A stretch of DNA of 64,000 nt from an uncultured Actinomycetes bacterium (GTDB lineage Bacteria > Actinomycetota > Thermoleophilia > Gaiellales > JAICJC01). A model generated the notes under the pieces. The model searched no databases and was not told the origin of the DNA. It saw nothing but the letters and a program-made list of their open reading frames with translations. This document shows, piece by piece, positions 1 to 64,000 of this stretch; within the stretch, counting starts at the first letter, position 1, and the number at the start of each line of letters is the position of its first letter. The translations under genes were made by a program, and so were the position numbers. The stretch is from NCBI GenBank assembly GCA_963720885.1, contig CAVRGW010000005.1, positions 871,704 to 935,703 on the forward strand. Direction: 5' to 3'.

Positions 1-879
1 GGCGACCATCGAGAACGCCCGCGCGCTGGCCGAGCCGCCGGCGCCGCGCACCTGCTCGACCAGCACGGCGTCCACGCCGATCAGATCGCAGGTCGCATCG
101 ATCATCTTGCGCATCTCGGGGCCTTCGGACTCGTCGCGCAGAACGACGGCCGAGAACAGGTCGCGTGGGGCGCCGGCCCAGCCGACGATCTCGTTGTGGT
201 CGAGCTCCGGGAACGCATGGCTGAACGCGTGCATCTTGGCGTTCTCGTTGAGCTGCGTCTTCCACCGGTAGGCCACAGCGGCCATCGGCCCGCTGCCGTA
301 GATCAGCGGCACCGTCGGCGCGAGCCGCTCGCCCAGCGACCTGGCCGCCTCGAGGTCGACCTGCTCGACGCCGGCCGCAGCCTCGGCGACCACGTCATCC
401 GGCGCCAGCCCGCACGCCGCGAACGCGCCGGCCGTGGCGCCGAACAGGTAGCCGAGCGCCGCACGCGGCTGCATGCCGTCCGGCACGCGTGCGAACGGGG
501 CGCCCCACTCGGACGCCAGCTCGCCCAGCCTGCCTCCCGCTCCGACGGCGAGCAGGTCGGCATTCTGCGCGTGGGCACGCTGGGCGCAGGACAGGGTCTC
601 GGCGGTGTTGCCTGAATAGCTTACGCACACGACGAGCGTCTTCTCTCCAGCCCACCGGGGGATGCCGAAGCCGCGGACGCGGGTGATCGGCACGGGGCAC
701 AGACCCGCGATCAGGGCGCGCAGCAGCTCGCCGCCCATCGCCGAACCGCCCATGCCCGTGATCACGACCGCCTCGGGCATCGGCATCGTCTCGCCGACCG
801 CACGGCCGATGACGTCGCCCTCCCGCAGGTTGCCGGCGAGGCCGGCGATCGCCGACTGCATGGCGTCGCGATCTACCAC
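1..879 (-). CDS. bifunctional phosphoglucose/phosphomannose isomerase (SIS domain); 3' end lies beyond the window
   Basis: My translation of the minus strand is uninterrupted from GTG 879 (alternative ATG 861) to position 1: ..VVITGMGGSAMGGELLRAL..VVCVSYSGNTAETL..AYRWKTQLNENAKMHAF..ELDHNEIVGW. It is missing from the ORF track because there is no stop inside the window. Confidence 0.7.
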   Translation of the reverse strand, partial: MVDRDAMQSAIAGLAGNLREGDVIGRAVGETMPMPEAVVITGMGGSAMGGELLRALIAGLCPVPITRVRGFGIPRWAGEKTLVVCVSYSGNTAETLSCAQRAHAQNADLLAVGAGGRLGELASEWGAPFARVPDGMQPRAALGYLFGATAGAFAACGLAPDDVVAEAAAGVEQVDLEAARSLGERLAPTVPLIYGSGPMAAVAYRWKTQLNENAKMHAFSHAFPELDHNEIVGWAGAPRDLFSAVVLRDESEGPEMRKMIDATCDLIGVDAVLVEQVRGAGGSASARAFSMVA

Positions 880-1739
880 ACCGGGCCGTCCATCCCGATC
901 ACCTGCTCGGTGACCACGACCTCCGGCTCGACCCGCGCGCCCGGCAGCAGCACGCTGCGCGTCACCCTGGCGCCGGCGCCGACGATGGCGCCAGGGCCGA
1001 CAACGGAATCGCGCACCTCGGCGGCCGGGTCGATCGCTGCGCTGGGATCGATGGTGCCGTTCGGCCCCATCTCGGCGAGGTTCGCCTCGAGGTAGCTCTG
1101 TGGCGTCCCGATGTCGATCCAGGAAACGCGCTCCGACCGGCCGTAGAGTCCGTTGCCAACCAGCTCGGGAAAGACCTCGCGCTCGATCGACACGGCCACG
1201 TCGGGCGGCACCAGGTCGAGCACCTCGGGCTCCATCACGTAGGTGCCGGCGTTGATCGTGTTGACGTCCACCTCGCCCGGCTCGGGCTTCTCGATGAACG
1301 CCTCCACCTCGCCGTGCGCGGTGGTGCGCACCAGGCCGTACCGCGACGGGTCGTCCACGGGCTGCAGCGCGATCGTCGCGGTCGCCCGCCGCGAGCGGTG
1401 GAAGGCGACCAGCGCGGTCAGGTTGAGGTCGGTCAGGATGTCGCCGTTGCAGACGACGAAGGTCTCCCCCAGCTCACGTGCCGCGAACGCGATGGCGCCT
1501 CCGGTGCCCAGCGGCTGGTCCTCGACGACGTACTCCAGCGAGTCGCCGAAGTGGTCGCGGATCGCGTCGGGCTTGTACCCGCAGGCGAGGATGATGCGAG
1601 TCGCTCCGTGGTGGCGCAGATGCGCGACCTGGTGCTCCAGGAACGGGCGGTTCGCGATCGGCAGCATCGGCTTCGGCAGCCACTCGGTCAGCGGGAGCAA
1701 CCTCGTGCCCTGGCCGCCGACCAGGAGCACCGCGATCAC
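873..1739 (-). CDS. mannose-1-phosphate guanylyltransferase / NDP-sugar pyrophosphorylase
   Basis: This is the last 288 codons of ORF 873..2897: VIAVLLVGGQGTRLLPLT..KPMLP..GTGGAI, with a C-terminal hexapeptide-repeat region. GTG 1739 overlaps the ugd stop (GTGA). Confidence 0.85.
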   Translation of the reverse strand: MIAVLLVGGQGTRLLPLTEWLPKPMLPIANRPFLEHQVAHLRHHGATRIILACGYKPDAIRDHFGDSLEYVVEDQPLGTGGAIAFAARELGETFVVCNGDILTDLNLTALVAFHRSRRATATIALQPVDDPSRYGLVRTTAHGEVEAFIEKPEPGEVDVNTINAGTYVMEPEVLDLVPPDVAVSIEREVFPELVGNGLYGRSERVSWIDIGTPQSYLEANLAEMGPNGTIDPSAAIDPAAEVRDSVVGPGAIVGAGARVTRSVLLPGARVEPEVVVTEQVIGMDGPVW

Positions 1740-3574
1740 ACCGCGACCTCGGCTGCCCCCGCGCGGCCGACCGACTCGTACAGGAACCCGGCCCCGCGCG
1801 CCTGCGCCGGGTCGAGCAGGTTGCGACCGTCGACGATGAACGCGGTCGCCATCACGTCGCGCACGGCCGGCGACGCCACCGACCGGAACTCGCCCCATTC
1901 GGTGACGATCACCATCGCGTCCGCACCGGTGACCGCCTCGAGCATCGACGGCGCCAGCTCCACCCGGTCGCCGAGCACGGTTCGCGCGTTCTCCATCGCC
2001 ACCGGGTCGTAGGCGACCACGTCGGCGCCCTCGGCCAGCAGCCGCGACGCCAGCACCAGGCTGGACGCCTCGCGCATATCGTCGGTGTTCGACTTGAACG
2101 CCAGCCCGAGCAGCGCGATCCGCCGGCCGCGCAGCGGGCCGAGGTGGCGCTCGAGCTTCGAGACGACCCGCCGCTTCTGCAGCTCGTTGACCTCGATCAC
2201 GGCGGTCAGCAGCTGGAAGTGGTACCCGGAGTTGCCCGCCAGCTGCTTGAGCGCCTGCACGTCCTTGGGGAAGCAGTTGTGCACCACGATGCCGTCGCCG
2301 GTGACGAAGGTGTGGGCGTCGGGCACCTCGAGCGAGTAGACGACCTCGTCGACGTACTGGTGGCGCCGCAGCCGGCGGATCCGCGACCAGGCGACGCGCA
2401 TCTCGAGCGGGCCCTGCGGCTGCGGGGGCTGCAGCACCCCCATCAACGGGTCGACGGTCGGCACCGGCGGCGAGACGACCACCGGCAGCGGCATGCCGAC
2501 CTCGAGGTTCTCGGCCAGCACGATCTCCGGCGTGTCGCCGACCAGGGCGATGAACGGATGGTCGGTGGTGGTGCGCACGCGCGCGCCCGACTCGACCTCG
2601 ACCTCCACCAGCTCGCCGTCGTACGGCCGGCTGGTCGCGACCGACGCGGGCAGGAAGTCGGGGACGTCCGAGCCCTGCCGCCACGCCAGCACCTCGATGT
2701 CGTCCAGATCGCGCTCGAACAGATCCTCGAGGGAGACCTCCTCGGCCTCGTCCTCGTGACGCACCGTGACGTACTCGTCGCCGGGCAGGCAGCTGCCTCC
2801 GTAGCCGATGCCCGGGCGCAGGAAGTGCCCGCCGATCCGCTCGTCCAGCCCCATCGCGTGGGCGACCACGCCGACGTCGGCCCCCACCTCCTCGCACACG
2901 TTGGCGATCTCGTTGATGAACGAGATCTTGGTCGCGAGGAAGGCGTTGGATGCGTACTTGATCATCTCGGCGCTGGCCGGGTCGGTGCGGACGACCGGCG
3001 AGTCGACGTCATGGTAAAGGGCTTCGACGACGTCGCCGTCGGCGCGCTCCAGGCTACCGATCACGATCCGGTCGGGCTCCATGAAGTCGGCGATGGCGCG
3101 GCCCTCGCGGAGGAACTCCGGATTCGAGACGTAACCGACGTCCTGCAGGCCGCGCGCGGCCATGTCCGCCAGCAGCCGCTCGCCGGTGCCCACCGGCACC
3201 GTGCTCTTCATCACCAGCACCACCCGCTCGTCGAGCTGCGGGATGCCGTCGATCACGCGGTGGACGCGTGACAGGTCGGCGTCGCCGGAGTGTGTGGGCG
3301 GCGTGTCGACGCACACGAACACCACCCGCGCGCGGTCGAACACCTCGGCCATGTCGAGGGTGAACTCGAGGCGGTCGCGGTTGCGCTCGAGCAGCCGCTC
3401 GATCCCCGGCTCGTAGATCGGCACCCGCCCGTCGCGCAGCGCCCGGATCCGCTCCTCGGAGACGTCGACGCAGATCACGTGGTTGCCCAGATCGGCAAAG
3501 CAGACCGCCGTGACCAGGCCCACGTAGCCCACGCCGACGACGCCGATGGCGCTCCTGTCTGCCTGCTCGGCCAT
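1736..3574 (-). CDS. ugd: UDP-glucose 6-dehydrogenase, intein-containing (612 aa; 440 aa after removal of the insert)
   Basis: N-terminal Rossmann motif GVVGVGYVGL. The active-site motif GGSCFPKD is split as GYGGS|C..172 aa..HN|CFPKDV. The C-terminal UDPG_MGDP_dh region is present. Confidence 0.9.
   Translation of the reverse strand: MAEQADRSAIGVVGVGYVGLVTAVCFADLGNHVICVDVSEERIRALRDGRVPIYEPGIERLLERNRDRLEFTLDMAEVFDRARVVFVCVDTPPTHSGDADLSRVHRVIDGIPQLDERVVLVMKSTVPVGTGERLLADMAARGLQDVGYVSNPEFLREGRAIADFMEPDRIVIGSLERADGDVVEALYHDVDSPVVRTDPASAEMIKYASNAFLATKISFINEIANVCEEVGADVGVVAHAMGLDERIGGHFLRPGIGYGGSCLPGDEYVTVRHEDEAEEVSLEDLFERDLDDIEVLAWRQGSDVPDFLPASVATSRPYDGELVEVEVESGARVRTTTDHPFIALVGDTPEIVLAENLEVGMPLPVVVSPPVPTVDPLMGVLQPPQPQGPLEMRVAWSRIRRLRRHQYVDEVVYSLEVPDAHTFVTGDGIVVHNCFPKDVQALKQLAGNSGYHFQLLTAVIEVNELQKRRVVSKLERHLGPLRGRRIALLGLAFKSNTDDMREASSLVLASRLLAEGADVVAYDPVAMENARTVLGDRVELAPSMLEAVTGADAMVIVTEWGEFRSVASPAVRDVMATAFIVDGRNLLDPAQARGAGFLYESVGRAGAAEVAV
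2276..2791 (-). mobile_element. mini-intein (172 aa, no homing-endonuclease domain) inside ugd
   Basis: Starts CLPGDEYV (Cys1, codon tgc at 2791-2789). Has TTDHPF (block B T-x-x-H). Ends VYSLEVPDAHTFVTGDGIVVHN, followed by +1 Cys (tgc 2275-2273). A Pro-rich linker sits where an endonuclease would be. Confidence 0.85.
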
Positions 3575-5529
3575 CAGGCGGGGCGCAATGACCGGGCGAT
3601 CGCGATCATGTCGGGGTTCGACAGGTCATCGCGAAGCGTGTTCTGCACCCAGTAGGCCACGCCTCCCTGGACGATGGCGATCATGTGGATGTGCGAGCCG
3701 TTGAAGTAGAACTTGTACGAGCGGCCGTCCAGCTTGCGGATCAGGTCGGGGCTGGCCAGGATCGGCGCGTCGACGAAACGAGTCTCCTCGATGCCCCAGT
3801 AGGCACCGGCAAGGTTCGGCATGGCGAACACCGCGTACATCGAGTTCCAGCCCTTGCCCGCGGCAGCGATGTTGTACGTGCGGATCGGCATCTCGGGCGT
3901 GAAGTCGTCGAACTGCGAGCCCGTCTGCTGCACCGTCGGGTAGAGCACCGGGAAGTGCAGGCTGCGCTTCGCGGTCTCGAAGTAGCTCAGATACGCCTGT
4001 GAGTCGCGGACGATGTCGGCCGGCAGCCCGGTCGGCGTCGACTGCTTGGGCGGCGCGACCGCCGTCTTGCCGGTGAACGGCTTGCCGACGATGACAACCA
4101 GATCCGTGCCGTAAGTGAAGGCGGCCGGCACCGGCGCAGTCTGCGCATTGCCCATGATCTTGGCGACGTCGGTCGCGGCCTTCTGCTGGCCGGGATGGAA
4201 GTACACCCAGTTCTGCGAGTAGTCGAACGTCGGCGCCGGCACCTGGCTGACGTCGACCTGGTATCCGAAGCGATCGAGCGCCGCGCCGGCCTCGGCCGCC
4301 GAGCCGGTGCGGCCGTTGCCGTTGACGGACGTCAGCGAGACGCCGGCCGGTTCGACCGCCGGCCTGAACTTCGGGGTGTTCGCCGGCTTCTTGCCGGTCG
4401 GCACGGTCGGCTTGGCCAGCGACTGCGGGTGCGTGAACTGGTAGACGGCGGTGTGCATGTCCTCTGGCGTGGTCGTCACCACCGAGGCGTCGCCGATCAT
4501 CCCGGCCCCCGCCGTCAGCCGCGACGACACCACGTGCCCGCGGCTCTCGTACGCCAGCGTCGCGTAGGAGATCATCGTCTGCACGCTCGGCGGCCCGTTG
4601 CGGCCGGTCACCTGGACGCTGTCGGCGATCGTCTCGGCGATGTCCTTGTAGGTGCCGATCTCGGTCAGGTCGATGCCGTGCAGCTTCTCCGACGCCCGCG
4701 CCTGGAACGCCTGCAGGAACGTCTGCTGTCGGGCGTTGCGGTAGAAGTCGGAGTCGGTGTGGCGGTAGCGCGCGAAGCCCAGCGCGTCGGTGCCATGCAG
4801 CAGCTGGTAGCCGGGCTTGACGTCGATCTGGGCGTACTGCTCCGTGCCCGGCGTGTTCGTGTGCTGGTAGTACTGGTCGACCGGCACGTAGACGCCGCCG
4901 AACGCGTTGACCAGCCGGGTGAAGCCACTGAAGTCGACCACCATCAGGTAGTTGACGTCGACGCCGGTGACCGACTCGACCGTCTTCAGGGCGAGCTTCA
5001 CGCCGCCCGTTTCGTACGCCGCGTTGATCTTGTTCTCGCCGTAGCCGGGGATGTCGACCCACAGGTCGCGGGGCAGCGACAGCAGCGAGATGTAGTGCGT
5101 CTGCGGGTCGATCCGCACCAGCATCAGCGTGTCCGAGCGGGAGTCGTTGACGCCGTCGCCCTGCCGCTTGTCGGAGCCGATCACCAGCCCGACGGCGGCC
5201 TGATTGGCCGTCGGGATCTGGACGAGATCGCCCTGCGCGTCCTGCGTGCTCTTGTCCAGGTGGCTGATCTGGCCGACCAGACCGTGCGCCCAGTAGCCGA
5301 CGACGCCGCCGATCGCCAGCAGCAGGATCAGCAGGCTGCCGAACGTCCACAGCGCCACCCGCTTCCAGCGCACGCGTCGCTTACCTCCGCCGCGGCGGGC
5401 GTCGTACACGACCATCTCGGGTCGGGATCTGGGGGGCTTAGGCGGCGTTTCGGTCGGCACGCGGTCCTTGGTCCTCAGGAATGCGCCCGACTCACGGGCG
5501 CGTCGCAGTATAGAACGGGTCTTCGTCAC
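3574..5529 (-). CDS. LytR-CpsA-Psr (LCP) family cell-wall glycopolymer ligase with LytR_C-like region and an extra C-terminal domain
   Basis: N-terminal TM segment, then GSDKR..SRSDTLMLVRIDP..ISLLSLPRDLWVDIPGYG.NKINAAY. The stop shares one nucleotide with the ugd ATG (TGATG). Confidence 0.85.
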   Translation of the reverse strand: MTKTRSILRRARESGAFLRTKDRVPTETPPKPPRSRPEMVVYDARRGGGKRRVRWKRVALWTFGSLLILLLAIGGVVGYWAHGLVGQISHLDKSTQDAQGDLVQIPTANQAAVGLVIGSDKRQGDGVNDSRSDTLMLVRIDPQTHYISLLSLPRDLWVDIPGYGENKINAAYETGGVKLALKTVESVTGVDVNYLMVVDFSGFTRLVNAFGGVYVPVDQYYQHTNTPGTEQYAQIDVKPGYQLLHGTDALGFARYRHTDSDFYRNARQQTFLQAFQARASEKLHGIDLTEIGTYKDIAETIADSVQVTGRNGPPSVQTMISYATLAYESRGHVVSSRLTAGAGMIGDASVVTTTPEDMHTAVYQFTHPQSLAKPTVPTGKKPANTPKFRPAVEPAGVSLTSVNGNGRTGSAAEAGAALDRFGYQVDVSQVPAPTFDYSQNWVYFHPGQQKAATDVAKIMGNAQTAPVPAAFTYGTDLVVIVGKPFTGKTAVAPPKQSTPTGLPADIVRDSQAYLSYFETAKRSLHFPVLYPTVQQTGSQFDDFTPEMPIRTYNIAAAGKGWNSMYAVFAMPNLAGAYWGIEETRFVDAPILASPDLIRKLDGRSYKFYFNGSHIHMIAIVQGGVAYWVQNTLRDDLSNPDMIAIARSLRPA

Positions 5530-5544
5530 GGATTGCCGGTCTCC

Positions 5545-6648
5545 TCACCGGTTCTCAGCGGTCGCCAATCGTTGGGCGAAGGCCACGAGCGCGCTCCGGT
5601 AGCGGGCCAGCGACTCGACCTCGACGTACTCCTCCGGCCCGTGATGCCCGCCTCCGGCCGGGCCGAACTCGATGCTGGGGATGCCGCGGTCGAGGAAGAA
5701 CACCGCATCGGAGGCGCCGTCGCGGCCCACCGCGGGCGCCTCGCCGCCGCCCGCGTCGCGGACGGCTTCGCGCAGCACGCGGACATGTTCCTCGCCCGGA
5801 TCGAGCGCCGCCGGCGGCAGCTCGTAGAGCGGCGTGATGGTCATCGCGCCGAGGCCCCGCACCTGGCGCAGAACCTCGTCCGGGTCCTGGTTGGGCAGGT
5901 AGCGGATGTCGACGTCCATCCGGCAGTGGTCGGGCACTTTGTTGACCGCGTCGCCGCCCGAGATGCGGCCGATGTTGATCGACGGCCGGGCGAACAGCTC
6001 GGACTGCGCGGTCGAGAACGGCAGTTCGAGGATCCGCTGGTAGAGATCGAGGGCTCGGAGGATCGCGTTCTCGCCCAGCCACGGCGTCGAGCCGTGCGCG
6101 CCGCGGCCCTCGACGTCGATCCGCAGCACCAGCACGCCCTTCGACTGCACGCCGATCTCGAGGTCGGTCGGCTCGCCGCAGATGACGAAGTCGCCGACGT
6201 GCCCCTCCTCGGCCAGGAAGGCGGACGCCTTGCCGCCGGCCGGCTCGTCCTCCCGCTCCTCGTCGGGGACGATCAGCAACTTGACCTTGACCCCGGGGAT
6301 CGTGTCGCGGGCGTCGGCCAGGTCGGCGAGGGCGGCGAGCATGCCGGCCAGACCGCCCTTCATGTCGTAGGCGCCGCGGCCGTAGACCCGCCCGTTGACG
6401 CGCCAGGGCGAGAACTGCTCGGCGCGGCCGGGAACGACGTCGACGTGTGCATTCCAGACAACGGTGCGCGGTCCGTCTCCCACGGCGGCGACCAGCGACG
6501 GCAGCCCGCGGTCGTACTGGACATGGGAGATGGAGCGCGCCTCCAGCCAGCCCTTGAGGAACGCGAACGCCTCATGGATGCCCTCGTCGCGGGAGGTGTC
6601 GTACGAGATCAGGCGCTCGAGGAGGGCGACTTCGTCGGCGGCGGCCAC
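5545..6648 (-). CDS. M20 family metallopeptidase (ArgE/DapE/ACY1-like)
   Basis: WNAHVDVVP..GRGAYDMKGG..VPDEE..GEPT..GRGAHGS motifs. GTG start at 6648. Confidence 0.8.
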   Translation of the reverse strand: MAAADEVALLERLISYDTSRDEGIHEAFAFLKGWLEARSISHVQYDRGLPSLVAAVGDGPRTVVWNAHVDVVPGRAEQFSPWRVNGRVYGRGAYDMKGGLAGMLAALADLADARDTIPGVKVKLLIVPDEEREDEPAGGKASAFLAEEGHVGDFVICGEPTDLEIGVQSKGVLVLRIDVEGRGAHGSTPWLGENAILRALDLYQRILELPFSTAQSELFARPSINIGRISGGDAVNKVPDHCRMDVDIRYLPNQDPDEVLRQVRGLGAMTITPLYELPPAALDPGEEHVRVLREAVRDAGGGEAPAVGRDGASDAVFFLDRGIPSIEFGPAGGGHHGPEEYVEVESLARYRSALVAFAQRLATAENR

Positions 6649-6655
6649 GGCGGCG

Positions 6656-6661
6656 ATTGTA
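6656..6661 (-). promoter_or_regulatory. candidate -10 box (TACAAT) for a leaderless M20 peptidase transcript
   Basis: The minus strand reads TACAAT-cgccgcc-GTG, so the hexamer ends 7 nt before the start codon and there is no SD. Confidence 0.3.
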
Positions 6662-6675
6662 GGCTAGGAGCGGCC

Positions 6676-7863
6676 GTGTCCACGCCGTCTCTGTGGCAGA
6701 TCCAGGCTCCGTCGCGGGGCCATGACCGGCTCCGGGGCGACGTCTCGGCCGACGTCTGCATCGTCGGCGCCGGTGTCACCGGGGGTGCGTGCGCGTGGCG
6801 GCTGCTCGAGCACGGACTGCGGCCGGTGGTGCTCGACGCGCGCGAGGCGGCGGCGTCGGCGAGCGGCCGCAACGGCGGGTTCGCGGTCGGCTCGAGCGAC
6901 GCAGCGGCCGACCGGGCGCTCGCCGAGATGGCGGCGATGGCGGCCGAGCTGGGCGTGGCCGACGCTGTGCAGAGGCGGGGAAGCCTATGGCTGGGCGGTG
7001 AGAACGACGCGCACGAGCTGCAGGACGCGGTGAACGCCGCGCACGCCGACGGGCTGCCGGTCGAGGACGCGCTCGACCGCGTGCCCGCGCCGATGCGCGG
7101 CAGGTTCGCCACGGCGGCGTTCTTTCCCGGCGACGGCGAGCTGGAGCCGGCGCGCTGGGTGCGGGCGCTGGTCGATGGGGCGGCGGCCCGCGGCGCGGCG
7201 GTGCACGAGCACTCGCCGGCGACGGCGGTGGAGTCGCGCGCCGGCGGGTGGTCCGTGCGGACGCCCGGCGGGGCGGTGTCCTGCCAAGCGGTGGTCGTGG
7301 CCTGCGATGGGCTGATCCCGCGGGTGGCGTCGTGGCTCGACGGCTACATCTACCCGGTGCGCGGGCAGATGCTGGCGACGGAGCCGCTGCCGCCCGAGCG
7401 GCGGGTGCTGTGGTGCCCGACCCATTCGGGGTTCGGGTTCTGGTACTACCGGCCGACGGGCGACGGGCGGATCGCGCTGGGCGGCGGGAGGCTGGCCGAC
7501 CTCGAGGCGGAGTACACGGATGTCGAGGAGACGACGCCCGCGGTGCAGGCGGCGCTCGAGCGCTTCCTGGCGGACGACCTCGGCCTCGCCGGCGTCGCCG
7601 TCACGCACCGCTGGGCGGGCGTGATGGGCTTCTCGGCCGACCTCGTGCCGCTGGCCGGCGAGGTGCCCGGCCGGCCGGGGCTGTACGTCAGCGGCGGCTA
7701 CAGTGGCGTCGGCAACGTCAACGGCTGGCGCTGCGGGCGGCTCGTGGCCGACCTGATCGCCACCGGCGCCCACACCGACGCTGCGCGCTTCGACCCGGCG
7801 CGCTTCGGCGACGGGCCGCCGCCCGAGCCGCTCGAGAAGGCCGCCAGCCGCGAACTGCTCTGA
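6676..7863 (+). CDS. FAD-dependent oxidoreductase (DAO/glycine-oxidase-like family)
   Basis: This is the last 395 codons of ORF 4195..7863. GTG 6676 is preceded by AGGAG (6666-6670). Dinucleotide-binding motif VCIVGAGVTGGACAWRL; C-terminal GGYSGVG. Confidence 0.8.
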   Translation: MSTPSLWQIQAPSRGHDRLRGDVSADVCIVGAGVTGGACAWRLLEHGLRPVVLDAREAAASASGRNGGFAVGSSDAAADRALAEMAAMAAELGVADAVQRRGSLWLGGENDAHELQDAVNAAHADGLPVEDALDRVPAPMRGRFATAAFFPGDGELEPARWVRALVDGAAARGAAVHEHSPATAVESRAGGWSVRTPGGAVSCQAVVVACDGLIPRVASWLDGYIYPVRGQMLATEPLPPERRVLWCPTHSGFGFWYYRPTGDGRIALGGGRLADLEAEYTDVEETTPAVQAALERFLADDLGLAGVAVTHRWAGVMGFSADLVPLAGEVPGRPGLYVSGGYSGVGNVNGWRCGRLVADLIATGAHTDAARFDPARFGDGPPPEPLEKAASRELL

Positions 7864-7867
7864 GGGT

Positions 7868-7927
7868 GCGACAGGGGGTCAGGAACCGCGTCGCAGCACT
7901 GCGACGCGGTTCCTGACCCCCTGTCGC
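7868..7927. repeat. REP/REPIN-like perfect palindrome (class I), 29-bp arms
   Basis: GCGACAGGGGGTCAGGAACCGCGTCGCAG-ca-CTGCGACGCGGTTCCTGACCCCCTGTCGC. It begins 5 nt after the upstream stop. Confidence 0.9.
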
Positions 7928-7960
7928 GTATTCCTTGACCGCTCGTGACTGACACGCGGC

Positions 7961-8686
7961 ATGCCTGGACCGTACCGTCACGCGATGCCACGTCAGCCGC
8001 GGATCCAGTTCGAAGACGCTGCGTACCACGTGATGCAGCGAGGAGTCGACAAGCAGTTGATCGTCCGCGACGACCAGGACCGGCGGACGCTGATCGGGCT
8101 ACTCGCGCGGACCGTGATCGAACACCGCTGGAGCCTGACAGCGTATTGCCTGATGGACAACCATCTCCACGCGCTGATCCGAACGCGGAAGCCGAACCTT
8201 GCCGTTGGGATGAAGCTCTTTCAGCAGACATACGTGCGCCGGTTCAACGACCGGCACCGCCGCATCGGCCCGTTGTTCCAGGGCAGATACAAGGCCAAGC
8301 TCCTCACCCGAAACGAGCACCACATCGCCACCCTCCGGTACATCCCGCTGAACCCGGTCGCACACGGCGCGTGTGGCCATCCGGCGAGCTGGCGCTGGTC
8401 AAGCTACCGAGCGACGATCACGCCAGCGATCGCGCCCGACTTCTTGGATGCCGATGCGGTCGCAGAACTGTTCGACGAGGGTGTAGAGGGGTACCGGCGG
8501 TTCGTCGAACACGGCATCCCTGACGCCCTCGAGCGAGCGAGACCCCGCCTGCCTCTCGAGGTGTTACTGACCCGCACCGATGGCATCCACGCCGCCCGCA
8601 AGCACGGCTACTCGCTTCGGCAGATCGGCGAAGCCGTTGGGCTCCACCACTCGGCCATCGCCCGCATCCTTCGGCGCGGTACATAG
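7961..8686 (+). CDS. IS200-like Y1 (HUH) transposase, REP-associated tyrosine transposase (RAYT)-like, with C-terminal HTH region
   Basis: PRIQFEDAAYHVMQRG, HUH motif DNHLHALI, GPLFQGRYKAK, catalytic-Tyr region LRYIPLNPV, C-terminal YSLRQIGEAVGLHHSAIARIL. The start is more likely ATG 7985 (MPRQPRI). Visibly lower GC3 than neighbours. Confidence 0.8.
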   Translation: MPGPYRHAMPRQPRIQFEDAAYHVMQRGVDKQLIVRDDQDRRTLIGLLARTVIEHRWSLTAYCLMDNHLHALIRTRKPNLAVGMKLFQQTYVRRFNDRHRRIGPLFQGRYKAKLLTRNEHHIATLRYIPLNPVAHGACGHPASWRWSSYRATITPAIAPDFLDADAVAELFDEGVEGYRRFVEHGIPDALERARPRLPLEVLLTRTDGIHAARKHGYSLRQIGEAVGLHHSAIARILRRGT

Positions 8687-8687
8687 C

Positions 8688-8747
8688 GCGACAGGGGGTC
8701 AGGAACCCTGGCGCATCGGTGCGCCAGGGTTCCTGACCCCCTGTCGC
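8688..8747. repeat. REP/REPIN-like perfect palindrome (class I), 28-bp arms
   Basis: GCGACAGGGGGTCAGGAACCCTGGCGCA-tcgg-TGCGCCAGGGTTCCTGACCCCCTGTCGC. It lies between convergent genes. Confidence 0.9.
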
Positions 8748-8757
8748 AGTCTGCTCG

Positions 8758-9393
8758 CTACGCGGCCGGCGGCGGTGGCAACGGCTGGTTCCATTCGGGG
8801 GAAGGGACGTCGTCCGGCTCATCCTCGGGTTGGAACCAGGGGTAGCGGTCGGTGGTGAGCAGCTGCGCGTAGGCGGTGTAGCGCACGTAGTAACGCTGCG
8901 GGAGCTCCATGATCTCGAAGATGCTCCGCGGGAGACGCCCAGTCACGATGATCACGAACCACGCGACCACCGCCATCAGGCTCTCCAGGACACCGAGCGC
9001 CAACTGCACGAAATACGCCGGGTACTGGAGGATGTATCGGAAGAAGGTCGTCAGCCGCGAAAGATGCTCGGGAACCTCGGCGGTCACCTGGATCGGGTAG
9101 CCGTCGTCGGGCGATCCGGCGCCGAACGGCGGGAACCTGTCCGTCAGCAGGCTGGCGTAGCAGCGCACGCGGGTCGCGTACCGGAGGTATCCCGTCTGGA
9201 ACCCGAACATTCCCTCGGGGTAGCGACCCGTGAAAAGGATCGCGAACCAGGCGATGAACGACAGAACCGTCGCCGCGATCGCGTAGAAGATGAGCACGAA
9301 CAGGTGGGGGATCACCATGAAGATCCGGAAGAAGGTCGTCAGCCGGGACGCATGCTCGTGGTACTCCAGCCGGGTGTGGACGGGATACGCCAC
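8758..9393 (-). CDS. DUF4389-type membrane protein (two internal repeats)
   Basis: SRLTTFFR..IPH..WFAILFTGRYP occurs twice, followed by C-terminal DRYPWFQPE..VPSPEW.QPLPPP. GTG start 9393. Confidence 0.7.
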   Translation of the reverse strand: MAYPVHTRLEYHEHASRLTTFFRIFMVIPHLFVLIFYAIAATVLSFIAWFAILFTGRYPEGMFGFQTGYLRYATRVRCYASLLTDRFPPFGAGSPDDGYPIQVTAEVPEHLSRLTTFFRYILQYPAYFVQLALGVLESLMAVVAWFVIIVTGRLPRSIFEIMELPQRYYVRYTAYAQLLTTDRYPWFQPEDEPDDVPSPEWNQPLPPPPAA

Positions 9394-9402
9394 GCGTTGT
9401 CC

Positions 9403-10095
9403 CTACGCCTCCGACGGGGGCGGAAGCGGCTGATCCCACTCGGGCGACGGCACGTTGCCCTGCTCGCTCTCCGGCTGGAACCATGGATACCGGTCGGTCA
9501 CCAGGTTCCCGAATGACTGGAGCCGGATCGAGTACCGGTACGGCAGCTCGATCAGCTCGAACAGCGTCGCCGGGAACCGGCCCGTGATCAGGATCGCGAA
9601 CCACGCCACGATCGACACCAGCCAGCCGAACAGCCACAGGAAGAACACGACGATGTACGCCGGTAGCAGGTACAGCTCCACGAGGGCCGTCACGGGACTG
9701 ATCCGCGTCAGCACGTTGGTGATCACGTCCGGCACGCGCAGCGCGGTGGTCAGGCGCGAGAGGTGGTCGGCGCGCTCGATCGAGTACGCCACGTTCGGGT
9801 ACGCGCCCTCCTCGTCACGCCCGTGGAACGGCGGGAACCGGTCGGTCAGCAGCCAGTAAAACGCGCCGATCCGGCTGGTGTAGCGCAGGTAGCGCTCCTG
9901 CCACTCCAGCGACCCCTGCGGGTACTGGCCCTTGGCCAGGATCGCAAACCACGCGTACAGCGTCACGAACCCGGCGGCGATCGAGTAGCCGATCCACCAG
10001 ATCACGTGCGGGATCATCATGATCCCGCGGAAGAATGTCGTCAGCCGCGAATAGCGCTCGGCGCGCTGAACTCTGAGCCGTACCGGATATGCCAC
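9403..10095 (-). CDS. DUF4389-type membrane protein, tandem paralogue of 8758..9393
   Basis: Same motifs as its neighbour (SRLTTFFRGIMMIPH, WFAILAKGQYP, WFAILITGRFP, DRYPWFQPE). Start set to GTG 10095 (VAYPV, as in the paralogue), downstream of the atpC stop. Confidence 0.7.
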   Translation of the reverse strand: MAYPVRLRVQRAERYSRLTTFFRGIMMIPHVIWWIGYSIAAGFVTLYAWFAILAKGQYPQGSLEWQERYLRYTSRIGAFYWLLTDRFPPFHGRDEEGAYPNVAYSIERADHLSRLTTALRVPDVITNVLTRISPVTALVELYLLPAYIVVFFLWLFGWLVSIVAWFAILITGRFPATLFELIELPYRYSIRLQSFGNLVTDRYPWFQPESEQGNVPSPEWDQPLPPPSEA

Positions 10096-10120
10096 GCCGT
10101 GTTGTTCGGCGTGCCCGGGC

Positions 10121-12543
<2,423 letters not shown>

Positions 12544-12742
12544 CGGGGTCTCATCATCTAGACGTCGCGGCCCGGATGAAGTTTGCCACCACGCGTGGCA
12601 GCGTCGGCCGCGGGGAAGCATCGGCAGCGCCGGCCTCGTCCCTGAGCGCTTGCTCGCGGGACAGCGCCGACGCCACACGGGCGTCGTGGTCGAGCCGTCA
12701 GACTCTGTTGGAAACGGTGGAGATCAGCGGCATACGACCACG

Positions 12743-13144
12743 TTAGACGAGTGCGCGCCGTCCGTCGATGATCGTGCCCAGCACGATCAATACGACTCCC
12801 ATTCCCAGCAGGAAGCCGGCGGTCGCGAGCGACTCGCCCCGCTCCTCGCCGGTCGCCCAGCGGATCGGCCCGCCGCCGCGCGTGCCCAGCATGCCCCCGA
12901 CCGGCGACGGCGGCTCCTCCTCGGCCGCGCTCCGCAGCGGTCGCACCGGCGGCTTGATGCCCTGGAACAGCCCAAGCACGATGCAGATCACGGCGACCAC
13001 GTAGAGGCCGACCGACACCGACCGCCGGACGGACGAGCCGGCGAGCAGGCCGAGGGCGATCGAGGCAAGCACGGTGACGGCCAGGACGACGCTGAAGATC
13101 AGGCCCATCCGCCGCAGCCCGGCGAGGAGCTCCGAGCGGGTCAT
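12743..13144 (-). CDS. hypothetical small membrane protein (3 predicted TM segments)
   Basis: 133-aa ORF with hydrophobic stretches and high GC3. Its ATG lies 5 nt after the upstream ABC ATPase stop. Confidence 0.5.
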   Translation of the reverse strand: MTRSELLAGLRRMGLIFSVVLAVTVLASIALGLLAGSSVRRSVSVGLYVVAVICIVLGLFQGIKPPVRPLRSAAEEEPPSPVGGMLGTRGGGPIRWATGEERGESLATAGFLLGMGVVLIVLGTIIDGRRALV

Positions 13145-13148
13145 CGGC

Positions 13149-14186
<1,038 letters not shown>

Positions 14187-14207
14187 GGAGGTCTTGGTCC
14201 CTTCAGG

Positions 14208-15231
<1,024 letters not shown>

Positions 15232-15253
15232 AGAGGGGGATGGTACGTGATGG

Positions 15254-16264
15254 TCAGCCGAGCCGGATGCGCGGATCGATCCAGGCGTACAGCAGGTCGA
15301 CGATCAGGTTGAAGATGATCACAACCACAGAGGCGAACACCACCACCCCCAGCGTGATCGGGTAGTCGAACTGGCTGAGCGACTTGATCGCCACGTAGCC
15401 GAGGCCGGGGAGGCTGTACACCGACTCCAGCAGCACGGCGCCACCGAGCGCCAGCGCCACGTCCATGCCGAATGCCGTGACCACGGGCAGCATGGCGTTG
15501 CGCAGCACGTGCTGCGTCAGAACGCGCCGCTCCGGCGCGCCCTTGGCGCGGGCCGTTCGGACGTAGTCCTCGTTCTGCACCTCCATCACCTGCGACCGGA
15601 CGAGCCGGACGTAGAACGCGGCGTACAGGAACGCGAACACGGACCAGGGCAGCAGCAGGTGGTAGAACCAGTCGACCGGCCCGCCGCAGGTCTCGCCGGG
15701 GGCTGCACCGCTGAACGAGCAATAGCCCTGGATCGGGAGCAGCGTGAATGCCGGGAAGTTGAAGAAGAGGAAGTGCCCGGTGGTCGGGATGTAGCCCAGG
15801 AAGTAGGAGCCGATCAGCGCCAGCCACACCGGGTGCACCGAGATGCCGGCCAGCACGAAGACCATCGAGAAGCGGTCGAGCGCGGAGCGCGGCCGCAGCG
15901 CGGAGAGCACGCCGATCGGAATGGCGATCAGCATCCAGAGGATCGCGGCGCCGATTACCAGGGACGCCGTGATCGGAGCCGCCGACTTGATCACGTCGTT
16001 GACGCTCTGCCGGTTGGCGTACGAGTAGCCGAGGTTGCCGTGCAGCACCAGCTGATCGAGGAAGTGCAGGTACTGCTTCCAGATCGGTTGATCCAGGTAC
16101 AGCTGGTGCGCCACCCGCTTGACGTCGGCCGGCGTCGCCGCCTTGCCTGCGGCCAACCGGGCCGGATCCACGGGGATCATATAGAAGATGACGAAAGTGA
16201 CCAGAGTGACGGCGATGAAGAGCACCACCGCCCACAAGAGCCTTCTGATGATGTAACGGATCAT
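15254..16264 (-). CDS. ABC transporter permease (OppB/DppB-like)
   Basis: 336 aa: MIRYIIRRLLWAVVLFIAVTLVTFVIF.., with EAA-like region VRTARAKGAPERRVL.HVLRNA. Confidence 0.9.
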   Translation of the reverse strand: MIRYIIRRLLWAVVLFIAVTLVTFVIFYMIPVDPARLAAGKAATPADVKRVAHQLYLDQPIWKQYLHFLDQLVLHGNLGYSYANRQSVNDVIKSAAPITASLVIGAAILWMLIAIPIGVLSALRPRSALDRFSMVFVLAGISVHPVWLALIGSYFLGYIPTTGHFLFFNFPAFTLLPIQGYCSFSGAAPGETCGGPVDWFYHLLLPWSVFAFLYAAFYVRLVRSQVMEVQNEDYVRTARAKGAPERRVLTQHVLRNAMLPVVTAFGMDVALALGGAVLLESVYSLPGLGYVAIKSLSQFDYPITLGVVVFASVVVIIFNLIVDLLYAWIDPRIRLG

Positions 16265-16348
16265 GGTCGGGAGATTGCCGGGGCGCCGGCGAGAAACCGG
16301 CGCCCCGACTGGTATTCCCTGGAGTCTACCGACTCCAAACGCATTCGA

Positions 16349-18055
16349 CTATGAGCGGAGGCAGAGAGTGTTCAGGGCGAACCCGTAGGAGCCCTGATTC
16401 ACCTGGCACCCGATCTTGGGACCGAAGAAATCGATATTCGTTCCCGTGGCGCGAGATGCCCACGGCGCCGGCCCCTTGGCCAGGTCGGTCGCGATCTGCC
16501 CGTAGGTCTTGTCGCGCTCCTCTCCGGTCAGCTGGTTGGCGTCGTCCATCCGCTTGTTGAACGAGGGATCGTTGAAGAACGAGAAGTTGTTGCCACCCGT
16601 CTCCGGGATGATCTCGCCGTTCAGCAGGATGTTGATGAAGTCGTACGCGTCGTAGTAGTCCGCGATCCAACCCTCATCAGCGATGTCGAACGGCTCGCCC
16701 TTGTTCCCTTCCTTGGTGAACTGGACGCCTCGGTCGAACTCCTTGATCTGAACGTCGATCCCGATGGCCTTCAGCTCCTGCTGGATGACCGCGGCGCGGT
16801 CGGGGCAGGGCTGCTGGTTGCAGGTGTACAGCACCGCGGTCAGCGGCGTCTGCACGCCGGACTCCTGCATCAGCTGCTTCGCCTTGTCGACGTCGCTCGA
16901 GTCGAGCGGGTAGACCGACTCCTCGAAGCCGGCGGACGGGAACTGCGGAGGCAGGTACTTGTCCGTCGGAATGCCGGCGCCATAGCCGGACGGCTGCAGG
17001 ATGTCCTTGCGGTTGATCGCCCAGTTGACCGCCTGGCGAACCTTCTCGTTCGAGAACGTGTCGCGCGACGTGTTCAGGGCGAGGTACGAGATGACCGCTG
17101 CAGGCGTGATGAAGAACCGCTGCGGGCCACCCGCGGTGCCGTCCGGGCCGAACTCCTTGTTGAGCTGGAAGTTCTGCGCGGGGACGACCGCGTCGTTGAT
17201 GTAGTCGAGCTGGCCGTTCTTCGCCTCCAGGGTGCCCTGGTTCGGATCGATGGTCAGCTGCGTGTAGTCGATCTCAGCGGCGTACGCCGGTCGATCGCCC
17301 GTGTAGTTCGGGTTCTTCTTCAGCACGATCGAGCGGTTCGGCGTGTAGTCCGCGATGTAGTACGGGCCAGCGCCTGCGGGCGTGTGGACGCCCTTCGGGT
17401 CGACAGGCGTGTCCTTCGTGACGGCGCACGCGAACGGCGTCGTCAGCTTCGAGATCAGGCCGCCGTCCTTCTTGGTCAGGTGGATGATCAGCTTGTCCCC
17501 GTCCACCTGGATGCCGGACACGTGCTCACCGGGCTTGCCCTTGAAGTCCGAGGCGCCCTCGATGAACGGTGCCAGGAAGACCGCACCGAAGTAGCTCTGC
17601 TGCTTCGGGTTGATGTCGCGCTCCAGCGCGTACTGGAACGACTCGGCGGTCACCGGCTCGCCGGTGTTGAACTTGAACTTGCCGGCAGGCACGGTGTACG
17701 TGTACGTCAGGCCGTCGGCGGAGATCTCCGGCAGCGAGGACGCCGCCTCCGGGTAGATCACACGACCCTGGTCGCCAGCCTCATCCTTGTAGTTGGTGAG
17801 CTTGACGCAGGTCGAGTACTCGATCTGCCAGGTCGACTGGTAGTACGCCAGGGCCGGATCGAGGTAGTCGATGTTGCCCGCCAGCGCGATCTTGACGGTC
17901 CCGCCGTCCTGGTGAGGAGGGATCGCCTCGCTTCCGCCCGATCCACCGCCACCGCTACTGCTGCTGCTGCTACTGCCGCAGCCGGCTAGGCCGAGCATGC
18001 TCGCGCCCGCGACGAGCGCCGTGAGCGCCAGCCACAAACCTGGTCGTCTCTTCAT
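16349..18055 (-). CDS. ABC transporter substrate-binding lipoprotein, family 5 (OppA/DppA-like)
   Basis: Start set to ATG 18055: MKRRPGLWLALTALVAGASMLGLAGC (lipobox), followed by a Ser/Gly linker and an SBP_bac_5-like body. Confidence 0.85.
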   Translation of the reverse strand: MKRRPGLWLALTALVAGASMLGLAGCGSSSSSSSGGGGSGGSEAIPPHQDGGTVKIALAGNIDYLDPALAYYQSTWQIEYSTCVKLTNYKDEAGDQGRVIYPEAASSLPEISADGLTYTYTVPAGKFKFNTGEPVTAESFQYALERDINPKQQSYFGAVFLAPFIEGASDFKGKPGEHVSGIQVDGDKLIIHLTKKDGGLISKLTTPFACAVTKDTPVDPKGVHTPAGAGPYYIADYTPNRSIVLKKNPNYTGDRPAYAAEIDYTQLTIDPNQGTLEAKNGQLDYINDAVVPAQNFQLNKEFGPDGTAGGPQRFFITPAAVISYLALNTSRDTFSNEKVRQAVNWAINRKDILQPSGYGAGIPTDKYLPPQFPSAGFEESVYPLDSSDVDKAKQLMQESGVQTPLTAVLYTCNQQPCPDRAAVIQQELKAIGIDVQIKEFDRGVQFTKEGNKGEPFDIADEGWIADYYDAYDFINILLNGEIIPETGGNNFSFFNDPSFNKRMDDANQLTGEERDKTYGQIATDLAKGPAPWASRATGTNIDFFGPKIGCQVNQGSYGFALNTLCLRS

Positions 18056-18149
18056 CGAACCTTCTTCCCGTCGGACTTCGGATCCGGGCCCCTCCGGACC
18101 ATGGGATCCCCAATCGCTCACCGTCTAGGACGGAGCACCGACGGGAAAG

Positions 18150-19172
18150 TTAGAGCGATGCGCGCGGGTCGAGCGCGTCGCGCAGGCCGTCGCCGAGCAG
18201 GTTGAACGACAGCGTCACGATCAGCAGCATCAGGCCCGGCCAGACGATCAGCCAGGGTTGGATCGTGTAGAACTGCACCGCCTGATCGAGCAGCTTGCCC
18301 CAGCTCGCGTTCGGCTCCGGCAGGCCCACGCCGAGGAACGACAGCGTCGATTCGAGCAGGATGTTGATCGCGATCGTCACCGTGCCGTAGACGATGATCG
18401 TCCCGACCAGGTGCGGCAGCAGGTGCGAGCGCATGATCCGGAAGTTCGAGGAGCCGACCATGCGCGCGGCCTCGACGAACTCCTTCTCGCGCAGCGAGAG
18501 CACCTGCGATCTGATGATGCGCGCCGGGTAGAACCACGAGAACAGGGTGATCACCAGCACGAGGCTGAACACTCCTGGATATAACAGCCCGCCGAACGTG
18601 ATGTCGTTCAACCGGTCGCCGAGCGTCGCCGAGAGCGCGATCAGGAACAGCAGCAGCGGGAACGCCATGATGATCTCGGTCAACCGGGACACCAGCGTGT
18701 CCGTCGCCCCGCCGTAGTAGCCGGCGAGCATGCCCGTGATCACCCCCAGCATCAGCCCGAAGGTGGTCGCCAGGATGCCGACCTCGAGGGAGACGCGTGC
18801 GCCGTAGAGCAGGCGCAGGAACTCGTCGCGGCCGACCAGGTCGGATGCGCCGAGCACCAGCATCGTCTGCCCGCCCTTGCCATCCGAGACCTCAGACCAC
18901 GGGCCAACCGGCTCGTAGTTCTCGACGCCGCCCGAGATGATGTCGTTCGGGCCGTGCCCGACGATCCTCTCGGCGATCGGCGCTCCGACGAAGGCCAGCA
19001 GGATCATGAAGATGATCATCACGCCGCTGACGATCGCCAGCCGGTCCCGCTTCAGCCGTCTCCAGGCCTGCTGCCACGGACTCCGGGCCTCGACGCCGCT
19101 GAGTCCCTCTGCCTCGTACCCCCCACCGGCGAGCGGCTCGACAACGGTGGTGGTTCGGACGTCTACCGACAT
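18150..19172 (-). CDS. ABC transporter permease (OppC/DppC-like)
   Basis: 340 aa with EAA-like region VEAARMVGSSNFRIMRSHLLPH and multiple TM segments. Confidence 0.9.
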   Translation of the reverse strand: MSVDVRTTTVVEPLAGGGYEAEGLSGVEARSPWQQAWRRLKRDRLAIVSGVMIIFMILLAFVGAPIAERIVGHGPNDIISGGVENYEPVGPWSEVSDGKGGQTMLVLGASDLVGRDEFLRLLYGARVSLEVGILATTFGLMLGVITGMLAGYYGGATDTLVSRLTEIIMAFPLLLFLIALSATLGDRLNDITFGGLLYPGVFSLVLVITLFSWFYPARIIRSQVLSLREKEFVEAARMVGSSNFRIMRSHLLPHLVGTIIVYGTVTIAINILLESTLSFLGVGLPEPNASWGKLLDQAVQFYTIQPWLIVWPGLMLLIVTLSFNLLGDGLRDALDPRASL

Positions 19173-19227
19173 CGTGATCGCAGAATACCGGTCGGACCGG
19201 CGTTGGGCAACAGCAGTGGGACGACCG

Positions 19228-19770
19228 TCACGGGCGGGCCGCCGGGACGGGCGGGTTCGTGCCCCTCGGGCCGAAGTAGTTGACCTTCCAGGCGTCCCCG
19301 GCCGGCACGAGCTCCATGAAGAACTCGCCGGACTTGACGTCGGGGCTGCTGGATGCGATCAGAAGCAGCAATAACACGCTCTTTTCCCGGGATCGCACGA
19401 CTTTGAACGTCGTTCCGCCGTAGGCGGACGCCTCGAACGGCTGCACCGGGATCGAGCCGGTCTCCCACTGGCTGCGTGTCAGGTCGGCGTGCACGGTGGG
19501 CGTGCTGATCGCCCAGCCGTCGGCCAGGTCCTTGCGCAGCACCGCGTCGTCGATGAACTTCTTGCCGACGTCGACCGCGTCCTTGGGCAGAGGGATCTTG
19601 GCGCCGTACTGCTGGACGTCCGTGCCCGGCACGACCTTGACCGGCGCAGCGCTGTCCTCGGAGCGGACATTCAGGTAGGCGACCGTCCCCGCGAAGAAGA
19701 CGACCGCCGCGATGACGTATCCGGCACGGCGCACAGCAGTGCGGTCCCAGAGCGACAGAACGCGGTTCAC
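19228..19770 (-). CDS. hypothetical membrane-anchored protein
   Basis: ORF 19228..19794. I prefer GTG 19770, which overlaps the upstream stop as GTGA. One N-terminal TM segment (YVIAAVVFFAGTVAYL). Confidence 0.5.
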   Translation of the reverse strand: MNRVLSLWDRTAVRRAGYVIAAVVFFAGTVAYLNVRSEDSAAPVKVVPGTDVQQYGAKIPLPKDAVDVGKKFIDDAVLRKDLADGWAISTPTVHADLTRSQWETGSIPVQPFEASAYGGTTFKVVRSREKSVLLLLLIASSSPDVKSGEFFMELVPAGDAWKVNYFGPRGTNPPVPAARP

Positions 19771-21275
19771 CGTGACGATTGTACCCACCCCCATTGATTG
19801 AAATGCGGCAGTCCGGCAGCGTCGAAGACGGCACCGTCGACTCCAGGTTGGACGACGAACGGCGCGCCGGAAAATGTGAGCGGGATCACAATCGCCGATC
19901 GTAGCTCGGCCACGGCCGTCGCGCGTTGCAGCTCCTGCCGCTTCTCGATGTCACGCGTCGTGCGGCTCTCGTCCAGCAGCTTGCGCGCCTCGCCGCCCAG
20001 GGCCAGCGGGCCGACGATGGCGTCGGCGGTGGGATACGCGGCGGACAGCCGCACCACCCGCAGCGCGCCGGATGCCCGCTCGGTCAGCGCCGCCGGGAGC
20101 CCGACCGCTCGCAGGGCGGCCACGACCTGGCTCGCAACCACGCTCAGCTCGTCGTCCTCCGGGTACACCCGCAGCTTCTCCGGGCTCCCGCCCAGGTTCG
20201 ACGACGCGGCAGCCGGGTCGTAGCGGTAGATCGTGGCCCCGGGGACGTAACCCGGCGTGGTCACCGGGATCAGGCCGTCCGCGGGCGTGCCGCCGCCGGA
20301 CGCCGCGGCGGCGCCGACCGGGTCGTTGGCGTGCGCGATCGCCTGCCGCTCCGACAGGCTGGTCACGACCTGGGGCGGGACCAGCAGGGCCGTCAGCGCC
20401 TCCAGCGGCCGGATCACCAGCCGGCGGGACAGCAGCGGATCGGACATCGTCACCTTCAGCTGCGAGGCCGGAAGCGGGGTCGCGTCGAACCGGCCGTCCC
20501 GGAACCCGCTGACGGCCGCGCGGGCGCCGACCGAGCCGCGCAGGATCGTCAGGTCGACGCCGGCGACCTTCACCGCGCCCGTGGTGCGCACCAGGCTGAT
20601 GCTGGAGCCGCGCACCCAGCTCTCGATCCGGAACGAGCCGCAGCCGACCGGGGTCTGCTCGAACGCCGCGCGCTCCTCCGGGGTGTCCGCCAGGTCGGGC
20701 GGAAAGGCGAACGTGCCGGGGTTCGAGAACACCGCCGGCAGGTCGGCGAACGGCGCGGACAGAGTCACCGACAGACGGTCGGGCGCCAGCGCCCGCACGC
20801 CGGGCAGCGACGTCACGCCGGGGTCGAGCCCGCAGCGCTCGGCGCCGTCGATCAGCCGCAGCAGCGGTGCGGCGGGGGCGCCGGTGGAGCAGACGATCGC
20901 CCAGTCGCGGACGAACGTGTCCGCCGTGACCGGCTCGCCGTCGGTGAACGTGACGTCCTTGCGCAGCCGGAACGTGAACGTCTTCAGGTCGTCGGACGCC
21001 TTCCACGAGCGGGCCAGCACGGGCACCACACCGGCCCCGGAAGGATCGGTGTCGAACAGCCCGGCGAACACGCTGCGCTCGACGGTCAGCTCGGACGGGG
21101 ACGACGCCGCGAGCGGGGTGACCGAGACCGGGTCGTCGGACAGCACGTAGGAGATCGCCGGCCCCGCCGCGGGCGGCGGCCCGGTCGTCGGCCCGCCCGT
21201 CGCGCCGCCGCCGCAGCCCGTGGCAAGGACGACGCAGACCAGTGCTGCGGGGGCGCTACTGCAGCGCGTCCGCAC
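19767..21275 (-). CDS. family-5 solute-binding-protein-like lipoprotein
   Basis: Start set to GTG 21275: VRTRCSSAPAALVCVVLATGC (lipobox). SBP_bac_5-like segments (ARSWKASDDLKTFTFRLRKDVTFTDGEPV). It overlaps the atpG 3' end by 20 nt. Confidence 0.65.
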   Translation of the reverse strand: MRTRCSSAPAALVCVVLATGCGGGATGGPTTGPPPAAGPAISYVLSDDPVSVTPLAASSPSELTVERSVFAGLFDTDPSGAGVVPVLARSWKASDDLKTFTFRLRKDVTFTDGEPVTADTFVRDWAIVCSTGAPAAPLLRLIDGAERCGLDPGVTSLPGVRALAPDRLSVTLSAPFADLPAVFSNPGTFAFPPDLADTPEERAAFEQTPVGCGSFRIESWVRGSSISLVRTTGAVKVAGVDLTILRGSVGARAAVSGFRDGRFDATPLPASQLKVTMSDPLLSRRLVIRPLEALTALLVPPQVVTSLSERQAIAHANDPVGAAAASGGGTPADGLIPVTTPGYVPGATIYRYDPAAASSNLGGSPEKLRVYPEDDELSVVASQVVAALRAVGLPAALTERASGALRVVRLSAAYPTADAIVGPLALGGEARKLLDESRTTRDIEKRQELQRATAVAELRSAIVIPLTFSGAPFVVQPGVDGAVFDAAGLPHFNQWGWVQSSR

Positions 21276-22132
21276 CCGCGACGACCTCGAGGATCTCCTG
21301 GGTGATCGCTGCCTGTCGGGCACGGTTCATCTTCAGCGTGTAGTCGTCGATCAGCACGCCCGCGTTCTCCGACGCGTTGCGCATCGCCGTCATTCTGGCG
21401 CCGTGCTCGGACGCCGTCGACTCGAGCAGCGCGCGGTACACCTGGATCTCGAGGTACGCGGGAACCAGCTCGTTGAGCACCTCGGTGACGTCCGGCTCGT
21501 ACTCGTACGAGCCCTCGATCTTGACCGCCTCGGCGCCGGCCAGCGCGGTGTCGGGCACGGGCAGCAGCTCGACCTCGTCCAGCCGCTGCTGGAGCGGCGA
21601 GATGAAGTGGTTGTAGACCATCACCACGCGGTCGACCTCGCCCTCCGAGTAGAGGGCGGCCACCCGCTCCGCGATCGCCTGGGCGTCCGCATAGGTGGGC
21701 CGGTCGGTGAACCCCGTGTACGACTGGGCGATGTCCTGTCGCCGGAAGCGCAGCGACGACGCGCCGCGACGGCCGACGGCCAGCCAGGTCACCTCGTGGC
21801 CCTGCGCCCGCGACTCCCGGGCGAGCTCCAGCGACCGCCGTACCACGCTGGCGTTGAAGCGCGCCGGCCAGACCACGGTCGCCGGCGATCGCGATCACTG
21901 CGACCCGGGTCGTGTCGCGCCGGGCAAGCAACGGCTGGTCGTGCGCGTTGGGCGTCGCCGCGGCAACGTCCAGCATCAGCTGCTGCATGCTGTCGGCGTA
22001 CGGCCGAAGCGCCTCGATCCTGGCCTGGGCGCGGCGCAGCCGCGACCCGGCAACCAGCTCCATCGCCTTGGTGATCTTCTGCGTATTGCTGACGGATCGG
22101 ATCCGCCGGCGGATGTCCTGGAGAGTGGCCAT
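21256..22132 (-). pseudogene. atpG: F0F1 ATP synthase subunit gamma, frameshifted as sequenced (1-nt insertion near 21860-21864)
   Basis: [38 protein letters not shown] | FNASVVRR..MTAMRNASENA are in two frames. Observed ggcgcgcttcaac; ggcgcgttcaac would be in frame. 877 nt minus 1 gives 292 codons. Confidence 0.9.
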
Positions 22133-22136
22133 CCGG

Positions 22137-23687
<1,551 letters not shown>

Positions 23688-23691
<4 letters not shown>

Positions 23692-24254
23692 GCTTCGCTC
23701 CCTGTGGGCAGTGGTGTGGTGGTCAGGGCGAGCCGGAGATCGTCCAGCTCGCGCTTGACGGAGGCATCGAGCAGGACACCGCGGGCCCGCAGCACGAGGC
23801 CGCCGATGATGGAGGGATCGACCGACGGCGCCAGCCGCGCGGTCAGGCCGGTGGCGGACGAGATGCGCTCCTGGATACGGTCGACCTCCGCCTGATCGAG
23901 CGGCACGGCCGAGGTCACCTCGACGTCGAGGATCCGCTCCTCGACCGCCGACATCTCGTGGAACGCCACCTGGACGTCGTGCAGGAACCCCAGCCGGCCG
24001 TTGTCGACCAGCACCATCAGCGCATTGCGCGCCAGCGGGTCTGCGTCGGTCATCAGCGCTTCGATCACCCGCTTCTTCGACTCATGCGGCAGCTGCGGGT
24101 CGAGCATCGTCCGCCGCAGCTCGACGCTGCCGTCGAACAGCTCGGCGATCGCGGCCATGTCGCGGTCGACCTCGTCGACCTTGCCGGCGTCGACCGCGGC
24201 CTCGTACAGCGCCGTCGCGTAGACCCGTGCTCCTGCCTCGATGCGCTCAGCCAT
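23688..24254 (-). CDS. atpH: F0F1 ATP synthase subunit delta (OSCP)
   Basis: 188 aa, positioned between atpF and atpA, with C-terminal [11 protein letters not shown]. Confidence 0.85.
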
Positions 24255-24795
24255 CGCCCTCCGCCTGCGCGGTCGAGAACGCGGACAGGTCGACGTCGGC
24301 GAGGGCCTCGTCGATCAACCGCCTCTGCTCGGCCGCGTCCAGCTGCTTGCGCACCACCTTCTCGGTGGCCGCGACCGTGAGGTCGGCCAGCGTCGCCTTG
24401 ATCTCCTGCAGCGACCGGCGCCGCTCCGAGTCGATCTCGGCGCGCGCGCGCTCGACCTGGCGGGTCTTCTCGGCCTCCAGCTCGGCGAGCGCCTCCCGCC
24501 GCTGCTCCTCGGAGGTGCGGCGGGCGCTCTCGACGATCTGCATCGCCTCCTTGCGCGACTCGGCCAGCGCGGCGCGATACTCGGCGAGCGCCGTCTGGGC
24601 CTCCTCGCGCGCCTGCTCGGCGGCGTCGATGTCGGACGCGATCGCGGTGCGGCGCTCGTCCAGCATGGCCTGGATCGGGCCGAACGCGAATCGCTTCAGC
24701 ACGTAGAGGACGATCAGGAACGTCACGATCGTCCAGAACATCAACCCGAAGTTGATGTCGATCAGGCTGGGCTTGGCGGCTTCCAGAAGCGGCAT
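24247..24795 (-). CDS. atpF: F0F1 ATP synthase subunit b
   Basis: 182 aa: N-terminal TM segment, then a long charged helix (A/E/R-rich). Confidence 0.85.
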   Translation of the reverse strand: MPLLEAAKPSLIDINFGLMFWTIVTFLIVLYVLKRFAFGPIQAMLDERRTAIASDIDAAEQAREEAQTALAEYRAALAESRKEAMQIVESARRTSEEQRREALAELEAEKTRQVERARAEIDSERRRSLQEIKATLADLTVAATEKVVRKQLDAAEQRRLIDEALADVDLSAFSTAQAEGDG

Positions 24796-24808
24796 CTGCT
24801 CCTCGCTC

Positions 24809-25906
<1,098 letters not shown>

Positions 25907-25910
<4 letters not shown>

Positions 25911-26305
25911 GAGTTGGTGCCCCCGATCGAGGCGCTGAAGTTCTTGTGGGTGAGGATCCGCGTCCCGATGTCCAGGGTGACGAGCACCATGAACAGCAGC
26001 ACCGAGCTGACCGCCAGGGTGGTGTCGTGGCGGGTGACCAGGAACAGGATCAGCATCCCGATCCATGGGCGCAGCAGCATGCTCGCGCCCATCACGCCGA
26101 CGCCGCGAAGCGCGGTCATCTCGGCCGCGCGGCGCTCGATGCGCGCCTGCAGGTAGCGGTTGAGCGCCCACAGCGCCGTGGCGCAGAACCAGCCGGCCAG
26201 CGGCCAGCCCGCCAGCGCGAACACCGGCAGCGCCACCACCGCGACGACGGCGTCGAGGTTGTGGGCGAGAAGCTTGAGAAGCGAGGTTGAGGTCGGGGTG
26301 CTCAC
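25907..26305 (-). CDS. AtpI-position small membrane protein (about 4 TM segments)
   Basis: Last 132 codons of ORF 25907..26401. GTG 26305 overlaps the upstream stop. Hydrophobic segments; operon position is upstream of atpB. Confidence 0.55.
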
Positions 26306-26496
26306 AGGTTCCGGTACTTGCGGTAGACGAGGTAGAAGCTCACGGGCACGCCGATCACGACACCGACGATCGCCCCGGCCGCCAGACTCCCGAACAGCCA
26401 TCCGGCGCCGAGCCCGAGGCCCACGAACAGGATCAGAGCAGCCAGCAGGTACATCCCCGCCAGCCCCGCCGTCGCCGCCGGGCGCCTGTCCGTCAT
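26302..26496 (-). CDS. AtpZ/ATPase_gene1-like small membrane protein
   Basis: Start set to ATG 26496. 64 aa with two TM segments and a terminal YLVYRKYRNL. It is the first gene of the atp cluster. Confidence 0.55.
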   Translation of the reverse strand: MTDRRPAATAGLAGMYLLAALILFVGLGLGAGWLFGSLAAGAIVGVVIGVPVSFYLVYRKYRNL

Positions 26497-26538
26497 GTGG
26501 GTCTCACACTCGTCGCCGGCCGCCGGCCGGGCCGCCGT

Positions 26539-26568
26539 AGTATGCCAGAACTCGGGACTATGTGACAA
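26539..26568 (-). promoter_or_regulatory. candidate sigma-70-type promoter of the atp operon (TTGTCA-18 nt-CATACT)
   Basis: The minus strand reads TTGTCAcatagtcccgagttctggCATACT in the wecA-atpZ gap, about 45 nt upstream of ATG 26496. Confidence 0.3.
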
Positions 26569-26632
26569 CCACGAAGTCGCGACCGATGTCCCTCAAACCC
26601 GCTTTCCGTGGCGAAAAGGGAGAAACCAGCGG

Positions 26633-27760
26633 TCAGGCGGCCCGCCCGCTTTGTGGCATGTCGTCGGTATCCCGGCGGAACGGCCGCAGGGCGCGCATGC
26701 GGCGAAGCTTGATGATCTCCAGCAGCAGCACCACGTAGACGGACGAGATCAGGGCCATGACGCCGAACCCGCCGAGCACGAGCACCGACACCGGGTCCCA
26801 GCCGTCCTCGTGGCTGGGCACGAAGCGGACGGCCAGCGCGAACGCGGACAGCGATACGCACCACGCGTAGACGTACAGCGCGGCCCGCCGCTGGCTGAAC
26901 CCGATGTTCGCGAAGCGGTGGTGGAAGTGCGAGCGGTCGGCCTCGTAGATCGGCCGGCCGTACTTCAGGCGCTTGGCGATCACGAACGACGTATCGAGGA
27001 TCGGCAGCGCCAGGATCACCAGCGGCAGCACCAGCGAGACGGCAGCCGCGGTCTTCAGCACGCCCTGGATCGCCATCGCGGCCAGCAGGTAGCCGAGCAT
27101 CAACGCACCGGCGTCGCCCATGAAGATGGTGGCCGGGTGGAAGTTGTACCGGAGGAAGCCCAGGGTCGCCCCGGCGACGATGGCGCAGATGGCGGCGGCG
27201 TCCTCGCGGCCCAGCGACGCTGCCAGCACGGCAAACGTCAGCGCGGCGATACCGCAGAAGCCGGCGGCCAGTCCGTCCATGCCGTCGATGAAGTTGACGA
27301 TGTTGGCAATGGCGACGATCCAGACGATCGTCACCGGGTACTGCCACCATCCGAGGTCGAACACGCCGAGCACCGGCAGCGTGACGTGGTCGATGGTGAT
27401 GCCCAGGAACGCGGGGATCGACGCGATCGCCATCATCCCGCCGAGCTTCACACCCGGGTGCAGCGGGTGGATGTCGTCCAGCGCGCCGAGCATCGCCATC
27501 AGCGCGGCGCCGGCGATGATTCCCCAGAAGCCGTGGTCGTTGCCCAGAGCGGCAGCGGGGATGGCGATGGCGGCGAAGATGGCAAGCCCGCCGAGCAGCG
27601 GCGTCGGCCGGGCGTGGAGCCGGCGCTCCTCGGTGGGCGTGTCGACGATCCCCGCCCTCCAGGCGGCCTGGGAAACGACCGGCGTCAGCAGCACGGCCAG
27701 CAGGAACGCGACCAGGAAGCCGACGGCAGCGGCCTGTTGGTCAAGCAGCGAGCCGTCCAT
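26633..27760 (-). CDS. wecA: MraY-family polyprenyl-phosphate N-acetylhexosamine-1-phosphate transferase (WecA/TagO-like)
   Basis: 375 aa: ALDDI, NIVNFIDGMDGLA, RYNFHPA.IFMGDAG. About 10 TM segments. Confidence 0.85.
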   Translation of the reverse strand: MDGSLLDQQAAAVGFLVAFLLAVLLTPVVSQAAWRAGIVDTPTEERRLHARPTPLLGGLAIFAAIAIPAAALGNDHGFWGIIAGAALMAMLGALDDIHPLHPGVKLGGMMAIASIPAFLGITIDHVTLPVLGVFDLGWWQYPVTIVWIVAIANIVNFIDGMDGLAAGFCGIAALTFAVLAASLGREDAAAICAIVAGATLGFLRYNFHPATIFMGDAGALMLGYLLAAMAIQGVLKTAAAVSLVLPLVILALPILDTSFVIAKRLKYGRPIYEADRSHFHHRFANIGFSQRRAALYVYAWCVSLSAFALAVRFVPSHEDGWDPVSVLVLGGFGVMALISSVYVVLLLEIIKLRRMRALRPFRRDTDDMPQSGRAA

Positions 27761-27894
27761 CGGTACAGCCTACTTCGCCGCGGAGGTGCGGATTCCCACA
27801 AGGTCGTTCAGCGCGGGTTAACAGAGTGGCGCTGCCTGTGCAGGCTCGGTACTCTGATCTCCACTGAATCAGTTGACAATAGGGAGTTGGCCAC

Positions 27895-28038
27895 ATGTAC
27901 CACCTGATCCTCCAGGCAACGAAGCCGCCGCGTCCACACGAGCGAGAGACCGAGCGCCAGCACTTCGAGCGGATGGCGCGCGAGGCGCGCAAGTCGCAGC
28001 GGCGCATCCTTTCCCGCCGGCGCAAGCCGGCTGCGTGA
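27895..28038 (+). CDS. hypothetical very basic 47-aa protein
   Basis: ATG 27895 lies 8 nt after AGGGAG (27881-27886). MYHLILQATKPPRPHERETERQHFERMAREARKSQRRILSRRRKPAA. GC3 is high. Too short for the ORF track. Confidence 0.4.
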   Translation: MYHLILQATKPPRPHERETERQHFERMAREARKSQRRILSRRRKPAA

Positions 28039-28105
28039 AACAACGGGGTCAGACCCCTTTGTTTCACCGCCACGCAACAACGGGGTCAGACCCCTTTGTT
28101 GCGTG
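28035..28105. repeat. two tandem REP-like hairpins (class II core GGGGTCAGACCCC)
   Basis: GTGAAACAAcGGGGtcagaCCCCtTTGTTTCAC (28035-28067) and CACGCAACAAcGGGGtcagaCCCCtTTGTTGCGTG (28071-28105). They share an identical 25-nt core, and the outer stems differ but stay complementary. They lie between convergent genes. Confidence 0.8.
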
Positions 28106-28114
28106 GCGTCCGGG

Positions 28115-28745
28115 TCACCTGGTGCCGTAGAGCCGGTCGCCCGCGTCGCCCAGCCCGGGCATGATGAATCCGCGCTCGTTGATGGCGCGGTCGAGGGCCG
28201 CGGTGTAGACCTCGGCCTCGGGCACCTCCGCTCCGAACCGGGCAACACCTTCCGGCGCGGCGACGATCGAGAGCAGCCGGATCCGGCGAGCGCCGGCGTC
28301 AGCGCAGAGCCGCCCCGCGGCGGAGGCGGTGCCGCCCGTCGCCAGCATCGGGTCGAGCAGCAACACGTCGCGCTGCCCGAGGTCGCCGGGCAGCTTGCGG
28401 TAGTACTCGACAGGCTCCAGCGTCTGCTCGTCCCGGTAGAGGCCGACGAATCCCACGCGGGCAACGGGGATCAGGTCGAGCACCGCGTCCAGCATCCCCA
28501 CCCCCGCCCGCATCACGGCGACCACGCCCAGCTTCTTGCCCGATACCTGCGCGCCGTGTCGTGCGCTCCAGCGGTGTCTCCACCTCGACCGGCTCGAGCT
28601 CCAGGTCGCGCGTCGCCTCGTAGCAGAGGAACGCGGCGATCTCGCCCATCAGCAGCCGGAAGTCGCGGGTGGTCGTCGTCCGGTCGCGCAACAGGGTGAG
28701 CTTGTGCTGGACGAGCGGGTGGTCGACCAGGTGAAGCTCAGGCAC
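28115..28745 (-). pseudogene. upp: uracil phosphoribosyltransferase, frameshifted as sequenced (1-nt insertion within 28551-28566)
   Basis: [29 protein letters not shown] | ..[32 protein letters not shown] lie in two frames. 631 nt minus 1 gives 210 codons. Confidence 0.9.
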
Positions 28746-30037
28746 CGGGCACGGCGGGGTAGCCGTTGACCAGGTGGGCGTAGAGCGGCCGGCCGGCCAG
28801 CAGCTCGCCGGTGCGGCGGCGAAGCGCCGGGAGGTCTGCCGCCGGGTCGAGCGTCTCCAGGATGATCGACCCGACCTCGCGCATGTCGTCCTCGTCGAAG
28901 CCGCGCATCGTCGCGGCCGGCGTGCCGACGCGCACGCCGGAGGCGATCGTCGGCGGCCGCTCGTCGAACGGCACCGTGTTGCGGTTGACGGTGATCGCCA
29001 CCTCGTGCAGGCGCTCCTCGGCATCCTTGCCCGACCACTGCGTGCTCCGCAGGTCCATCTGCAGCAGATGGATGTCGGTGCCGCCGGTGACCAGGTCGAT
29101 GCCGCCGTCCATCAGCGTGCGGGCCAGCGCCGCGGCGTTGTCCACGATCTGCTGCTGATAGGCGCGGAAGGCGTCGCTCGCGGCCAGCTTGAAGCACACG
29201 GCCTTGGCCGCGACCACGTGGCAGAGCGGGCCGCCCTGGAGGCCCGGGAACACCGCCTTGTCGATCGCCGTCGCGTGATCGGCCCGGCAGAGCACCATCC
29301 CCGACCGGGGGCCGGCGAGCGTCTTGTGCGTGGTCGAGGTGACGACGTCGGCATGCTCGACCGGATTCGGGTGAAGCCCGGCGGCGACCAGCCCGGCGAA
29401 GTGCGCCATATCGACCATCAGCAACGCGCCGACCTCGTCGGCGATCGCGCGGAACTGGGCGGCGTCGATCACCCGCGGGTACGCCGACGCACCCGCGACG
29501 ATCAGCTTGGGCCGCACCTCATGCGCCAGCCTCCGCACCTCGTCGAAGTCGATCCGCTGGTCCTCGCGGCGCACGCCGTACATGTGGACGGCGTAGTTGC
29601 GGCCGGAGAAGTTGACCTTCAGCCCGTGCGTCAGGTGCCCGCCGTGGTCGAGGCGCAGGCCGAGCACCGGGTCGCCGTGCTCGAGCAGGGCGAAGTAGGC
29701 GGCCTGGTTGGCCGGGCGCGCCGGCGTGGGGCTGGACGTTGGCGTGATCGGCGCCGAACAGCTCCTTCGCGCGGTCGATCGCGAGCTGCTCGACCTCGTC
29801 CACCCACTCGCAGCCGCCGTAGTAGCGGCGGCCCGGGTAGCCCTCGGCGTACTTGTTGGTGAGCACCGAGCCGACCGCCTGCAGCACGGCGGGCCAGGTG
29901 AAGTTCTCGGAGGCGATCAGCTCCAGCTGGTCGCGTTGGCGGCCCAGCTCCTTGTCGACCAGGCCCGCGACCGCCGGGTCGATTTCGGCCAGGCCGGCTG
30001 CCTGGTAGGACTGCCACGTCTGCTCGGCTACGGCCAC
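28738..30037 (-). pseudogene. glyA: serine hydroxymethyltransferase, frameshifted as sequenced (1-nt insertion near G-run 29714-29716)
   Basis: ..[34 protein letters not shown] | ..[39 protein letters not shown] lie in two frames. 1300 nt minus 1 gives 433 codons. GTG 30037 is behind GAGGAG. Confidence 0.9.
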
Positions 30038-30087
30038 GGTGCTGCTCCTCGTCGGTCGCTGGAGGGATCTTCGATGCTACCTGGCGA

Positions 30088-30855
30088 TCACGGGTGCTGC
30101 GACACCGCGAGCACGTTGCCGTCGGGGTCGCGGAACCAGGCCACCCGGACGCCGCCCGGCGCCGTCCACACGCCCAGCGAGTCCTGCTCCATTCCGTCGA
30201 AGCGCGCGAACTCGACCCCGCGGCCCATCAGCTCCTCCACGGCGGCGCCGATGTCGGGCACGCGCCAGCCGAGCACGGTGTACGGCGCCGCGACGACCTC
30301 GCGCGCGGTTGTCACCCGCAGCTGCGTCCCGCCGGCGTCGAACACGGTCGCGAACGGCGTCTGCTCGACCAGCGGCAGCGCGAGCGTCTCCTCGTAGAAC
30401 CCGCGCGACCGCTCCGCGTCGATCGTCGCCACGAACGCGACCAGCTCGCAAGCGCCCAGCAGCCCGCCCGGGCGGTACGGCTCGACCGGCAGCCCGGCCG
30501 CCGCCCAGGCCTCGAACCCACCGGCCAGGTCGGTGGCGCGCTCGACGCCCAGCCGCAGGAGCGTCTCGGCCGCAAGCGTCGACGAGTACCCCTGCTGGCA
30601 CATGACGATCACCTCGCCGGTGGCGGCGGCGATCCGCGGATCCTGGTAGCCGGAGGCCGGATCGACCCGCCACTCCAGCACGTTTCGGTGGATGCGGATC
30701 GCGCCCGGGACGAGCCCGCCTGCGACGCGCTGCTCGTGGCTGCGCGTGTCGATCAGCACCGCGCCGAGCTGCATCGCCCGCTGTGCCTCCGCCGGCTGGA
30801 GCTGGCGGTAGCGCGACCGGGCGTCGGCCAGCAGATCGTCGAGCGGCGGCGTCAT
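30088..30855 (-). CDS. rhodanese-domain / VOC (glyoxalase-bleomycin-resistance fold) fusion protein
   Basis: Start set to ATG 30855 (ATGA overlap). N-terminal half has the rhodanese loop VMCQQGYSS; C-terminal half is VOC-like (FYEETLALPLV..WFRDPDGNVLAV). Confidence 0.65.
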   Translation of the reverse strand: MTPPLDDLLADARSRYRQLQPAEAQRAMQLGAVLIDTRSHEQRVAGGLVPGAIRIHRNVLEWRVDPASGYQDPRIAAATGEVIVMCQQGYSSTLAAETLLRLGVERATDLAGGFEAWAAAGLPVEPYRPGGLLGACELVAFVATIDAERSRGFYEETLALPLVEQTPFATVFDAGGTQLRVTTAREVVAAPYTVLGWRVPDIGAAVEELMGRGVEFARFDGMEQDSLGVWTAPGGVRVAWFRDPDGNVLAVSQHP

Positions 30856-31453
30856 GACTGCAATCGTATGACGGACTGGAGCACGCGATCGACGCCGGGC
30901 CCGTCCCGCAGCACGACGGGCTCCGCGCCGGTCACGTCGATCACGGACGATGCCGCGCCCGGCAGGTCGCCGCCGTCGACGACCACGGCCGCCCGGGTGG
31001 TCAGCTCGCCGGGCACGTCCTCCAGTCGCCCCGGCGCCGGCCCGCCGCGCAGGTTCGCGCTGGTGATCAGCAGGCCGCCGACGGCGTCCGCCAGCGGGCA
31101 ACACCGGGCGCCAGCAGCGGCACCCGTACGCCGATCCGATCCGGCGCATCGCCGCAGAGGTGCGGGAAGCGACCGCCGGGGTTCTCGACCACCAGCGTCA
31201 CCGGTCCAGGCAACACGACGCGGCAGAGTCCCGCCGTGCGGGCCGACAGCTCGGGCAGCAGGCCAAGCAGCCCGTCGACCGAGCCGGCCATGATCGCCGT
31301 CGGCTGGCCGGCCGGCCGTTCCTTCAGCGCGTAGAGCTCCGCGCACGCATCCGGCAGCCCGGCCGCGCAGGCGATGCCGTACACCGTGTCCGTGGGCAGC
31401 ACGGCGAGCGCGCCGCTCCGCAGCCGCTCGGCGGCGTCCGAGCTCAGCCCCAC
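30852..31453 (-). pseudogene. tsaC: L-threonylcarbamoyladenylate synthase (TsaC/YrdC/YwlC type), frameshifted as sequenced (1-nt deletion at G-run 31096-31098)
   Basis: LAVLPTDTVYGIACAA..ALKERPAGQP..IGVRVPLLAPGVA | PLADAVGGLLITSANLRGG.. lie in two frames. 602 nt plus 1 gives 201 codons. Confidence 0.8.
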
Positions 31454-32280
31454 CGCGCCGACACCACGCGCTCGATCCCGGCCAGGTCGCGGGCGACGTC
31501 CGCCGCGCCATAGCCGAGACGGTCGAGCTCGGCGACCAACCATGCCGCCTGTCCCGCGCCGCACTCCAGCACCAGCCATCCGCCCTCGACCAGGTGCTCG
31601 CGCGCATCGGGCAGCAGCCGCCGGTAGGCATCGAGGCCGTCCCCGGCGACCGTTGCCAGGCGAGGCTCGTGCATGGCGACCTCCGGCTCCAGGCCCTCGA
31701 TCTCCAGCTCCGACACGTAGGGCGGGTTGGAGGCGATCAGGTTGAACCGGCGGTCGCCCAGGCCGTCCAGCAGGTCACCCTGGAGCATCTCGACCGCGAG
31801 GCCGAGCGCGACCGCGTTCGCCCAGGCGACGTCGAGCGCCGCCGGCGAGACGTCGGTCGCCGTGACCCGGGCCGCCGGAAGCTCCGAGGCGATCGCCAGC
31901 GCGATCGCGCCCGACCCCGTGCCCACGTCCAGCACCGCCGGCTCCGCCACGTCGCGCGAGCAGCTCGAGGCAGCGGTCAACGACCAGCTCGGTCTCCGGG
32001 CGCGGCACCAGCACGCAGCTGTCCACCTTCAGGTCGAGATGGCGGAACCCGCGCGTGCCGACGATGTAGGCGACCGGCTCGCGGTCGCCGCGGCGGCGGA
32101 CGAGCTCCCGGCAGACGTCCAGCTCCGCCTCCGTCATCGGCCGGTCGTGACCCGTGTACAGCTCGATCCGGGACACGCCCAGCCCGTGGGCGAGCAGCAG
32201 CTCGGCGTCCAGGCGAGCGGTCGGGCTGCCCCTGTCCTCGAGGTACTGCGTCGACCGCCGCAGCACCTCGGCCAGCGCGA

Positions 32281-32284
<4 letters not shown>
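31444..32284 (-). pseudogene. prmC: peptide-chain-release-factor N5-glutamine methyltransferase, frameshifted as sequenced (1-nt insertion near 31953-31958)
   Basis: ..LVPRPETELVVDRCLELLA | DVAEPAVLDVGTGSGAIALAIA..IASNPPY.. lie in two frames. GTG 32284 overlaps the prfA stop. 841 nt minus 1 gives 280 codons. Confidence 0.85.
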
Positions 32285-33348
<1,064 letters not shown>

Positions 33349-33371
33349 GCCGCACGCAGTGTGCCAGACGG

Positions 33372-34292
33372 CTACGCCATGACTTCGACGCGCGCGCGGC
33401 CGCGCTCGTGCTCGGCGCGCTGCTCGGCGGCGAGCACGTCCTTCAGCGCGTTGATCGAGACCTCGAGCTGGTCGAGCGTCGGCTCGCGGGTCGTCAGCCG
33501 CTGCAGCCACAGGCCGGGCGCCAGCGCCGTGCGCACGATCGAGTTGTTGGGTGCTTGCCGCCGAACCGGATCAGCTCGTAGGCGAGGCCGGCGATCACCG
33601 GCAGCAGCAGCACGCGCGAGGCGATCAGCACAGGCCAGTCGGGCCGACCGACGGCGGCGAACACGAACACGGCGATCACCATCACCCACAGCAGGAACGC
33701 GGTGCCGCAGCGCAGGTGGATCTTCGAGTAGCCCTGCACGGTCTCCGGCGTCAGCGTCGGCGCCGTCCTCGTAGGCGTTGATCGCCTTGTGCTCGGCGGC
33801 GTGGTACTGGAACACGCGGCGCAGATCGGGGATCAGCGAGATCAGCGCCAGGTAGCCGATCAGCAGCCCGACCCGGATCGCGCCTTCGACGATCACGAAC
33901 CAGCCCGTCGAGTCGATCCCGATGAAGTCGGTGATCAGCGCCGGCGACACCTTGAACACGATCACCGTGAATCCGATGGCGACCGCGAACGCAAAGATCA
34001 GCTGGCCGCGGGTCAGTTCCGCGGTCGGCGCCTCGCCGGTGGCGTCGCCGTCGTCCACCGCGGCGTAATGGGCGGAGATGGCCAGCGCGCGGAACCCGAT
34101 CACCAGCGACTCGCCGAGCGCGACGATGCCGCGGATCACGGGCAGGCGAAGCCACCGCCGGCGGGCGGCGACGCTGGTCACCGGCTGCGACACCGTCTCG
34201 ACCTCGCCGTCGGCGCGGCGCACCGACACCGACCACGAGGACGGGGTGCGCATCATCACGCCTTCCAGGACGGCCTGGCCGCCGACGTTCAT
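33372..34292 (-). pseudogene. DUF1385 (YqhQ-like) membrane protein, two opposite frameshifts as sequenced (insertion near 33753-33757, deletion at G-run 33548-33550)
   Basis: The protein is split over three frames: [35 protein letters not shown] | [29 protein letters not shown] | NNSIVRTALAPGLWLQRLTTREP... Total 921 nt gives 307 codons. Confidence 0.8.
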
Positions 34293-34367
34293 TGGATCAC
34301 CACCATCGGAATCATGGTCGGCAGGATCGCCCGGCGCAATGAGCGCCGCGTGAGAATCCGGTCGCCG

Positions 34368-34580
34368 CTAGGAGCCGGAGCCGGCACGCGCCTGGCGCCG
34401 CCGGAACCGCTCGACACGGCCGCCCGTGTCGACCAGCTTCTGCTTGCCGGTGTAGAACGGATGGCAGTCCGAGCAGAGCTCGACGTGCATCTCGGGCTTG
34501 GTCGACCGGGTGATGAAATCGTTGCCGCAAGAACAGTGGACGTGGGAGACCACGTATGCGGGATGAATGTCTGGCTTCAT
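34368..34580 (-). CDS. rpmE: 50S ribosomal protein L31 (Zn-ribbon type)
   Basis: Start set to ATG 34580: [46 protein letters not shown]. Confidence 0.9.
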
Positions 34581-34665
34581 GGTGATTTCAGCGTAGCAGG
34601 GCGAGCAAACCGGCACCGCGCCTCTCGCGACGCGGCTCCCGGGTCGGCGGCTAGGATCGTCCGTC

Positions 34666-36360
34666 ATGGCCCGCCGCCGACCATCCGATTACCGGCCGCC
34701 CGTGCGGGTCGGCGAGTTCGTCCAGGCCCCCGAGGCCGAGGAGGACGAGCGGATCGACGTCGGCGTCTGCTTCGTCGGCGGCGGCCCCGCCGGCCTGGCC
34801 GGCGCGCTGCGGCTGGCACAGCTGCTGGAGGCCGACCCGGCGACCGCCGAGAAGCTGGGCGACACGCCGATCGCCGTGCTCGACAAGGGCCGCGTCGTCG
34901 GCGCGCACCTGCTGTCCGGCGCAGTGGTCAACCCGTCCGCGCTGCGCGACCTGTTGCCGGGCGAGGAGATCGGGTCGCTCCCCGGCTGCTACGGCGAGGT
35001 GCGCAAGGAGTCCGTCTACATCATGCGCAAGGGTTGGGAGGTGCGGATCCCCACGCCGCCGCCCTTCCACAACAAGGGCAACTTCGTCTTCTCGCTGAGC
35101 CAGCTGGGCCGCCACCTCGCGGAGCGGGCCGAGGAGATGGGCGTGATGGTGCTGCCCGAGACCGACGCGCAGAAGCTGCTGGTGCGCGGCCAGTCGGTGG
35201 TCGGCGTGCGCACCGGCGACAAGGGCCTCGACCGCGACGGCCAGCCGCTCGGCTCGTTCGAGCCCGGCGTCGAGGTGCACGCGCAGACGACGGTGCTGTC
35301 CGAGGGCACCCAGGGCCACCTGGCCGGCGCGCTGTTCGAGCGGTTCCGGGTGCACGGCGACATGCCGCAGGTGTGGAGCCTCGGCGTCAAGGAGGTCTGG
35401 CGCGTCGACCATCCGCTCGACCGCGTCGTCCACACGCTGGGCTGGCCGTTCCGGCTGGGCGGCAAGTGGAAGGAGCTGGGCGGCAGCTTCATCTATCCGA
35501 TGGGCGAGGACATGCTGACCATCGGCCTGGTCTGCGGCCTGGACACGCTCGACGCATCGCTGTCCGTCCACGACTCGCTGCAGCTGTTCAAGACGCACCC
35601 GCTGATCCGGCGGATGCTGGAGGGTGGCGAGCGAATCGGCTGGGGCGCGAAGACCATCCCCGAGGGCGGATTCCTCTCCATCCCCCACCGCCTGAGCGTG
35701 CCCGGCGCGATCGTCACGGGCGATAGCGCCGGCTTCGTCAACGTGCCGAAGCTGAAGGGCATCCACTACGCGATGCGCTCGGGGATGCTGGCGGCGGAGA
35801 CGATCTACGAGGCGCTCAAGGGCGGCGCCGAGCTGAACACCGCCGCGCTCACCGGCTACGACGAGCGGGTGCGCCGCAGCCACATCTGGAGCGACCTGCG
35901 GAAGGTGCGCAATATGCGCCAGGCGCTCGGCAAGGGGATGTTCGTCGGGGCGCCGATCGGCGGGATCATGGACATCACGCGGGGTGCCCTGCCCGGCGGC
36001 TCGTGGAAGTTCCACCGCGACGCCGAGGAGCCCGTGGAGCCGGGCACCCGCGAGTACCCGGCCCCCGACGGCGCGCTGACCTTCGACAAGCTGTCCAGCG
36101 TCTTCCTATCAGGCAACAGAAGCCGGGACGACCAGCCGAACCACATCCGCGTCGCCGAGTCGGTGCCGCGCGAGGTCGCCGAGGCGTGGGTCGCGATGTG
36201 CCCGGCCGCGGTCTACGAGATCGACGGCGACGACGGTGGGCCGGCGGTGCGGCTCAAGCTCAGCCCGTCGAACTGCGTGCAGTGCGGCGCCATCACGGCG
36301 CGCGGCGGTCGGCTGACTCCGCCCGAGGGCGGCAGCGGCCCCGAGTACACGCTGACCTAG
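34666..36360 (+). CDS. electron-transfer flavoprotein:ubiquinone oxidoreductase (ETF-QO)
   Basis: 564 aa: [11 protein letters not shown] motif, ..[11 protein letters not shown].., and a C-terminal 4Fe-4S region [13 protein letters not shown]. Confidence 0.85.
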
Positions 36361-36362
36361 GG

Positions 36363-36785
36363 TTACGCCTCGACGCGCTCGAGATCGACGACGACGTGCG
36401 TGATCGGCACGTCGGTCTCCGCCCGCGCGCGCTCGACGACGCCCTTCTCCATCCAGTTCGACCGGCCGGGCGGGTGCGTCGAGATGACGATCTCGTCCGC
36501 GTCGAACTCGAACAGCGCGTCGCCCATCGCCCGCACCGGGTCGGTGTCGCCAACCGCCCCGCGGGCGTGGATGCCGACCTCGTCGAGGTGCTTGAGCGAC
36601 TCGTGCAGCCGCCCCTCGGCGGCCTCGCGCGCCTTGTCCACGTCGGCGAACAGGTGGCGCAGCCGGGAGTTCAGGGCCGGTGCCACGACCAGCACCTCCC
36701 CGCCTGCCGCGCGCTCCTTGACGGCGTCCATCAGCTCACGCCCGGCGAGGGTCTCGTTCGCGATGACCAGCACCTTGCGGCTCAT
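36363..36785 (-). CDS. hypothetical USP-like (adenine-nucleotide alpha-hydrolase-fold) protein
   Basis: Last 140 codons of ORF 36363..37295 from ATG 36785: MSRKVLVIANETLAGRELMDAV..VLVVAPAL..EIVISTHPPGRSNWME. Confidence 0.5.
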   Translation of the reverse strand: MSRKVLVIANETLAGRELMDAVKERAAGGEVLVVAPALNSRLRHLFADVDKAREAAEGRLHESLKHLDEVGIHARGAVGDTDPVRAMGDALFEFDADEIVISTHPPGRSNWMEKGVVERARAETDVPITHVVVDLERVEA

Positions 36786-36815
36786 AGGTGGAGAGCCTAG
36801 CGCCTTGGTGCGACT

Positions 36816-36859
36816 GGGGTCAGGAACCTCTGGCATTGGTGCCAGAGGTTCCTGACCCC
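36816..36859. repeat. REP-like palindrome (class I, shortened copy)
   Basis: GGGGTCAGGAACCTCTGGCA-ttgg-TGCCAGAGGTTCCTGACCCC. It is preceded by gcgact (compare GCGACA in the RAYT-flanking copies). Confidence 0.85.
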
Positions 36860-36871
36860 GATGGCACATCC

Positions 36872-37822
36872 CTACTTGGCCAGCGCCTCGGTCAGCTTCG
36901 GCACGACGGTCAGCGCGTCGCCGATCACCGACAGGTCGGCGAACTCGTGGATCGGCGCGTTCGCGTCCTTGTTGATCGCGATGATCGTGCCCGAGTTGGC
37001 CATTCCCACCTTGTGCTGGATCGCGCCCGAGATGCCGCACGCCAGGTACAGCTTCGGCGAGACGGTCTTGCCGGTCTGGCCGACCTGCATCGAATACGGC
37101 ACCCAGCCGGCGTCGACCACGGCGCGCGTCGCGGCCACCTCGCCGCCCAGCGCCTTCGCCAGCGCCTCGACCAGCGGGATGTTCTCGGGGCCGCCGAGGC
37201 CGCGGCCGAACGCGACCAGCACGTCCGCCTCGGTGATGTCGACGCCGGTCGCCTCCGGCTGCTCGCGGCCGGCCATCGTCGCCTTCGTCGACCACTCCTG
37301 GATCGTCGGCGACACGCGCTCGACCGCGGCGTCGCCGCCGCCGGTGCCCTCCGAGGCGAACGCGTTCGCCCGGCCCAGCACCACGGCCGGCCCATCCGTG
37401 AAGGTCGACTCGACCATCACCGTGTCGCCCAGCGCCGGCCGCGTGGCGACCACGCCGCCGTCGGCCAGCTCGATCTCCGTGGTCTCGCAGTGGATCCCGG
37501 CGCCCAGACGGGCAGCCAGCCCGGCGGCGACGTCCGCCGAGACGACGCCCGCGCCGAACAGCACCGCCGTCGCATCGCGGGCCAGCGGCTCCATAGCGTC
37601 GACGATCGGCTGCGACAGCCCGCCTGCGAGCGCCCCATCGTCGGCGACGACGACCTTCGACGCGCCGTGCGCGCCCAGTCCGGCGGCCCAGGAGTCGTCA
37701 ACGCCCGAACCTGCCACGAACGCCGTTGCCTCGCCCAGCGATGCCGCCTTGGCGAGCATCCCCAGGCTGTTCGGCGCGAACTCGCCCTCGTCGTGGTGCA
37801 CGAACACCAGCAGACCGGCCAC
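36872..37822 (-). CDS. etfA: electron transfer flavoprotein subunit alpha
   Basis: 316 aa: ..PKLYLACGISGAIQHKVGM..IIAINKD..API. Confidence 0.9.
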   Translation of the reverse strand: MAGLLVFVHHDEGEFAPNSLGMLAKAASLGEATAFVAGSGVDDSWAAGLGAHGASKVVVADDGALAGGLSQPIVDAMEPLARDATAVLFGAGVVSADVAAGLAARLGAGIHCETTEIELADGGVVATRPALGDTVMVESTFTDGPAVVLGRANAFASEGTGGGDAAVERVSPTIQEWSTKATMAGREQPEATGVDITEADVLVAFGRGLGGPENIPLVEALAKALGGEVAATRAVVDAGWVPYSMQVGQTGKTVSPKLYLACGISGAIQHKVGMANSGTIIAINKDANAPIHEFADLSVIGDALTVVPKLTEALAK

Positions 37823-38608
37823 CTAGACCACCCCCTTCTCGGCCAGGAAGGCCACGATCTCCGCGACCGAGTCACCGCCCTGGTCCTCGATCCGGCGACC
37901 CGACTCCTTCTGCGGCGGCGGCGTGACGGACTTGACGACGCTGCGCGCGCCCGCCTCGCCGACCCGCGAGGTGTCGAGGCCGGCGTCGGCGGCTGACAGC
38001 TTCTCGGTCGGCTTCTTCTTGGCGCCCATGATCGCCTTGATGTTGGGCAACCGGGCTTCGTTGATCGCGTCGGAGACCGAGATCACCGCCGGCAGCGGCG
38101 CATCGATCACGTCGTAGCCGTGCTCCGTCTGGCGCTTCGCGCGGACGCCGCCGCCCTCCAGCGAGAGCTCGGCGACCTGCGTGATCAGCGGCCGCTTCAG
38201 GTGGTCGGCGACGGCCGCGGCCATCACGTAGCAGTCGGCATCCGCGGCCTGCTGGCCGAGGATCACGAGGTCGGCGTTCTGCTTCTCCAGCACCGTGGCC
38301 AGCGCGTACGCCGTCCCCGAGATGTCGGAGCCGGCCAGCGCCGGGTCGGTGACCAGCACCGCCCGGTCGGCCCCCAGCGCCAGCGCCTTCTGCAGCGGGC
38401 GCTGGGCCGACTCCGGCCCCATGCACACCGCCACGATCTCGCCGACGTCCTGCCCGCCCTCGCGGATGCGGATCGCCTCCTCGAGCCCGTGCAGGTCGAA
38501 CGGGTTGAGCTCGCTGTCGCCGGAGCGGTCGAGCCTGTGGGTGGACGCGTCGAGCCGCTTCGCGCTGGTCGCGCTCGGCACCTCCTTGACGCACACTGCG
38601 ATGTTCAC
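37823..38608 (-). CDS. etfB: electron transfer flavoprotein subunit beta
   Basis: 261 aa: MNIAVCVKEVP.., LNPFDLHGLEEA, DLVILGQQAAD. Confidence 0.9.
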   Translation of the reverse strand: MNIAVCVKEVPSATSAKRLDASTHRLDRSGDSELNPFDLHGLEEAIRIREGGQDVGEIVAVCMGPESAQRPLQKALALGADRAVLVTDPALAGSDISGTAYALATVLEKQNADLVILGQQAADADCYVMAAAVADHLKRPLITQVAELSLEGGGVRAKRQTEHGYDVIDAPLPAVISVSDAINEARLPNIKAIMGAKKKPTEKLSAADAGLDTSRVGEAGARSVVKSVTPPPQKESGRRIEDQGGDSVAEIVAFLAEKGVV

Positions 38609-38637
38609 CTAGCTACCCCTCCGTGACGTGTCGTGGA

Positions 38638-39414
38638 CTACTTGCCGACGAACGTCGGCTTGCGCTTCTCGACGAACGCCCGGAGGCCCTCCTTGGCGTC
38701 GTCCGTCGAGAACATGAGCGAGTACAGGTCGGCCTCGTGGACGAGGTTGCCGCCGATGTCGCCGTGCAGAGCCCGGTTCGTGGATTCCTTGGCGTAGTAC
38801 AGCGCGACCGGGCTCTTGGTCGCCATCTGCTGGGCCAGCTCCATCGTCCGCGGCATCAGCTCCTCCAGCGGGTACACGTGCTGGACGAGGCCGCGCTCGA
38901 ACGCCTCGTCGGAATCCACCATCCGGCCGCTCAGGATCAGCTCCTTGGCGTAGCCGATGTTGGTCGCGCGGGCGAGCCGCTGCGTGCCGCCCCAGCCGGG
39001 GATGATCCCCAGGTTGATCTCGGGCTGGCCGAACTGCGCGTTCTCCGAGCAGAGGCGGATGTCGCAGGCCAGCGCCAGCTCGCAGCCGCCGCCGAGGGCG
39101 TAGCCGTTGACCGCGGCGATCGTCGGCTTGCGCATCACCTCGAGCATGTGCGCGATCTCCTGCCCGAGCTCGGAGTAGGCGCGCGCCTCGAGCGGCGTCT
39201 TGCCGTCCATCTCCTTGATGTCTGCGCCCGCGATGAACGAGCGATCGCCGGCACCGGTCAGCACGATCACGCCGCACTGATCGTCGGCGCCGAGATCCTT
39301 GAGCGTCGCCAGCAGCTCCTCGAGGAGCGCCGTGTTCATCGCGTTCAGCACCTCGGGCCGGTTGACCATGACCGTGTGCACGCGGCCGTCGGCGGTGATC
39401 CGCAGGCCGGGCAT
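38638..39414 (-). CDS. enoyl-CoA hydratase (crotonase family)
   Basis: Last 258 codons of ORF 38638..40416 from ATG 39414 (ATGA overlap): VNRPEVLNAM..LTGAGDRSFIAGADI..NGYALGGGCELALACD. Confidence 0.85.
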   Translation of the reverse strand: MPGLRITADGRVHTVMVNRPEVLNAMNTALLEELLATLKDLGADDQCGVIVLTGAGDRSFIAGADIKEMDGKTPLEARAYSELGQEIAHMLEVMRKPTIAAVNGYALGGGCELALACDIRLCSENAQFGQPEINLGIIPGWGGTQRLARATNIGYAKELILSGRMVDSDEAFERGLVQHVYPLEELMPRTMELAQQMATKSPVALYYAKESTNRALHGDIGGNLVHEADLYSLMFSTDDAKEGLRAFVEKRKPTFVGK

Positions 39415-39812
39415 CAGGCGGCGTCCAGCTTCGAGCGCAGGAAGTCCACGATCTGCGCGGTGGGCGCGCCCGGGGTGTACACCTCGGCGACGCCCTGCGC
39501 CTTCAGCTCGACGATGTCGTCGGTGGGGATGGTGCCTCCCACGACGACGAGCACGTCGTCCGCGCCGTTCTCCTTCAGCAGGTCGAGGATCCGCGGCACC
39601 AGCGTCATGTGCGCGCCGGACAGGATCGAGATGCCGACCGCGTCGGCGTCCTCCTGGATCACGGTCTCGACGATCTGCTCGGGTGTCTGGTGGAGTCCCG
39701 TGTAGATGACCTCCATGCCGGCGTCGCGGAGCGTGCGCGCGATGATCTTGGCGCCGCGATCGTGCCCGTCGAGGCCAGGCTTGGCCACCACCACTCGAAT
39801 CCTGCGGCTCAT
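39414..39812 (-). CDS. methylmalonyl-CoA mutase, small (B12-binding domain) subunit
   Basis: Start set to ATG 39812: [39 protein letters not shown] (the DxHxxG cobalamin motif is within GLDGHDRG). Confidence 0.85.
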
Positions 39813-39873
39813 CTGAGGGGCGAGTGTACCGATCGGCCGATCCCGGGGGCGCCAGCAGCCAGGCGACGCGGGC

Positions 39874-39933
39874 GTGCCGGGCACGGTGCCGGGCGCGGTG
39901 CCGGGCACGGTGCCGGGCACAGTGCCAGGGCCA
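39874..39933. repeat. 12-bp tandem repeat, 5 units (GTGCCGGGCACG consensus)
   Basis: gtgccgggcacg gtgccgggcgcg gtgccgggcacg gtgccgggcaca gtgccagggcca, in the gap between the cupin gene and the MCM small subunit. Confidence 0.9.
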
Positions 39934-40010
39934 ACGCCGAGCGTGCGCGAATCGGCGCACATCTGCGCGGGAACGGGCCGAATCGTGACAGCGGGCGACG
40001 CCGGGTTGTG

Positions 40011-40332
40011 CTACGCGGACTCGGGCGGCGCGAAGACCACCAGGATCTGCAGCTGCTCGGTGATCGAGTGGAACCGGTGCTCGACGCCGCGGCCGACGAA
40101 CACGACCGACCCCGGGCCGACATCCTGGTTCTCGCCCGTCCACCATGATCACGCCGCGGCCGGCAACGACCACGTACGCCTCGTCCTCCTCGTGGGGCGT
40201 CTGTGGATCCTCGGCGCCGGCGTCCAGCGTGTAGAGGCCGAGGCTCATCGAGTCGCGGCGCAGGAACTCGAAGTAGAGGCCGCCCGAGGCGGCCCGCTCG
40301 GCCTCCAGCTGAGAGGTCTCGAAGGCGTCCAT
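40011..40332 (-). pseudogene. cupin-domain protein, frameshifted as sequenced (1-nt insertion at C-run 40136-40138)
   Basis: MDAFETSQLEAE..PHEEDEAYVVVAGRGVIMVDG | ENQDVGPGSVVFVGRGVEHRFHSITEQLQILVVFAPPESA lie in two frames. 322 nt minus 1 gives 107 codons. Confidence 0.7.
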
Positions 40333-40342
40333 CCGCGCAATC

Positions 40343-41944
<1,602 letters not shown>

Positions 41945-42529
41945 CTACTGCTCCTCGGCGAGCGACGCGCCGGGCTCCCACAGGATGTCGGCGCGACCGT
42001 CGTCGTTGTGCACCCGGGCGAGAATGAACAGCAGGTCGGAGAGTCGGTTGAGATAGGCGATGGCGTGCTCGTTGACCGGCTCCTCGGCGGCCAGTCGCAC
42101 GGCCAGCCGCTCCGCCCGGCGGCACGTCGTCCGGGCCTGATGCAGCGCCGCCGCCTGCGGCGTCCCACCCGACAACACAAAGCTGGTGAGCGGCGCGAGG
42201 CGCGGCGACCACTCGTCGCACGCACGCTCGAGAGCCTCGACATGGCGTTGATCGATGCGCAGTCGCTCGCGTTGCCGGCCGCGCGTCGAGTCGACCGGCA
42301 CGGCCAGGTCGGCGCCGACGTCGAAGAGGTCGTTCATCACACGCCGCAGCAGCTCCGTCGCCGCCGGTTCGAGACCGGTGGCCACCGCCACGCCGACCGC
42401 GGCGCCCGTCTCGTCGACGGTGCCGTACGCCCAGATCCGGGCGTCGTCCTTGGAGACACGACGGCCGTCGCCGAGCGACGTCTCGCCGCCGTCTCCGGCA
42501 CGCGTGTAGATCCGGTCGAGCCGCACCAT
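41945..42529 (-). CDS. ATP:cob(I)alamin adenosyltransferase (PduO type)
   Basis: Start set to ATG 42529: MVRLDRIYTRAGDGGETSL..; later YLNRLSDLLF. Confidence 0.85.
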   Translation of the reverse strand: MVRLDRIYTRAGDGGETSLGDGRRVSKDDARIWAYGTVDETGAAVGVAVATGLEPAATELLRRVMNDLFDVGADLAVPVDSTRGRQRERLRIDQRHVEALERACDEWSPRLAPLTSFVLSGGTPQAAALHQARTTCRRAERLAVRLAAEEPVNEHAIAYLNRLSDLLFILARVHNDDGRADILWEPGASLAEEQ

Positions 42530-42657
42530 CCGCGGGCAGCGTAGCGGTTCCACCAGGACGGATCCGGCCACGTAAAGAAATTGTAAGCAGCGGCGATTAC
42601 CGGTTTGATCAGGCGGCAACACCCCGCCCCACGCGTTCCCCAGGAGGACTTGCTCCG

Positions 42658-43086
42658 ATGTACGGACTTGCCGATCGGATCGCTCGCTCGGCGATCCACC
42701 AGAATCACCCGACGCCGGTCGTCGAGCTGGCGCCGCGCGGCACGATCATGGTCGTCGACCGCGACCCGGCAATGCTCGCCATGGTGCGCAGCTCGCTCGA
42801 GGGCTCCTGTCACATCGTCGTCGCTCGCGACGCGGGTGAGGCGCTCAGCCAGATCGAGTGGGCCCGGCCCGAGGCCGTGCTCGCCGACGCCGGACTCGGT
42901 GCGGAGGAGCTCGACGTGCTGGCCCGCGGGCTGGCGACGCTGGGCTGCGACCACCTGCCGATCGTGACCATCGACCCGTCTCAGCCGGTCGGCCCGTCCG
43001 ACTTGCGGCGGATCGCCGCCCGCGCGCTGGGCGTCACCAGCCGCGTCTGGCTGAACGGCGGCCTGCGCGAGCGCGTCGCCGCCTAG
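42658..43086 (+). CDS. hypothetical stand-alone receiver (REC)-like domain protein
   Basis: ATG lies 10 nt after AGGAGG. IMVVDRDPAMLAMVRSSLEGSCHIVVARDAGEALSQI..PEAVLAD..LPIVTI resembles a CheY-like fold. The conserved Lys is not evident. Confidence 0.4.
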   Translation: MYGLADRIARSAIHQNHPTPVVELAPRGTIMVVDRDPAMLAMVRSSLEGSCHIVVARDAGEALSQIEWARPEAVLADAGLGAEELDVLARGLATLGCDHLPIVTIDPSQPVGPSDLRRIAARALGVTSRVWLNGGLRERVAA

Positions 43087-43107
43087 GCATTCAGGTACCC
43101 CCACCGG

Positions 43108-43136
43108 CGTGCCAGGGGCGTCACGCCCCTGGCACG
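43108..43136. terminator. 13-bp perfect GC-rich hairpin between convergent genes (candidate bidirectional terminator, no U-tract)
   Basis: cGTGCCAGGGGCG-tca-CGCCCCTGGCACg. The loop is the LysR stop codon. The TGCCAG/CTGGCA core resembles the centres of the class I REPs. Confidence 0.35.
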
Positions 43137-44038
43137 GCCACCGCCATGTACCCCGGCGCGGCGCGCAGCCGCTCGAGCAGCATCAGCACCGGCGGCGGAG
43201 GCTCCTCGCCCTTGCGCCACGCCAGGCAGAAGCCGAACTCCATCGCCGGCTTCGCCATCGGCAGCTCGCGCAGCACGCCCAGCTCGAGCTCCCGCTCGAC
43301 GGCGATCGCCGGGACGATCGCCACGCCCAGGCCGACCTCGACGCAGCGCTTGACGGCCTCCAGGCTCGATGCCTCAAGCAGCCCGGCTGGCCGTACCTTC
43401 GCCCGCTCCAGCAGGCCGTCGATCTCGCGCCGGTTGACGGTGCCCGGGTCGCGCACGATCAGCGTCCGCTCCGCCAGGTCGGCCACCTCCAGGGGCCGGT
43501 CGGGCAGTGGTTCCGAGGCAGCGGCGAGCAGCACCGTACGGCCGCGGGCGTAGACGGTCGACTCCAGGTCGGCCGGCGCCGTGTGCTCCGTCAGCAGCAC
43601 CGCGTCCGCCTCGCCGGAGCGCAGCGCCGACAGGATGCGGGCGACGTCCCCGACGATCACGCCGGCCTCAAGCCGCGGCAGCCGGTGCTTGAGATCGGCC
43701 AGCGCAGGCGGCAGCACGTAGGTGGCGAGCGCCTCGCCGGCGGCGACCCACAGCCGCGCCCGCTCGACCGACGCCGCGCGGTCGACCGCCGCCTCGGCCT
43801 CGGCGTCCAGCGCCAGGGCGCGCTCCGCGTGCGGCAGCAGCGCCCGACCCGCCGCCGTCAGCTCCACGCGGCGCGACCCGCGGACGAACAGCGGCGCCCC
43901 GACCCGCTTCTCCAGCGACCGCACGAGCTGGCTGGCCGTGGGCTGCGAGATGTCGAGGCGCTCCGCCGCGCGGGTGAAGCTGGCCTCGGCGGCGACCTCG
44001 ACGAAGGCGCGCAGCTGGGCGGTCGGATACATAGCCAT
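43121..44038 (-). CDS. LysR family transcriptional regulator
   Basis: ORF 43121..44065; ATG 44038 or 44032 preferred. HTH region LRAFVEVAAEASFTRAAERLDISQPTASQLVRSLE. Divergent from an MFS gene. Confidence 0.85.
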   Translation of the reverse strand: MAMYPTAQLRAFVEVAAEASFTRAAERLDISQPTASQLVRSLEKRVGAPLFVRGSRRVELTAAGRALLPHAERALALDAEAEAAVDRAASVERARLWVAAGEALATYVLPPALADLKHRLPRLEAGVIVGDVARILSALRSGEADAVLLTEHTAPADLESTVYARGRTVLLAAASEPLPDRPLEVADLAERTLIVRDPGTVNRREIDGLLERAKVRPAGLLEASSLEAVKRCVEVGLGVAIVPAIAVERELELGVLRELPMAKPAMEFGFCLAWRKGEEPPPPVLMLLERLRAAPGYMAVAVPGA

Positions 44039-44105
44039 CTGGCAATGATCGTATCCCAACAACACGTTTTCGCAATCAGCGGCCGGCGGCTAGGCTGAGT
44101 GGCCG

Positions 44106-45299
44106 ATGACACCCCGCGCCCGCACCCTGCTGATCCTCTCGGTTGCGGCGCAGGCGGCGGTCTCGATCGTCCAGTTCGGGCTCCCGGCGATCGGTCTCGA
44201 GGTGCGCGACGCCCTCGACATCGGGCCGGCCGGGTTCGGCGTCGTGTTCGCCGCGGTCGGGCTGGGATCGGCGGCCGTCCTGCTGCCGACGGGCATGCTG
44301 GTCGACCGCTTCGGCGCACGCCCGGTGCTGCTGGCGGGGGCCGCGCTGAACGCGACCGGCTACGTGATCGCGTCGTCATCTTCGGACGCAACGGTGTTCG
44401 CATGCGCGTTGTTCGTCGCCGGTATCGGATCGGCGTCGGTGCCGGTCGCCGGGATGAGCGCTCTGCTCCGCGAGTTCCCGCCCGAGAAGCGCGGCATCGC
44501 GCTGGGTTGGCGGCAGCTGGCGGTGCCGTTGGGCGGCACGATCGGCGCGGCGATGCTGCCCCTGCTCGCCCACGCCGGCGGCGTGCGGCTGGCGATGCTG
44601 GTGGCCGCCGCCCTGACGGCGTCGACCGCAGCGCTGTTCGCGCTGCGCTCCCCGGGCGGCGGTGGCGAGACCGCCAGCCTGCGGCTGGACGGCGTGCTCT
44701 CCGCGCCGGGCATGCGGCCGGTGATGGCACTGGGACTGCTCTACGCGTTTGCATTGTCGGCAACGCTGACGTACATCGTGCCGGCCGCCCGCGAGCTGGA
44801 CATCACGGCCGCCCAGGCGGGAGTGCTGTTCGCCGTCGTCAACGTCTCCGCCGCCGCGGCGCGGCTGGTGTGGGGCCGGCTCGCGGATCGCCACGGCGGC
44901 ACCCGCCGCGCGCGGACGCTGGCCGAGACCGGCGCGCTGGCCGCCGGTGCGGCGTTGCTGATGCCGCTGGCGCTGCGGGCCGGCGTCGTGCCGGCGGTGA
45001 TCGTCGCCTGCGCGCTGTCGTTCGGCGCCTTCGGGTTCAACGGCGTCCTCTACGTCACGGCCGGTGAGATCGCCGGCGCCGAGCGCGCGGGGCGCGCCGT
45101 CGGCGTCGCGTCGACGGTCGTGTTCGCCTGCACCTCGGCCCTGACACCGGTCGCCGGACTGGTCGCCGAGACCTTCGGCTACGACACGATGTGGCTGCTG
45201 GGCGCGGCCTCGTCGGCCACCGGTGCCGCGATCGCGGCCACACTGCTGACGCGGGCCGTGGGCACCCGCCGCTCAGTACTGATAGAAGCCGCGGCCTGA
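44106..45299 (+). CDS. MFS transporter
   Basis: 397 aa, about 12 hydrophobic segments, with the loop motif [12 protein letters not shown]. Confidence 0.8.
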
Positions 45300-46112
45300 C
45301 TTTCGGCCCAGCCGCCCCGCCTCGACGTAGGTGCGCAGCAGCGGGCACGGGCGGTACTTCTCGCCCAGTCCATCGTGCAGCACCTCCATGATCGACAGGC
45401 AGGTGTCGAGCCCGATCAGGTCGGCCAGCGTCAGCGGCCCCATCGGGTGGTTCATGCCCAGCTTCATCACCGTGTCGATCGCCTCGGCATCGCCCACGCC
45501 CTCCATCAGGCAGTAGGCGGCCTCGTTGATCATCGGCACGAGGATCCGGTTCGAGATGAAGCCCGGCACGTCCCGCGCCTCGGCCACCGTCTTGCCCATC
45601 CGCTCCGCGGCCTCGCGCACCGCGGCGGCGGTCGCGTCGGCGGTGTCCAGCCCGCGGATCACCTCGACCAGGGGCATCAGCGGCACGGGATTGAAGAAGT
45701 GCATGCCCACCACCGCCGCAGGCCGCGACGTGCTGGCCGCCAGCCGCGTGATCGGGATGGAGCTGGTGTTCGACGCCAGGATGGCGCCCTCGTGGGCGAC
45801 GTCGTCCAGCTGCTTGAAGATCTTCAGCTTGAGGTCGACGTCCTCGGTCGCGGCCTCGATCAGCAGGTCGGCATCCTCGGCATGCGAGTGCGTGCGGATC
45901 CGCGTCACGGCGGCGTCCGCGTCCTCCTGTGCCAGCCGCTCCTTGGACACCAGCTTCGTCAGCGACTCCTGGATCGTCACGGTCGCCCGCTCCAGCTGGC
46001 CCGGAGCGACGTCGACCAGCAACACGTCGTATCCCGCCACTGCGGCGACCTGGGCGATGCCGGAGCCCATCTGCCCCGCGCCGACGATCGTGATCTTGCG
46101 GATCTCGGTCAT
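45273..46112 (-). CDS. 3-hydroxybutyryl-CoA dehydrogenase
   Basis: 279 aa: [14 protein letters not shown].., SNTSS, HFFNP.P.M.LVE, GFI.NR. Confidence 0.9.
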
Positions 46113-47293
46113 CCCGGCAGCACCTCGAGCACCATCGCGTCGCCCTGGGCCGCGCCCGAGCAGATGGCGGCGACGCCGATGCCGCCGCCCCGCCGCCGCA
46201 GCTGGGCGACCAGCGTCCCCAGCAGCCGGCCGCCGGACGCGCCGATCGGATGCCCGTAGGCGACCGCGCCGCCCTGCGGGTTGACCCGGTCGGGGTCGAC
46301 GCCGAGCAGCTCGATGGTGTTCAGCACGACCGAGCAGAAGGCCTCGTTGACCTCGTAGATGTCGACGTCCGCCGGCGTCATGCCGACGCGCTCGAGCGCC
46401 TGGCGGGCGGCCGCCGCGGGCGTGCGCACCAGGTACGGCCAGTCGTCGCCAACGTGGCCCTCGGAGATCACCTTCGCCAGCGGCTGCAGGCCGCGCTCGG
46501 CGGCCCAGTCCTCGGACGCCAGCACCAGCAACGCCGCCCCGTCGTTGACGCCCGGCGCGTTGCCGGCCGTGGTGGCGCCGTCCTTCGTGAACACCGGCTT
46601 CAGCGATGCCAGCCGCTCGGCCGACGTGTCCCGCCGCGGTCCCTCGTCCGTGTCGACAACGAGATCGCCCTTGCGGCCCTCGATCGTCACCGGCACGATC
46701 TCGTCCGCGAGGCTGCCGTCGTCAATCGCGGCAACCGCGCGCTGGTGCGAGCGCAGCGCCCAGGCGTCCTGATCCTCACGTGAGCATGCGATCTCTGCGG
46801 AGACGACGGAGTTCTCCTCGGCCATGATCCGGTGCGTGAACGTGCTGGTCAGGCCGTCGTACGTCATGTGGTCGATCAGCTCGCCGTTGCCCATCTTGTA
46901 TCCGAAGCGGCCCTTGGTGAGCAGGTACGGCGCATTCGACATGCTCTCCATGCCCCCGGCGAGCACGACGTCGTGGACGCCGGCGCGGATCTGCAGGTCG
47001 CCGTAGGCGACCGCCCGCAGCCCGGACGCGCAGACCTTGTTGATCGTGTCGGAGCCGACGGTGCGCGGCGCGCCGACCGCGGCCGAGACCTGCCGCGAGG
47101 GGATCATCCCGACGCCCGCCTGCAGCACCTCTCCCATCACCACGTATCCGATGTCGTCTGCCGAGACACCGGCGCGCTCGAGCGCCCCGCGGCCGGCGAC
47201 GGCGCCGAGCTCGGGTGCGGAGAGGGACGACAGGGCGCCGCCGAGGCGGCCGAACGGGGTCCGGGCGGCCCCGAGGATCACGGTGGTGGGCAT
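46109..47293 (-). CDS. acetyl-CoA C-acetyltransferase (thiolase II)
   Basis: Start set to ATG 47293: [10 protein letters not shown].., active-site INKVCASG, C-terminal [24 protein letters not shown]. Confidence 0.9.
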
Positions 47294-47312
47294 GCAGCTC
47301 CTCGTTTGCAAC

Positions 47313-47341
47313 TTGACGAAGCGACCGGCATCCAGCATAGT
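47313..47341 (+). promoter_or_regulatory. candidate trp promoter (TTGACG-17 nt-CATAGT)
   Basis: TTGACGaagcgaccggcatccagCATAGT. The -10 ends 9 nt before the leader-peptide ATG, so the leader would be nearly leaderless. Confidence 0.4.
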
Positions 47342-47350
47342 GCTGGGACG

Positions 47351-47404
47351 ATGCGCACGATGCCGCACTGGTGGTGGACCAGCGAGCGAGGTACGGCCCG
47401 CTAG
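47351..47404 (+). CDS. trpL: trp operon leader peptide (17 aa, three consecutive Trp codons)
   Basis: atg cgc acg atg ccg cac TGG TGG TGG acc agc gag cga ggt acg gcc cgc tag translates to MRTMPHWWWTSERGTAR. It is followed 16 nt later by a terminator and then trpE. Confidence 0.7.
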   Translation: MRTMPHWWWTSERGTAR

Positions 47405-47420
47405 CTGCGCCGCGGCATCC

Positions 47421-47466
47421 GCCCCTCGCCCAGGCCTTTCGCCTCACCAGGCGGGGGGCTTTTTTG
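47421..47466 (+). terminator. intrinsic terminator / attenuator of the trp operon
   Basis: GCCCCTCGCC (47421-30) pairs with GGCGGGGGGC (47450-59), with one G-U pair. It is followed by TTTTTT (47460-65), 9 nt before the trpE ATG. Confidence 0.7.
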
Positions 47467-47474
47467 TTGCCCTG

Positions 47475-48802
47475 ATGAGCACTCAGCGAACACTCACAAC
47501 CCTTCCCGCCGACATGACGACGCCTGTCGGCGCCTACCTGCAGCTGCGCGAGGCGCTGGGCCCGCCGGCGTTCCTGCTGGAGTCCGTCGAGCGGGGCGAG
47601 CAGGTCGGGCGCTACTCGTTTCTCGGCGCCGGAGCTCCGATCACGTCCAGCCTGGAGGAGGCGGTCGAGTTCTCGCGGTCGCAGCCCGGCCCGCGGCCCG
47701 GTGAGCCGCCGTTCGCGGGCGGCGCCGTCGGCTACCTCAGCTACGACTGGGTGACGCGGCTCGAGCCGGTGCCGCTGCCGCCCGCCCACGAGGACGACGC
47801 AGGCATCCCGGAGATGCAGTTCATGCTCGCCTCGTGCGTGGTCGCGTTCGACCACGTCCGGCGGACGATGTCGGTGATCGGGCCCGCCGACGAGGCGGAG
47901 CGGGTGCTGGCGGCGCTGGCGGCGCCGATCGCCACCAGGCCGGACGAGCCGCGCGAGGCCGGCGACCGCGTGGAGGAGACCAGCCGCGAGCGCTACATGG
48001 AGGCGGTGGCCGAGGCGAAGGAGCACATCGCGGCGGGCGATGCTTTCCAGATCCTGATGTCGCAGCGGGTTCGCCGCAGCACCGAGGTGTCGCCCTTCGC
48101 CATCTACCGGGCGCTGCGAGCCGTCAACCCGTCGCCCTACATGTTCCTGCTCGACCTGGGCGGCCATCAGCTGGTCGGGTCGTCGCCAGAGACGCATGTG
48201 CGCCTCGACCTGGACGGCACCTGCGAGCTGCGGCCGATCGCCGGCACCCGCCCGCGCGGCGCCGACCGCGAGCAGGACGACCGGCTGGCCGAGGAGCTGA
48301 TGGCCTCCCCCAAGGAGCGCGCCGAGCACGTGATGCTGGTCGACCTCGGGCGAAACGACCTGTCACGGGTGTGCGAGCCGGGCTCCGTGCGGGTCGAGCG
48401 CTACATGGAGGTCGAGCGCTACTCGCACGTGATGCACATCGTGTCGCGGGTCTTTGGGCAGATCCGCCCGGACCGCGACGCCGCCGCACTGCTGCGCGCG
48501 ACCTTCCCCGCCGGGACGATGTCCGGCGCGCCCAAGGTGCGGGCGATGCAGATCATCGGCGAGCTGGAGGGACGACGCCGCGGTGCCTACGCCGGCGCGG
48601 TCGGCTACCTGGGCTTCGGCGGGGACATGGACACCTGCATCGCGATCCGCACCATCGTCATGCGCGACGGGACGGCGTATCTGCAGGCGGGCGCCGGGAT
48701 CGTGGCAGACTCCGACCCTGCGGCGGAGCACGACGAGTGCACCAACAAGATGGCGGCGCTGCAGACGGCGATCGACCAGGCGGAGACGGGGATCTACGGG
48801 CC

Positions 48803-48806
<4 letters not shown>
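47475..48806 (+). CDS. trpE: anthranilate synthase component I
   Basis: In-frame part of ORF 47037..48806 from ATG 47475: ..LPADMTTPVGAYL..LLES..; ..GTRPRG..; ..FPAGTMSGAPK.RAM..I.ELE...RG.YAGAVGY. Confidence 0.9.
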
Positions 48807-49371
<565 letters not shown>

Positions 49372-49375
<4 letters not shown>

Positions 49376-50412
49376 TCACCGAGGCGATCAAGACGCTGGT
49401 CGACGGCCGTGACCTCACGTCGGAGGCGGCGCACGCCGCGATGATGCAGGTGATGGCGGGCGAGGCCGGCCCCGCCCAGATCTCCGCCTTCGCCGTGGCG
49501 CTGCGCATGAAGGGCGAGACGCCGGACGAGATCGCCGGCTGCGCACGGGCCATGCGCGCTCACGCCACGCCGGCGACGCCGTCCCGCGAGGGGCTGGTCG
49601 ACACTTGCGGCACGGGCGGCGACGGCTCCGACACCTTCAACATCTCGACGTCGGCGGCGCTGGTCGCCGCCGCTGCCGGCGTGCCCATTGCCAAGCACGG
49701 CAACCGGGCGATGTCCTCGCGGTGTGGCTCGGCCGACGTGCTCGAGGCGCTGGGCGTGCGCATCGACCTGACGCCGGCGGACATCGCCGACTGCATCGAC
49801 GAGGTCGGCTTCGGGTTCATGTTCGCCCAGGCCCACCACCCGGCGATGCGCCATGTCGCCCCCGTGCGGCGCGAGCTCGGTATCCGCACCGTGTTCAACC
49901 TGCTCGGCCCGCTGACCAATCCCGCGGGCGCTCGGCGACAAGTGATGGGCGTCTACGACGCGGCGCTGGTGGCGCCGATCGCCCAGGTGCTGGTGCGGCT
50001 GGGAGTCGACCACGCGCTGGTCGTGCACGGCGCCGGCGGCCTGGACGAGCTGACGCCGGTCGGCGAGAACCTGGTCGCCGAGGTGCGCGACGGCGAGGTG
50101 CGCGAATACACGGTCGACCCGCGAGACCTGTCGACCGGCGCGGTGCCCGCGTCGCCGGACGACCTGCGGGTGGGCGGCGACCCGGCGCAGAACGCCTCGA
50201 TCATCCGCACCGTGTTCGACGGCGAGCGCGGGCCACGCAGGGACGCGGTCGTGCTGAACGCCGGCGCCGCCCTGCTGGTCGCGGGGTCGGTACCCGACCT
50301 GGAGGCGGGGATCGACCGCGCGGTCGAGGCGATCGACAGCGGCGCCGCGACGGCCACCCTCGACCGGCTGGTCGAGTTCACCCAGCGGCGCGCACCGGCG
50401 GCCGCGCGGTGA
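49372..50412 (+). CDS. trpD: anthranilate phosphoribosyltransferase
   Basis: GTG 49372 (GTGA overlap). DTCGTGGDGS.TFNIST..AKHGNRA.SS..GSADVLEALG. Confidence 0.9.
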
Positions 50413-51134
50413 GCGGGTACCTGACCAAACTCTCCGGTGACATCCGCCGGGATGCGCCCGACCAGCCCCGCGGGTTCGCGGATGCCCTGGCCGCCGGCCC
50501 GTCGGTCGCCGTGATCGCGGAGGTCAAGCGAGCGTCACCGTCGCAGGGCGCGATCCGGGCCGACGCCGACGTCGTCGAGACAGCCGTTCGCTACGAGGAC
50601 GGCGGCGCGGCCTGCGTCTCGGTGCTGTGCGCCGAGCGCGACTTCGGCGGCTCGCCCGACGACCTGTCGGCAGCCCGCAGTGCGATCTCGATCCCGGCGC
50701 TGGCGAAGGACTTCACCGTCTTCCCCGAACAGGTGGCGCGGCAGCGGATCGCCGGCGCCGACGCCGTGCTGGTGATCCTCGGCATGGTCAGCGACGACGA
50801 GGCGAAGCGGCTGTCCGAGACTGCCCGCCTGCTGGGCATGGACGTGCTGGTCGAGGCCAACGACGCCGCCGAGGTCGAGCGCGCGGTGGCCCTGGGGCCG
50901 CGGATGATCGGCGTCAACGCCCGCAACCTGGAGACGCTGGAGGTCGACCGCGACGGCCAGCTGGAGCTGCTGGCGAGCCTGCCCGAGGGTTCGCTGCGAA
51001 TCGCCGAGTCCGGCGTCGCCTCGCGCGCCGACGTCGAGGCCGCGCGGGACGCCGGCGCCCACGCCGTGCTGGTCGGAACGTCACTGATGCGCTCGCCCGA
51101 GCTGCTGGGCGAGCTGGTGGGGGTGCCGCGATGA
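50409..51134 (+). CDS. trpC: indole-3-glycerol-phosphate synthase
   Basis: GTG 50409 (GTGA overlap). VIAEVKRASPS.G..; IGVNARNL.T. Confidence 0.85.
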   Translation: MSGYLTKLSGDIRRDAPDQPRGFADALAAGPSVAVIAEVKRASPSQGAIRADADVVETAVRYEDGGAACVSVLCAERDFGGSPDDLSAARSAISIPALAKDFTVFPEQVARQRIAGADAVLVILGMVSDDEAKRLSETARLLGMDVLVEANDAAEVERAVALGPRMIGVNARNLETLEVDRDGQLELLASLPEGSLRIAESGVASRADVEAARDAGAHAVLVGTSLMRSPELLGELVGVPR

Positions 51135-51687
51135 CGCTGGTCAAGATCTGCGGGCTGACCCGCGAGCAGGACGTCGACCAGGCCATCGAGGCCGGCGCCG
51201 ACCTGGTCGGCTTCGTGTGCGTCGCCGACAGCCCGCGCGGCATCACACTGGACCGCGCGGCCGACCTGGCCCGGCGGGCGCCTGCCGGCGTGCGGACGGT
51301 CGCCGTGTTCGCCGGGCCCGAGCCGGACGGCCCCACCGACGCCTTCGATCTTGTGCAGGTCTACGGGACGTCGCCGCGGACGGACGGCGTCATCCTCGGC
51401 TTCCGCGGCCCGCCGCCGGACGAGCTGCCGGACGGCGTGCCGGTGCTGCTCGACCTGGAGCGCGAGTCGCGGCCGGGCCCCGAAACGCTGCACGGCCACT
51501 GGACCCGCGCGGCCGCGGTGCGGGCCCCCGTGCTGCTCGCCGGGTCACTCGACCCCGGCAACGTCGCCGAGGCGGTCGCCGCCGCGCACCCCTGGGGCGT
51601 TGACACGGCGCGGGGCGTCGAGGCGTCGCCGGGCGTCAAGGATCACGCGCTGGTCACGCGGTTCGTCAGCAACGCGAAGGAGGCGGC

Positions 51688-51691
<4 letters not shown>
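51131..51691 (+). CDS. trpF: phosphoribosylanthranilate isomerase
   Basis: ATG 51131 (ATGA overlap). [11 protein letters not shown]...[11 protein letters not shown]; C-terminal [14 protein letters not shown]. Confidence 0.85.
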
Positions 51692-52862
<1,171 letters not shown>

Positions 52863-52866
<4 letters not shown>

Positions 52867-53618
52867 AGCTCACGACGCCCGCGCTGTCGATCTACCTGAT
52901 GGCAGGTGACGACACCGCCGACCTGGCGGAGGCAGCCGTCCGCGGCGGCGCCACCGCGTTCGAGATCGGCATCCCCTACTCCGACCCGCTGGCGGACGGA
53001 CCCACGGTGCAGCGTGCGGGACAGCGCGCGCTCGCCGCGGGAATGACGACGCGACGCGCACTCGAGGTGCTGGGCGAGGTGCGCTCCCGCGTGGAGGTGC
53101 CGCTGGTGCCGATGACGTACGCCGCGCCGGTGATGGCCTACGGCGAGCAGGCGTTCTGCACCGACGCGGCCGCGGCCGGAGCCGACGGCGTGATCGTGCC
53201 GGACGTCCCGCCCGACGAGTCGGGGCCGCTGTTCGAGCACTGCCGGTCGGCCGGCCTCGACCTGATCCCGCTGCTGGCGCCGACCAGCCTCGATGCGCGG
53301 ATCGAGCTGGCCTGCCACAACGCCGGCGGGTTCGTCTACCTGGTCTCGGTGGCCGGGGTGACCGGCGCCCGCGACGCACTGTCCGGCCGCGTGGCCGGGC
53401 TGATCGAGCGGGTGCGGCCGCACACCGACCTGCCGCTGCTGATCGGGTTCGGCATCTCCTCGCCCGCCTCCGCCCAGGCCGCCATGGCCGCGGGCGCGGA
53501 CGGCGTGATCATCGGCTCGCGCGCCCTCGAGGTGTCCGAAGCGGGTGGCGCGCCGGCGCTCGAGGAGTTCGTGCGCGAGATCGCCGGCGCGCTCGCCAGC
53601 GCGCCTACCGCGCCTTGA
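52863..53618 (+). CDS. trpA: tryptophan synthase alpha chain
   Basis: GTG 52863 (GTGA overlap). [18 protein letters not shown]..; [13 protein letters not shown]. Confidence 0.9.
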
Positions 53619-53988
53619 GCAGGTCGCGGATCTCCGTCAGCAGCTGCTGATCGACGGTCGGAGCCGGCTCCGCCTCGGGCTCCTGCCCGGCAGCCCGCCG
53701 CGCGGCCAGCATGTTCATCGGCTTGACGACGAAGAAGAAGATCGCGGCTGCCACCGTCACGAACGCGATCAGCGCGTTCAGGAAATCGCCGTACCGGAAC
53801 ACGCTGCCGTTGATCGTGAACGTCAGGCTGCTGAAGTCCGGCTTTCCGAAGATGGCCGCGATGATCGGCGTGATGATGTCGGCGACGAAGGCCTGGACGA
53901 CCAGGCCGAACGCCGCACCGATGACCACGGCAACGGCCAGGTCGACCACGTTTCCCCGCATCAGAAACGCCTTGAACTCCGCCAGCAT
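53605..53988 (-). CDS. mscL: large-conductance mechanosensitive channel
   Basis: Start set to ATG 53988 behind GGGAGGAG: MLAEFKAFLMRGNVVDLAVAVVIGAAFG..IITPII. It overlaps the trpA 3' end by 14 nt (convergent). Confidence 0.9.
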   Translation of the reverse strand: MLAEFKAFLMRGNVVDLAVAVVIGAAFGLVVQAFVADIITPIIAAIFGKPDFSSLTFTINGSVFRYGDFLNALIAFVTVAAAIFFFVVKPMNMLAARRAAGQEPEAEPAPTVDQQLLTEIRDLLKAR

Positions 53989-54060
53989 GCTGCTCCTCCC
54001 GGTCGGTGTAGCGCGCCAAAGCAAACATAGCCTCAATCGCAACCCGGTAGGCTTTCCGCC

Positions 54061-54738
54061 GTGCGCATCCTGCTCGTCGAGGACGACCAGCCGCTGGTCC
54101 GGATCATCACGAAATCGCTCGACCAGAGCGGTTTCGACGTGGACGTCGCGACGGACGGCGAAGATGGCCTGCACAAGGCGCGCAGCGGTGGCTACGACTC
54201 GGTCGTGCTCGACCTCCAGCTGCCCAAGATGTCCGGGGTCGAGGTGTGCAAGACGCTCCGCGACGAGCGCAACGACGTCCCGATCCTGATGCTGACCGCA
54301 CGCAGCGGCGTCTCCGACCGGATTGCCGGGCTCGACGCGGGCGCGGACGACTACCTGCCCAAGCCGTTCTCGCTGGGCGAGCTCGCGGCGCGCCTGCGCG
54401 CCCTCGGCCGGCGCGGCCGCTCGGACGAGCCGGAGGTGCTGGAGGCCGAGGGCCTCGTCCTCGACACCGGTGCGCGCGAGGTGCGGGTCGGCGAGACGCC
54501 GGTCGAGCTGACCGGCACGGAGTTCGCCCTGCTCGAGTACCTGATGCGCAACGCCGGCCAGGTGCTGTCGCGCGACCAGCTGCGCGAGGAGGTCTGGGGC
54601 GCCGGGTTCGAGCCGGCGTCGAACGTCGTCGACATCTACGTGCACTACGTGCGCCGCAAGCTGAAGGCCGCCGGCCTGGAAAAGGATCCCATCCGCACCG
54701 TTCGCGGGCTCGGGTATGCGTTCCGCCGGCCGGACTGA
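54061..54738 (+). CDS. OmpR-family response regulator
   Basis: 225 aa: RILLVEDD.., DSVVLDLQLPKMSG, C-terminal winged helix ..[10 protein letters not shown]. Confidence 0.9.
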   Translation: MRILLVEDDQPLVRIITKSLDQSGFDVDVATDGEDGLHKARSGGYDSVVLDLQLPKMSGVEVCKTLRDERNDVPILMLTARSGVSDRIAGLDAGADDYLPKPFSLGELAARLRALGRRGRSDEPEVLEAEGLVLDTGAREVRVGETPVELTGTEFALLEYLMRNAGQVLSRDQLREEVWGAGFEPASNVVDIYVHYVRRKLKAAGLEKDPIRTVRGLGYAFRRPD

Positions 54739-55990
54739 CAACCCGCTGTTCACCCGTGCGCGGGTGCGGTTGACCGTCTGGTACGTGGCGGTGCTGGCGG
54801 GGGTGCTGGTGGTGCTCGGGTCGTCGCTCTACGTGCTCGTCCGCGAGCAGACGTGGTCGCGCATCGACAGCGGGCTGAAGCTGACCGCCGCACGGGCGCA
54901 GGCCGACGTGGCCAGCGGCAACACCGACGACCTGGACAAGCTGAACCAGGTGCCGTACTACGTGCGCTGGCAGACCACCGAGGACGTGGCCCAGACCACC
55001 CAGGAGGCCCAGCTCGGACTGCCCGTGCTGGCCGCACTGCGATCCGTCGCCGGCACCGGCGGTACGGACATCCGCACGTCGCATTTCGGCTCGAACGAGT
55101 GGCGCGTGTACACGACGACGGTCAGCGCGCACGGCCAATTCCTGGGCATCATCCAGGTCGCCCGCTCCACCAAGCCGGAGCGCGACGCCCTGTCGAACCT
55201 GCTGGGGGCGCTGTTCGTCGGCGGCCTGGCGGGCCTGGTGCTGGCGGCGATCGGCGGCTGGTTCCTGGCGGGCAAGTCACTGGCGCCGGTGCAGGAGGCG
55301 TTCGAGCACCAGCGCACGTTCGTGGCCGACGCGTCACATGAGCTGCGCACGCCGCTGGCGGTGATCCGGGCCAACGCCGAGTATCTGCAGGCCGACCAAC
55401 CGGACAACGCCGAGCTGCACGAGATCGTTCGCGAGTCCGACCGGCTGGCCAACCTCGTCGACTCGCTGCTCGCGCTGGCGCGCGGCGACAAGGACACCGG
55501 CGCCGACCAGCGCATCGTGTTCGACATCGGCAAGGAGGTCGACGACGCCGTCGGCACCATGGAGCCGCTGGCCGGGGAACGGGGCATCGAGCTGACCGTG
55601 TCGACGATCCCGCTCTTCGTGCGGGGCGACCCGGACGCGATCCGCCAGCTGATCGTCATCCTGCTGGACAACGCGCTTCGCTACACCAGTGAGGACGGGA
55701 GGGTGCACGTCCAGACCGCCGCCGACGGCAACAACGCGCTGATCACCGTGCACGACACCGGCATCGGCATCCGCGAGGAGTCGCTGCCGCACGTCTTCGA
55801 GCGGTTCTACCGAGCCGACGACGCGCGCAACCGCGAGTCTGGCGGCTCCGGCCTCGGCCTGGCGATCGCCCGCGAGCTGGTCAGCCAGCACGGCGGCAAG
55901 ATCAACGTCGAGAGCGCCAAGGGCGTCGGCACCACGTTCATCGTGCGGCTGCCGCTCGCCAAGGCCGCTCTCGACCGCGTCGAGCGCTAG
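54716..55990 (+). CDS. sensor histidine kinase (2 TM, HAMP, HisKA, HATPase_c)
   Basis: [13 protein letters not shown] (H-box), LDNALRYT (N-box), [15 protein letters not shown]. Confidence 0.9.
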
Positions 55991-56003
55991 CGTTCGGTCG
56001 CGG

Positions 56004-57587
56004 ATGCCGCGGCTCGTCTCGCACCTCGACACCCGTTCCGATGCCTACCTCGACAACGCAGCCCACATGGGCGAGCTCGTCGGTGGGTTGCGCGAGCGGT
56101 TGGCCCGCGCCGAGGCCGGCGGCGGCCCCGAGTCGGTGGAGCGGCACCGCACGCGCGGCAAGCTGCTCGCCCGCGAGCGGATCGAGCGGCTGATCGACCA
56201 CGGCGCGGCGTTCCTCGAGCTCTCCGCGCTCGCGGCCGAGGGCCTGTACGACGGCGACGCGCCGGGCGCAGGGATCGTCACCGGGGTCGGCCCCGTGCAC
56301 GGGCGACCCTGCATGGTGGTCGCCAACGACGCCACCGTCAAGGGCGGCACGTACTACCCGATGACCGTCAAGAAGCATCTCCGCGCGCAGGAGATCGCCG
56401 CGGCGGACGGCCTGCCGTGCATCTACCTGGTCGACTCCGGCGGCGCGTACCTGCCGCTGCAGGCGGAGGTCTTCCCCGACCGCGACCACTTCGGCCGGAT
56501 CTTCTACAACCAGGCCCGGATGTCCGCCGCCGGCATCCCGCAGATCGCTGCGGTGATGGGCTCGTGCACGGCCGGCGGCGCGTACGTGCCGGCGATGTCC
56601 GACGAGACCGTGATCGTCAAGGGCACCGGCACGATCTTCCTCGGCGGCCCGCCGCTGGTGAAGGCGGCGACCGGTGAGGACGTCACGCCCGAGGAGCTGG
56701 GCGGCGCCGACGTGCACGCGCGGCAGTCCGGCGTCGCCGATCACTACGCGGTGGACGACGACCACGCCTTGCGGATCGTCCGCGAGGTGGTCGCCAACCT
56801 GAACCCACCGGGCGATCTGGCGTGGGACGTCGTCGAGGCGGCGGCGCCCGCATCCGACCCGGCCGAGCTGTACGGCGTCGTGCCCATGGATCCGCGCCAC
56901 GCGTACGACGTTCGCGAGGTGATCGCCCGGATCGTCGATGGGTCGCGGCTGCACGAGTTCAAGGCGCTCTACGGCGACACGCTGGTCTGTGGATTCGCGC
57001 ACATCCACGGGCATCCGGTCGGCATCCTCGCCAACAACGGGATCCTGTTCTCGGAGTCGGCGCTGAAGGGCGCGCACTTCGTGCAGCTGGCCGCGGCCCG
57101 CGGCATCCCGCTGGTCTTCCTCCAGAACATCACCGGGTTCATGGTCGGGCGCGAGTACGAGGCGGGCGGGATCGCGAAGGACGGCGCCAAGCTGGTGACC
57201 GCGGTCGCCTGCGCGGAGGTGCCCAAGCTGACCGTGGTGATCGGCGGCTCGTACGGCGCGGGCAACTACGCGATGTGCGGTCGCGCCTACTCACCGCGCG
57301 GGCTGTGGATGTGGCCGAACGCCCGGATCTCGGTGATGGGCGGGCGGCAGGCGGCGCGCGTGCTCTCGACCGTGCGCGGCGAGATGACCGACGAGGAGCG
57401 CGAGGTGTTCGAGCGTCCGATCGTCGAGGCATACGACCGCGAGGGCAGTCCCTACTACTCCACGGCGCGGTTGTGGGACGACGGGGTGATCGATCCGCTG
57501 GACACGCGCAAGGTGCTGGCGTTGTCACTCGAAGCAGCACGACGGCGACCGCGATCGCACACGTCCTACGGGGTGTTCCGGATGTGA
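56004..57587 (+). CDS. methylcrotonyl-CoA carboxylase carboxyltransferase (beta) subunit
   Basis: 527 aa: ..[18 protein letters not shown]..; [26 protein letters not shown]; [16 protein letters not shown]. Confidence 0.85.
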
Positions 57588-58363
57588 GCGCGGTCCTGAC
57601 CACACGAGAGGGCGCGGTTGCGACCGTTACCCTGAACACCCCGGACGTCCGCAACGCCCTGGGCCCGGACCTGATCGCCGGCGTGACCGACGCGTTCGCC
57701 GATCTGGCGACGGATGCCACGTGCCGCGTCGTCGTCCTGACAGGCGCCGGCACAACCTTCTGCGCCGGTGCCGACCTCGCCTGGATGCGCGCCAGCCGAG
57801 AGCTGACCGAGGCCGAGAACGTCGCCGACGCCGGCCGTGCCCAGGTCATGCTGGAGACCGTCGACGGCTGCCCCAAGGCCGTTGTCGCTCGGGTCAACGG
57901 GCACGCGATGGGTGGTGGCGCAGGGCTCGTGGCGTGCGCCGACGTCGCCGTCGCGGCCGAGGACGCCCGGTTCGCGTTCAGCGAGGCACGGCTTGGCCTG
58001 ATCCCGGCGATGATCTCGCCCTACGTCCTGCGTGCGCTCGGGCCCGGCCCGACGCGGGCCCTGTTCACGACCGCCCGGGCGTTCGACGCGGCCGAGGCGC
58101 TGCGACTGGGGCTCGTCCACGAGGTGGTTACGGCCGAGGGGCTGGACGCCGCCACAGCCGGCTGGGTCGACCGGCTGCTGGCCGCCGGCCCGCAGGCGAT
58201 CGCCGAGTGCAAGCGCCTGGTGCGCGACGCCTCCGCCCCGCTCGCCCTGCCCGACCTGGCCGAGCGGATCGCCCGCGCACGGACCAGCGACGAGGGCCAG
58301 GAGGGCGTGACCGCGTTCCTCGAGAAGCGAAAGCCGAGATGGACGAGCTCCGCCGGATCCTGA
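57584..58363 (+). CDS. enoyl-CoA hydratase family (methylglutaconyl-CoA hydratase candidate)
   Basis: GTG 57584 (GTGA overlap). [31 protein letters not shown]. It lies between the two MCCase subunits. Confidence 0.75.
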
Positions 58364-60078
58364 TCGCGAACCGCGGCGAGATCGCCGTCCGCGTGATCCG
58401 CGCGTGCCGTGAGCTCGGCATCGAGGCGGTCGCCGTCGTCACCCCGGACGAGGACGGCGCGCTGCACGCCGAGCTGGCCGACGACGTGGTCACGGTCGCG
58501 TCGCACCTCGACGGCGAGGCCGTCGCCGCAGCCGGCGCGGATGCCGGCGCCGACGCGGTGCACCCCGGCTACGGCTACCTGGCGGAGAACCCGGCGTTCG
58601 CCGAGCAGGTGCTGCGGGCCGGGATGACGTGGATCGGCCCGCCACCGCGCGCGATGAAACTGCTCGGGGACAAGATCGAGGCCCGCCGGCTGGCGGAGGC
58701 TGCGGGCGTGCCGGTCGTTCCCGGCTATGCGGGGATCGAGCTGGACGACGCGACGCTGGCATCCGAGGCGGCGCGGCTGGGAACCCCGCTGCTGGTCAAG
58801 GCCGCGGCCGGCGGCGGCGGCCGGGGGATGCGCGCCGTGGACGATCTGACCGCCATCGGCGACGCGGTCGCCGCCGCCCGGCGCGAGGCCGTTGCCGCAT
58901 TCGGCGACGACCGCGTCTTCCTGGAGCGCCGGCTGGAGGGCTGCCGCCACGTCGAAGTGCAGCTGCTCGTCGACTCCGTGGGCAACGGCGTCCACCTGGG
59001 CGAACGCGACTGCTCGCTGCAGCGGCGGCACCAGAAGATCCTCGAGGAGTCGCCGTCCCCCGCCGTCGACCCCGAGCTGCGTGCGCGGCTGGGCGAGGCG
59101 GCGCTGGCCGTCGGCGCGGCCGCCGGGTACGCGGGGGCGGGCACGGTCGAGTTCCTGCTCGACCCGGAGTCGGGCGATTGGTGGTTCCTGGAGCTGAATG
59201 CGCGGCTGCAGGTCGAGCACCCGGTGACCGAGGCGGTGACAGGGCTCGACCTGGTGCGAGCGCAGATCGAGATCGCGGGCGGCAGGCCGCTGGAGCTCGA
59301 CCAGGAGGACGTGCGGATCACCGGACATGCGATCGAGGCCCGGCTGTACGCCGAGGATCCGGCGGCGGGCTTCCTCCCGGCAGCCGGGACGCTCCTCCGG
59401 TTCGAGCTTCCGGCGTGGCCCGGGGTGCGCATCGACACCGCGGCCCGGCAGGGTGACGAGGTGGGGCTGCGGTACGACCCGCTGCTGGCGAAGGTGATCG
59501 CCCACGCCGAGGATCGCGACGCGTGCGTGGAGCGGTTGCGGGCGGCGCTCGCCGAGACGCGCGTGCTGGGCGTGACGACGAACCTGGGCTGGCTGGGCTG
59601 GGCGCTGGAGCACCCGCGGTTTCGCGCAGGCGAGGCGGGTACGGACTTCGTCGCGGAGGAGTGGCGGCCGGAGCTGGCGCCTGTGCTCCCGGACGGCGTC
59701 CAGCCGGAGGCGGCTCGTGGGCGCGGCGATGTCTGGGCGGAGTACGGCAGCGTGCGCGCCGCGCCTCCCGGGGTGACCGTGGCCGGGCGATTCGCCCAGT
59801 TCCATGGCTGGCACTTCGAGCTGGCGCCGGACGAGGACGTGGCGCCGGACGTCGCGCCGGCCGGTGGCTCGCTGTCCGCGCCGATGCCGGGCTCGGTGCT
59901 CCGGGTCGATGCTGCGCCGGGCGACACCGTTGCCGCGGGGGACGCGGTGGTCGTGCTCGAGGCGATGAAGATGGAGCTGGCGGTGCAGGCGCCGGCCGCC
60001 GGCGTCGTGCGCGCGGTGCACGTGCGGCCGGGCGACGTGGTGTCGGCCGGACAGGCCCTGATCGAGCTGGAGGACTGA
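58339..60078 (+). CDS. methylcrotonyl-CoA carboxylase biotin-carboxylase/BCCP (alpha) subunit
   Basis: Start set to ATG 58339: [16 protein letters not shown]..; ATP-grasp region; RLYAEDP; C-terminal biotinyl motif VLEAMKMEL. Confidence 0.9.
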   Translation: MDELRRILIANRGEIAVRVIRACRELGIEAVAVVTPDEDGALHAELADDVVTVASHLDGEAVAAAGADAGADAVHPGYGYLAENPAFAEQVLRAGMTWIGPPPRAMKLLGDKIEARRLAEAAGVPVVPGYAGIELDDATLASEAARLGTPLLVKAAAGGGGRGMRAVDDLTAIGDAVAAARREAVAAFGDDRVFLERRLEGCRHVEVQLLVDSVGNGVHLGERDCSLQRRHQKILEESPSPAVDPELRARLGEAALAVGAAAGYAGAGTVEFLLDPESGDWWFLELNARLQVEHPVTEAVTGLDLVRAQIEIAGGRPLELDQEDVRITGHAIEARLYAEDPAAGFLPAAGTLLRFELPAWPGVRIDTAARQGDEVGLRYDPLLAKVIAHAEDRDACVERLRAALAETRVLGVTTNLGWLGWALEHPRFRAGEAGTDFVAEEWRPELAPVLPDGVQPEAARGRGDVWAEYGSVRAAPPGVTVAGRFAQFHGWHFELAPDEDVAPDVAPAGGSLSAPMPGSVLRVDAAPGDTVAAGDAVVVLEAMKMELAVQAPAAGVVRAVHVRPGDVVSAGQALIELED

Positions 60079-60939
60079 GTGGCGGTTCCCGATCGCGTGA
60101 CCGTCGTCGAAGTCGGGCCGCGCGACGGCCTGCAGAACGAGGACGCGCTGGTGCCGACGGCGGCCAAGGTGCTGCTGATCGAGGAGCTGGCGCGATGCGG
60201 GCTGCCGGTCGTCGAGGCGACGTCCTTCGTCAGCCCGCAGGCAGTGCCACAGCTCGCGGATGCCGAGGACGTCATGCGGGCGCTCGACCGGCGCGAGGGC
60301 GTCCGCTATCCCGTGCTCGTGCCGAACATGCGCGGCATGCAGCGCGCCGAGGCGGCCGGGGCGGAGGCGGTCGCGGTGTTCACGGCGGCGTCGGAGGCAT
60401 TCACGTCGGCGAACTTGAACATGACGATCGGCGACTCGCTGGATGCGGCCGAGGAGGTGCTCGACCGCGCGGCCGAGCTCGGCTGGTGGCGTCGTGGGTA
60501 CGTGTCGACGGCCTTCGGTTGTCCCTACCAGGGGCCGGTCGACGAGGAGGACGTGGTGCGAGTGGCCGATGCGCTGATCGACCTGGGATGCGAGGAGGTC
60601 TCGATCGGCGACACGATCGGCATTGCCAATCCCGACGACATCGATCGGGTGGTCGGTGCGCTCCTCGAGCGGATCCCCGCCGAGCGCCTGGCGCTGCACC
60701 TGCACGACACCGGCGGCCGGGCGCTGGAGAACGTCGAGGCCGGCCTCGAGCTGGGCATCGCCGTCTTCGACGGCTCGGCCGGCGGCGCGGGCGGCTGCCC
60801 CTTCGCCCCTGGCGCTCCCGGCAACCTCGCAACCGAACAGTTGGTCGCGCTGCTCGACCGCCACGGCATCGCCCACGGCGTCGATCTCGACCGCCTCACC
60901 GCCACCGGCGCCGGGCTGCGCTCGCTGCTCGGGGTCTGA
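60079..60939 (+). CDS. hydroxymethylglutaryl-CoA lyase
   Basis: 286 aa: VVEVGPRDGLQNE..; HLHDTGG.AL.N; GGAGGCPFAPGA.GN.ATE. The stop codon lies inside the class II repeat. Confidence 0.9.
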   Translation: MAVPDRVTVVEVGPRDGLQNEDALVPTAAKVLLIEELARCGLPVVEATSFVSPQAVPQLADAEDVMRALDRREGVRYPVLVPNMRGMQRAEAAGAEAVAVFTAASEAFTSANLNMTIGDSLDAAEEVLDRAAELGWWRRGYVSTAFGCPYQGPVDEEDVVRVADALIDLGCEEVSIGDTIGIANPDDIDRVVGALLERIPAERLALHLHDTGGRALENVEAGLELGIAVFDGSAGGAGGCPFAPGAPGNLATEQLVALLDRHGIAHGVDLDRLTATGAGLRSLLGV

Positions 60940-60967
60940 CCCCGCTCTGACCCCGCTCTGACCCTGG
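60932..60967. repeat. class II repeat array, left flank of RAYT-2 (3 units of TCTGACCCCGC)
   Basis: GGG-TCTGACCCCGC-TCTGACCCCGC-TCTGACCCtgg. Positions 60932-60956 are the exact reverse complement of 61665-61689. Confidence 0.85.
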
Positions 60968-61041
60968 CCGTCACGATGTCGCGACGAATTCGCGACTTAA
61001 CGCTCGGTGAATCGCCACTCGAGGCGGCGTACCTTCGTCGA

Positions 61042-61653
61042 ATGTCACGCGATCCGAGAATCCAAGCCGCGGAGGCGTTCTTTCATGTCTCCACCCATTC
61101 CACCGACGACCAGCTGCTCTACCCGGAGGACGAGGACTGCCTCGAGTTCTGCGACGTCTTCGCCAAGGTGGTCAAGCGGTTCGAGTGGCGGTGCCACGCC
61201 TACGTCCTGATGGGCACGCACAACCACCTGCTGCTCGAGACCGAACACGCCAATCTGAGCCGAGGCATGCAGTACCTGAACGGTGTCTACGCGCAGCGGT
61301 TCAACCGCCGGCACCGACGGGCGGGACCCACGCAGCGAGCGCGTTACTGGTCAGCACCGGTCGAGACAGACGCGCACGTCTTCGAGGTCTCGAGGTACTT
61401 CCCGATGAACCCCGTGCGCGGTGGCATGTGCTCGCATCCGGCTGACTGGCCATGGTCGAGCTATCGAGCGATGACCGGCACCGCAGAGCCGCCGCCGTTC
61501 TTGACGACGTCCTGGCTCCTGCAGATGTTCGACGACGATCTCGACCGCGCCCGCGTGCTCTACCGACGGTTCGTGGACGAGAGTCTGGATGATCTGGAGG
61601 CGCACAGGAAGGCCATGCGTGCGTTCGCGAAGTCGGCACACGTCGTCACGTAG
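61042..61653 (+). CDS. divergent IS200-like Y1 transposase / RAYT-like protein (paralogue of 7961..8686)
   Basis: ORF 60976..61653. The start is preferred at ATG 61042 (MSRDPRIQAAEAFFHV, which aligns to MPRQPRIQFEDAAYHV). YVLMGTHNHLLLET aligns with CLMDNHLHALIRT; SRYFPMNPV aligns with LRYIPLNPV. Visibly lower GC than the flanks. Confidence 0.7.
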   Translation: MSRDPRIQAAEAFFHVSTHSTDDQLLYPEDEDCLEFCDVFAKVVKRFEWRCHAYVLMGTHNHLLLETEHANLSRGMQYLNGVYAQRFNRRHRRAGPTQRARYWSAPVETDAHVFEVSRYFPMNPVRGGMCSHPADWPWSSYRAMTGTAEPPPFLTTSWLLQMFDDDLDRARVLYRRFVDESLDDLEAHRKAMRAFAKSAHVVT

Positions 61654-61664
61654 TTTTGACTCAA

Positions 61665-61694
61665 GCGGGGTCAGAGCGGGGTCAGACCCGGGTC
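61665..61694. repeat. class II repeat array, right flank of RAYT-2 (2 units of GCGGGGTCAGA)
   Basis: GCGGGGTCAGA-GCGGGGTCAGA-CCCgggtc, in inverted orientation relative to 60932-60956. Confidence 0.85.
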
Positions 61695-61709
61695 GGGCGC
61701 GCGCTGCGT

Positions 61710-62180
61710 CTAGCCGTCGCCACCGTCGACGACGACCCGCTCCATGCGGACATCGTCGATCGGCTTGTCCCGGGCGTCCGTCGGCTGCGCCTCGATCGCA
61801 TCGATCACGTCCATGCCGTCGAGCACACGGCCGAACGCGGTGTGCTTGCCGTCCAGCCAGGGCGTCGCCTCGGCGGTGACGATGAAGAACTGGCTGCCGT
61901 TCGTGTTCGGGCCGGCGTTCGCCATCGCCAGCGTGCCGCGGACGATCGGGTGCTCGTTGAACTCGTCGTCGAACGTGTAGCCCGGGCCGCCGGTGCCGGT
62001 GCCGTTCGGGCAGCCGCCCTGGATCATGAAGTTGCCGATCACCCGGTGGAACACCAGACCGTCGTAGAAGCCCTCGGACGCGAGCTTGCGGAAGCTGGCG
62101 ACCGTCTCCGGCGCCTCCTCGTCGAACAGCTCGAGCTGGATGGTGCCGTGGTTCGTCTCGATGGTGGCGCTGGAAGGCAT
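61710..62180 (-). CDS. ppiB: peptidyl-prolyl cis-trans isomerase (cyclophilin type)
   Basis: Start set to ATG 62180: [19 protein letters not shown]...GFYDGL.FHRVI.NFMIQGG.P.G.G.GGPGY.F.DE. Confidence 0.9.
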
Positions 62181-62316
62181 CTGGGACCTCGCGGAGATGG
62201 GTGGCCGGAACGAGGTCGGAGGGTAGCCGAAGCCGCTCTCGCGGCTCAATTCGGCCGGTCGTGCGCCGACGACCAGATCAAAGGCGCCCAAGCGCCAATA
62301 GATCTGGTTGAAACGG

Positions 62317-64000
62317 ATGTCGACCAACAGGACAGCAGGCGCGCCGCCAGGACGAGCGGCGCTTGTCCGCAGCGCACTGGCCGCTGCTGCCGCTGCGTTC
62401 GCCGCCGCCGCCCTGCTCGCTACCTCACCCGCGCCGGCCGCCGCCGGCCCCGTCGGCTCGCTGACCGTCAAGCTGACGGCGCATCCGCCGGAGTTCACGA
62501 ATGACCACACCGCGACGTTCAACTGGGCGACGGTCGGCATCCTCGGTGAGACGCGCTGCAAGATCGACTCCGGCCCGTACACGTACTGCCAGGGGCGCCC
62601 GGCGCGCTACTTCCTGCCCGACGGCCGCCACACCTTCACCGTGCGCGTCCGCAACGGCTACAAGGTCGTCGCCAAGGCGAGCTGGACGTGGACGGTCGAC
62701 ACCGCGGCGCCCACCCCGCCCAACGTCACCGGTGGCTCGCTGTCCTGGCGCACCGGCACCGGCGTCACCGTGACCGGGGGCGGCGGCACCGACGCCTCGA
62801 GCGGCGTCAGCGGATACCAGCATCGGGCGTCGACCAACGGCGGCCTCTGGTCGACCCCTGCCGCCGGGCCCTCCGTGCTGGTCAAGTCCGAGGGACAGAC
62901 GCTGGTCGAGTTCCGCACCAAGGATCGCGCCGGCAACGTCTCCGCCTGGTCGCCCAGCGCCGCCACCCCCGGCAACACCGTTCGCATCGACCGCACCGCG
63001 CCCACCCTGCCGACGCTGTCCGGCGGCTCACTGACGTGGCAGGGCGTCCCCTCGATCACGATCTCCGGCTCAGGCTCGGGCGACAGCCGCTCGGGCGTCG
63101 ACGCCTACCAGTACCGCGAGTCGCACAACAACGGGGGGACCTGGTCGGCGCCGATCGCCGGGCCGAGCGACGTGGTCGCCACCGAGGGGCAGACCCTGGT
63201 GCAGTTCCGCGTGCTCGACATGGCCGGCAACGCGACCGCCTGGGTGCCCTCCAGCGCGACCCCGGCGAGCACCGCGCGGATCGACCGCTCCGGACCGACC
63301 GACCCGACGCTTGCCGGCGGCTCGCTGTCCTGGCGCAGCGTCGCCCAGACCACGGTCACCGCCGGCGGCTCGGTGGACATCGGCTTCGGGCTCGACCACT
63401 ACGAGCGGCGGACGTCCTCCGACGGCGGCTCGACCTGGTCGCCGCCGGTCAACGGGAGCTCGATCACGGTCGCCGCCGAGGGCCAGACGCTGGTCCAGTT
63501 CCGCGCCGTCGACACCGCCGGCAACGCATCCGCCTGGACGCCCGCCAGCTCGACCCCGGCGAGCACGATCCGCATCGACCGCACCGCGCCGGTGGATCCC
63601 ACGGTCGGCATCACACCGCCGGGCTGGCACAACGCCGCCGCCATCACCGTATTCGCGGGCGGCTCGACGGACGTGCTGGGCGGCGTCGACCACTACCAGT
63701 TCCGCTCGTCCGCCGACAACGGCGTCACCTGGACGACGCCGGTCAACGGCGACACGGGCGTGGTCACCGGCGAGGGCCAGACGGTCGTCCAGTTCCGCGC
63801 CGTCGACGGTGCCGGCAACCTCTCGGCGTGGGCGCCGGCCACCGCCAGCCCTTCGAACATCGTCCGCATCGACCGCACCGCGCCGACCCTGCCGACCGTG
63901 ACCGGCGGCCAGGCCGGCTGGCAGAGCGCCGCATCGGTCGCGGTCAGCGCGTCCGGCGGCAGCGACGGGCAGGCCGGGATCGACCACTACGAGAGCCGCA
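62317..64000 (+). CDS. secreted tandem-repeat (98-aa unit) surface protein; 3' end lies beyond the window
   Basis: My translation from ATG 62317 is open to the window end. It has a signal-like N-terminus [44 protein letters not shown]. After that there are at least 5 units of the form ..TAPT.P...GGS..W......T..GGS.D..SG...Y.YR.S...G.TWS.P..G.....[19 protein letters not shown]...TP..T.RIDR. It is absent from the ORF track because there is no stop. Confidence 0.75.

Follow-up and report, generated by a model that had tools for sequence, protein, structure and literature searches.

The gene for UDP-glucose 6-dehydrogenase (Ugd) is an established intein host. Its intein is already a recorded allele, known as 'Mja UDP GD' (InBase per PMC2874743) and as 'udp' (Soucy et al. 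2014, PMC4071816), and a single udp insertion position has been described (Soucy et al., PMC4071816). UDP-GlcDH (COG1004) is among the top intein hosts of archaea (Novikova et al. 2016, PMC4760082). The recorded allele occurs in both full-length and mini forms, in 7 Halobacteria, 6 other Euryarchaeota and 2 bacteria, namely, Dictyoglomus and Fervidibacteria (InBase, PMC4071816, PMC4760082). In this enzyme family the GGxCxxxD motif is invariant and its cysteine is the covalent catalyst (PMC4794789, PMC3265891). Here we describe a ugd gene that is interrupted directly before this cysteine. The gene lies in a 64 kb stretch of bacterial DNA, which we call the window; all features described below are on its minus strand.

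Anatomy of the insert and its genomic context

The ugd precursor gene (1736..3574) encodes 612 aa followed by a stop in the ORF list. Its product contains the N-terminal, central and C-terminal UDPG_MGDP_dh domains as well as Intein_splicing (Pfam) and matches TIGR03026 with 429.6 bits (NCBIfam). Alignment with orthologues and regex mapping of the junctions divide the protein into an N-extein of residues 1-261 (2792..3574), an insert of 172 aa at residues 262-433 (2276..2791) and a C-extein of residues 434-612 (1739..2275). The N-extein ends in GIGYGGS. The insert is in frame between GYGGS and CFPKD, and the splice junctions (marked by a slash) read GIGYGGS/CLPGDEYV and GDGIVVHN/CFPKDVQ. The extent proposed in a sequence-only reading of this DNA, a 172-aa insert at 2276-2791 whose removal leaves 440 aa, is exact to the base. 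Computed masses are 66.6 kDa for the precursor, 47.5 kDa for the extein-only Ugd of 440 aa and 19.1 kDa for the insert.

Residues 262-433, for which that reading had suggested a profile search, match three intein models above their cut-offs: PF14890 (Intein_splicing, 49.1 bits versus a curated cut-off of 35.8), TIGR01445 (intein_Nterm, 37.0 versus 24.5) and TIGR01443 (intein_Cterm, 31.0 versus 15.6). All the class-1 hallmarks it had listed (Cys1, TxxH, His-Asn and a +1 Cys) are present in the junctions and alignments. The block A nucleophile, Cys1 (C262, codon 2789..2791), is invariant in 72/72 intein sequences examined. Block B, T75-T-D-H78 (2558..2569; T336..H339 of the protein), is part of the sequence TTDHPF at intein residues 75-80, in which T75, D77, H78 and P79 show no variation, either in the alignment that includes the full-length inteins or among the 49 mini-inteins. 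The C-terminal splicing region (intein residues 132-172; 2276..2398) corresponds to the TIGR01443 match and contains block F, VYSLEVPDAHTFV, and block G, GIVVHN. It ends in H171-N172, and both residues are invariant across the mini-intein clade discussed below. Cys+1 (C434, codon 2273..2275) aligns with the cysteine of GGSCFPKD in intein-less orthologues and in the solved Ugd structure 3gg2, which upholds the proposal that the +1 nucleophile is the catalytic cysteine of Ugd. The spliced Ugd sequence matches 3gg2 with an E-value of 4e-111, with gyggscfpkd aligned over the junction.

Cys1 is the sole cysteine inside the intein, and the splice junction has no cysteine pair besides Cys1 and Cys+1. 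Class-3 inteins have no nucleophile at position 1 and possess an internal block F cysteine of the WCT motif; assignment to this class was rejected, since Cys1 is present and is the only cysteine of the intein. Position 4 of block F is occupied by Ser (S153, in VYSLEVP), whereas aligned relatives have Asp (YDLTVP, VYDLQVP). Asp at this position is common in class-1 inteins, being neither universal nor defining. The Ser is probably compatible with splicing because it is invariant in 8 diverse inteins aligned and reaches 90% conservation or more among the 49 clade members.

Intein residues 107-131 (2399..2473) form a linker, SPPVPTVDPLMGVLQPPQPQGPLEM, in which 8/25 residues are Pro. Alignment with full-length LAGLIDADG inteins places it at the position of the deleted endonuclease. 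No LAGLIDADG, HNH or GIY-YIG domain was found between the splicing halves, Intein_splicing being the only Pfam match of the insert, in agreement with the earlier description of a mini-intein with a Pro-rich linker at the endonuclease position. The AF2 model of the intein alone (pLDDT 90.3, pTM 0.82) has low confidence solely around residues 110-130, that is, in the linker. Top Foldseek matches in the PDB are the mini-inteins 5o9i, 4e2t, 6rpq and 7oec (E ~1e-9 to 1e-10), and the best 50 PDB matches consist entirely of inteins and of HINT domains of the Hedgehog/BIL type. For the complete precursor, the AF2 model (pTM 0.42) is uninformative around the junction: confidence is low in the adjoining central domain, and pLDDT drops under 50 for residues 208-260 and 435-465.

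Upstream of ugd lies a gene of the LytR-CpsA-Psr (LCP) family (3574..5529; PF03816, 138.8 bits, plus LytR_C), whose stop overlaps the ugd start in the sequence TGATG. The same gene order is found in a related locus (L001). A sugar-phosphate nucleotidyltransferase gene of 288 aa (873..1739; PF00483, 142.2 bits) is located downstream; its GTG start overlaps the ugd stop, and its synteny with ugd extends to L001 and a further related locus, L082. A partial gene for a phosphosugar isomerase-like protein (bact-PGI_C; 1..861) runs off the window start and was identified by tblastn with the L001 product (80% identity). Neither a further intein nor a further ugd copy was found within the 64 kb window, and Rfam and tRNA scans gave no matches, which leaves the window without a taxonomic marker. 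The atpD gene in the same window has at least one apparent frameshift, pointing to imperfect sequence quality or gene integrity.

Empty sites, full-length relatives and selection

Both a clean insertion relative to intein-free Ugd orthologues and empty alleles in related genomes had been anticipated, and both were found. Six intein-less orthologues show in the alignment a clean gap of exactly the 172-aa segment, and relative to intein-less orthologues with 73-78% extein identity the insertion measures exactly 172 aa or 516 nt. In one related locus (L002) the empty allele is apparent at the DNA level, where the sequence ...GGCAGC/TGCTTCCCCAAGGAC agrees with both junctions of the window. Among the matches listed, 69/80 genome loci are empty and 8 carry a full-length intein; no mini-intein genome is present among the genome-contig matches listed. 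The insertion itself was found in dozens of independent assemblies (JGI, ENA, NCBI), on which ground an assembly artefact was rejected. A lineage-specific structural loop was likewise rejected, given the clean gap in intein-less orthologues and the class-1 boundaries. The suggestion that the intein may be unannotated is true only of the source names, which read 'UDP-glucose 6-dehydrogenase' without further qualification; PF14890 is precomputed on dozens of close homologues, although no record of the identical protein was found. Owing to this automated plain naming, the length of these proteins and the apparent 'insertion' could mislead predictions of orthology, structure and activity for Thermoleophilia MAGs.

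In MAGs of Gaiellaceae, Thermoleophilaceae, Solirubrobacterales and Chloroflexota, the Ugd site of the window intein is taken by full-length LAGLIDADG inteins. They share the junctions of the window intein (GGS/CL.G.E ... HN/CFPKD) and have homologous splicing blocks (38-43% identity), but contain 150-300 residues of LAGLIDADG_3 (PF14528) with two LAGLIDADG motifs, versus the 25-residue Pro-rich linker of the window intein. Since the endonuclease of these relatives is found at the position of the linker, the window element is, judging from the alignments, an endonuclease-deleted mini-intein. The two forms are also distributed differently: Ugds with full-length inteins are scattered over the extein tree, whereas those with mini-inteins are monophyletic. 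The latter clade consists of the window Ugd and 48 further mini-intein Ugds, among which are several from named Gaiellales, on a tree which also held 49 intein-less orthologues. It comprises at least 49 sequence clusters with extein divergence of up to ~36%. In this lineage one Ugd site thus exists in three related forms, carrying a full-length intein, carrying an intein of the monophyletic clade that lacks the endonuclease, or empty, and the lineage can be used to study the intein life cycle, from invasion through endonuclease loss to fixation. Viral contigs yielded only distant generic matches to blocks F/G, with at most 32% identity over any long stretch and no sign of a phage vector.

Within the 49-member clade, intein and extein distances are correlated (r = 0.94; Mantel 0/999), the overall divergence of the intein is 2.8x that of the extein, and C1, T75, D77, H78, H171 and N172 are invariant in all 49 mini-inteins. 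The GC3 of the intein, 0.98, equals that of its host. Pairwise Nei-Gojobori dN/dS values, which are distorted by a GC3 of ~0.97 because dS is poorly estimated when GC3 is near 1.0, are 0.13 for the intein and 0.18 and 0.11 for the exteins against the closest, 90%-identical relative, and reach 0.69 for the intein against a 77%-identical relative. Taken together, the co-variation of distances, the invariant catalytic residues and the dN/dS of 0.13 fit an intein that is fixed, vertically inherited and still splicing.

Probable splicing at the catalytic cysteine

We consider it probable (roughly 85%) that the insert is a class-1 mini-intein without an endonuclease, located between Ser261 and the catalytic cysteine of Ugd, that splices itself out to leave an active enzyme and is maintained as a fixed passenger. 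According to the proposed mechanism, the 66.6 kDa precursor would be translated as one piece, and Cys262 (Cys1), helped by T336 and H339 of block B, would carry out an N-S acyl shift. Attack on the resulting thioester by Cys434 (+1) would give a branched intermediate, from which His432-assisted cyclisation of Asn433 would free the 19 kDa intein. Finally, an S-N shift would produce a normal peptide bond and restore GYGGS-CFPKD in the 47.5 kDa active enzyme. Residue conservation and purifying selection indirectly support autocatalytic splicing, and we infer that splicing occurs and is efficient. With its nucleophile covered by a domain of 172 residues, the unspliced precursor would be inactive, and the position of the intein on the catalytic cysteine would make Ugd activity dependent on splicing. 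Our preferred reading is that of an immobile passenger that has become fixed, not of an evolved regulator; the intein would persist because nothing but a precise deletion would be tolerated at a catalytic site.

It is possible, though unlikely, that splicing is conditional. The endonuclease-free intein would then have been domesticated in the Gaiellales-like lineage as a reversible switch on the catalytic cysteine, and a Cys1-Cys+1 disulfide or temperature would hold Ugd inactive, tuning UDP-glucuronate for the envelope polymer of the LCP and nucleotidyltransferase neighbours. Fixation without an endonuclease and vertical inheritance over ~36% extein divergence are compatible with retention for function, but a near-impossible imprecise deletion at the catalytic residue explains the persistence equally well, and the sequence tells neither reading apart. 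The overlapping starts and stops that translationally couple ugd to both neighbours also speak for a switch, as does the unique cysteine pair at the splice junction, and redox- and temperature-controlled splicing has been discussed for other inteins (PMC4760082, PMC10663303). However, relatives thrive without the intein, as evidenced by the 49 intein-less orthologues and the empty loci that dominate the matches listed (69/80), and a second ugd copy may be present elsewhere in the genome, since the search covered the 64 kb window. If the switch were real, it would couple both UDP-glucuronate supply and LCP-dependent attachment of envelope glycopolymers to the cellular state; 'gating' of envelope synthesis by the intein is speculation.

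Very unlikely is a splicing-dead relic, in which a decayed HINT domain is kept as an inert insertion in the mature protein, or the whole gene is a pseudogene. Such decay could be read from the Ser in place of Asp at block F:4, from the faster evolution of the intein compared to the extein and from the apparent atpD frameshift elsewhere in the window. Yet the nucleophiles and assisting residues are invariant in 49/49 members of the mini-intein clade, the intein dN/dS against the nearest relative is 0.13, the exteins are under strong purifying selection, the ORF is intact and the operon context is conserved. Moreover, a 172-aa domain retained on the catalytic cysteine would abolish catalysis. 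Bacterial intein-like (BIL) domains are HINT domains of variable or secreted proteins in which either a C-terminal junction of the intein type and its +1 nucleophile or a setting of conserved exteins is missing. That the insert is such another HINT module or an assembly chimera is hardly credible: the BIL domain 2lwy is only a weak match (E 0.94 by sequence, Foldseek rank 39) and was rejected, whereas the intein-specific profiles exceed their cut-offs, the flanks are those of a strongly conserved housekeeping enzyme, the junction is a canonical HN/C with Cys at +1, the empty site is clean, and the same insertion recurs in dozens of independent assemblies.

Comparison with known inteins

The fixed mini-intein in the window shares its HINT fold with archaeal mini-inteins of solved structure (TM 0.72-0.76, E down to 3e-10), namely, those of TFIIB from Mvu/Mja (5o9i, 5o9j), Pho RadA (4e2t), Pab/Pho CDC21-1 (6rpp, 6rpq) and PolII (2lcj, 7oec). 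Similarity to these extends to the block order, the short linker replacing the endonuclease and the terminal HN. Sequence similarity reaches an E-value of 4.6e-6, with identity of merely 17-21%. The host proteins are different from Ugd, and the TFIIB and CDC21 mini-inteins have Asp at block F:4, versus Ser in the Ugd-intein family of the window. Inteins of WecC/TviB-type NDP-sugar dehydrogenases (GGH/C...HN/CIPxDP) are inserted at the site homologous to that in Ugd, right in front of the catalytic cysteine. They are related to the window intein (profile E 1e-20 to 1e-33), but their host is another enzyme subfamily and their intein sequences are more distant.

The closest described system is the udp/UDP-GD allele, which is likewise a class-1 intein in the same host family (UDPG_MGDP_dh). 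The two differ in that the window host is a GC-rich Thermoleophilia/Gaiellales-like actinobacterium, a host not among the published udp-intein hosts found in our literature search, and in that the window intein is part of an extensive clade, with 49 sequence clusters or more, whose inteins lack the endonuclease and appear to be vertically inherited. A further homologue search returned bacterial names but no archaeal sugar dehydrogenase, the archaeal-named matches being FlaI/TadA ATPases. In an exhaustive profile search for distant intein relatives, all those with flanks readable as this enzyme family are inserted directly before the catalytic cysteine, at one position only, and we infer that the window site is identical with that of Mja UDP GD. 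Although the window Ugd intein leaves the understanding of how inteins work unchanged, it offers a clean bacterial case in which an intein sits right on the covalent nucleophile of its host enzyme, in cell-envelope sugar metabolism rather than in a replication gene. As a 172-aa Cys1/Cys+1 mini-intein of a GC-rich soil actinobacterium, it is also a candidate tool for protein engineering. Rather than a new type of element, the window Ugd intein is a new bacterial case at what is probably the same site as that long recorded for archaeal inteins.

Identity of the insert

In the ORF listing, the ugd precursor of 612 aa occupies 1736..3574 on the minus strand. The insert lies at 2276..2791 (-), with residue 262 beginning at base 2791 and residue 433 ending at base 2276. 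These coordinates, put forward by the sequence-only reading, are exact, and the junctions read as it had given them, IGYGGS/CLPGDEYVT and GDGIVVHN/CFPKDVQ (slashes mark junctions). Taking out residues 262-433 leaves 440 aa. The computed masses are 66.6 kDa for the precursor, 19.1 kDa for the insert and 47.5 kDa for Ugd without it. We aligned the window protein with seven homologues that have the intein and six that lack it, the latter 75-78% identical to it. All six intein-less proteins are gapped over exactly the insert and continuous on either side (GYGGS-CFPKD). The empty allele at locus L002 reads CCCGGCATCGGCTACGGCGGCAGC/TGCTTCCCCAAGGACGTG versus CCGGGCATCGGCTACGGAGGCAGC/TGCCTG...CACAAC/TGCTTCCCCAAGGACGTG in the window, an in-frame insertion of precisely 516 nt. 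Over its full length, the conceptually spliced protein matches UDP-glucose dehydrogenases of solved structure (3gg2 first, at E 4e-111, followed by 4a7p and 2y0c), and its GYGGSCFPKD is aligned identically with 3gg2. Gly257, Gly258, Cys260 and Asp264 (S. pyogenes numbering) do not vary across this enzyme family, in which Cys260 acts as the covalent catalyst (PMC4794789). The human enzyme is known to work by covalent catalysis through the equivalent Cys276 (PMC3265891). The window residues G259-G260-S261/C434-F-P-K-D438 match the corresponding GGxCxxxD motif. Since C434 falls in this motif, the +1 splice nucleophile is, judging by motif correspondence and the literature, the catalytic cysteine of Ugd, as had been claimed.

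The 172-aa insert alone matches three intein profiles above their cut-offs, namely, PF14890 (Pfam Intein_splicing; 49.1 bits versus a curated cut-off of 35.8), TIGR01445 (NCBIfam intein_Nterm; 37.0 versus 24.5) and TIGR01443 (NCBIfam intein_Cterm; 31.0 versus 15.6). The same Pfam/NCBIfam search of the insert found no endonuclease family. The best PDB sequence match is the TFIIB mini-intein 5o9i (E 4.6e-6), followed by the CDC21, PolII, RadA and NrdJ-1 inteins; all matches are inteins except one weak bacterial intein-like domain, 2lwy. An AlphaFold2 model of the intein, built from a 12-sequence intein alignment, has a mean pLDDT of 90.3 and a pTM of 0.82 and is uncertain only at intein residues about 110-130. 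In a Foldseek search of the PDB, mini-inteins rank first (5o9i, E 3e-10, then 4e2t, 6rpq, 7oec, 2lcj and 6rpp; TM about 0.74-0.76 for the top matches), above the Hedgehog and BIL HINT domains. The mini-intein in Ugd is confirmed as an observation, and its core interpretation is supported.

With C262 as intein residue 1, the proposed hallmarks are all present: Cys1, TTDHPF (T75-T-D-H78), H171-N172 and Cys+1. Block F corresponds to V151-Y-S-L-E-V-P...H160-T-F-V and block G to H171-N172. The class-3 mechanism relies on an internal Cys and is excluded, because Cys1 is the only cysteine of the intein. Position 4 of block F is occupied by Ser (S153 in VYSLEVP, 2333..2335 (-)), whereas the TFIIB (YDLTVP) and CDC21 (VYDLQVP) inteins have Asp. 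Distant inteins of the same insertion site, in both Ugd and WecC-type hosts, all share Y152, S153 and E155. We read the Ser as a family trait rather than as decay. It may represent a family-specific variation of the splicing active site.

Predicted splicing at the active site and gene context

If established knowledge of class-1 inteins is applied to the window residues, splicing would start with an N-S acyl shift at Cys262, assisted by T336 and H339, and continue with trans-thioesterification by Cys434 to a branched intermediate. Cyclisation of Asn433, assisted by His432, and an S-N shift would then yield native Ugd, leaving Cys434 free as the catalytic thiol. The unspliced precursor should be inactive because a 19 kDa domain is joined to the backbone of the nucleophile. 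An AF2 model of the whole precursor (pTM 0.42; pLDDT below 50 at residues 208-260 and 435-465) is uninformative around the junction; it does model the intein and both Rossmann-like domains confidently. The low-scoring residues are central-domain helices beside the insertion. Their scores could reflect a shallow alignment or active-site helices that truly cannot be modelled with the intein in place.

Upstream of ugd on the same strand (-) is a LytR-CpsA-Psr gene, the stop of which overlaps ugd (TGATG). Downstream (-) are a sugar-phosphate nucleotidyltransferase gene, its GTG start overlapped by ugd, and a phosphosugar-isomerase-like gene (-) that runs off the window. Gene order around ugd is the same in L001 and L082, two of the loci compared. 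These neighbours fit the envelope-glycopolymer operon envisaged by the sequence-only reading; its further idea, that regulated splicing gates this pathway, is not supported, and many close relatives carry an intein-less Ugd and manage without it. No second ugd was found within the 64-kb window. That the intein has been domesticated as a redox or thermal switch on Ugd is improbable.

Elsewhere in the window, atpD (ATP synthase beta subunit; within 10539..11958) is apparently frameshifted at 11255..11285 (-). Homology to the L001 product changes frame at about 11269/11270, where the window reads ACCGGGCCTGACG versus ACCGGCCTGACG in L001 and its G run is one G longer; the wrong frame holds an open ORF of 517 aa. 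The probable cause, an assembly indel, calls for caution on the base-level accuracy of the window; otherwise an essential gene would truly be frameshifted. Two tandem DUF4389-family genes (8785..9393 and 9418..10095 (-); 72% and 44% identical to the L001 product) correspond to one in syntenic L001, and the window lacks the Tricorn/PD40-like gene found in L001. Neither tRNA genes nor Rfam families at gathering score were found in the 64 kb (1..64000). Because GC is about 0.65-0.79, many long spurious ORFs are present on both strands.

Endonuclease loss and inheritance

Among the best 120 homologues of the full protein, 54 carry an insert of 167-198 aa, as does the window, 17 an insert of 320-481 aa with Pfam LAGLIDADG_3, and 49 have none. 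All inserts share a single junction. In the intein alignment, the extra sequence of the long forms falls exactly between window intein residues about 120 and 121 and contains two LAGLIDADG-type motifs, FWRVVGLYLAEG and ALLAGLWRGDGSWS. This places it within Pro-rich S107-M131, where the model is likewise of low confidence, so the linker does occupy the endonuclease position, as had been proposed. Full-length LAGLIDADG inteins (371-491 aa) are found at the same Ugd site in loci L003, L004, L005, L007, L008, L009, L011 and L015 (about 6001-8700 in each), from Gaiellaceae, Thermoleophilaceae, Solirubrobacterales and one 'Acidobacteria' MAG. Several of them end in Ser-Asn, not His-Asn (VCSN, IVSN, VSSN, ITSN), and some inteins among the protein matches have Asp-Asn or Gly/His-Gln as their last residues, suggesting that the C-terminal chemistry is variant or decaying. 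Inteins 96-99% identical to that of the window occur in P0124 (326 aa), P0328 (345 aa) and P0003 (528 aa), from ENA and other assemblies, all of them truncated calls of the Ugd gene. These are probably from the same or a sister species, with the gene cut by frameshifts or contig ends.

A neighbour-joining tree built from 116 extein sequences alone groups 49 mini-intein proteins, that of the window among them, in one exclusive clade. Two further mini forms, P0064 and P0098, are placed among full-length forms, indicating independent endonuclease losses. Within the 49-member clade, intein and extein pairwise distances are correlated (r = 0.94; Mantel, 0/999 permutations), with the intein diverging 2.8 times faster; such co-divergence is what vertical co-inheritance without homing produces. 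At a mean intein divergence of 41%, there is no variation at C1, L2, G4, T75, D77, H78, P79, H171 and N172. Against L082 (the closest relative, 90% protein identity), the intein has a Nei-Gojobori dN/dS of 0.13 and the exteins 0.18 and 0.11; against L001 (77% identity), the values are 0.69, 0.27 and 0.20, respectively. The synonymous estimate is unreliable because GC3 is 0.95-1.0. The GC3 of the intein (0.98) is the same as that of the host, which points to a long-term resident rather than a recent arrival. Taken together, the clade, co-divergence, conservation, selection and composition suggest, with a probability of about 0.85, that the element still splices.

Relation to known inteins

UDP-glucose dehydrogenase is listed among intein hosts in InBase-based reviews (PMC2874743). 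Soucy et al. 2014 defined one 'udp' allele, that is, one position, with members in seven Halobacteria, six other Euryarchaeota including M. jannaschii, and two bacteria, Dictyoglomus thermophilum and a Fervidibacteria bacterium (PMC4071816). With 10 inteins, UDP-GlcDH (COG1004) is among the top 15 archaeal intein hosts of Novikova et al. 2016 and is absent from their bacterial top 15 (PMC4760082). Our exhaustive profile search of 1.84 billion cluster representatives recovered 6433 intein relatives at E <= 1e-3, of which 33 reach E <= 1e-30. Every relative with flanks readable as this enzyme family has the same insertion position. Bacterial hosts among the matches listed include MAGs of Gaiellales, Gaiellaceae, Thermoleophilaceae, Solirubrobacterales, Ktedonobacteraceae, Anaerolineae, Thermomicrobiaceae and Blastocatellia. 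Related inteins also occur at the homologous catalytic Cys of WecC/TviB-type NDP-sugar dehydrogenases (GGH/C...HN/CIPxDP), unlike the GGS/C.../CFPKD of Ugd. Other relatives are in hosts with ...YGN/C...HN/C[IV]GVPT flanks and in archaeal FlaI/TadA-type ATPases. P0147, P0149, P0168, P0178, P0209, P0272 and L083 (3001-5694), among others, are listed with the WecC/TviB-type and other-host relatives.

A Ugd intein will not surprise intein specialists, and our literature search found no published description of one in Thermoleophilia. Its value is modest and lies in annotation and in a natural series of intein states. The insertion site in the window is probably the 'Mja UDP GD' site. The element adds a new member to what is probably a known intein allele; its host lineage is new, and it belongs to a large, endonuclease-free clade with vertical inheritance.

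Follow-up and report, generated by a model that had tools for sequence, protein, structure and literature searches.

Does a Y1/HUH gene bracketed by two nearly identical palindromes belong to a mobile insertion sequence, to a RAYT/REPIN system, or to some other pairing of an enzyme with its repeats? We addressed this question for one such gene, Y1-A, in a 64-kb stretch of actinomycete DNA (hereafter, the window), for which a preliminary description had proposed a RAYT/REPIN system with an unrecognized repeat consensus. The locus proves to be genuine and neatly organized, but it represents a little-studied kind of system that has been known since 2013; its components, together with a second gene-repeat pair and orphan repeats from the same window, are collected in Table 1.

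Table 1. Genes and repeats of the two gene-repeat pairs and the orphan hairpins in the window
Feature	Coordinates	Strand	Remarks
Palindrome A1	7868..7927	.	60-nt perfect hairpin
Y1-A, TIRYT-type Y1 HUH gene	7961..8686	+	Pfam, BLAST, alignment, fold
Palindrome A2	8688..8747	.	60-nt perfect hairpin
Two tandem type-B orphan hairpins (28035-28067 and 28068-28108)	28035..28108	+	
Palindrome A3, diverged orphan copy	36808..36867	.	28 kb from the Y1-A locus
Left terminal inverted repeat of Y1-B	60932..60964	.	Tandem CTGACCCC units
Y1-B, second TIRYT-type paralog	60976..61653	+	Probable start 61042
Right terminal inverted repeat of Y1-B, AGCGGGGTCAG-AGCGGGGTCAG-ACCCGGGTC	61664..61694	.	

The Y1-A open reading frame (241 aa) contains all three motifs on which the Y1/HUH assignment had been based (DNHLHALI, GRYKAK, and RYIPLNP), and that assignment was borne out by a match to the Pfam family Y1_Tnp (PF01797; 30.2 bits with a cutoff of 23; E = 5e-7). 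Translation probably starts at 7985, giving a protein of 233 aa, as in the orthologs. The HuH motif is H68-L-H70, and the catalytic tyrosine is Y127 within RYIPLNP; H68, H70, Y127, and N131 are invariant in an alignment of 51 homologs. The tyrosine of GRYKAK, which is replaced by phenylalanine in the ortholog at locus L013, is not the catalytic one. The C terminus carries an HTH (HTH_38/HTH_23, residues ~209 to 240). Y1-A is under purifying selection (dN/dS, 0.23 to 0.30) and, as had been noticed, is AT-richer at third codon positions than its surroundings (GC3 of 0.81 versus 0.90 to 0.97 in eight neighboring genes). An AF2 model (pLDDT, 93.2) predicts the characteristic alpha/beta fold of the Y1 HUH superfamily. 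Foldseek searches with this model recovered PDB entries 4ER8, 2VJV, 2XMA, 2A6M, and 2F4F (E = 1e-7 to 6e-4), of which the best is 4ER8, the Escherichia coli RAYT-REP complex (E = 1e-7), with the structures from IS608, ISDra2, and IS200 ranking behind it (E ~1e-4). Searching the PDB by sequence gave no match for Y1-A, and neither did an exact-protein look-up with either start codon.

We regard it as very probable that Y1-A is a TIRYT gene and that the GGGGWSAS inverted repeats are its cognate elements, and the comparisons support placing it among the class-2 Y1/HUH enzymes, in the RAYT lineage, rather than among the IS200 transposases. The TIRYT group, described in 2013 by Di Nocera et al. (PMC3733652), is the same as subclass 2.1 of Quentin 2018 (PMC6006769) and RAYT group 1 of Bertels 2017 (PMC5581495). 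In BLAST comparisons with the published TIRYT and RAYT sequences (Additional file 5 of PMC3733652), the Y1-A protein matched the TIRYTs sml_4509 (E = 6e-34) and sml_1152 (E = 4e-31) and 14 main-group TIRYTs at E ≤ 2e-14, versus only weak matches to published RAYTs (E = 1e-8 to 3e-3), namely, E. coli b228 at 3e-3 and the Pseudomonas/Stenotrophomonas RAYTs at 1e-8 to 2e-5. Because it scores below the cutoff of the NCBIfam RAYT equivalog NF047646 (REP_Tyr_transpos; 65.4 bits, cutoff 80), Y1-A is not a canonical GTAG-REP RAYT. The RAYT/REPIN reading held for the lineage of the enzyme and for its REPIN-like inverted doublets but not for membership in the canonical RAYTs. Subclass 2.1 is characterized by a median length of ~238 aa, a C-terminal HTH, and the motifs NH[VYF]H, W[EQ]/FQ, and Y[IV]xLNP (PMC6006769 Table 1); Y1-A fits this pattern (241 aa, HTH, NHLH, FQ, and YIPLNP), with L at the u position of HuH as a minor departure. 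The traits of IS200/IS605 subclass 1.1 are absent: Y1-A has Y---NP instead of Y---Q, and its locus is fixed.

The palindromes on either side of Y1-A are as perfect as first described. The arms are 29 nt long in A1 (7868-7896/7899-7927; 2-nt loop) and 28 nt long in A2 (8688-8715/8720-8747; 4-nt loop), 100% complementary in both cases. The outer 20-mer common to the two is indeed the same, GCGACAGGGGGTCAGGAACC, and their centers differ, each being self-complementary; GCGACAGGGGGTCAGGAACC was counted 4 times in the window versus 0 in 100 shuffles. On the upstream side, A1 follows the stop codon of an oxidoreductase gene by 4 nt and precedes 7985 by 57 nt, and A2 lies 1 nt past the Y1-A stop and 10 nt from the end of a convergent DUF4389 gene. 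As single-stranded DNA, A1 and A2 fold at -42.7 and -42.3 kcal/mol (z = -13.4 and -13.5). The motif also occurs away from the flanks of Y1-A, in metagenomes (see below) and in a third copy in the window, A3, which has the 13-nt core pair of A1 and A2, stems of the GTGCCA/TGGCAC family, and three outer-stem mismatches; it occupies an intergenic gap, following the etfA stop by 4 nt, with 22 nt left before the next gene begins. The repeat consensus, initially reported as unrecognized, can be identified: GGGGTCAG fits GGGGWSAS, the motif of the terminal inverted repeats (TIRs) flanking TIRYT genes (PMC3733652; PMC6006769), and is found inverted on both sides of Y1-A and of Y1-B. There are 12 GGGGTCAG sites in the 64 kb versus 3.2 expected, and all 12 lie inside these repeat structures. 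The window holds only three type-A copies and two type-B orphan copies. No GT[AG]G tetranucleotide (GTAG or GTGG) is present at the hairpin feet, which read GGTGCGAC, AGCGCGAC, and GGTGCGAC or GTGCCA; the conserved element is GGGGTCAGGAACC. Searches of the window and five element-rich loci recovered no Rfam family at gathering thresholds.

This conserved element is the 13-nt core of type A, and the layout of A1 (GCGAC-AG-GGGGTCAGGAACC-GC-GTCGC-AG, then CA, then the mirror image) displays the basic unit: a stem-loop in which the conserved core lies between the two halves of a stem that varies and covaries. Two such units, one the reverse complement of the other and set head to head, make up the 60-nt palindrome, as in a REPIN. 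The elements have the form (P1-core-P1')(P1-core'-P1'), with an inverted pair of GGGGTCAG motifs in every element, covariation at both symmetry levels, and a stable fold. In the long hairpin, complementarity to the element's own partner is 7.0 to 7.9/9 versus ~4/9 to the partners of other elements; for the within-arm stem-loops, the corresponding values are 5.8 to 5.9/9 and 3.2/9. These values were obtained by core-anchored pairing, and a MAFFT alignment of 12 elements, which placed gaps asymmetrically, was left unused. Type B (GGGGTC-N-GACCCC) is the collapsed form. For the actinobacterial type, we also considered insertion of a fixed element into hairpin loops and rejected this idea in its simple form, as inner and outer stems covary among copies within one genome.

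Y1-A is not unique in its genome: the only other copy in the window is the paralog Y1-B, which is 38% identical to Y1-A and has classic terminal inverted repeats of its own. The HuH of Y1-B reads H-N-H (with a polar residue), its Y motif is YFPMNP, it has no FQ, and its C-terminal tail is shorter than that of Y1-A; TIRYTs again come ahead in BLAST (E ≤ 4e-12 versus E ≥ 1e-11 for RAYTs). In its left repeat, GGGGTCTGACCCC shares bases with the TGA stop codon of the preceding gene, and the right repeat is perfectly complementary to the left one over 26 nt. Both type-B orphans are centered on AAC-GGGGTCAGACCCC-TTT and differ in their outer stems; a convergent gene on the minus strand has its stop codon 6 nt from their end, and they fold at -35.9 kcal/mol (z = -9.3). 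The same center is found in the hairpins that flank the syntenic Y1 gene at loci L135 and L137, where a stop codon stands at the hairpin apex.

Gene context across relatives supports the conclusion that the Y1-A gene is immobile and vertically inherited. The set of LytR, M20 peptidase, Y1, DUF4389, and atpC is kept at 96%, 92.5%, 77%, 62%, 41%, and 39% identity; a homologue is carried by only 17 of 72,556 plasmids, and the core pair was not found in viral contigs. No tnpB adjoins Y1-A, its neighbors being the oxidoreductase and DUF4389 genes. The initial judgment that this is not a mobile IS200 was thus sound, given the Y---NP motif, 4ER8 as the best structural match, and the fixed locus.

Between close relatives, by contrast, hairpins have been gained or lost or have decayed. 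A1 is present at the orthologous site in L005 (with two substitutions) and L012 and, with a different but compensated stem, in L013 and L014; an upstream hairpin is kept in every ortholog at a similar distance from the start. A2 is polymorphic: L127 has it in degraded form, L005 and L012 have a tandem half-element in its stead, and L013 lacks it. Full A3 occurs in 0 of 24 relatives with 95 to 98% identity in the adjacent protein, several of which keep differing remnants; on account of these remnants, A3 as a fresh insertion was rejected, and the pattern at this site is that of the decay of an old element. At further loci with a homologue (L135, L137, L138, L009, and L074), GGGGTCAG lies about 45 to 115 nt upstream of the Y1 gene, and an arm of the CTGACCCC type lies at or just past the Y1 stop in L135 to L138 and L009, that of L074 being degraded to CCTGAGCAC; L136, at a contig end, has the downstream copy alone. 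The core pair was recovered from at least 120 metagenome contigs of several phyla, with up to 3 copies per contig (in 14 kb, in other lineages); a Y1 gene is present at about 10 of 134 loci. The elements show an extragenic bias, with 33% inside ORFs versus 90% of bases. An 18-mer scan of genome contigs, with a query that was too specific and a collection that lacks the source genome, recovered one syntenic relative (L005), the other matches being chance or half-site ones.

Taken together, these observations make it probable, to our minds, that the locus is a TIRtron, that is, a chromosomally fixed, vertically inherited gene for a class-2 Y1/HUH single-strand DNA endonuclease/transposase of the TIRYT type with cognate inverted repeats that its product mobilizes. 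On the model of IS608 TnpA and E. coli TnpA-REP, Y1-A would bind the hairpins once these have been extruded in single-stranded form and would nick and rejoin them by means of Y127 and an HuH-bound metal, so that hairpins may be copied, moved, or regenerated in trans while the gene itself remains in place; the duplex core may be recognized by the C-terminal HTH. The literature reports no activity for any TIRYT, and the papers that we found on the family are all computational. According to Quentin et al., there are no REP-like sequences near subclass 2.1 genes, for which they suggest other roles (PMC6006769), and Bertels et al. found the association with repeats to be weak for group 1 (PMC5581495).

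The most serious competitor, which we hold to be rather unlikely, is that the hairpins serve the host in regulation (as factor-independent terminators, mRNA 3'-end stabilizers, or operators bound by the HTH) and that the Y1 protein is a domesticated, non-mobilizing DNA-binding or -processing factor, the common sequence being its binding site and having no part in transposition. All copies in the window do lie between genes and 1 to 10 nt past stop codons, and the constant placement of the upstream hairpin, the HTH of Y1-A, the apical stop codons in L135 and L137, and the non-transposition roles proposed by Quentin et al. for subclass 2.1 (PMC6006769) agree with such a role; the retention of the upstream, but not the downstream, hairpin in every ortholog is likewise consistent with a role in regulation or termination. 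Against it, the HuH and tyrosine residues are invariant under purifying selection, and a pure DNA binder needs neither; a promoter and terminator scan of 7700-8900 found nothing, with no T-tract and no terminator consensus. Moreover, identical 13-nt cores occur at hundreds of unrelated intergenic sites across phyla, with asymmetric centers and in both orientations, which is the signature of copying and not of convergent operators, and their presence varies among relatives that are 95 to 98% identical in the adjacent protein. On the TIRtron reading, the hairpins past stop codons probably double as transcription or mRNA-end elements.

An ordinary autonomous IS200/IS605-type element that moves as a unit, with the hairpins as its subterminal ends, is largely refuted and very improbable. 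The name of the best Pfam match ("Transposase IS200 like"), the bracketing by hairpins, the GC3 below that of the neighbors, and the related second gene in the window speak for it; yet Y1-A has Y---NP and not Y---Q (PMC6006769 Table 1), its chromosomal site is unchanged across relatives at identities of 96% to ~40%, the paralog is just 38% identical and has different ends, no tnpB is adjacent, the 60-nt palindromes are perfect in place of short and imperfect subterminal hairpins, and the family is nearly absent from plasmids and its core pair from viral contigs. The probability that replication or assembly merely generated the palindromes as by-products (fold-back artifacts or chimeric long-read assembly) with no biology is negligible. 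An atpD frameshift is likely an assembly indel in the window, L012 has many fragmented genes, and misassembly at a palindrome could account for the odd half-element seen in L005 and L012, but elements recur at orthologous sites with compensated stem variants in independent assemblies that differ in project and technology (ENA long-read contigs, JGI and ENA short-read contigs, and NCBI metagenome-assembled genomes), and this recurrence refutes the artifact explanation.

A broader reading, which we put forward as doubtful, is that TIRYTs and GGGGTCAG hairpins form a REPIN-RAYT-like, long-lived, vertically inherited partnership that extends to Actinomycetota and several further phyla and whose architecture is the inverse of that in classical REPs, in that a 13-nt module sits between freely variable stem halves and the doublet arises by inverted duplication. 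The module might have been installed into the loops of preexisting hairpins, such as terminators, which would explain both the variable, covarying outer stems and the position past stop codons. If true, this partnership would overturn the published view that subclass 2.1/group 1 lacks REP-like partners; the finding itself leaves the known picture unchanged. The literature disagrees on the partner repeats of TIRYTs/subclass 2.1, which is the largest class-2 Y1 group, present in about 15% of strains (Quentin et al., PMC6006769). The locus is useful here in offering two paralogous gene-repeat pairs within 64 kb, orthologous sites with full, half, and decayed elements in many sequenced relatives, and a 13-nt core common to several phyla. 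A1, A2, A3, and the type-B hairpins provide concrete substrates, and H68, H70, Y127, and the HTH provide concrete mutation targets.

Among known systems, IS200/IS605 TnpA (IS608 and ISDra2) shares with Y1-A the HUH/Y1 fold and the catalytic residues and, presumably, the recognition of hairpins as single strands but differs in having Y---Q rather than Y---NP and short, imperfect subterminal hairpins rather than long, perfect palindromes; a tnpB and identical copies are lacking here, where the locus is fixed. The RAYT-REPIN systems (E. coli TnpA-REP/YafM, 4ER8; Pseudomonas groups 2 and 3) include the best structural match and resemble the locus in an immobile Y1/HUH gene between inverted hairpin repeats, dispersed intergenic doublets folding into long hairpins, vertical inheritance, and several diverged paralogs per genome, each with its own repeat type; as in the REPINs of Bertels and Rainey, two inverted units can form one long hairpin. 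Unlike in those systems, there is no GT[AG]G at the hairpin foot, the conserved part lies between variable stem halves whereas in REPs the stem itself is conserved, and the copy number appears modest (3 type-A copies in 64 kb); canonical RAYTs, moreover, are without the HTH tail of Y1-A, which scores under their NCBIfam cutoff.

The closest relatives are the published TIRYTs/TIRtrons, with the best protein similarity to Y1-A (30 to 40% identity, E down to 6e-34), a length of about 240 aa, a C-terminal HTH, the motifs NHxH, FQ, and Y[IV]xLNP, and a gene placed between inverted repeats with GGGGWSAS. Compared with RAYT group 1, rated by Bertels et al. as the most IS-like of the true RAYT groups (PMC5581495), the position here is kept down to ~40% identity; for subclass 2.1, Quentin et al. 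described no REP-like sequences (PMC6006769), another point of difference. Some published TIRs are likewise self-complementary or "double palindromic," and they form moderately abundant families with dimers or clusters. The present system differs from the published ones, which come from Proteobacteria, Acidobacteria, Planctomycetes, and one Firmicute, in its Gaiellales-like actinomycete host, in having complete 60-nt perfect palindromes on both flanks, and in a core that extends to 13 nt and is common to several phyla.

The gene Y1-A (GC3 of 0.81, against 0.90 to 0.97 in the neighbouring genes, a difference already seen in the preliminary description) lies between two palindromes, A1 and A2, whose arms are fully complementary, just as that description had it. 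Their common outer 20-mer, GCGACAGGGGGTCAGGAACC, is present in four copies in the window and in none of 100 shuffles, and as single-stranded DNA the palindromes fold with energies of -42.7 and -42.3 kcal/mol, respectively (z of about -13.5). The open reading frame contains the motifs quoted for it earlier (DNHLHALI, GRYKAK, and RYIPLNP), matches the Pfam Y1_Tnp domain and a C-terminal HTH, and likely starts at 7985, matching its orthologues.

Features of the TIRYT-type loci and related elements in the window
Feature	Position	Details
A1, upstream palindrome	7868-7927	29-nt arms, 7868-7896/7899-7927; 100% complementary
Y1-A, Y1/HUH gene	7961-8686 (+)	
A2, downstream palindrome	8688-8747	28-nt arms, 8688-8715/8720-8747; 100% complementary
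atpD frameshift	~11255-11265 (-)	ATP synthase beta frame shifts after ~residue 232 (...RVGLTG)
Two tandem type-B orphan hairpins	28035-28108	centre GGGGTCAGACCCC
A3, orphan type-A element	36808-36867	13-nt core GGGGTCAGGAACC; between etfA stop and start of next gene
Y1-B locus	60932-61694	flanks are perfect 26-nt terminal inverted repeats of tandem GGGGTCAGAGC units
Y1-B, paralogous gene	~61042-61653	

The proposal of a RAYT/REPIN system with an unrecognized repeat consensus concerned a real feature and came close in its interpretation, but it misfiled what is a TIRYT/TIRtron: Y1-A scores 65.4 bits with the NCBIfam RAYT equivalog model, short of the cutoff of 80. The consensus itself is the known flank motif of TIRYTs, which were defined as RAYT-like genes between long inverted repeats sharing GGGGWSAS; some of these repeats are self-complementary or "double palindromic," and the families are moderately abundant (Di Nocera et al. 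2013, PMC3733652). In BLAST searches against the published TIRYT and RAYT alignment of that study, both Y1-A and its paralogue Y1-B group with TIRYTs (E = 6e-34 to 4e-12, versus 1e-11 to 3e-3 for canonical RAYTs). TIRYTs constitute subclass 2.1, equivalent to Bertels group 1, with a signature of median length 238 aa, NHxH, FQ or W[EQ], Y[IV]xLNP, and a C-terminal HTH (Quentin et al. 2018, PMC6006769), which Y1-A fits. H68, H70, Y127, and N131 are invariant in a 51-sequence alignment; because Y127 is among them and the Tyr of GRYKAK is replaced by Phe in one orthologue (L013), the catalytic Tyr is Y127 in RYIPLNP. The confident AlphaFold model of Y1-A (pLDDT 93.2) has as its best fold match the structure of the E. 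coli RAYT in complex with a REP hairpin (4ER8; E = 1e-7, TM 0.76 on target), followed by the IS608, ISDra2, and IS200 transposases (E of ~1e-4). We found no experimental work on TIRYTs in the literature searched.

A scan for short-loop inverted repeats placed the motif beyond the two gene flanks, in the diverged third element A3, which has an identical 13-nt core, and tblastn of the Y1-A protein against the window recovered Y1-B (38% identical). GGGGTCAG occurs 12 times in the 64 kb, each time within one of five structures (A1, A2, A3, the Y1-B repeats, and the tandem orphan hairpins), against a chance expectation of 3.2. The HuH motif of Y1-B is H-N-H, with a polar middle residue, and the left one of its repeats overlaps with the TGA stop of the preceding gene. 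The tandem orphan hairpins are of type B, a collapsed form of the element (GGGGTC-N-GACCCC); they lie in one orientation with differing outer stems and a shared asymmetric centre, AAC-GGGGTCAGACCCC-TTT, and 6 nt separate their end from the stop codon of a convergent gene.

Type-A elements, those with the 13-nt core pair, are doublets of the layout (P1 - 2 nt - core - 2 nt - P1')(P1 - 2 nt - core' - 2 nt - P1'), with stems such as TGCGAC...GTCGCA in A1 and GGTGCCA...TGGCACC in L013, and can therefore adopt two folds: one 29-bp hairpin, or two small stem-loops that each hold the core or its complement in a 17-nt loop. We compared each of 13 actinobacterial-type elements with its own partner segment and with the partners of the other elements. 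For the long hairpin, 7.0 to 7.9 of 9 positions are complementary to the own partner and ~4 of 9 to those of others; for the within-arm stem, the values are 5.8 to 5.9 and 3.2 of 9. The within-arm symmetry does not follow from that of the long hairpin. A REPtron-like layout built on the collapsed type-B core occurs in two metagenome loci (L135 and L137) at the chromosomal site of Y1-A: the gene there lies between imperfect hairpins of 33 nt each, CGCCAAAC-GGGGTCAGACCCC-TTTTGGCG on one side and the reverse complement on the other, with the asymmetric centre of the window's type-B orphans. In the downstream hairpin, GCCAAAA-GGGGTC-TGA-CCCC-GTTTGGC with TGA at the apex, the left arm and the apex encode the last TIRYT codons and the stop (L135:3700-3740; L137:10670-10710); thus, the repeat provides the C terminus and stop codon. 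Elsewhere, type-B (GGGGTCTGACCCC) and type-A elements lie within 50 to 70 nt of one another (L025:2240-2365; L004:2465-2560), and the type-B outer stem of L025, GGGTGCGACAG/GTGTCGCACCC, belongs to the stem family of A1, so that stems and cores look modular.

The Y1 gene is fixed in place, whereas its hairpins vary. Over 8 kb, the window is collinear with a related MAG contig from an uncultured Actinomycetes bacterium (L005; ~94% nucleotide identity), and the neighbourhood LytR, M20 peptidase, (oxidoreductase), Y1, (metH), DUF4389, and atpC is kept where Y1 is 77%, 62%, 41%, and 39% identical. The dN/dS of Y1 is 0.23 to 0.30, that of the M20 peptidase being 0.06. Of 72,556 plasmid records, just 17 carry a Y1 homologue, and viral contigs yielded no copy of the core pair. 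The upstream hairpin is kept in every close orthologue; in L013 and L014 both its outer and inner stems differ from those of the window, with full compensation. The downstream hairpin is intact only in the window, degraded in L127, absent from L013, and swapped in L005 and L012 for outer arm plus half-core, repeated directly in tandem. At the A3 site, the spacer is 31 to 40 nt instead of ~85 nt in 24 relatives, whose adjacent protein is 95 to 98% identical, and none of them has the element. Several retain differing remnants (GACCCC plus an outer arm, two abutting outer arms, or a 7-nt trace), and hence the element is old here and its decay has taken several independent courses; we rejected A3 as a demonstrable new insertion, the pattern being one of turnover. 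Divergence around Y1 is mosaic (window 5545-10531 versus L005, L013, and L127): identities of L005 are 97.5% for the M20 peptidase, 92.5% for Y1, 78% for DUF4389, and 80% for atpC, and those of L013 are 94% for DUF4389 and 62% for Y1 (dS 0.93 versus 0.47). Such a pattern suggests either that recombination has had its breakpoints at or close to the hairpins or that the Y1 allele has been replaced.

A search of metagenome contigs with the gapped core pair, which demanded exact cores and is uninformative on core variability, recovered at least 120 loci. Among the matches listed, the cores are spaced by 10 to 40 nt in several types, contig GC is 41 to 77%, the outer flanks are variable yet complementary, the main type has an asymmetric centre and is seen in both orientations, and a Y1 gene accompanies the element in only ~10 of 134 loci. 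By a crude ORF-based estimate on those of the listed loci whose GC does not exceed 60%, ORFs of 120 aa or longer contain 33% of elements, as against 90% of bases, and 26 of 69 elements have a stop codon within 25 nt. A planctomycete TIRYT of the rba_2408 subgroup (L009; 27% identical to Y1-A) carries this core in inverted orientation on its flanks. A very abundant element of contigs with ~55% GC (L016-L134; e.g., L081:3110, 4554, 7191) runs outer variable stem, AAAA, core, AATAG, two mini-hairpins (GCCAAATGGC and GTGCTCCGCAC) around CCGGAGG, CTATT, core', TTTT; it occurs in both orientations with up to 3 copies in 14 kb, matched no Rfam family, and has a GC-richer version in which the mini-hairpins covary (GCCGGAACGGC, GTGCTCGGCAC).

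These observations establish that the protein belongs to the family, keeps its catalytic residues intact under selection, and has cognate inverted repeats, and that the elements have dispersed intergenic copies, covary at two levels, and turn over. By analogy with IS608 TnpA and E. coli TnpA-REP, the enzyme would recognize extruded hairpins, with Y127 nicking and joining single-stranded DNA, and elements would thereby be copied or regenerated in trans; the duplex core may be read by the HTH. That the hairpins are instead purely regulatory or terminators is a serious rival, if an unlikely one. An ordinary IS is effectively excluded, as is an assembly artefact as the source of the feature. Because atpD is essential, its frameshift most likely reflects an indel introduced in long-read assembly, and single-base details of the window, and above all those of L005 and L012, are accordingly read with caution. 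A run of ~130 nt of near-pure (CG)n in L012 (15247-15380), a long-read metagenome contig with many fragmented genes, is probably an assembly or basecalling artefact.

The feature thus belongs to the TIRYT/TIRtron kind that was described in 2013, here with a Gaiellales-like actinomycete as host, and adds to it as new descriptive detail a 13-nt core that crosses phyla, the unit-doublet architecture, deep positional conservation, and a decay series.

Follow-up and report, generated by a model that had tools for sequence, protein, structure and literature searches.

A TIRYT-like RAYT gene bracketed by arrays of an 11-nt repeat at the 3' end of an HMG-CoA lyase gene in a Gaiellales-type actinobacterium

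The closest described relatives of the locus reported here are the TIR-associated tyrosine transposases (TIRYTs) of Di Nocera, De Gregorio and Rocco (2013; PMC3733652), the classical RAYTs (REP-associated tyrosine transposases) and their REPtrons, represented by E. coli YafM (TnpA-REP, PDB 4ER8; Nunvar 2010, PMC2817692), the REPIN-RAYT systems of Pseudomonas (Bertels and Rainey 2011; Bertels et al. 2017, PMC5581495) and the TnpA proteins of IS200/IS605 elements such as IS608 and ISDra2. Classical RAYTs occur as one copy at a fixed chromosomal locus and are flanked in inverted orientation by REPs, imperfect palindromes of 20-40 nt with a GTAG tag. The text of the TIRYT paper describes one group of TIRs that shares the motif GGGGWSAS, and TIRtron repeats that are also dispersed as dimers or clusters. 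In Pseudomonas, the transposase gene is vertically inherited, single-copy and strongly constrained, dispersed inverted repeat doublets go with it, and a genome can hold more than one paralogue, each with its own repeat type. We analyzed a 64-kb stretch of DNA (referred to as the window) from an uncultured Gaiellales-type actinobacterium and found that it contains another example of such a system, known before from other bacteria, in which some details are out of the ordinary. Most probably the locus is a REPtron or TIRtron, that is, a single-locus, chromosomal and vertically inherited HUH/Y1 gene of the RAYT class (TIRYT subclass), encoding a putative single-strand DNA nuclease-transposase, together with its cognate repeats.

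The gene lies between two convergent genes, an HMG-CoA lyase gene (60079..60939, plus strand; Pfam HMGL-like, E 3e-43) and the cyclophilin gene ppiB (61710..62180, minus strand; Pfam Pro_isomerase, E 5e-52), the latter bounding the insertion site on the right. From the 3' end of the lyase gene onward, on the plus strand, follow a left array (60931..60967) consisting of GGGG, two copies of TCTGACCCCGC and a degenerate TCTGACCCTGG, a leader that is kept in the alignment of orthologs (60968..61041), the transposase-like gene itself (61042..61653) and a right array (61664..61700) made up of two copies of GCGGGGTCAGA and CCC (61665-61689), then a degenerate inverted unit, GGGTCGGGCGC. As originally predicted, the body of the transposase-like gene is richer in AT than its neighbors, with a GC content of 64%, where the lyase has 72%, ppiB 68% and the window as a whole 70.6%, and a GC3 of 0.84 versus 0.91-0.96. 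The lyase reading frame closes with ctc ggg gtc TGA, and the TGA (60937-60939) is located inside the first repeat unit, so that the stop codon is clearly repeat-borne. All close lyase orthologs share this TGA and the C-terminus ...RSLLGV/L. The original prediction had also assigned the last codons to the repeat; the final two (GV) may instead be ancestral, since an outgroup lyase (L204) reads ...LLGV and then continues for six further residues.

The open reading frame spans 60976..61653, and the ATG at 61042, which yields a protein of 203 amino acids, is most likely the true start, as members of the family align from this methionine (M23 of the longer frame) and the upstream extension in the ortholog L005 carries a frameshift and a stop. 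A start at 60976 (225 amino acids) is rejected on the same grounds. The protein was originally predicted to be a RAYT-like Y1 transposase, and profile and structure comparisons bear this out. It matches Pfam Y1_Tnp (PF01797) above the curated cutoff (27.1 bits, cutoff 23), and its best and only NCBIfam match is REP_Tyr_transpos (NF047646 equivalog), at 63.3 bits and thereby below the curated cutoff of 80; the NCBIfam model transpos_IS200 gives no match. A profile built from 120 homologs finds only TnpA-REP (4ER8) as a significant hit in the PDB (E 4e-5), with the whole domain covered. The AlphaFold model of the protein is confident and compact (pLDDT 94.1), and a Foldseek search with it returns 4ER8 at the top (E 5e-9, TM 0.77), followed in a second tier by the IS200, IS608 and ISDra2 transposases at about E 1e-5. 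The motifs THNHLLL, FHVSTHS and RYFPMNP are all present as predicted. Their substitutions had raised the question of whether this copy is still catalytic; the substitutions are real, and at positions that are usually conserved YHV is changed to FHV, RGN to HST and GHxFQGRFK to GPTQRARYW, yet the catalytic residues are untouched. H60-N61-H62 aligns to HMH in the 4ER8 chain, and the catalytic tyrosine Y119, in RYFPMNP, to its residue 115. The columns of H60, H62 and Y119 are nearly invariant in the alignment of the 120 family sequences, and N123 is invariant. The C-terminal HTH of many family members is missing from the protein.

Judged by sequence comparison, the protein is a RAYT-like protein of the TIRYT subclass. 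In BLASTP searches against the published TIRYT and RAYT reference sequences (Additional file 5 of PMC3733652), it matches the TIRYTs sml4509, sml1152 and pfs148A best, over the full length, with E-values of 1e-28 to 1e-31 and 32-35% identity, whereas the classical RAYTs give only 1e-4 to 1e-7 and 20-22% identity. It shares with the TIRYTs the N-terminal signature M-x-R-x-P-R as well as AYxLMxNHxHLL, RYxxxNPVRAG and WSSY. In addition, the gene is bracketed by inverted repeats that fit the GGGGWSAS motif given in the text of PMC3733652, here in the form of GGGGTCAG, which is present in every unit. The locus differs from the TIRYT description in its host, Actinobacteria being unmentioned in the text of that paper, and in having tandem 11-nt units in place of one long TIR, as far as the text can tell without its Figure 9. 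Fold, catalytic architecture, best structural match, inverted flanking repeats and the single copy at a fixed locus are features in common with the classical RAYTs. The protein is, however, longer than these and has a C-terminal helical extension, its identity to them and its equivalog score are low, and the repeats neither carry the GTAG tag nor resemble REP palindromes.

The inverted repeat formed by the two arrays is perfect over 26 nt (60932-60957 and 61664-61689), one base more than the 25 bp originally claimed, and the predicted unit length of 11 nt is correct. TRF likewise reports a period of 11, with 2.7 and 2.8 copies. Each unit consists of GGGGTCAGA and a 2-nt linker; GGGGTCAGA occurs six times in the window against an expectation of 0.48, a count that none of 100 shuffled sequences reach. 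A 13-mer, CGGGGTCAGACCC, forms the terminal unit of both arrays and is found at two further sites in the window, namely in each of two adjoining intergenic hairpins (28036..28110, plus strand) that fold with -35.9 kcal/mol (z -7.9). With one mismatch allowed, it is present five times in the window (0.30 expected). As single strands, the arrays themselves form weak hairpins (z -1.5 to -2), unlike the classical palindromic REPs. The 64 kb contain no further 11-nt tandem arrays, only the two palindromic relatives. The sole other homolog in the window is a 39%-identical paralog (RAYT1, 7985..8686) with the motifs NHLHALI and YHVMQRG, which is paired with hairpins of GGGGGTCAGGAACC, while the gene described here (RAYT2) is paired with the arrays of GCGGGGTCAGA, as in the REPIN-RAYT systems where every paralog has its own repeat type. 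The orientation of the units flanking RAYT2 is reversed with respect to both RAYT1 and the homolog in L209, a Gaiellaceae MAG. PADLOC defense models match neither paralog.

The order lyase-RAYT-(ppiB) is shared by four related Gaiellales-type contigs (L001, L002, L003 and L005), and the left array is conserved in L001-L005, L205 and L206-208. Array composition varies among the orthologs; the equivalent of the right array in L005 is a perfect 28-nt palindrome. The original prediction of an insertion at the lyase 3' end holds, as in the outgroups L008 and L204, which have neither gene nor repeats, lyase and ppiB abut or overlap. It had also been stated that relatives with the same lyase end and repeats and no transposase gene would speak against an association of the two. 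Taken literally, L004 and L205 are such relatives, yet both represent secondary deletions and not empty sites, because about 55 nt of the leader of the gene remain next to the left array. The deletion in L004 spans approximately positions 61025-61697 of the window, and the junction in L205 is identical. Comparison of the orthologs yields a dN/dS of 0.06-0.13 for the transposase-like gene at a dS of 0.3-0.5; relative to L005, the values are 0.064 for this gene and 0.068 for the lyase, and its dS is similar in magnitude to that of the lyase or up to about threefold higher. These rates place the gene under purifying selection comparable to that on the lyase; it has co-diverged with its neighbors and is not a recent insertion. 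At the same time the gene is dispensable: it has been lost from L004 and L205 by deletion, and in L001 a one-base deletion possibly shifts its frame. Single copy, fixed locus, vertical inheritance and purifying selection are the properties that Bertels et al. (2017) use to recognize domesticated behavior, and all four are found here.

These observations bear on three other explanations of the locus. A transposase-fold gene between perfect terminal inverted repeats, with a GC content below that of its neighbors and missing from the outgroups, could be taken for an autonomous insertion sequence, IS200/IS605-like or TIR-bearing, that arrived in the lyase-ppiB spacer by recent transposition and remains mobile as a whole. 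This is improbable given that four diverged contigs share the locus, that its divergence tracks that of the adjacent lyase and that it is single-copy across the window and the loci examined. Neither a target-site duplication at the lyase-ppiB locus nor a tnpB gene was found, and the protein family is seldom encountered on plasmids (23 of 72,556 records). The variable array composition fits repeat turnover and not fixed IS ends, and IS200/IS605 elements, with which the protein has the HUH/Y1 fold in common, lack terminal inverted repeats, behave as multicopy elements and belong to the NCBIfam IS200 family that the protein does not match. The deletion of the gene in L004 and L205 and the one-base deletion in L001, together with the missing HTH and the substituted motifs, would suit a former transposase gene that is now a functionless relic heading for loss. 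We regard such decay as very unlikely in view of a dN/dS as low as that of a housekeeping lyase over a dS of up to 0.5, the intact H60, H62 and Y119 and the compact predicted fold; moreover, the frameshift in L001 may be a sequencing indel, as the contig, to judge from its name, comes from a long-read assembly and the closely related L005 is intact.

It is similarly hard to credit that the arrays have a regulatory or structural role in the host, as terminators, insulators or protein-binding sites about one helical turn apart, and that they spread independently and adjoin the gene incidentally. At least 120 soil-metagenome contigs have doublets of the 11-nt unit, in runs of up to 10 units, and 113 of the 120 lack a RAYT-like gene in the fetched DNA; the left array also survives without the gene in L004, and arrays and hairpins alike sit between convergent genes. 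Seven of the 120 contigs do carry such a gene, though, and at least six independent, highly diverged RAYT-like genes have inverted units on both sides, the text of PMC3733652 had earlier described the motif on TIRs of the TIRYT class, and copies dispersed far from a single-copy RAYT are equally a feature of REP/REPIN systems (PMC5581495). The association of repeats and gene, which the original prediction implied, extends to homologs of 30-46% identity in other organisms, which are flanked by GGGGTCAGA units: in L116 the gene lies between five copies each of TCTGACCCTGC and GGGGTCAGAGC, in L209 a core of GGGGTCAGACCCC is part of an inverted repeat that is perfect over 25 nt, and L202, L110, L171 and L142 likewise have units beside a RAYT-like gene.

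In 93 of the 120 array contigs the units are paired in inverted, hairpin-like fashion. Among the dispersed copies, GGGGTCAGA reads inward at 225 boundaries versus 36, the opposite of its orientation on the flanks of RAYT2. No target consensus is apparent outside these 225 boundaries, only a richness in G just 5' of outward-facing TCTGACCCC units. A blastn search of the window against the 120 loci returned no matches and so offered no case of a dispersed copy that is polymorphic for presence or absence. The terminal 13-mer was not found at the 78 lyase loci from other taxa (roughly 600 kb in total, estimated from locus lengths). Array-supplied gene ends recur in unrelated contigs, at an MFS transporter gene (L186) and an MtmB-family gene (L200), and three independent assemblies end inside the left array.

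For the preferred reading of a REPtron or TIRtron, enzymatic activity, DNA recognition and repeat mobilization by the protein are proposed on the model of E. coli TnpA-REP and IS608 TnpA. The element would have entered the tiny convergent lyase-ppiB spacer in an ancestor of this Gaiellales sublineage. The predicted protein may bind single-stranded repeat DNA folded through GGGGTC/GACCCC pairing, with Y119 cutting and rejoining it and H60 and H62 holding the metal. In this manner arrays of units and hairpin doublets could be created, expanded, contracted and dispersed throughout the genome while the gene itself would not be copied. Since a TGA is contained in each unit and 11 is not a multiple of three, the three units of the left array place a stop in all three frames; arrays could therefore adjoin the 3' end of a gene harmlessly, as the lyase, which now stops on the first unit, would illustrate. 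A literature search for the string GGGGTCAGA returned only unrelated primers and sequences, and we tentatively raise the possibility that GGGGTCAGA-NN arrays constitute an undescribed, very widespread RAYT/TIRYT repeat architecture of soil bacteria, defined by a conserved tag, a spacing of about one helical turn and a three-frame stop. If so, the tag would be common to partner proteins of only 30-46% identity, analogous to the GTAG of classical REPs, and the three-frame stop would let arrays settle on gene 3' ends.

With this locus, the host range of RAYT/TIRYT-repeat systems comes to include Gaiellales, an order of soil actinobacteria that branches deeply and is mostly uncultured; the main text of three key RAYT papers does not mention Actinobacteria. 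The GGGGWSAS tag is retained across very divergent partner proteins. Sister lineages that have the gene (the window and L005, from CAWEIS01) and sister lineages from which it is cleanly deleted (L004, from DATLLN01, and L205) provide a natural experiment on whether repeats decay after transposase loss. The 11-nt arrays are also relevant to gene calling and assembly in these genomes, for they are common in soil metagenomes, interrupt assemblies and are able to provide stop codons.

A scan of positions 60800-61800 for sigma-70 promoters and intrinsic terminators found none, and no Rfam family matched anywhere in the window. Within the leader, a hairpin, GTCGCGACGAATTCGCGAC, is seen in the fold at 60978-60996. 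A -10-like hexamer, TACCTT, lies at 61030-61035, six nucleotides upstream of the ATG at 61042, a position from which the transposase-like gene may be transcribed as a leaderless mRNA.

RAYT2, a gene of 203 codons for a REP-associated tyrosine transposase (RAYT), lies between a HMG-CoA lyase gene on the plus strand (60079-60939, Pfam HMGL-like) and ppiB on the minus strand (61710-62180, Pfam Pro_isomerase), and is bracketed by stacks of an 11-nt unit. The left array (60931-60967), GGGG followed by TCTGACCCCGC twice and TCTGACCCTGG, is separated from the gene by a leader of 74 nt, while the right array (61664-61700) consists of two copies of GCGGGGTCAGA followed by CCC and a degenerate inverted unit, GGGTCGGGCGC. 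Both have a period of 11 (TRF), and their arms form a 26-nt inverted repeat without mismatch (60932-60957 and 61664-61689), one base more than the 25 bp of the original prediction, whose factual statements on the element (motifs, arrays, lyase stop and composition) were all borne out. The window contains six copies of GGGGTCAGA, where 0.48 would be expected, and none of 100 shuffled sequences had as many. The lyase reading frame closes ctc ggg gtc TGA, and this stop codon falls within the first repeat unit. The body of the element is indeed AT-richer than its flanks (GC of the RAYT2 ORF 64%, lyase 72%, ppiB 68%, window 70.6%), with a GC3 of 0.84 against 0.91-0.96. Folded as single strands, the RAYT2 arrays of the window are weak (z about -2).

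The true start of RAYT2 is almost certainly ATG 61042, with the ORF ending at 61653, since all homologues, including the window's other paralogue RAYT1, align from the M-x-R-x-P-R-I motif at this ATG, and in the related locus L005 an extra base upstream of it places a stop in the 5' extension; the same two observations speak against the mechanical start at 60976. Six nucleotides 5' of the ATG lies a TANNNT hexamer (TACCTT, 61030-61035; TACATT in the related locus L003), because of which a leaderless mRNA is possible. RAYT2 exceeds the gathering score of Pfam Y1_Tnp, and its only NCBIfam match is REP_Tyr_transpos, at 63 bits under the 80-bit equivalog cutoff. A PDB search with a 120-sequence family profile returned one significant match, E. 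coli TnpA-REP (4ER8, E 4e-5), spanning the whole catalytic domain. The AlphaFold model built from the 120-sequence alignment is confident (pLDDT 94.1, pTM 0.87), and Foldseek places 4ER8 first (E 5e-9; TM on the target 0.77), with the IS200, IS608 and ISDra2 transposases next, in agreement with the predicted RAYT-like Y1 transposase. H60-N61-H62 make up the HUH motif, and RYFPMNP contains the tyrosine, Y119; they align with HMH and with residue 115 in the 4ER8 chain, and Y115 is the catalytic tyrosine of TnpA-REP. The substituted motifs pointed out earlier are real (YHV to FHV, RGN to HST and GHxFQGRFK to GPTQRARYW, specific to a small clade), although some substitutions, such as Q to R, are seen in other family members too; the doubt they raised about catalysis does not hold, as the HUH motif and Y119 are kept in the alignment to 4ER8. 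According to alignment and model, RAYT2 has no C-terminal helix-turn-helix and ends in one long helix, whereas RAYT1 (7985-8686, 233 aa) and many relatives of ~285 aa carry this domain.

TIRYTs are RAYT-like proteins with flanking terminal inverted repeats (TIRs) rather than GTAG REPs; some of these TIRs carry the common motif GGGGWSAS, and TIRs are also dispersed, in the form of dimers or of clusters (PMC3733652; Di Nocera et al., 2013). In BLASTP against twelve sequences rebuilt from Additional file 5 of that study, RAYT1 and RAYT2 matched TIRYTs with E values of 1e-28 to 1e-34, the alignments covering all or most of each protein at 32-40% identity, whereas classical RAYTs including E. coli YafM gave only 1e-3 to 1e-7. 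Because of this preference, and because GGGGTCAG matches GGGGWSAS, we classify the RAYT2 system on sequence grounds as a TIRYT/TIRtron, which makes it a member of a known RAYT subclass rather than a system of a new kind. Three features set it apart from the published TIRYTs: its host phylum, the host being an actinobacterium (the main text of the key RAYT/TIRYT papers does not mention Actinobacteria), inverted repeats made of iterated 11-nt units, and an orientation of these units with respect to the gene that is the reverse of that at RAYT1 and at the Gaiellaceae MAG locus L209.

Among 5.8 billion proteins, the closest to RAYT2 form three clusters at 89-97% identity, and all others are at most 51% identical. 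The orthologues from these clusters and one GTDB MAG locus (L001, L002, L003 and L005) are syntenic, 3' of the lyase gene. Between window and L005, RAYT2 has a dN/dS of 0.064 (dS 0.31) and the lyase one of 0.068 (dS 0.26); the corresponding values are 0.111 (0.53) and 0.082 (0.35) for L002, and 0.129 (0.45) and 0.056 (0.16) for L003, and all RAYT2 pairs, including L002 against L003, fall within dN/dS 0.06-0.13 and dS 0.31-0.60. These values argue for a functional, single-locus gene inherited together with its neighbours. Domesticated RAYTs have been described as behaving in this way (PMC5581495), unlike an active insertion sequence; the family, which comprises 24,894 representatives of 50%-identity clusters (E <=1e-3), is also rare on plasmids (23 of 72,556 records). 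The orthologue in L001 (5001-5611) is one base shorter than in L005 and the window, leaving ORFs of 153 and 50 aa, which could reflect true inactivation or a sequencing error. In the window, upp (uracil phosphoribosyltransferase, about 28115-28770, minus strand) is seemingly split over two frames: its C-terminal 136 aa are encoded by ORF 28115..28525, whereas ORF 28299..29024 contains its N-terminal part in a different frame. Either upp is a pseudogene or the assembly has an indel here, and in the latter case single-base frameshifts in related contigs, such as that of the L001 orthologue, call for caution.

Two more distant relatives have neither the transposase gene nor the repeats. In L008 (lyase 72% identical) lyase and ppiB are directly convergent, the lyase, unchanged in length at 286 aa, ending in ...EVLAR* and followed by a 27-nt spacer and the ppiB stop; in L204 (77%) the convergent lyase ends in ...QLLGVSSRRPR* and overlaps ppiB by 23 nt. 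Lyases at least 87% identical, on the other hand, all have the C-terminus RSLLGV* or RSLLGL*, with the repeat providing the TGA. Because L008 and L204 are without gene and repeats, the comparison indicates that the element inserted into a minimal convergent lyase-ppiB spacer in the ancestor of the clade with lyases >=87% identical, in line with the insertion at the lyase 3' end that had been proposed. Of the lyase codons predicted to be repeat-encoded, the stop clearly is, while the last two are ambiguous: L204 has LLGV without a repeat, which suggests that they are ancestral, yet the inverted repeat takes in the GGG, and the metagenome arrays are generally G-rich directly before TCTGACCCC units that face outward. 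The RAYT2 ORF and the right array are absent from L205 and from L004, a Gaiellales MAG whose lyase is 98% identical, so that the same lyase end and left array occur without a transposase, a combination that the original prediction would have read as uncoupling the repeats from the gene. Against this reading, both retain, besides the left array, some 55 nt of leader fused to sequence just before the ppiB stop; the state points to secondary loss through deletion of roughly 61025-61697 of the window. Lineages also differ in what lies to the right of the element: a GGDEF-domain gene in L002 (1120-1491), only a stop-containing remnant, roughly 65 aa long, of a response-regulator receiver domain in L005 (5614-5870) and the equivalent region of L001, and neither of these in the window. 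This looks like serial deletions beside the right array; their junctions show short microhomologies rich in GC.

On one strand, every unit has the sequence TC-TGA-CCCC. Since 11 nt do not amount to whole codons, three units put a TGA in all three frames, which explains how arrays can be placed harmlessly at gene 3' ends. Across 42 outward-facing array boundaries in the metagenome loci listed, ten ORFs of at least 100 codons terminate on the first unit's TGA, two of them confirmed as real genes, one for an MFS transporter (L186, minus strand, with the unit at reverse-strand position 4723) and one for a methyltransferase of the MtmB family (L200, 1310). Both end, on unrelated contigs, on the first-unit TGA of a TCTGACCCCGC array, and the last five codons in L200 (GLTPL) equal one repeat unit. 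Stop donation is a side property and no evidence for a host recruiting the repeat.

A scan of JGI metagenomes for the unit doublet GGGGTCAGASCSGGGTCWGA returned at least 120 contigs with a GC of 0.53-0.76, mostly 0.61-0.73. Among the matches listed, tandem runs extend to 10 units at a spacing of exactly 11 nt, and the linkers are CC (240), GC (49), CT (21) and CG (18). Units are convergent and inverted within 120 nt in 93 of the 120 loci listed, giving long hairpins that resemble REPINs, and RAYT-like genes adjoin them in 7. L116 matches the window architecture exactly (TCTGACCCTGC five times, gene, GGGGTCAGAGC five times), with a protein only 33% identical to RAYT2, and in L209 a 46% identical homologue, located between mreB and maf, is enclosed by an inverted repeat that is perfect over 25 nt and has the core GGGGTCAGACCCC; both support the predicted association of repeat and gene. 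In the metagenome loci (L084-L203), GGGGTCAGA mostly reads inward from both sides (225 against 36 boundaries), opposite to the orientation around RAYT2 and L116, and no conserved target motif was found outside their arrays. Three independent assemblies (L206-208) stop inside the left array, the usual signature of a multicopy repeat. The array-terminal 13-mer CGGGGTCAGACCC, which does not occur in the lyase loci of other taxa (78 loci, about 600 kb as estimated from their lengths), recurs in the window in two strong intergenic hairpins (28036-28110). These adjacent hairpins, with the core AACAACGGGGTCAGACCCCTTTGTT and outer stems that are unlike but compensatory, lie between a 47-aa Arg/Lys-rich ORF (27895-28038; no match in a Pfam search) and the convergent upp.

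By analogy with TnpA-REP and IS608 TnpA, the RAYT2 protein would recognise folded single-stranded repeat DNA and cut and rejoin it through a Y119 phosphotyrosine intermediate, with the metal held by H60 and H62, whereby arrays and hairpin doublets would be generated and reshuffled. Orthologous loci differ in unit number and orientation; at the right end, for instance, the window has two direct units where L005 has a palindrome, perfect over 28 nt. These differences are consistent with ongoing array turnover; replication slippage would be expected to leave the same pattern. Taken together, the element is a conserved RAYT/TIRYT gene, probably active, with cognate GGGGWSAS-type repeats, and the original interpretation is upheld with caveats concerning the last lyase codons and the L004/L205 deletions. 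Of interest are the tandem architecture of 11-nt units, which is abundant in soil metagenomes, the conservation of the tag, and the existence of lineages in which the gene has been deleted naturally.

RAYT1 is flanked by long hairpins of its own (7863-7927 and 8688-8747), which have the outer arms GCGACAGGGGGTCAGGAACC in common and differ in their self-complementary inner stems, and a third hairpin of this type is intergenic (36809-36866). The GCGACAGGGGGTCAGGAACC hairpins form a second repeat family, one that goes with RAYT1. Elsewhere in the window, a tandem array at 39874-39931 comprises 4.8 copies of the nearly palindromic 12-nt unit GTGCCGGGCACG (91% matches), and a repeat at 63174-63888 (period 294 nt, 2.4 copies, 74% identity) probably encodes repeated domains of a large protein leaving the window end.
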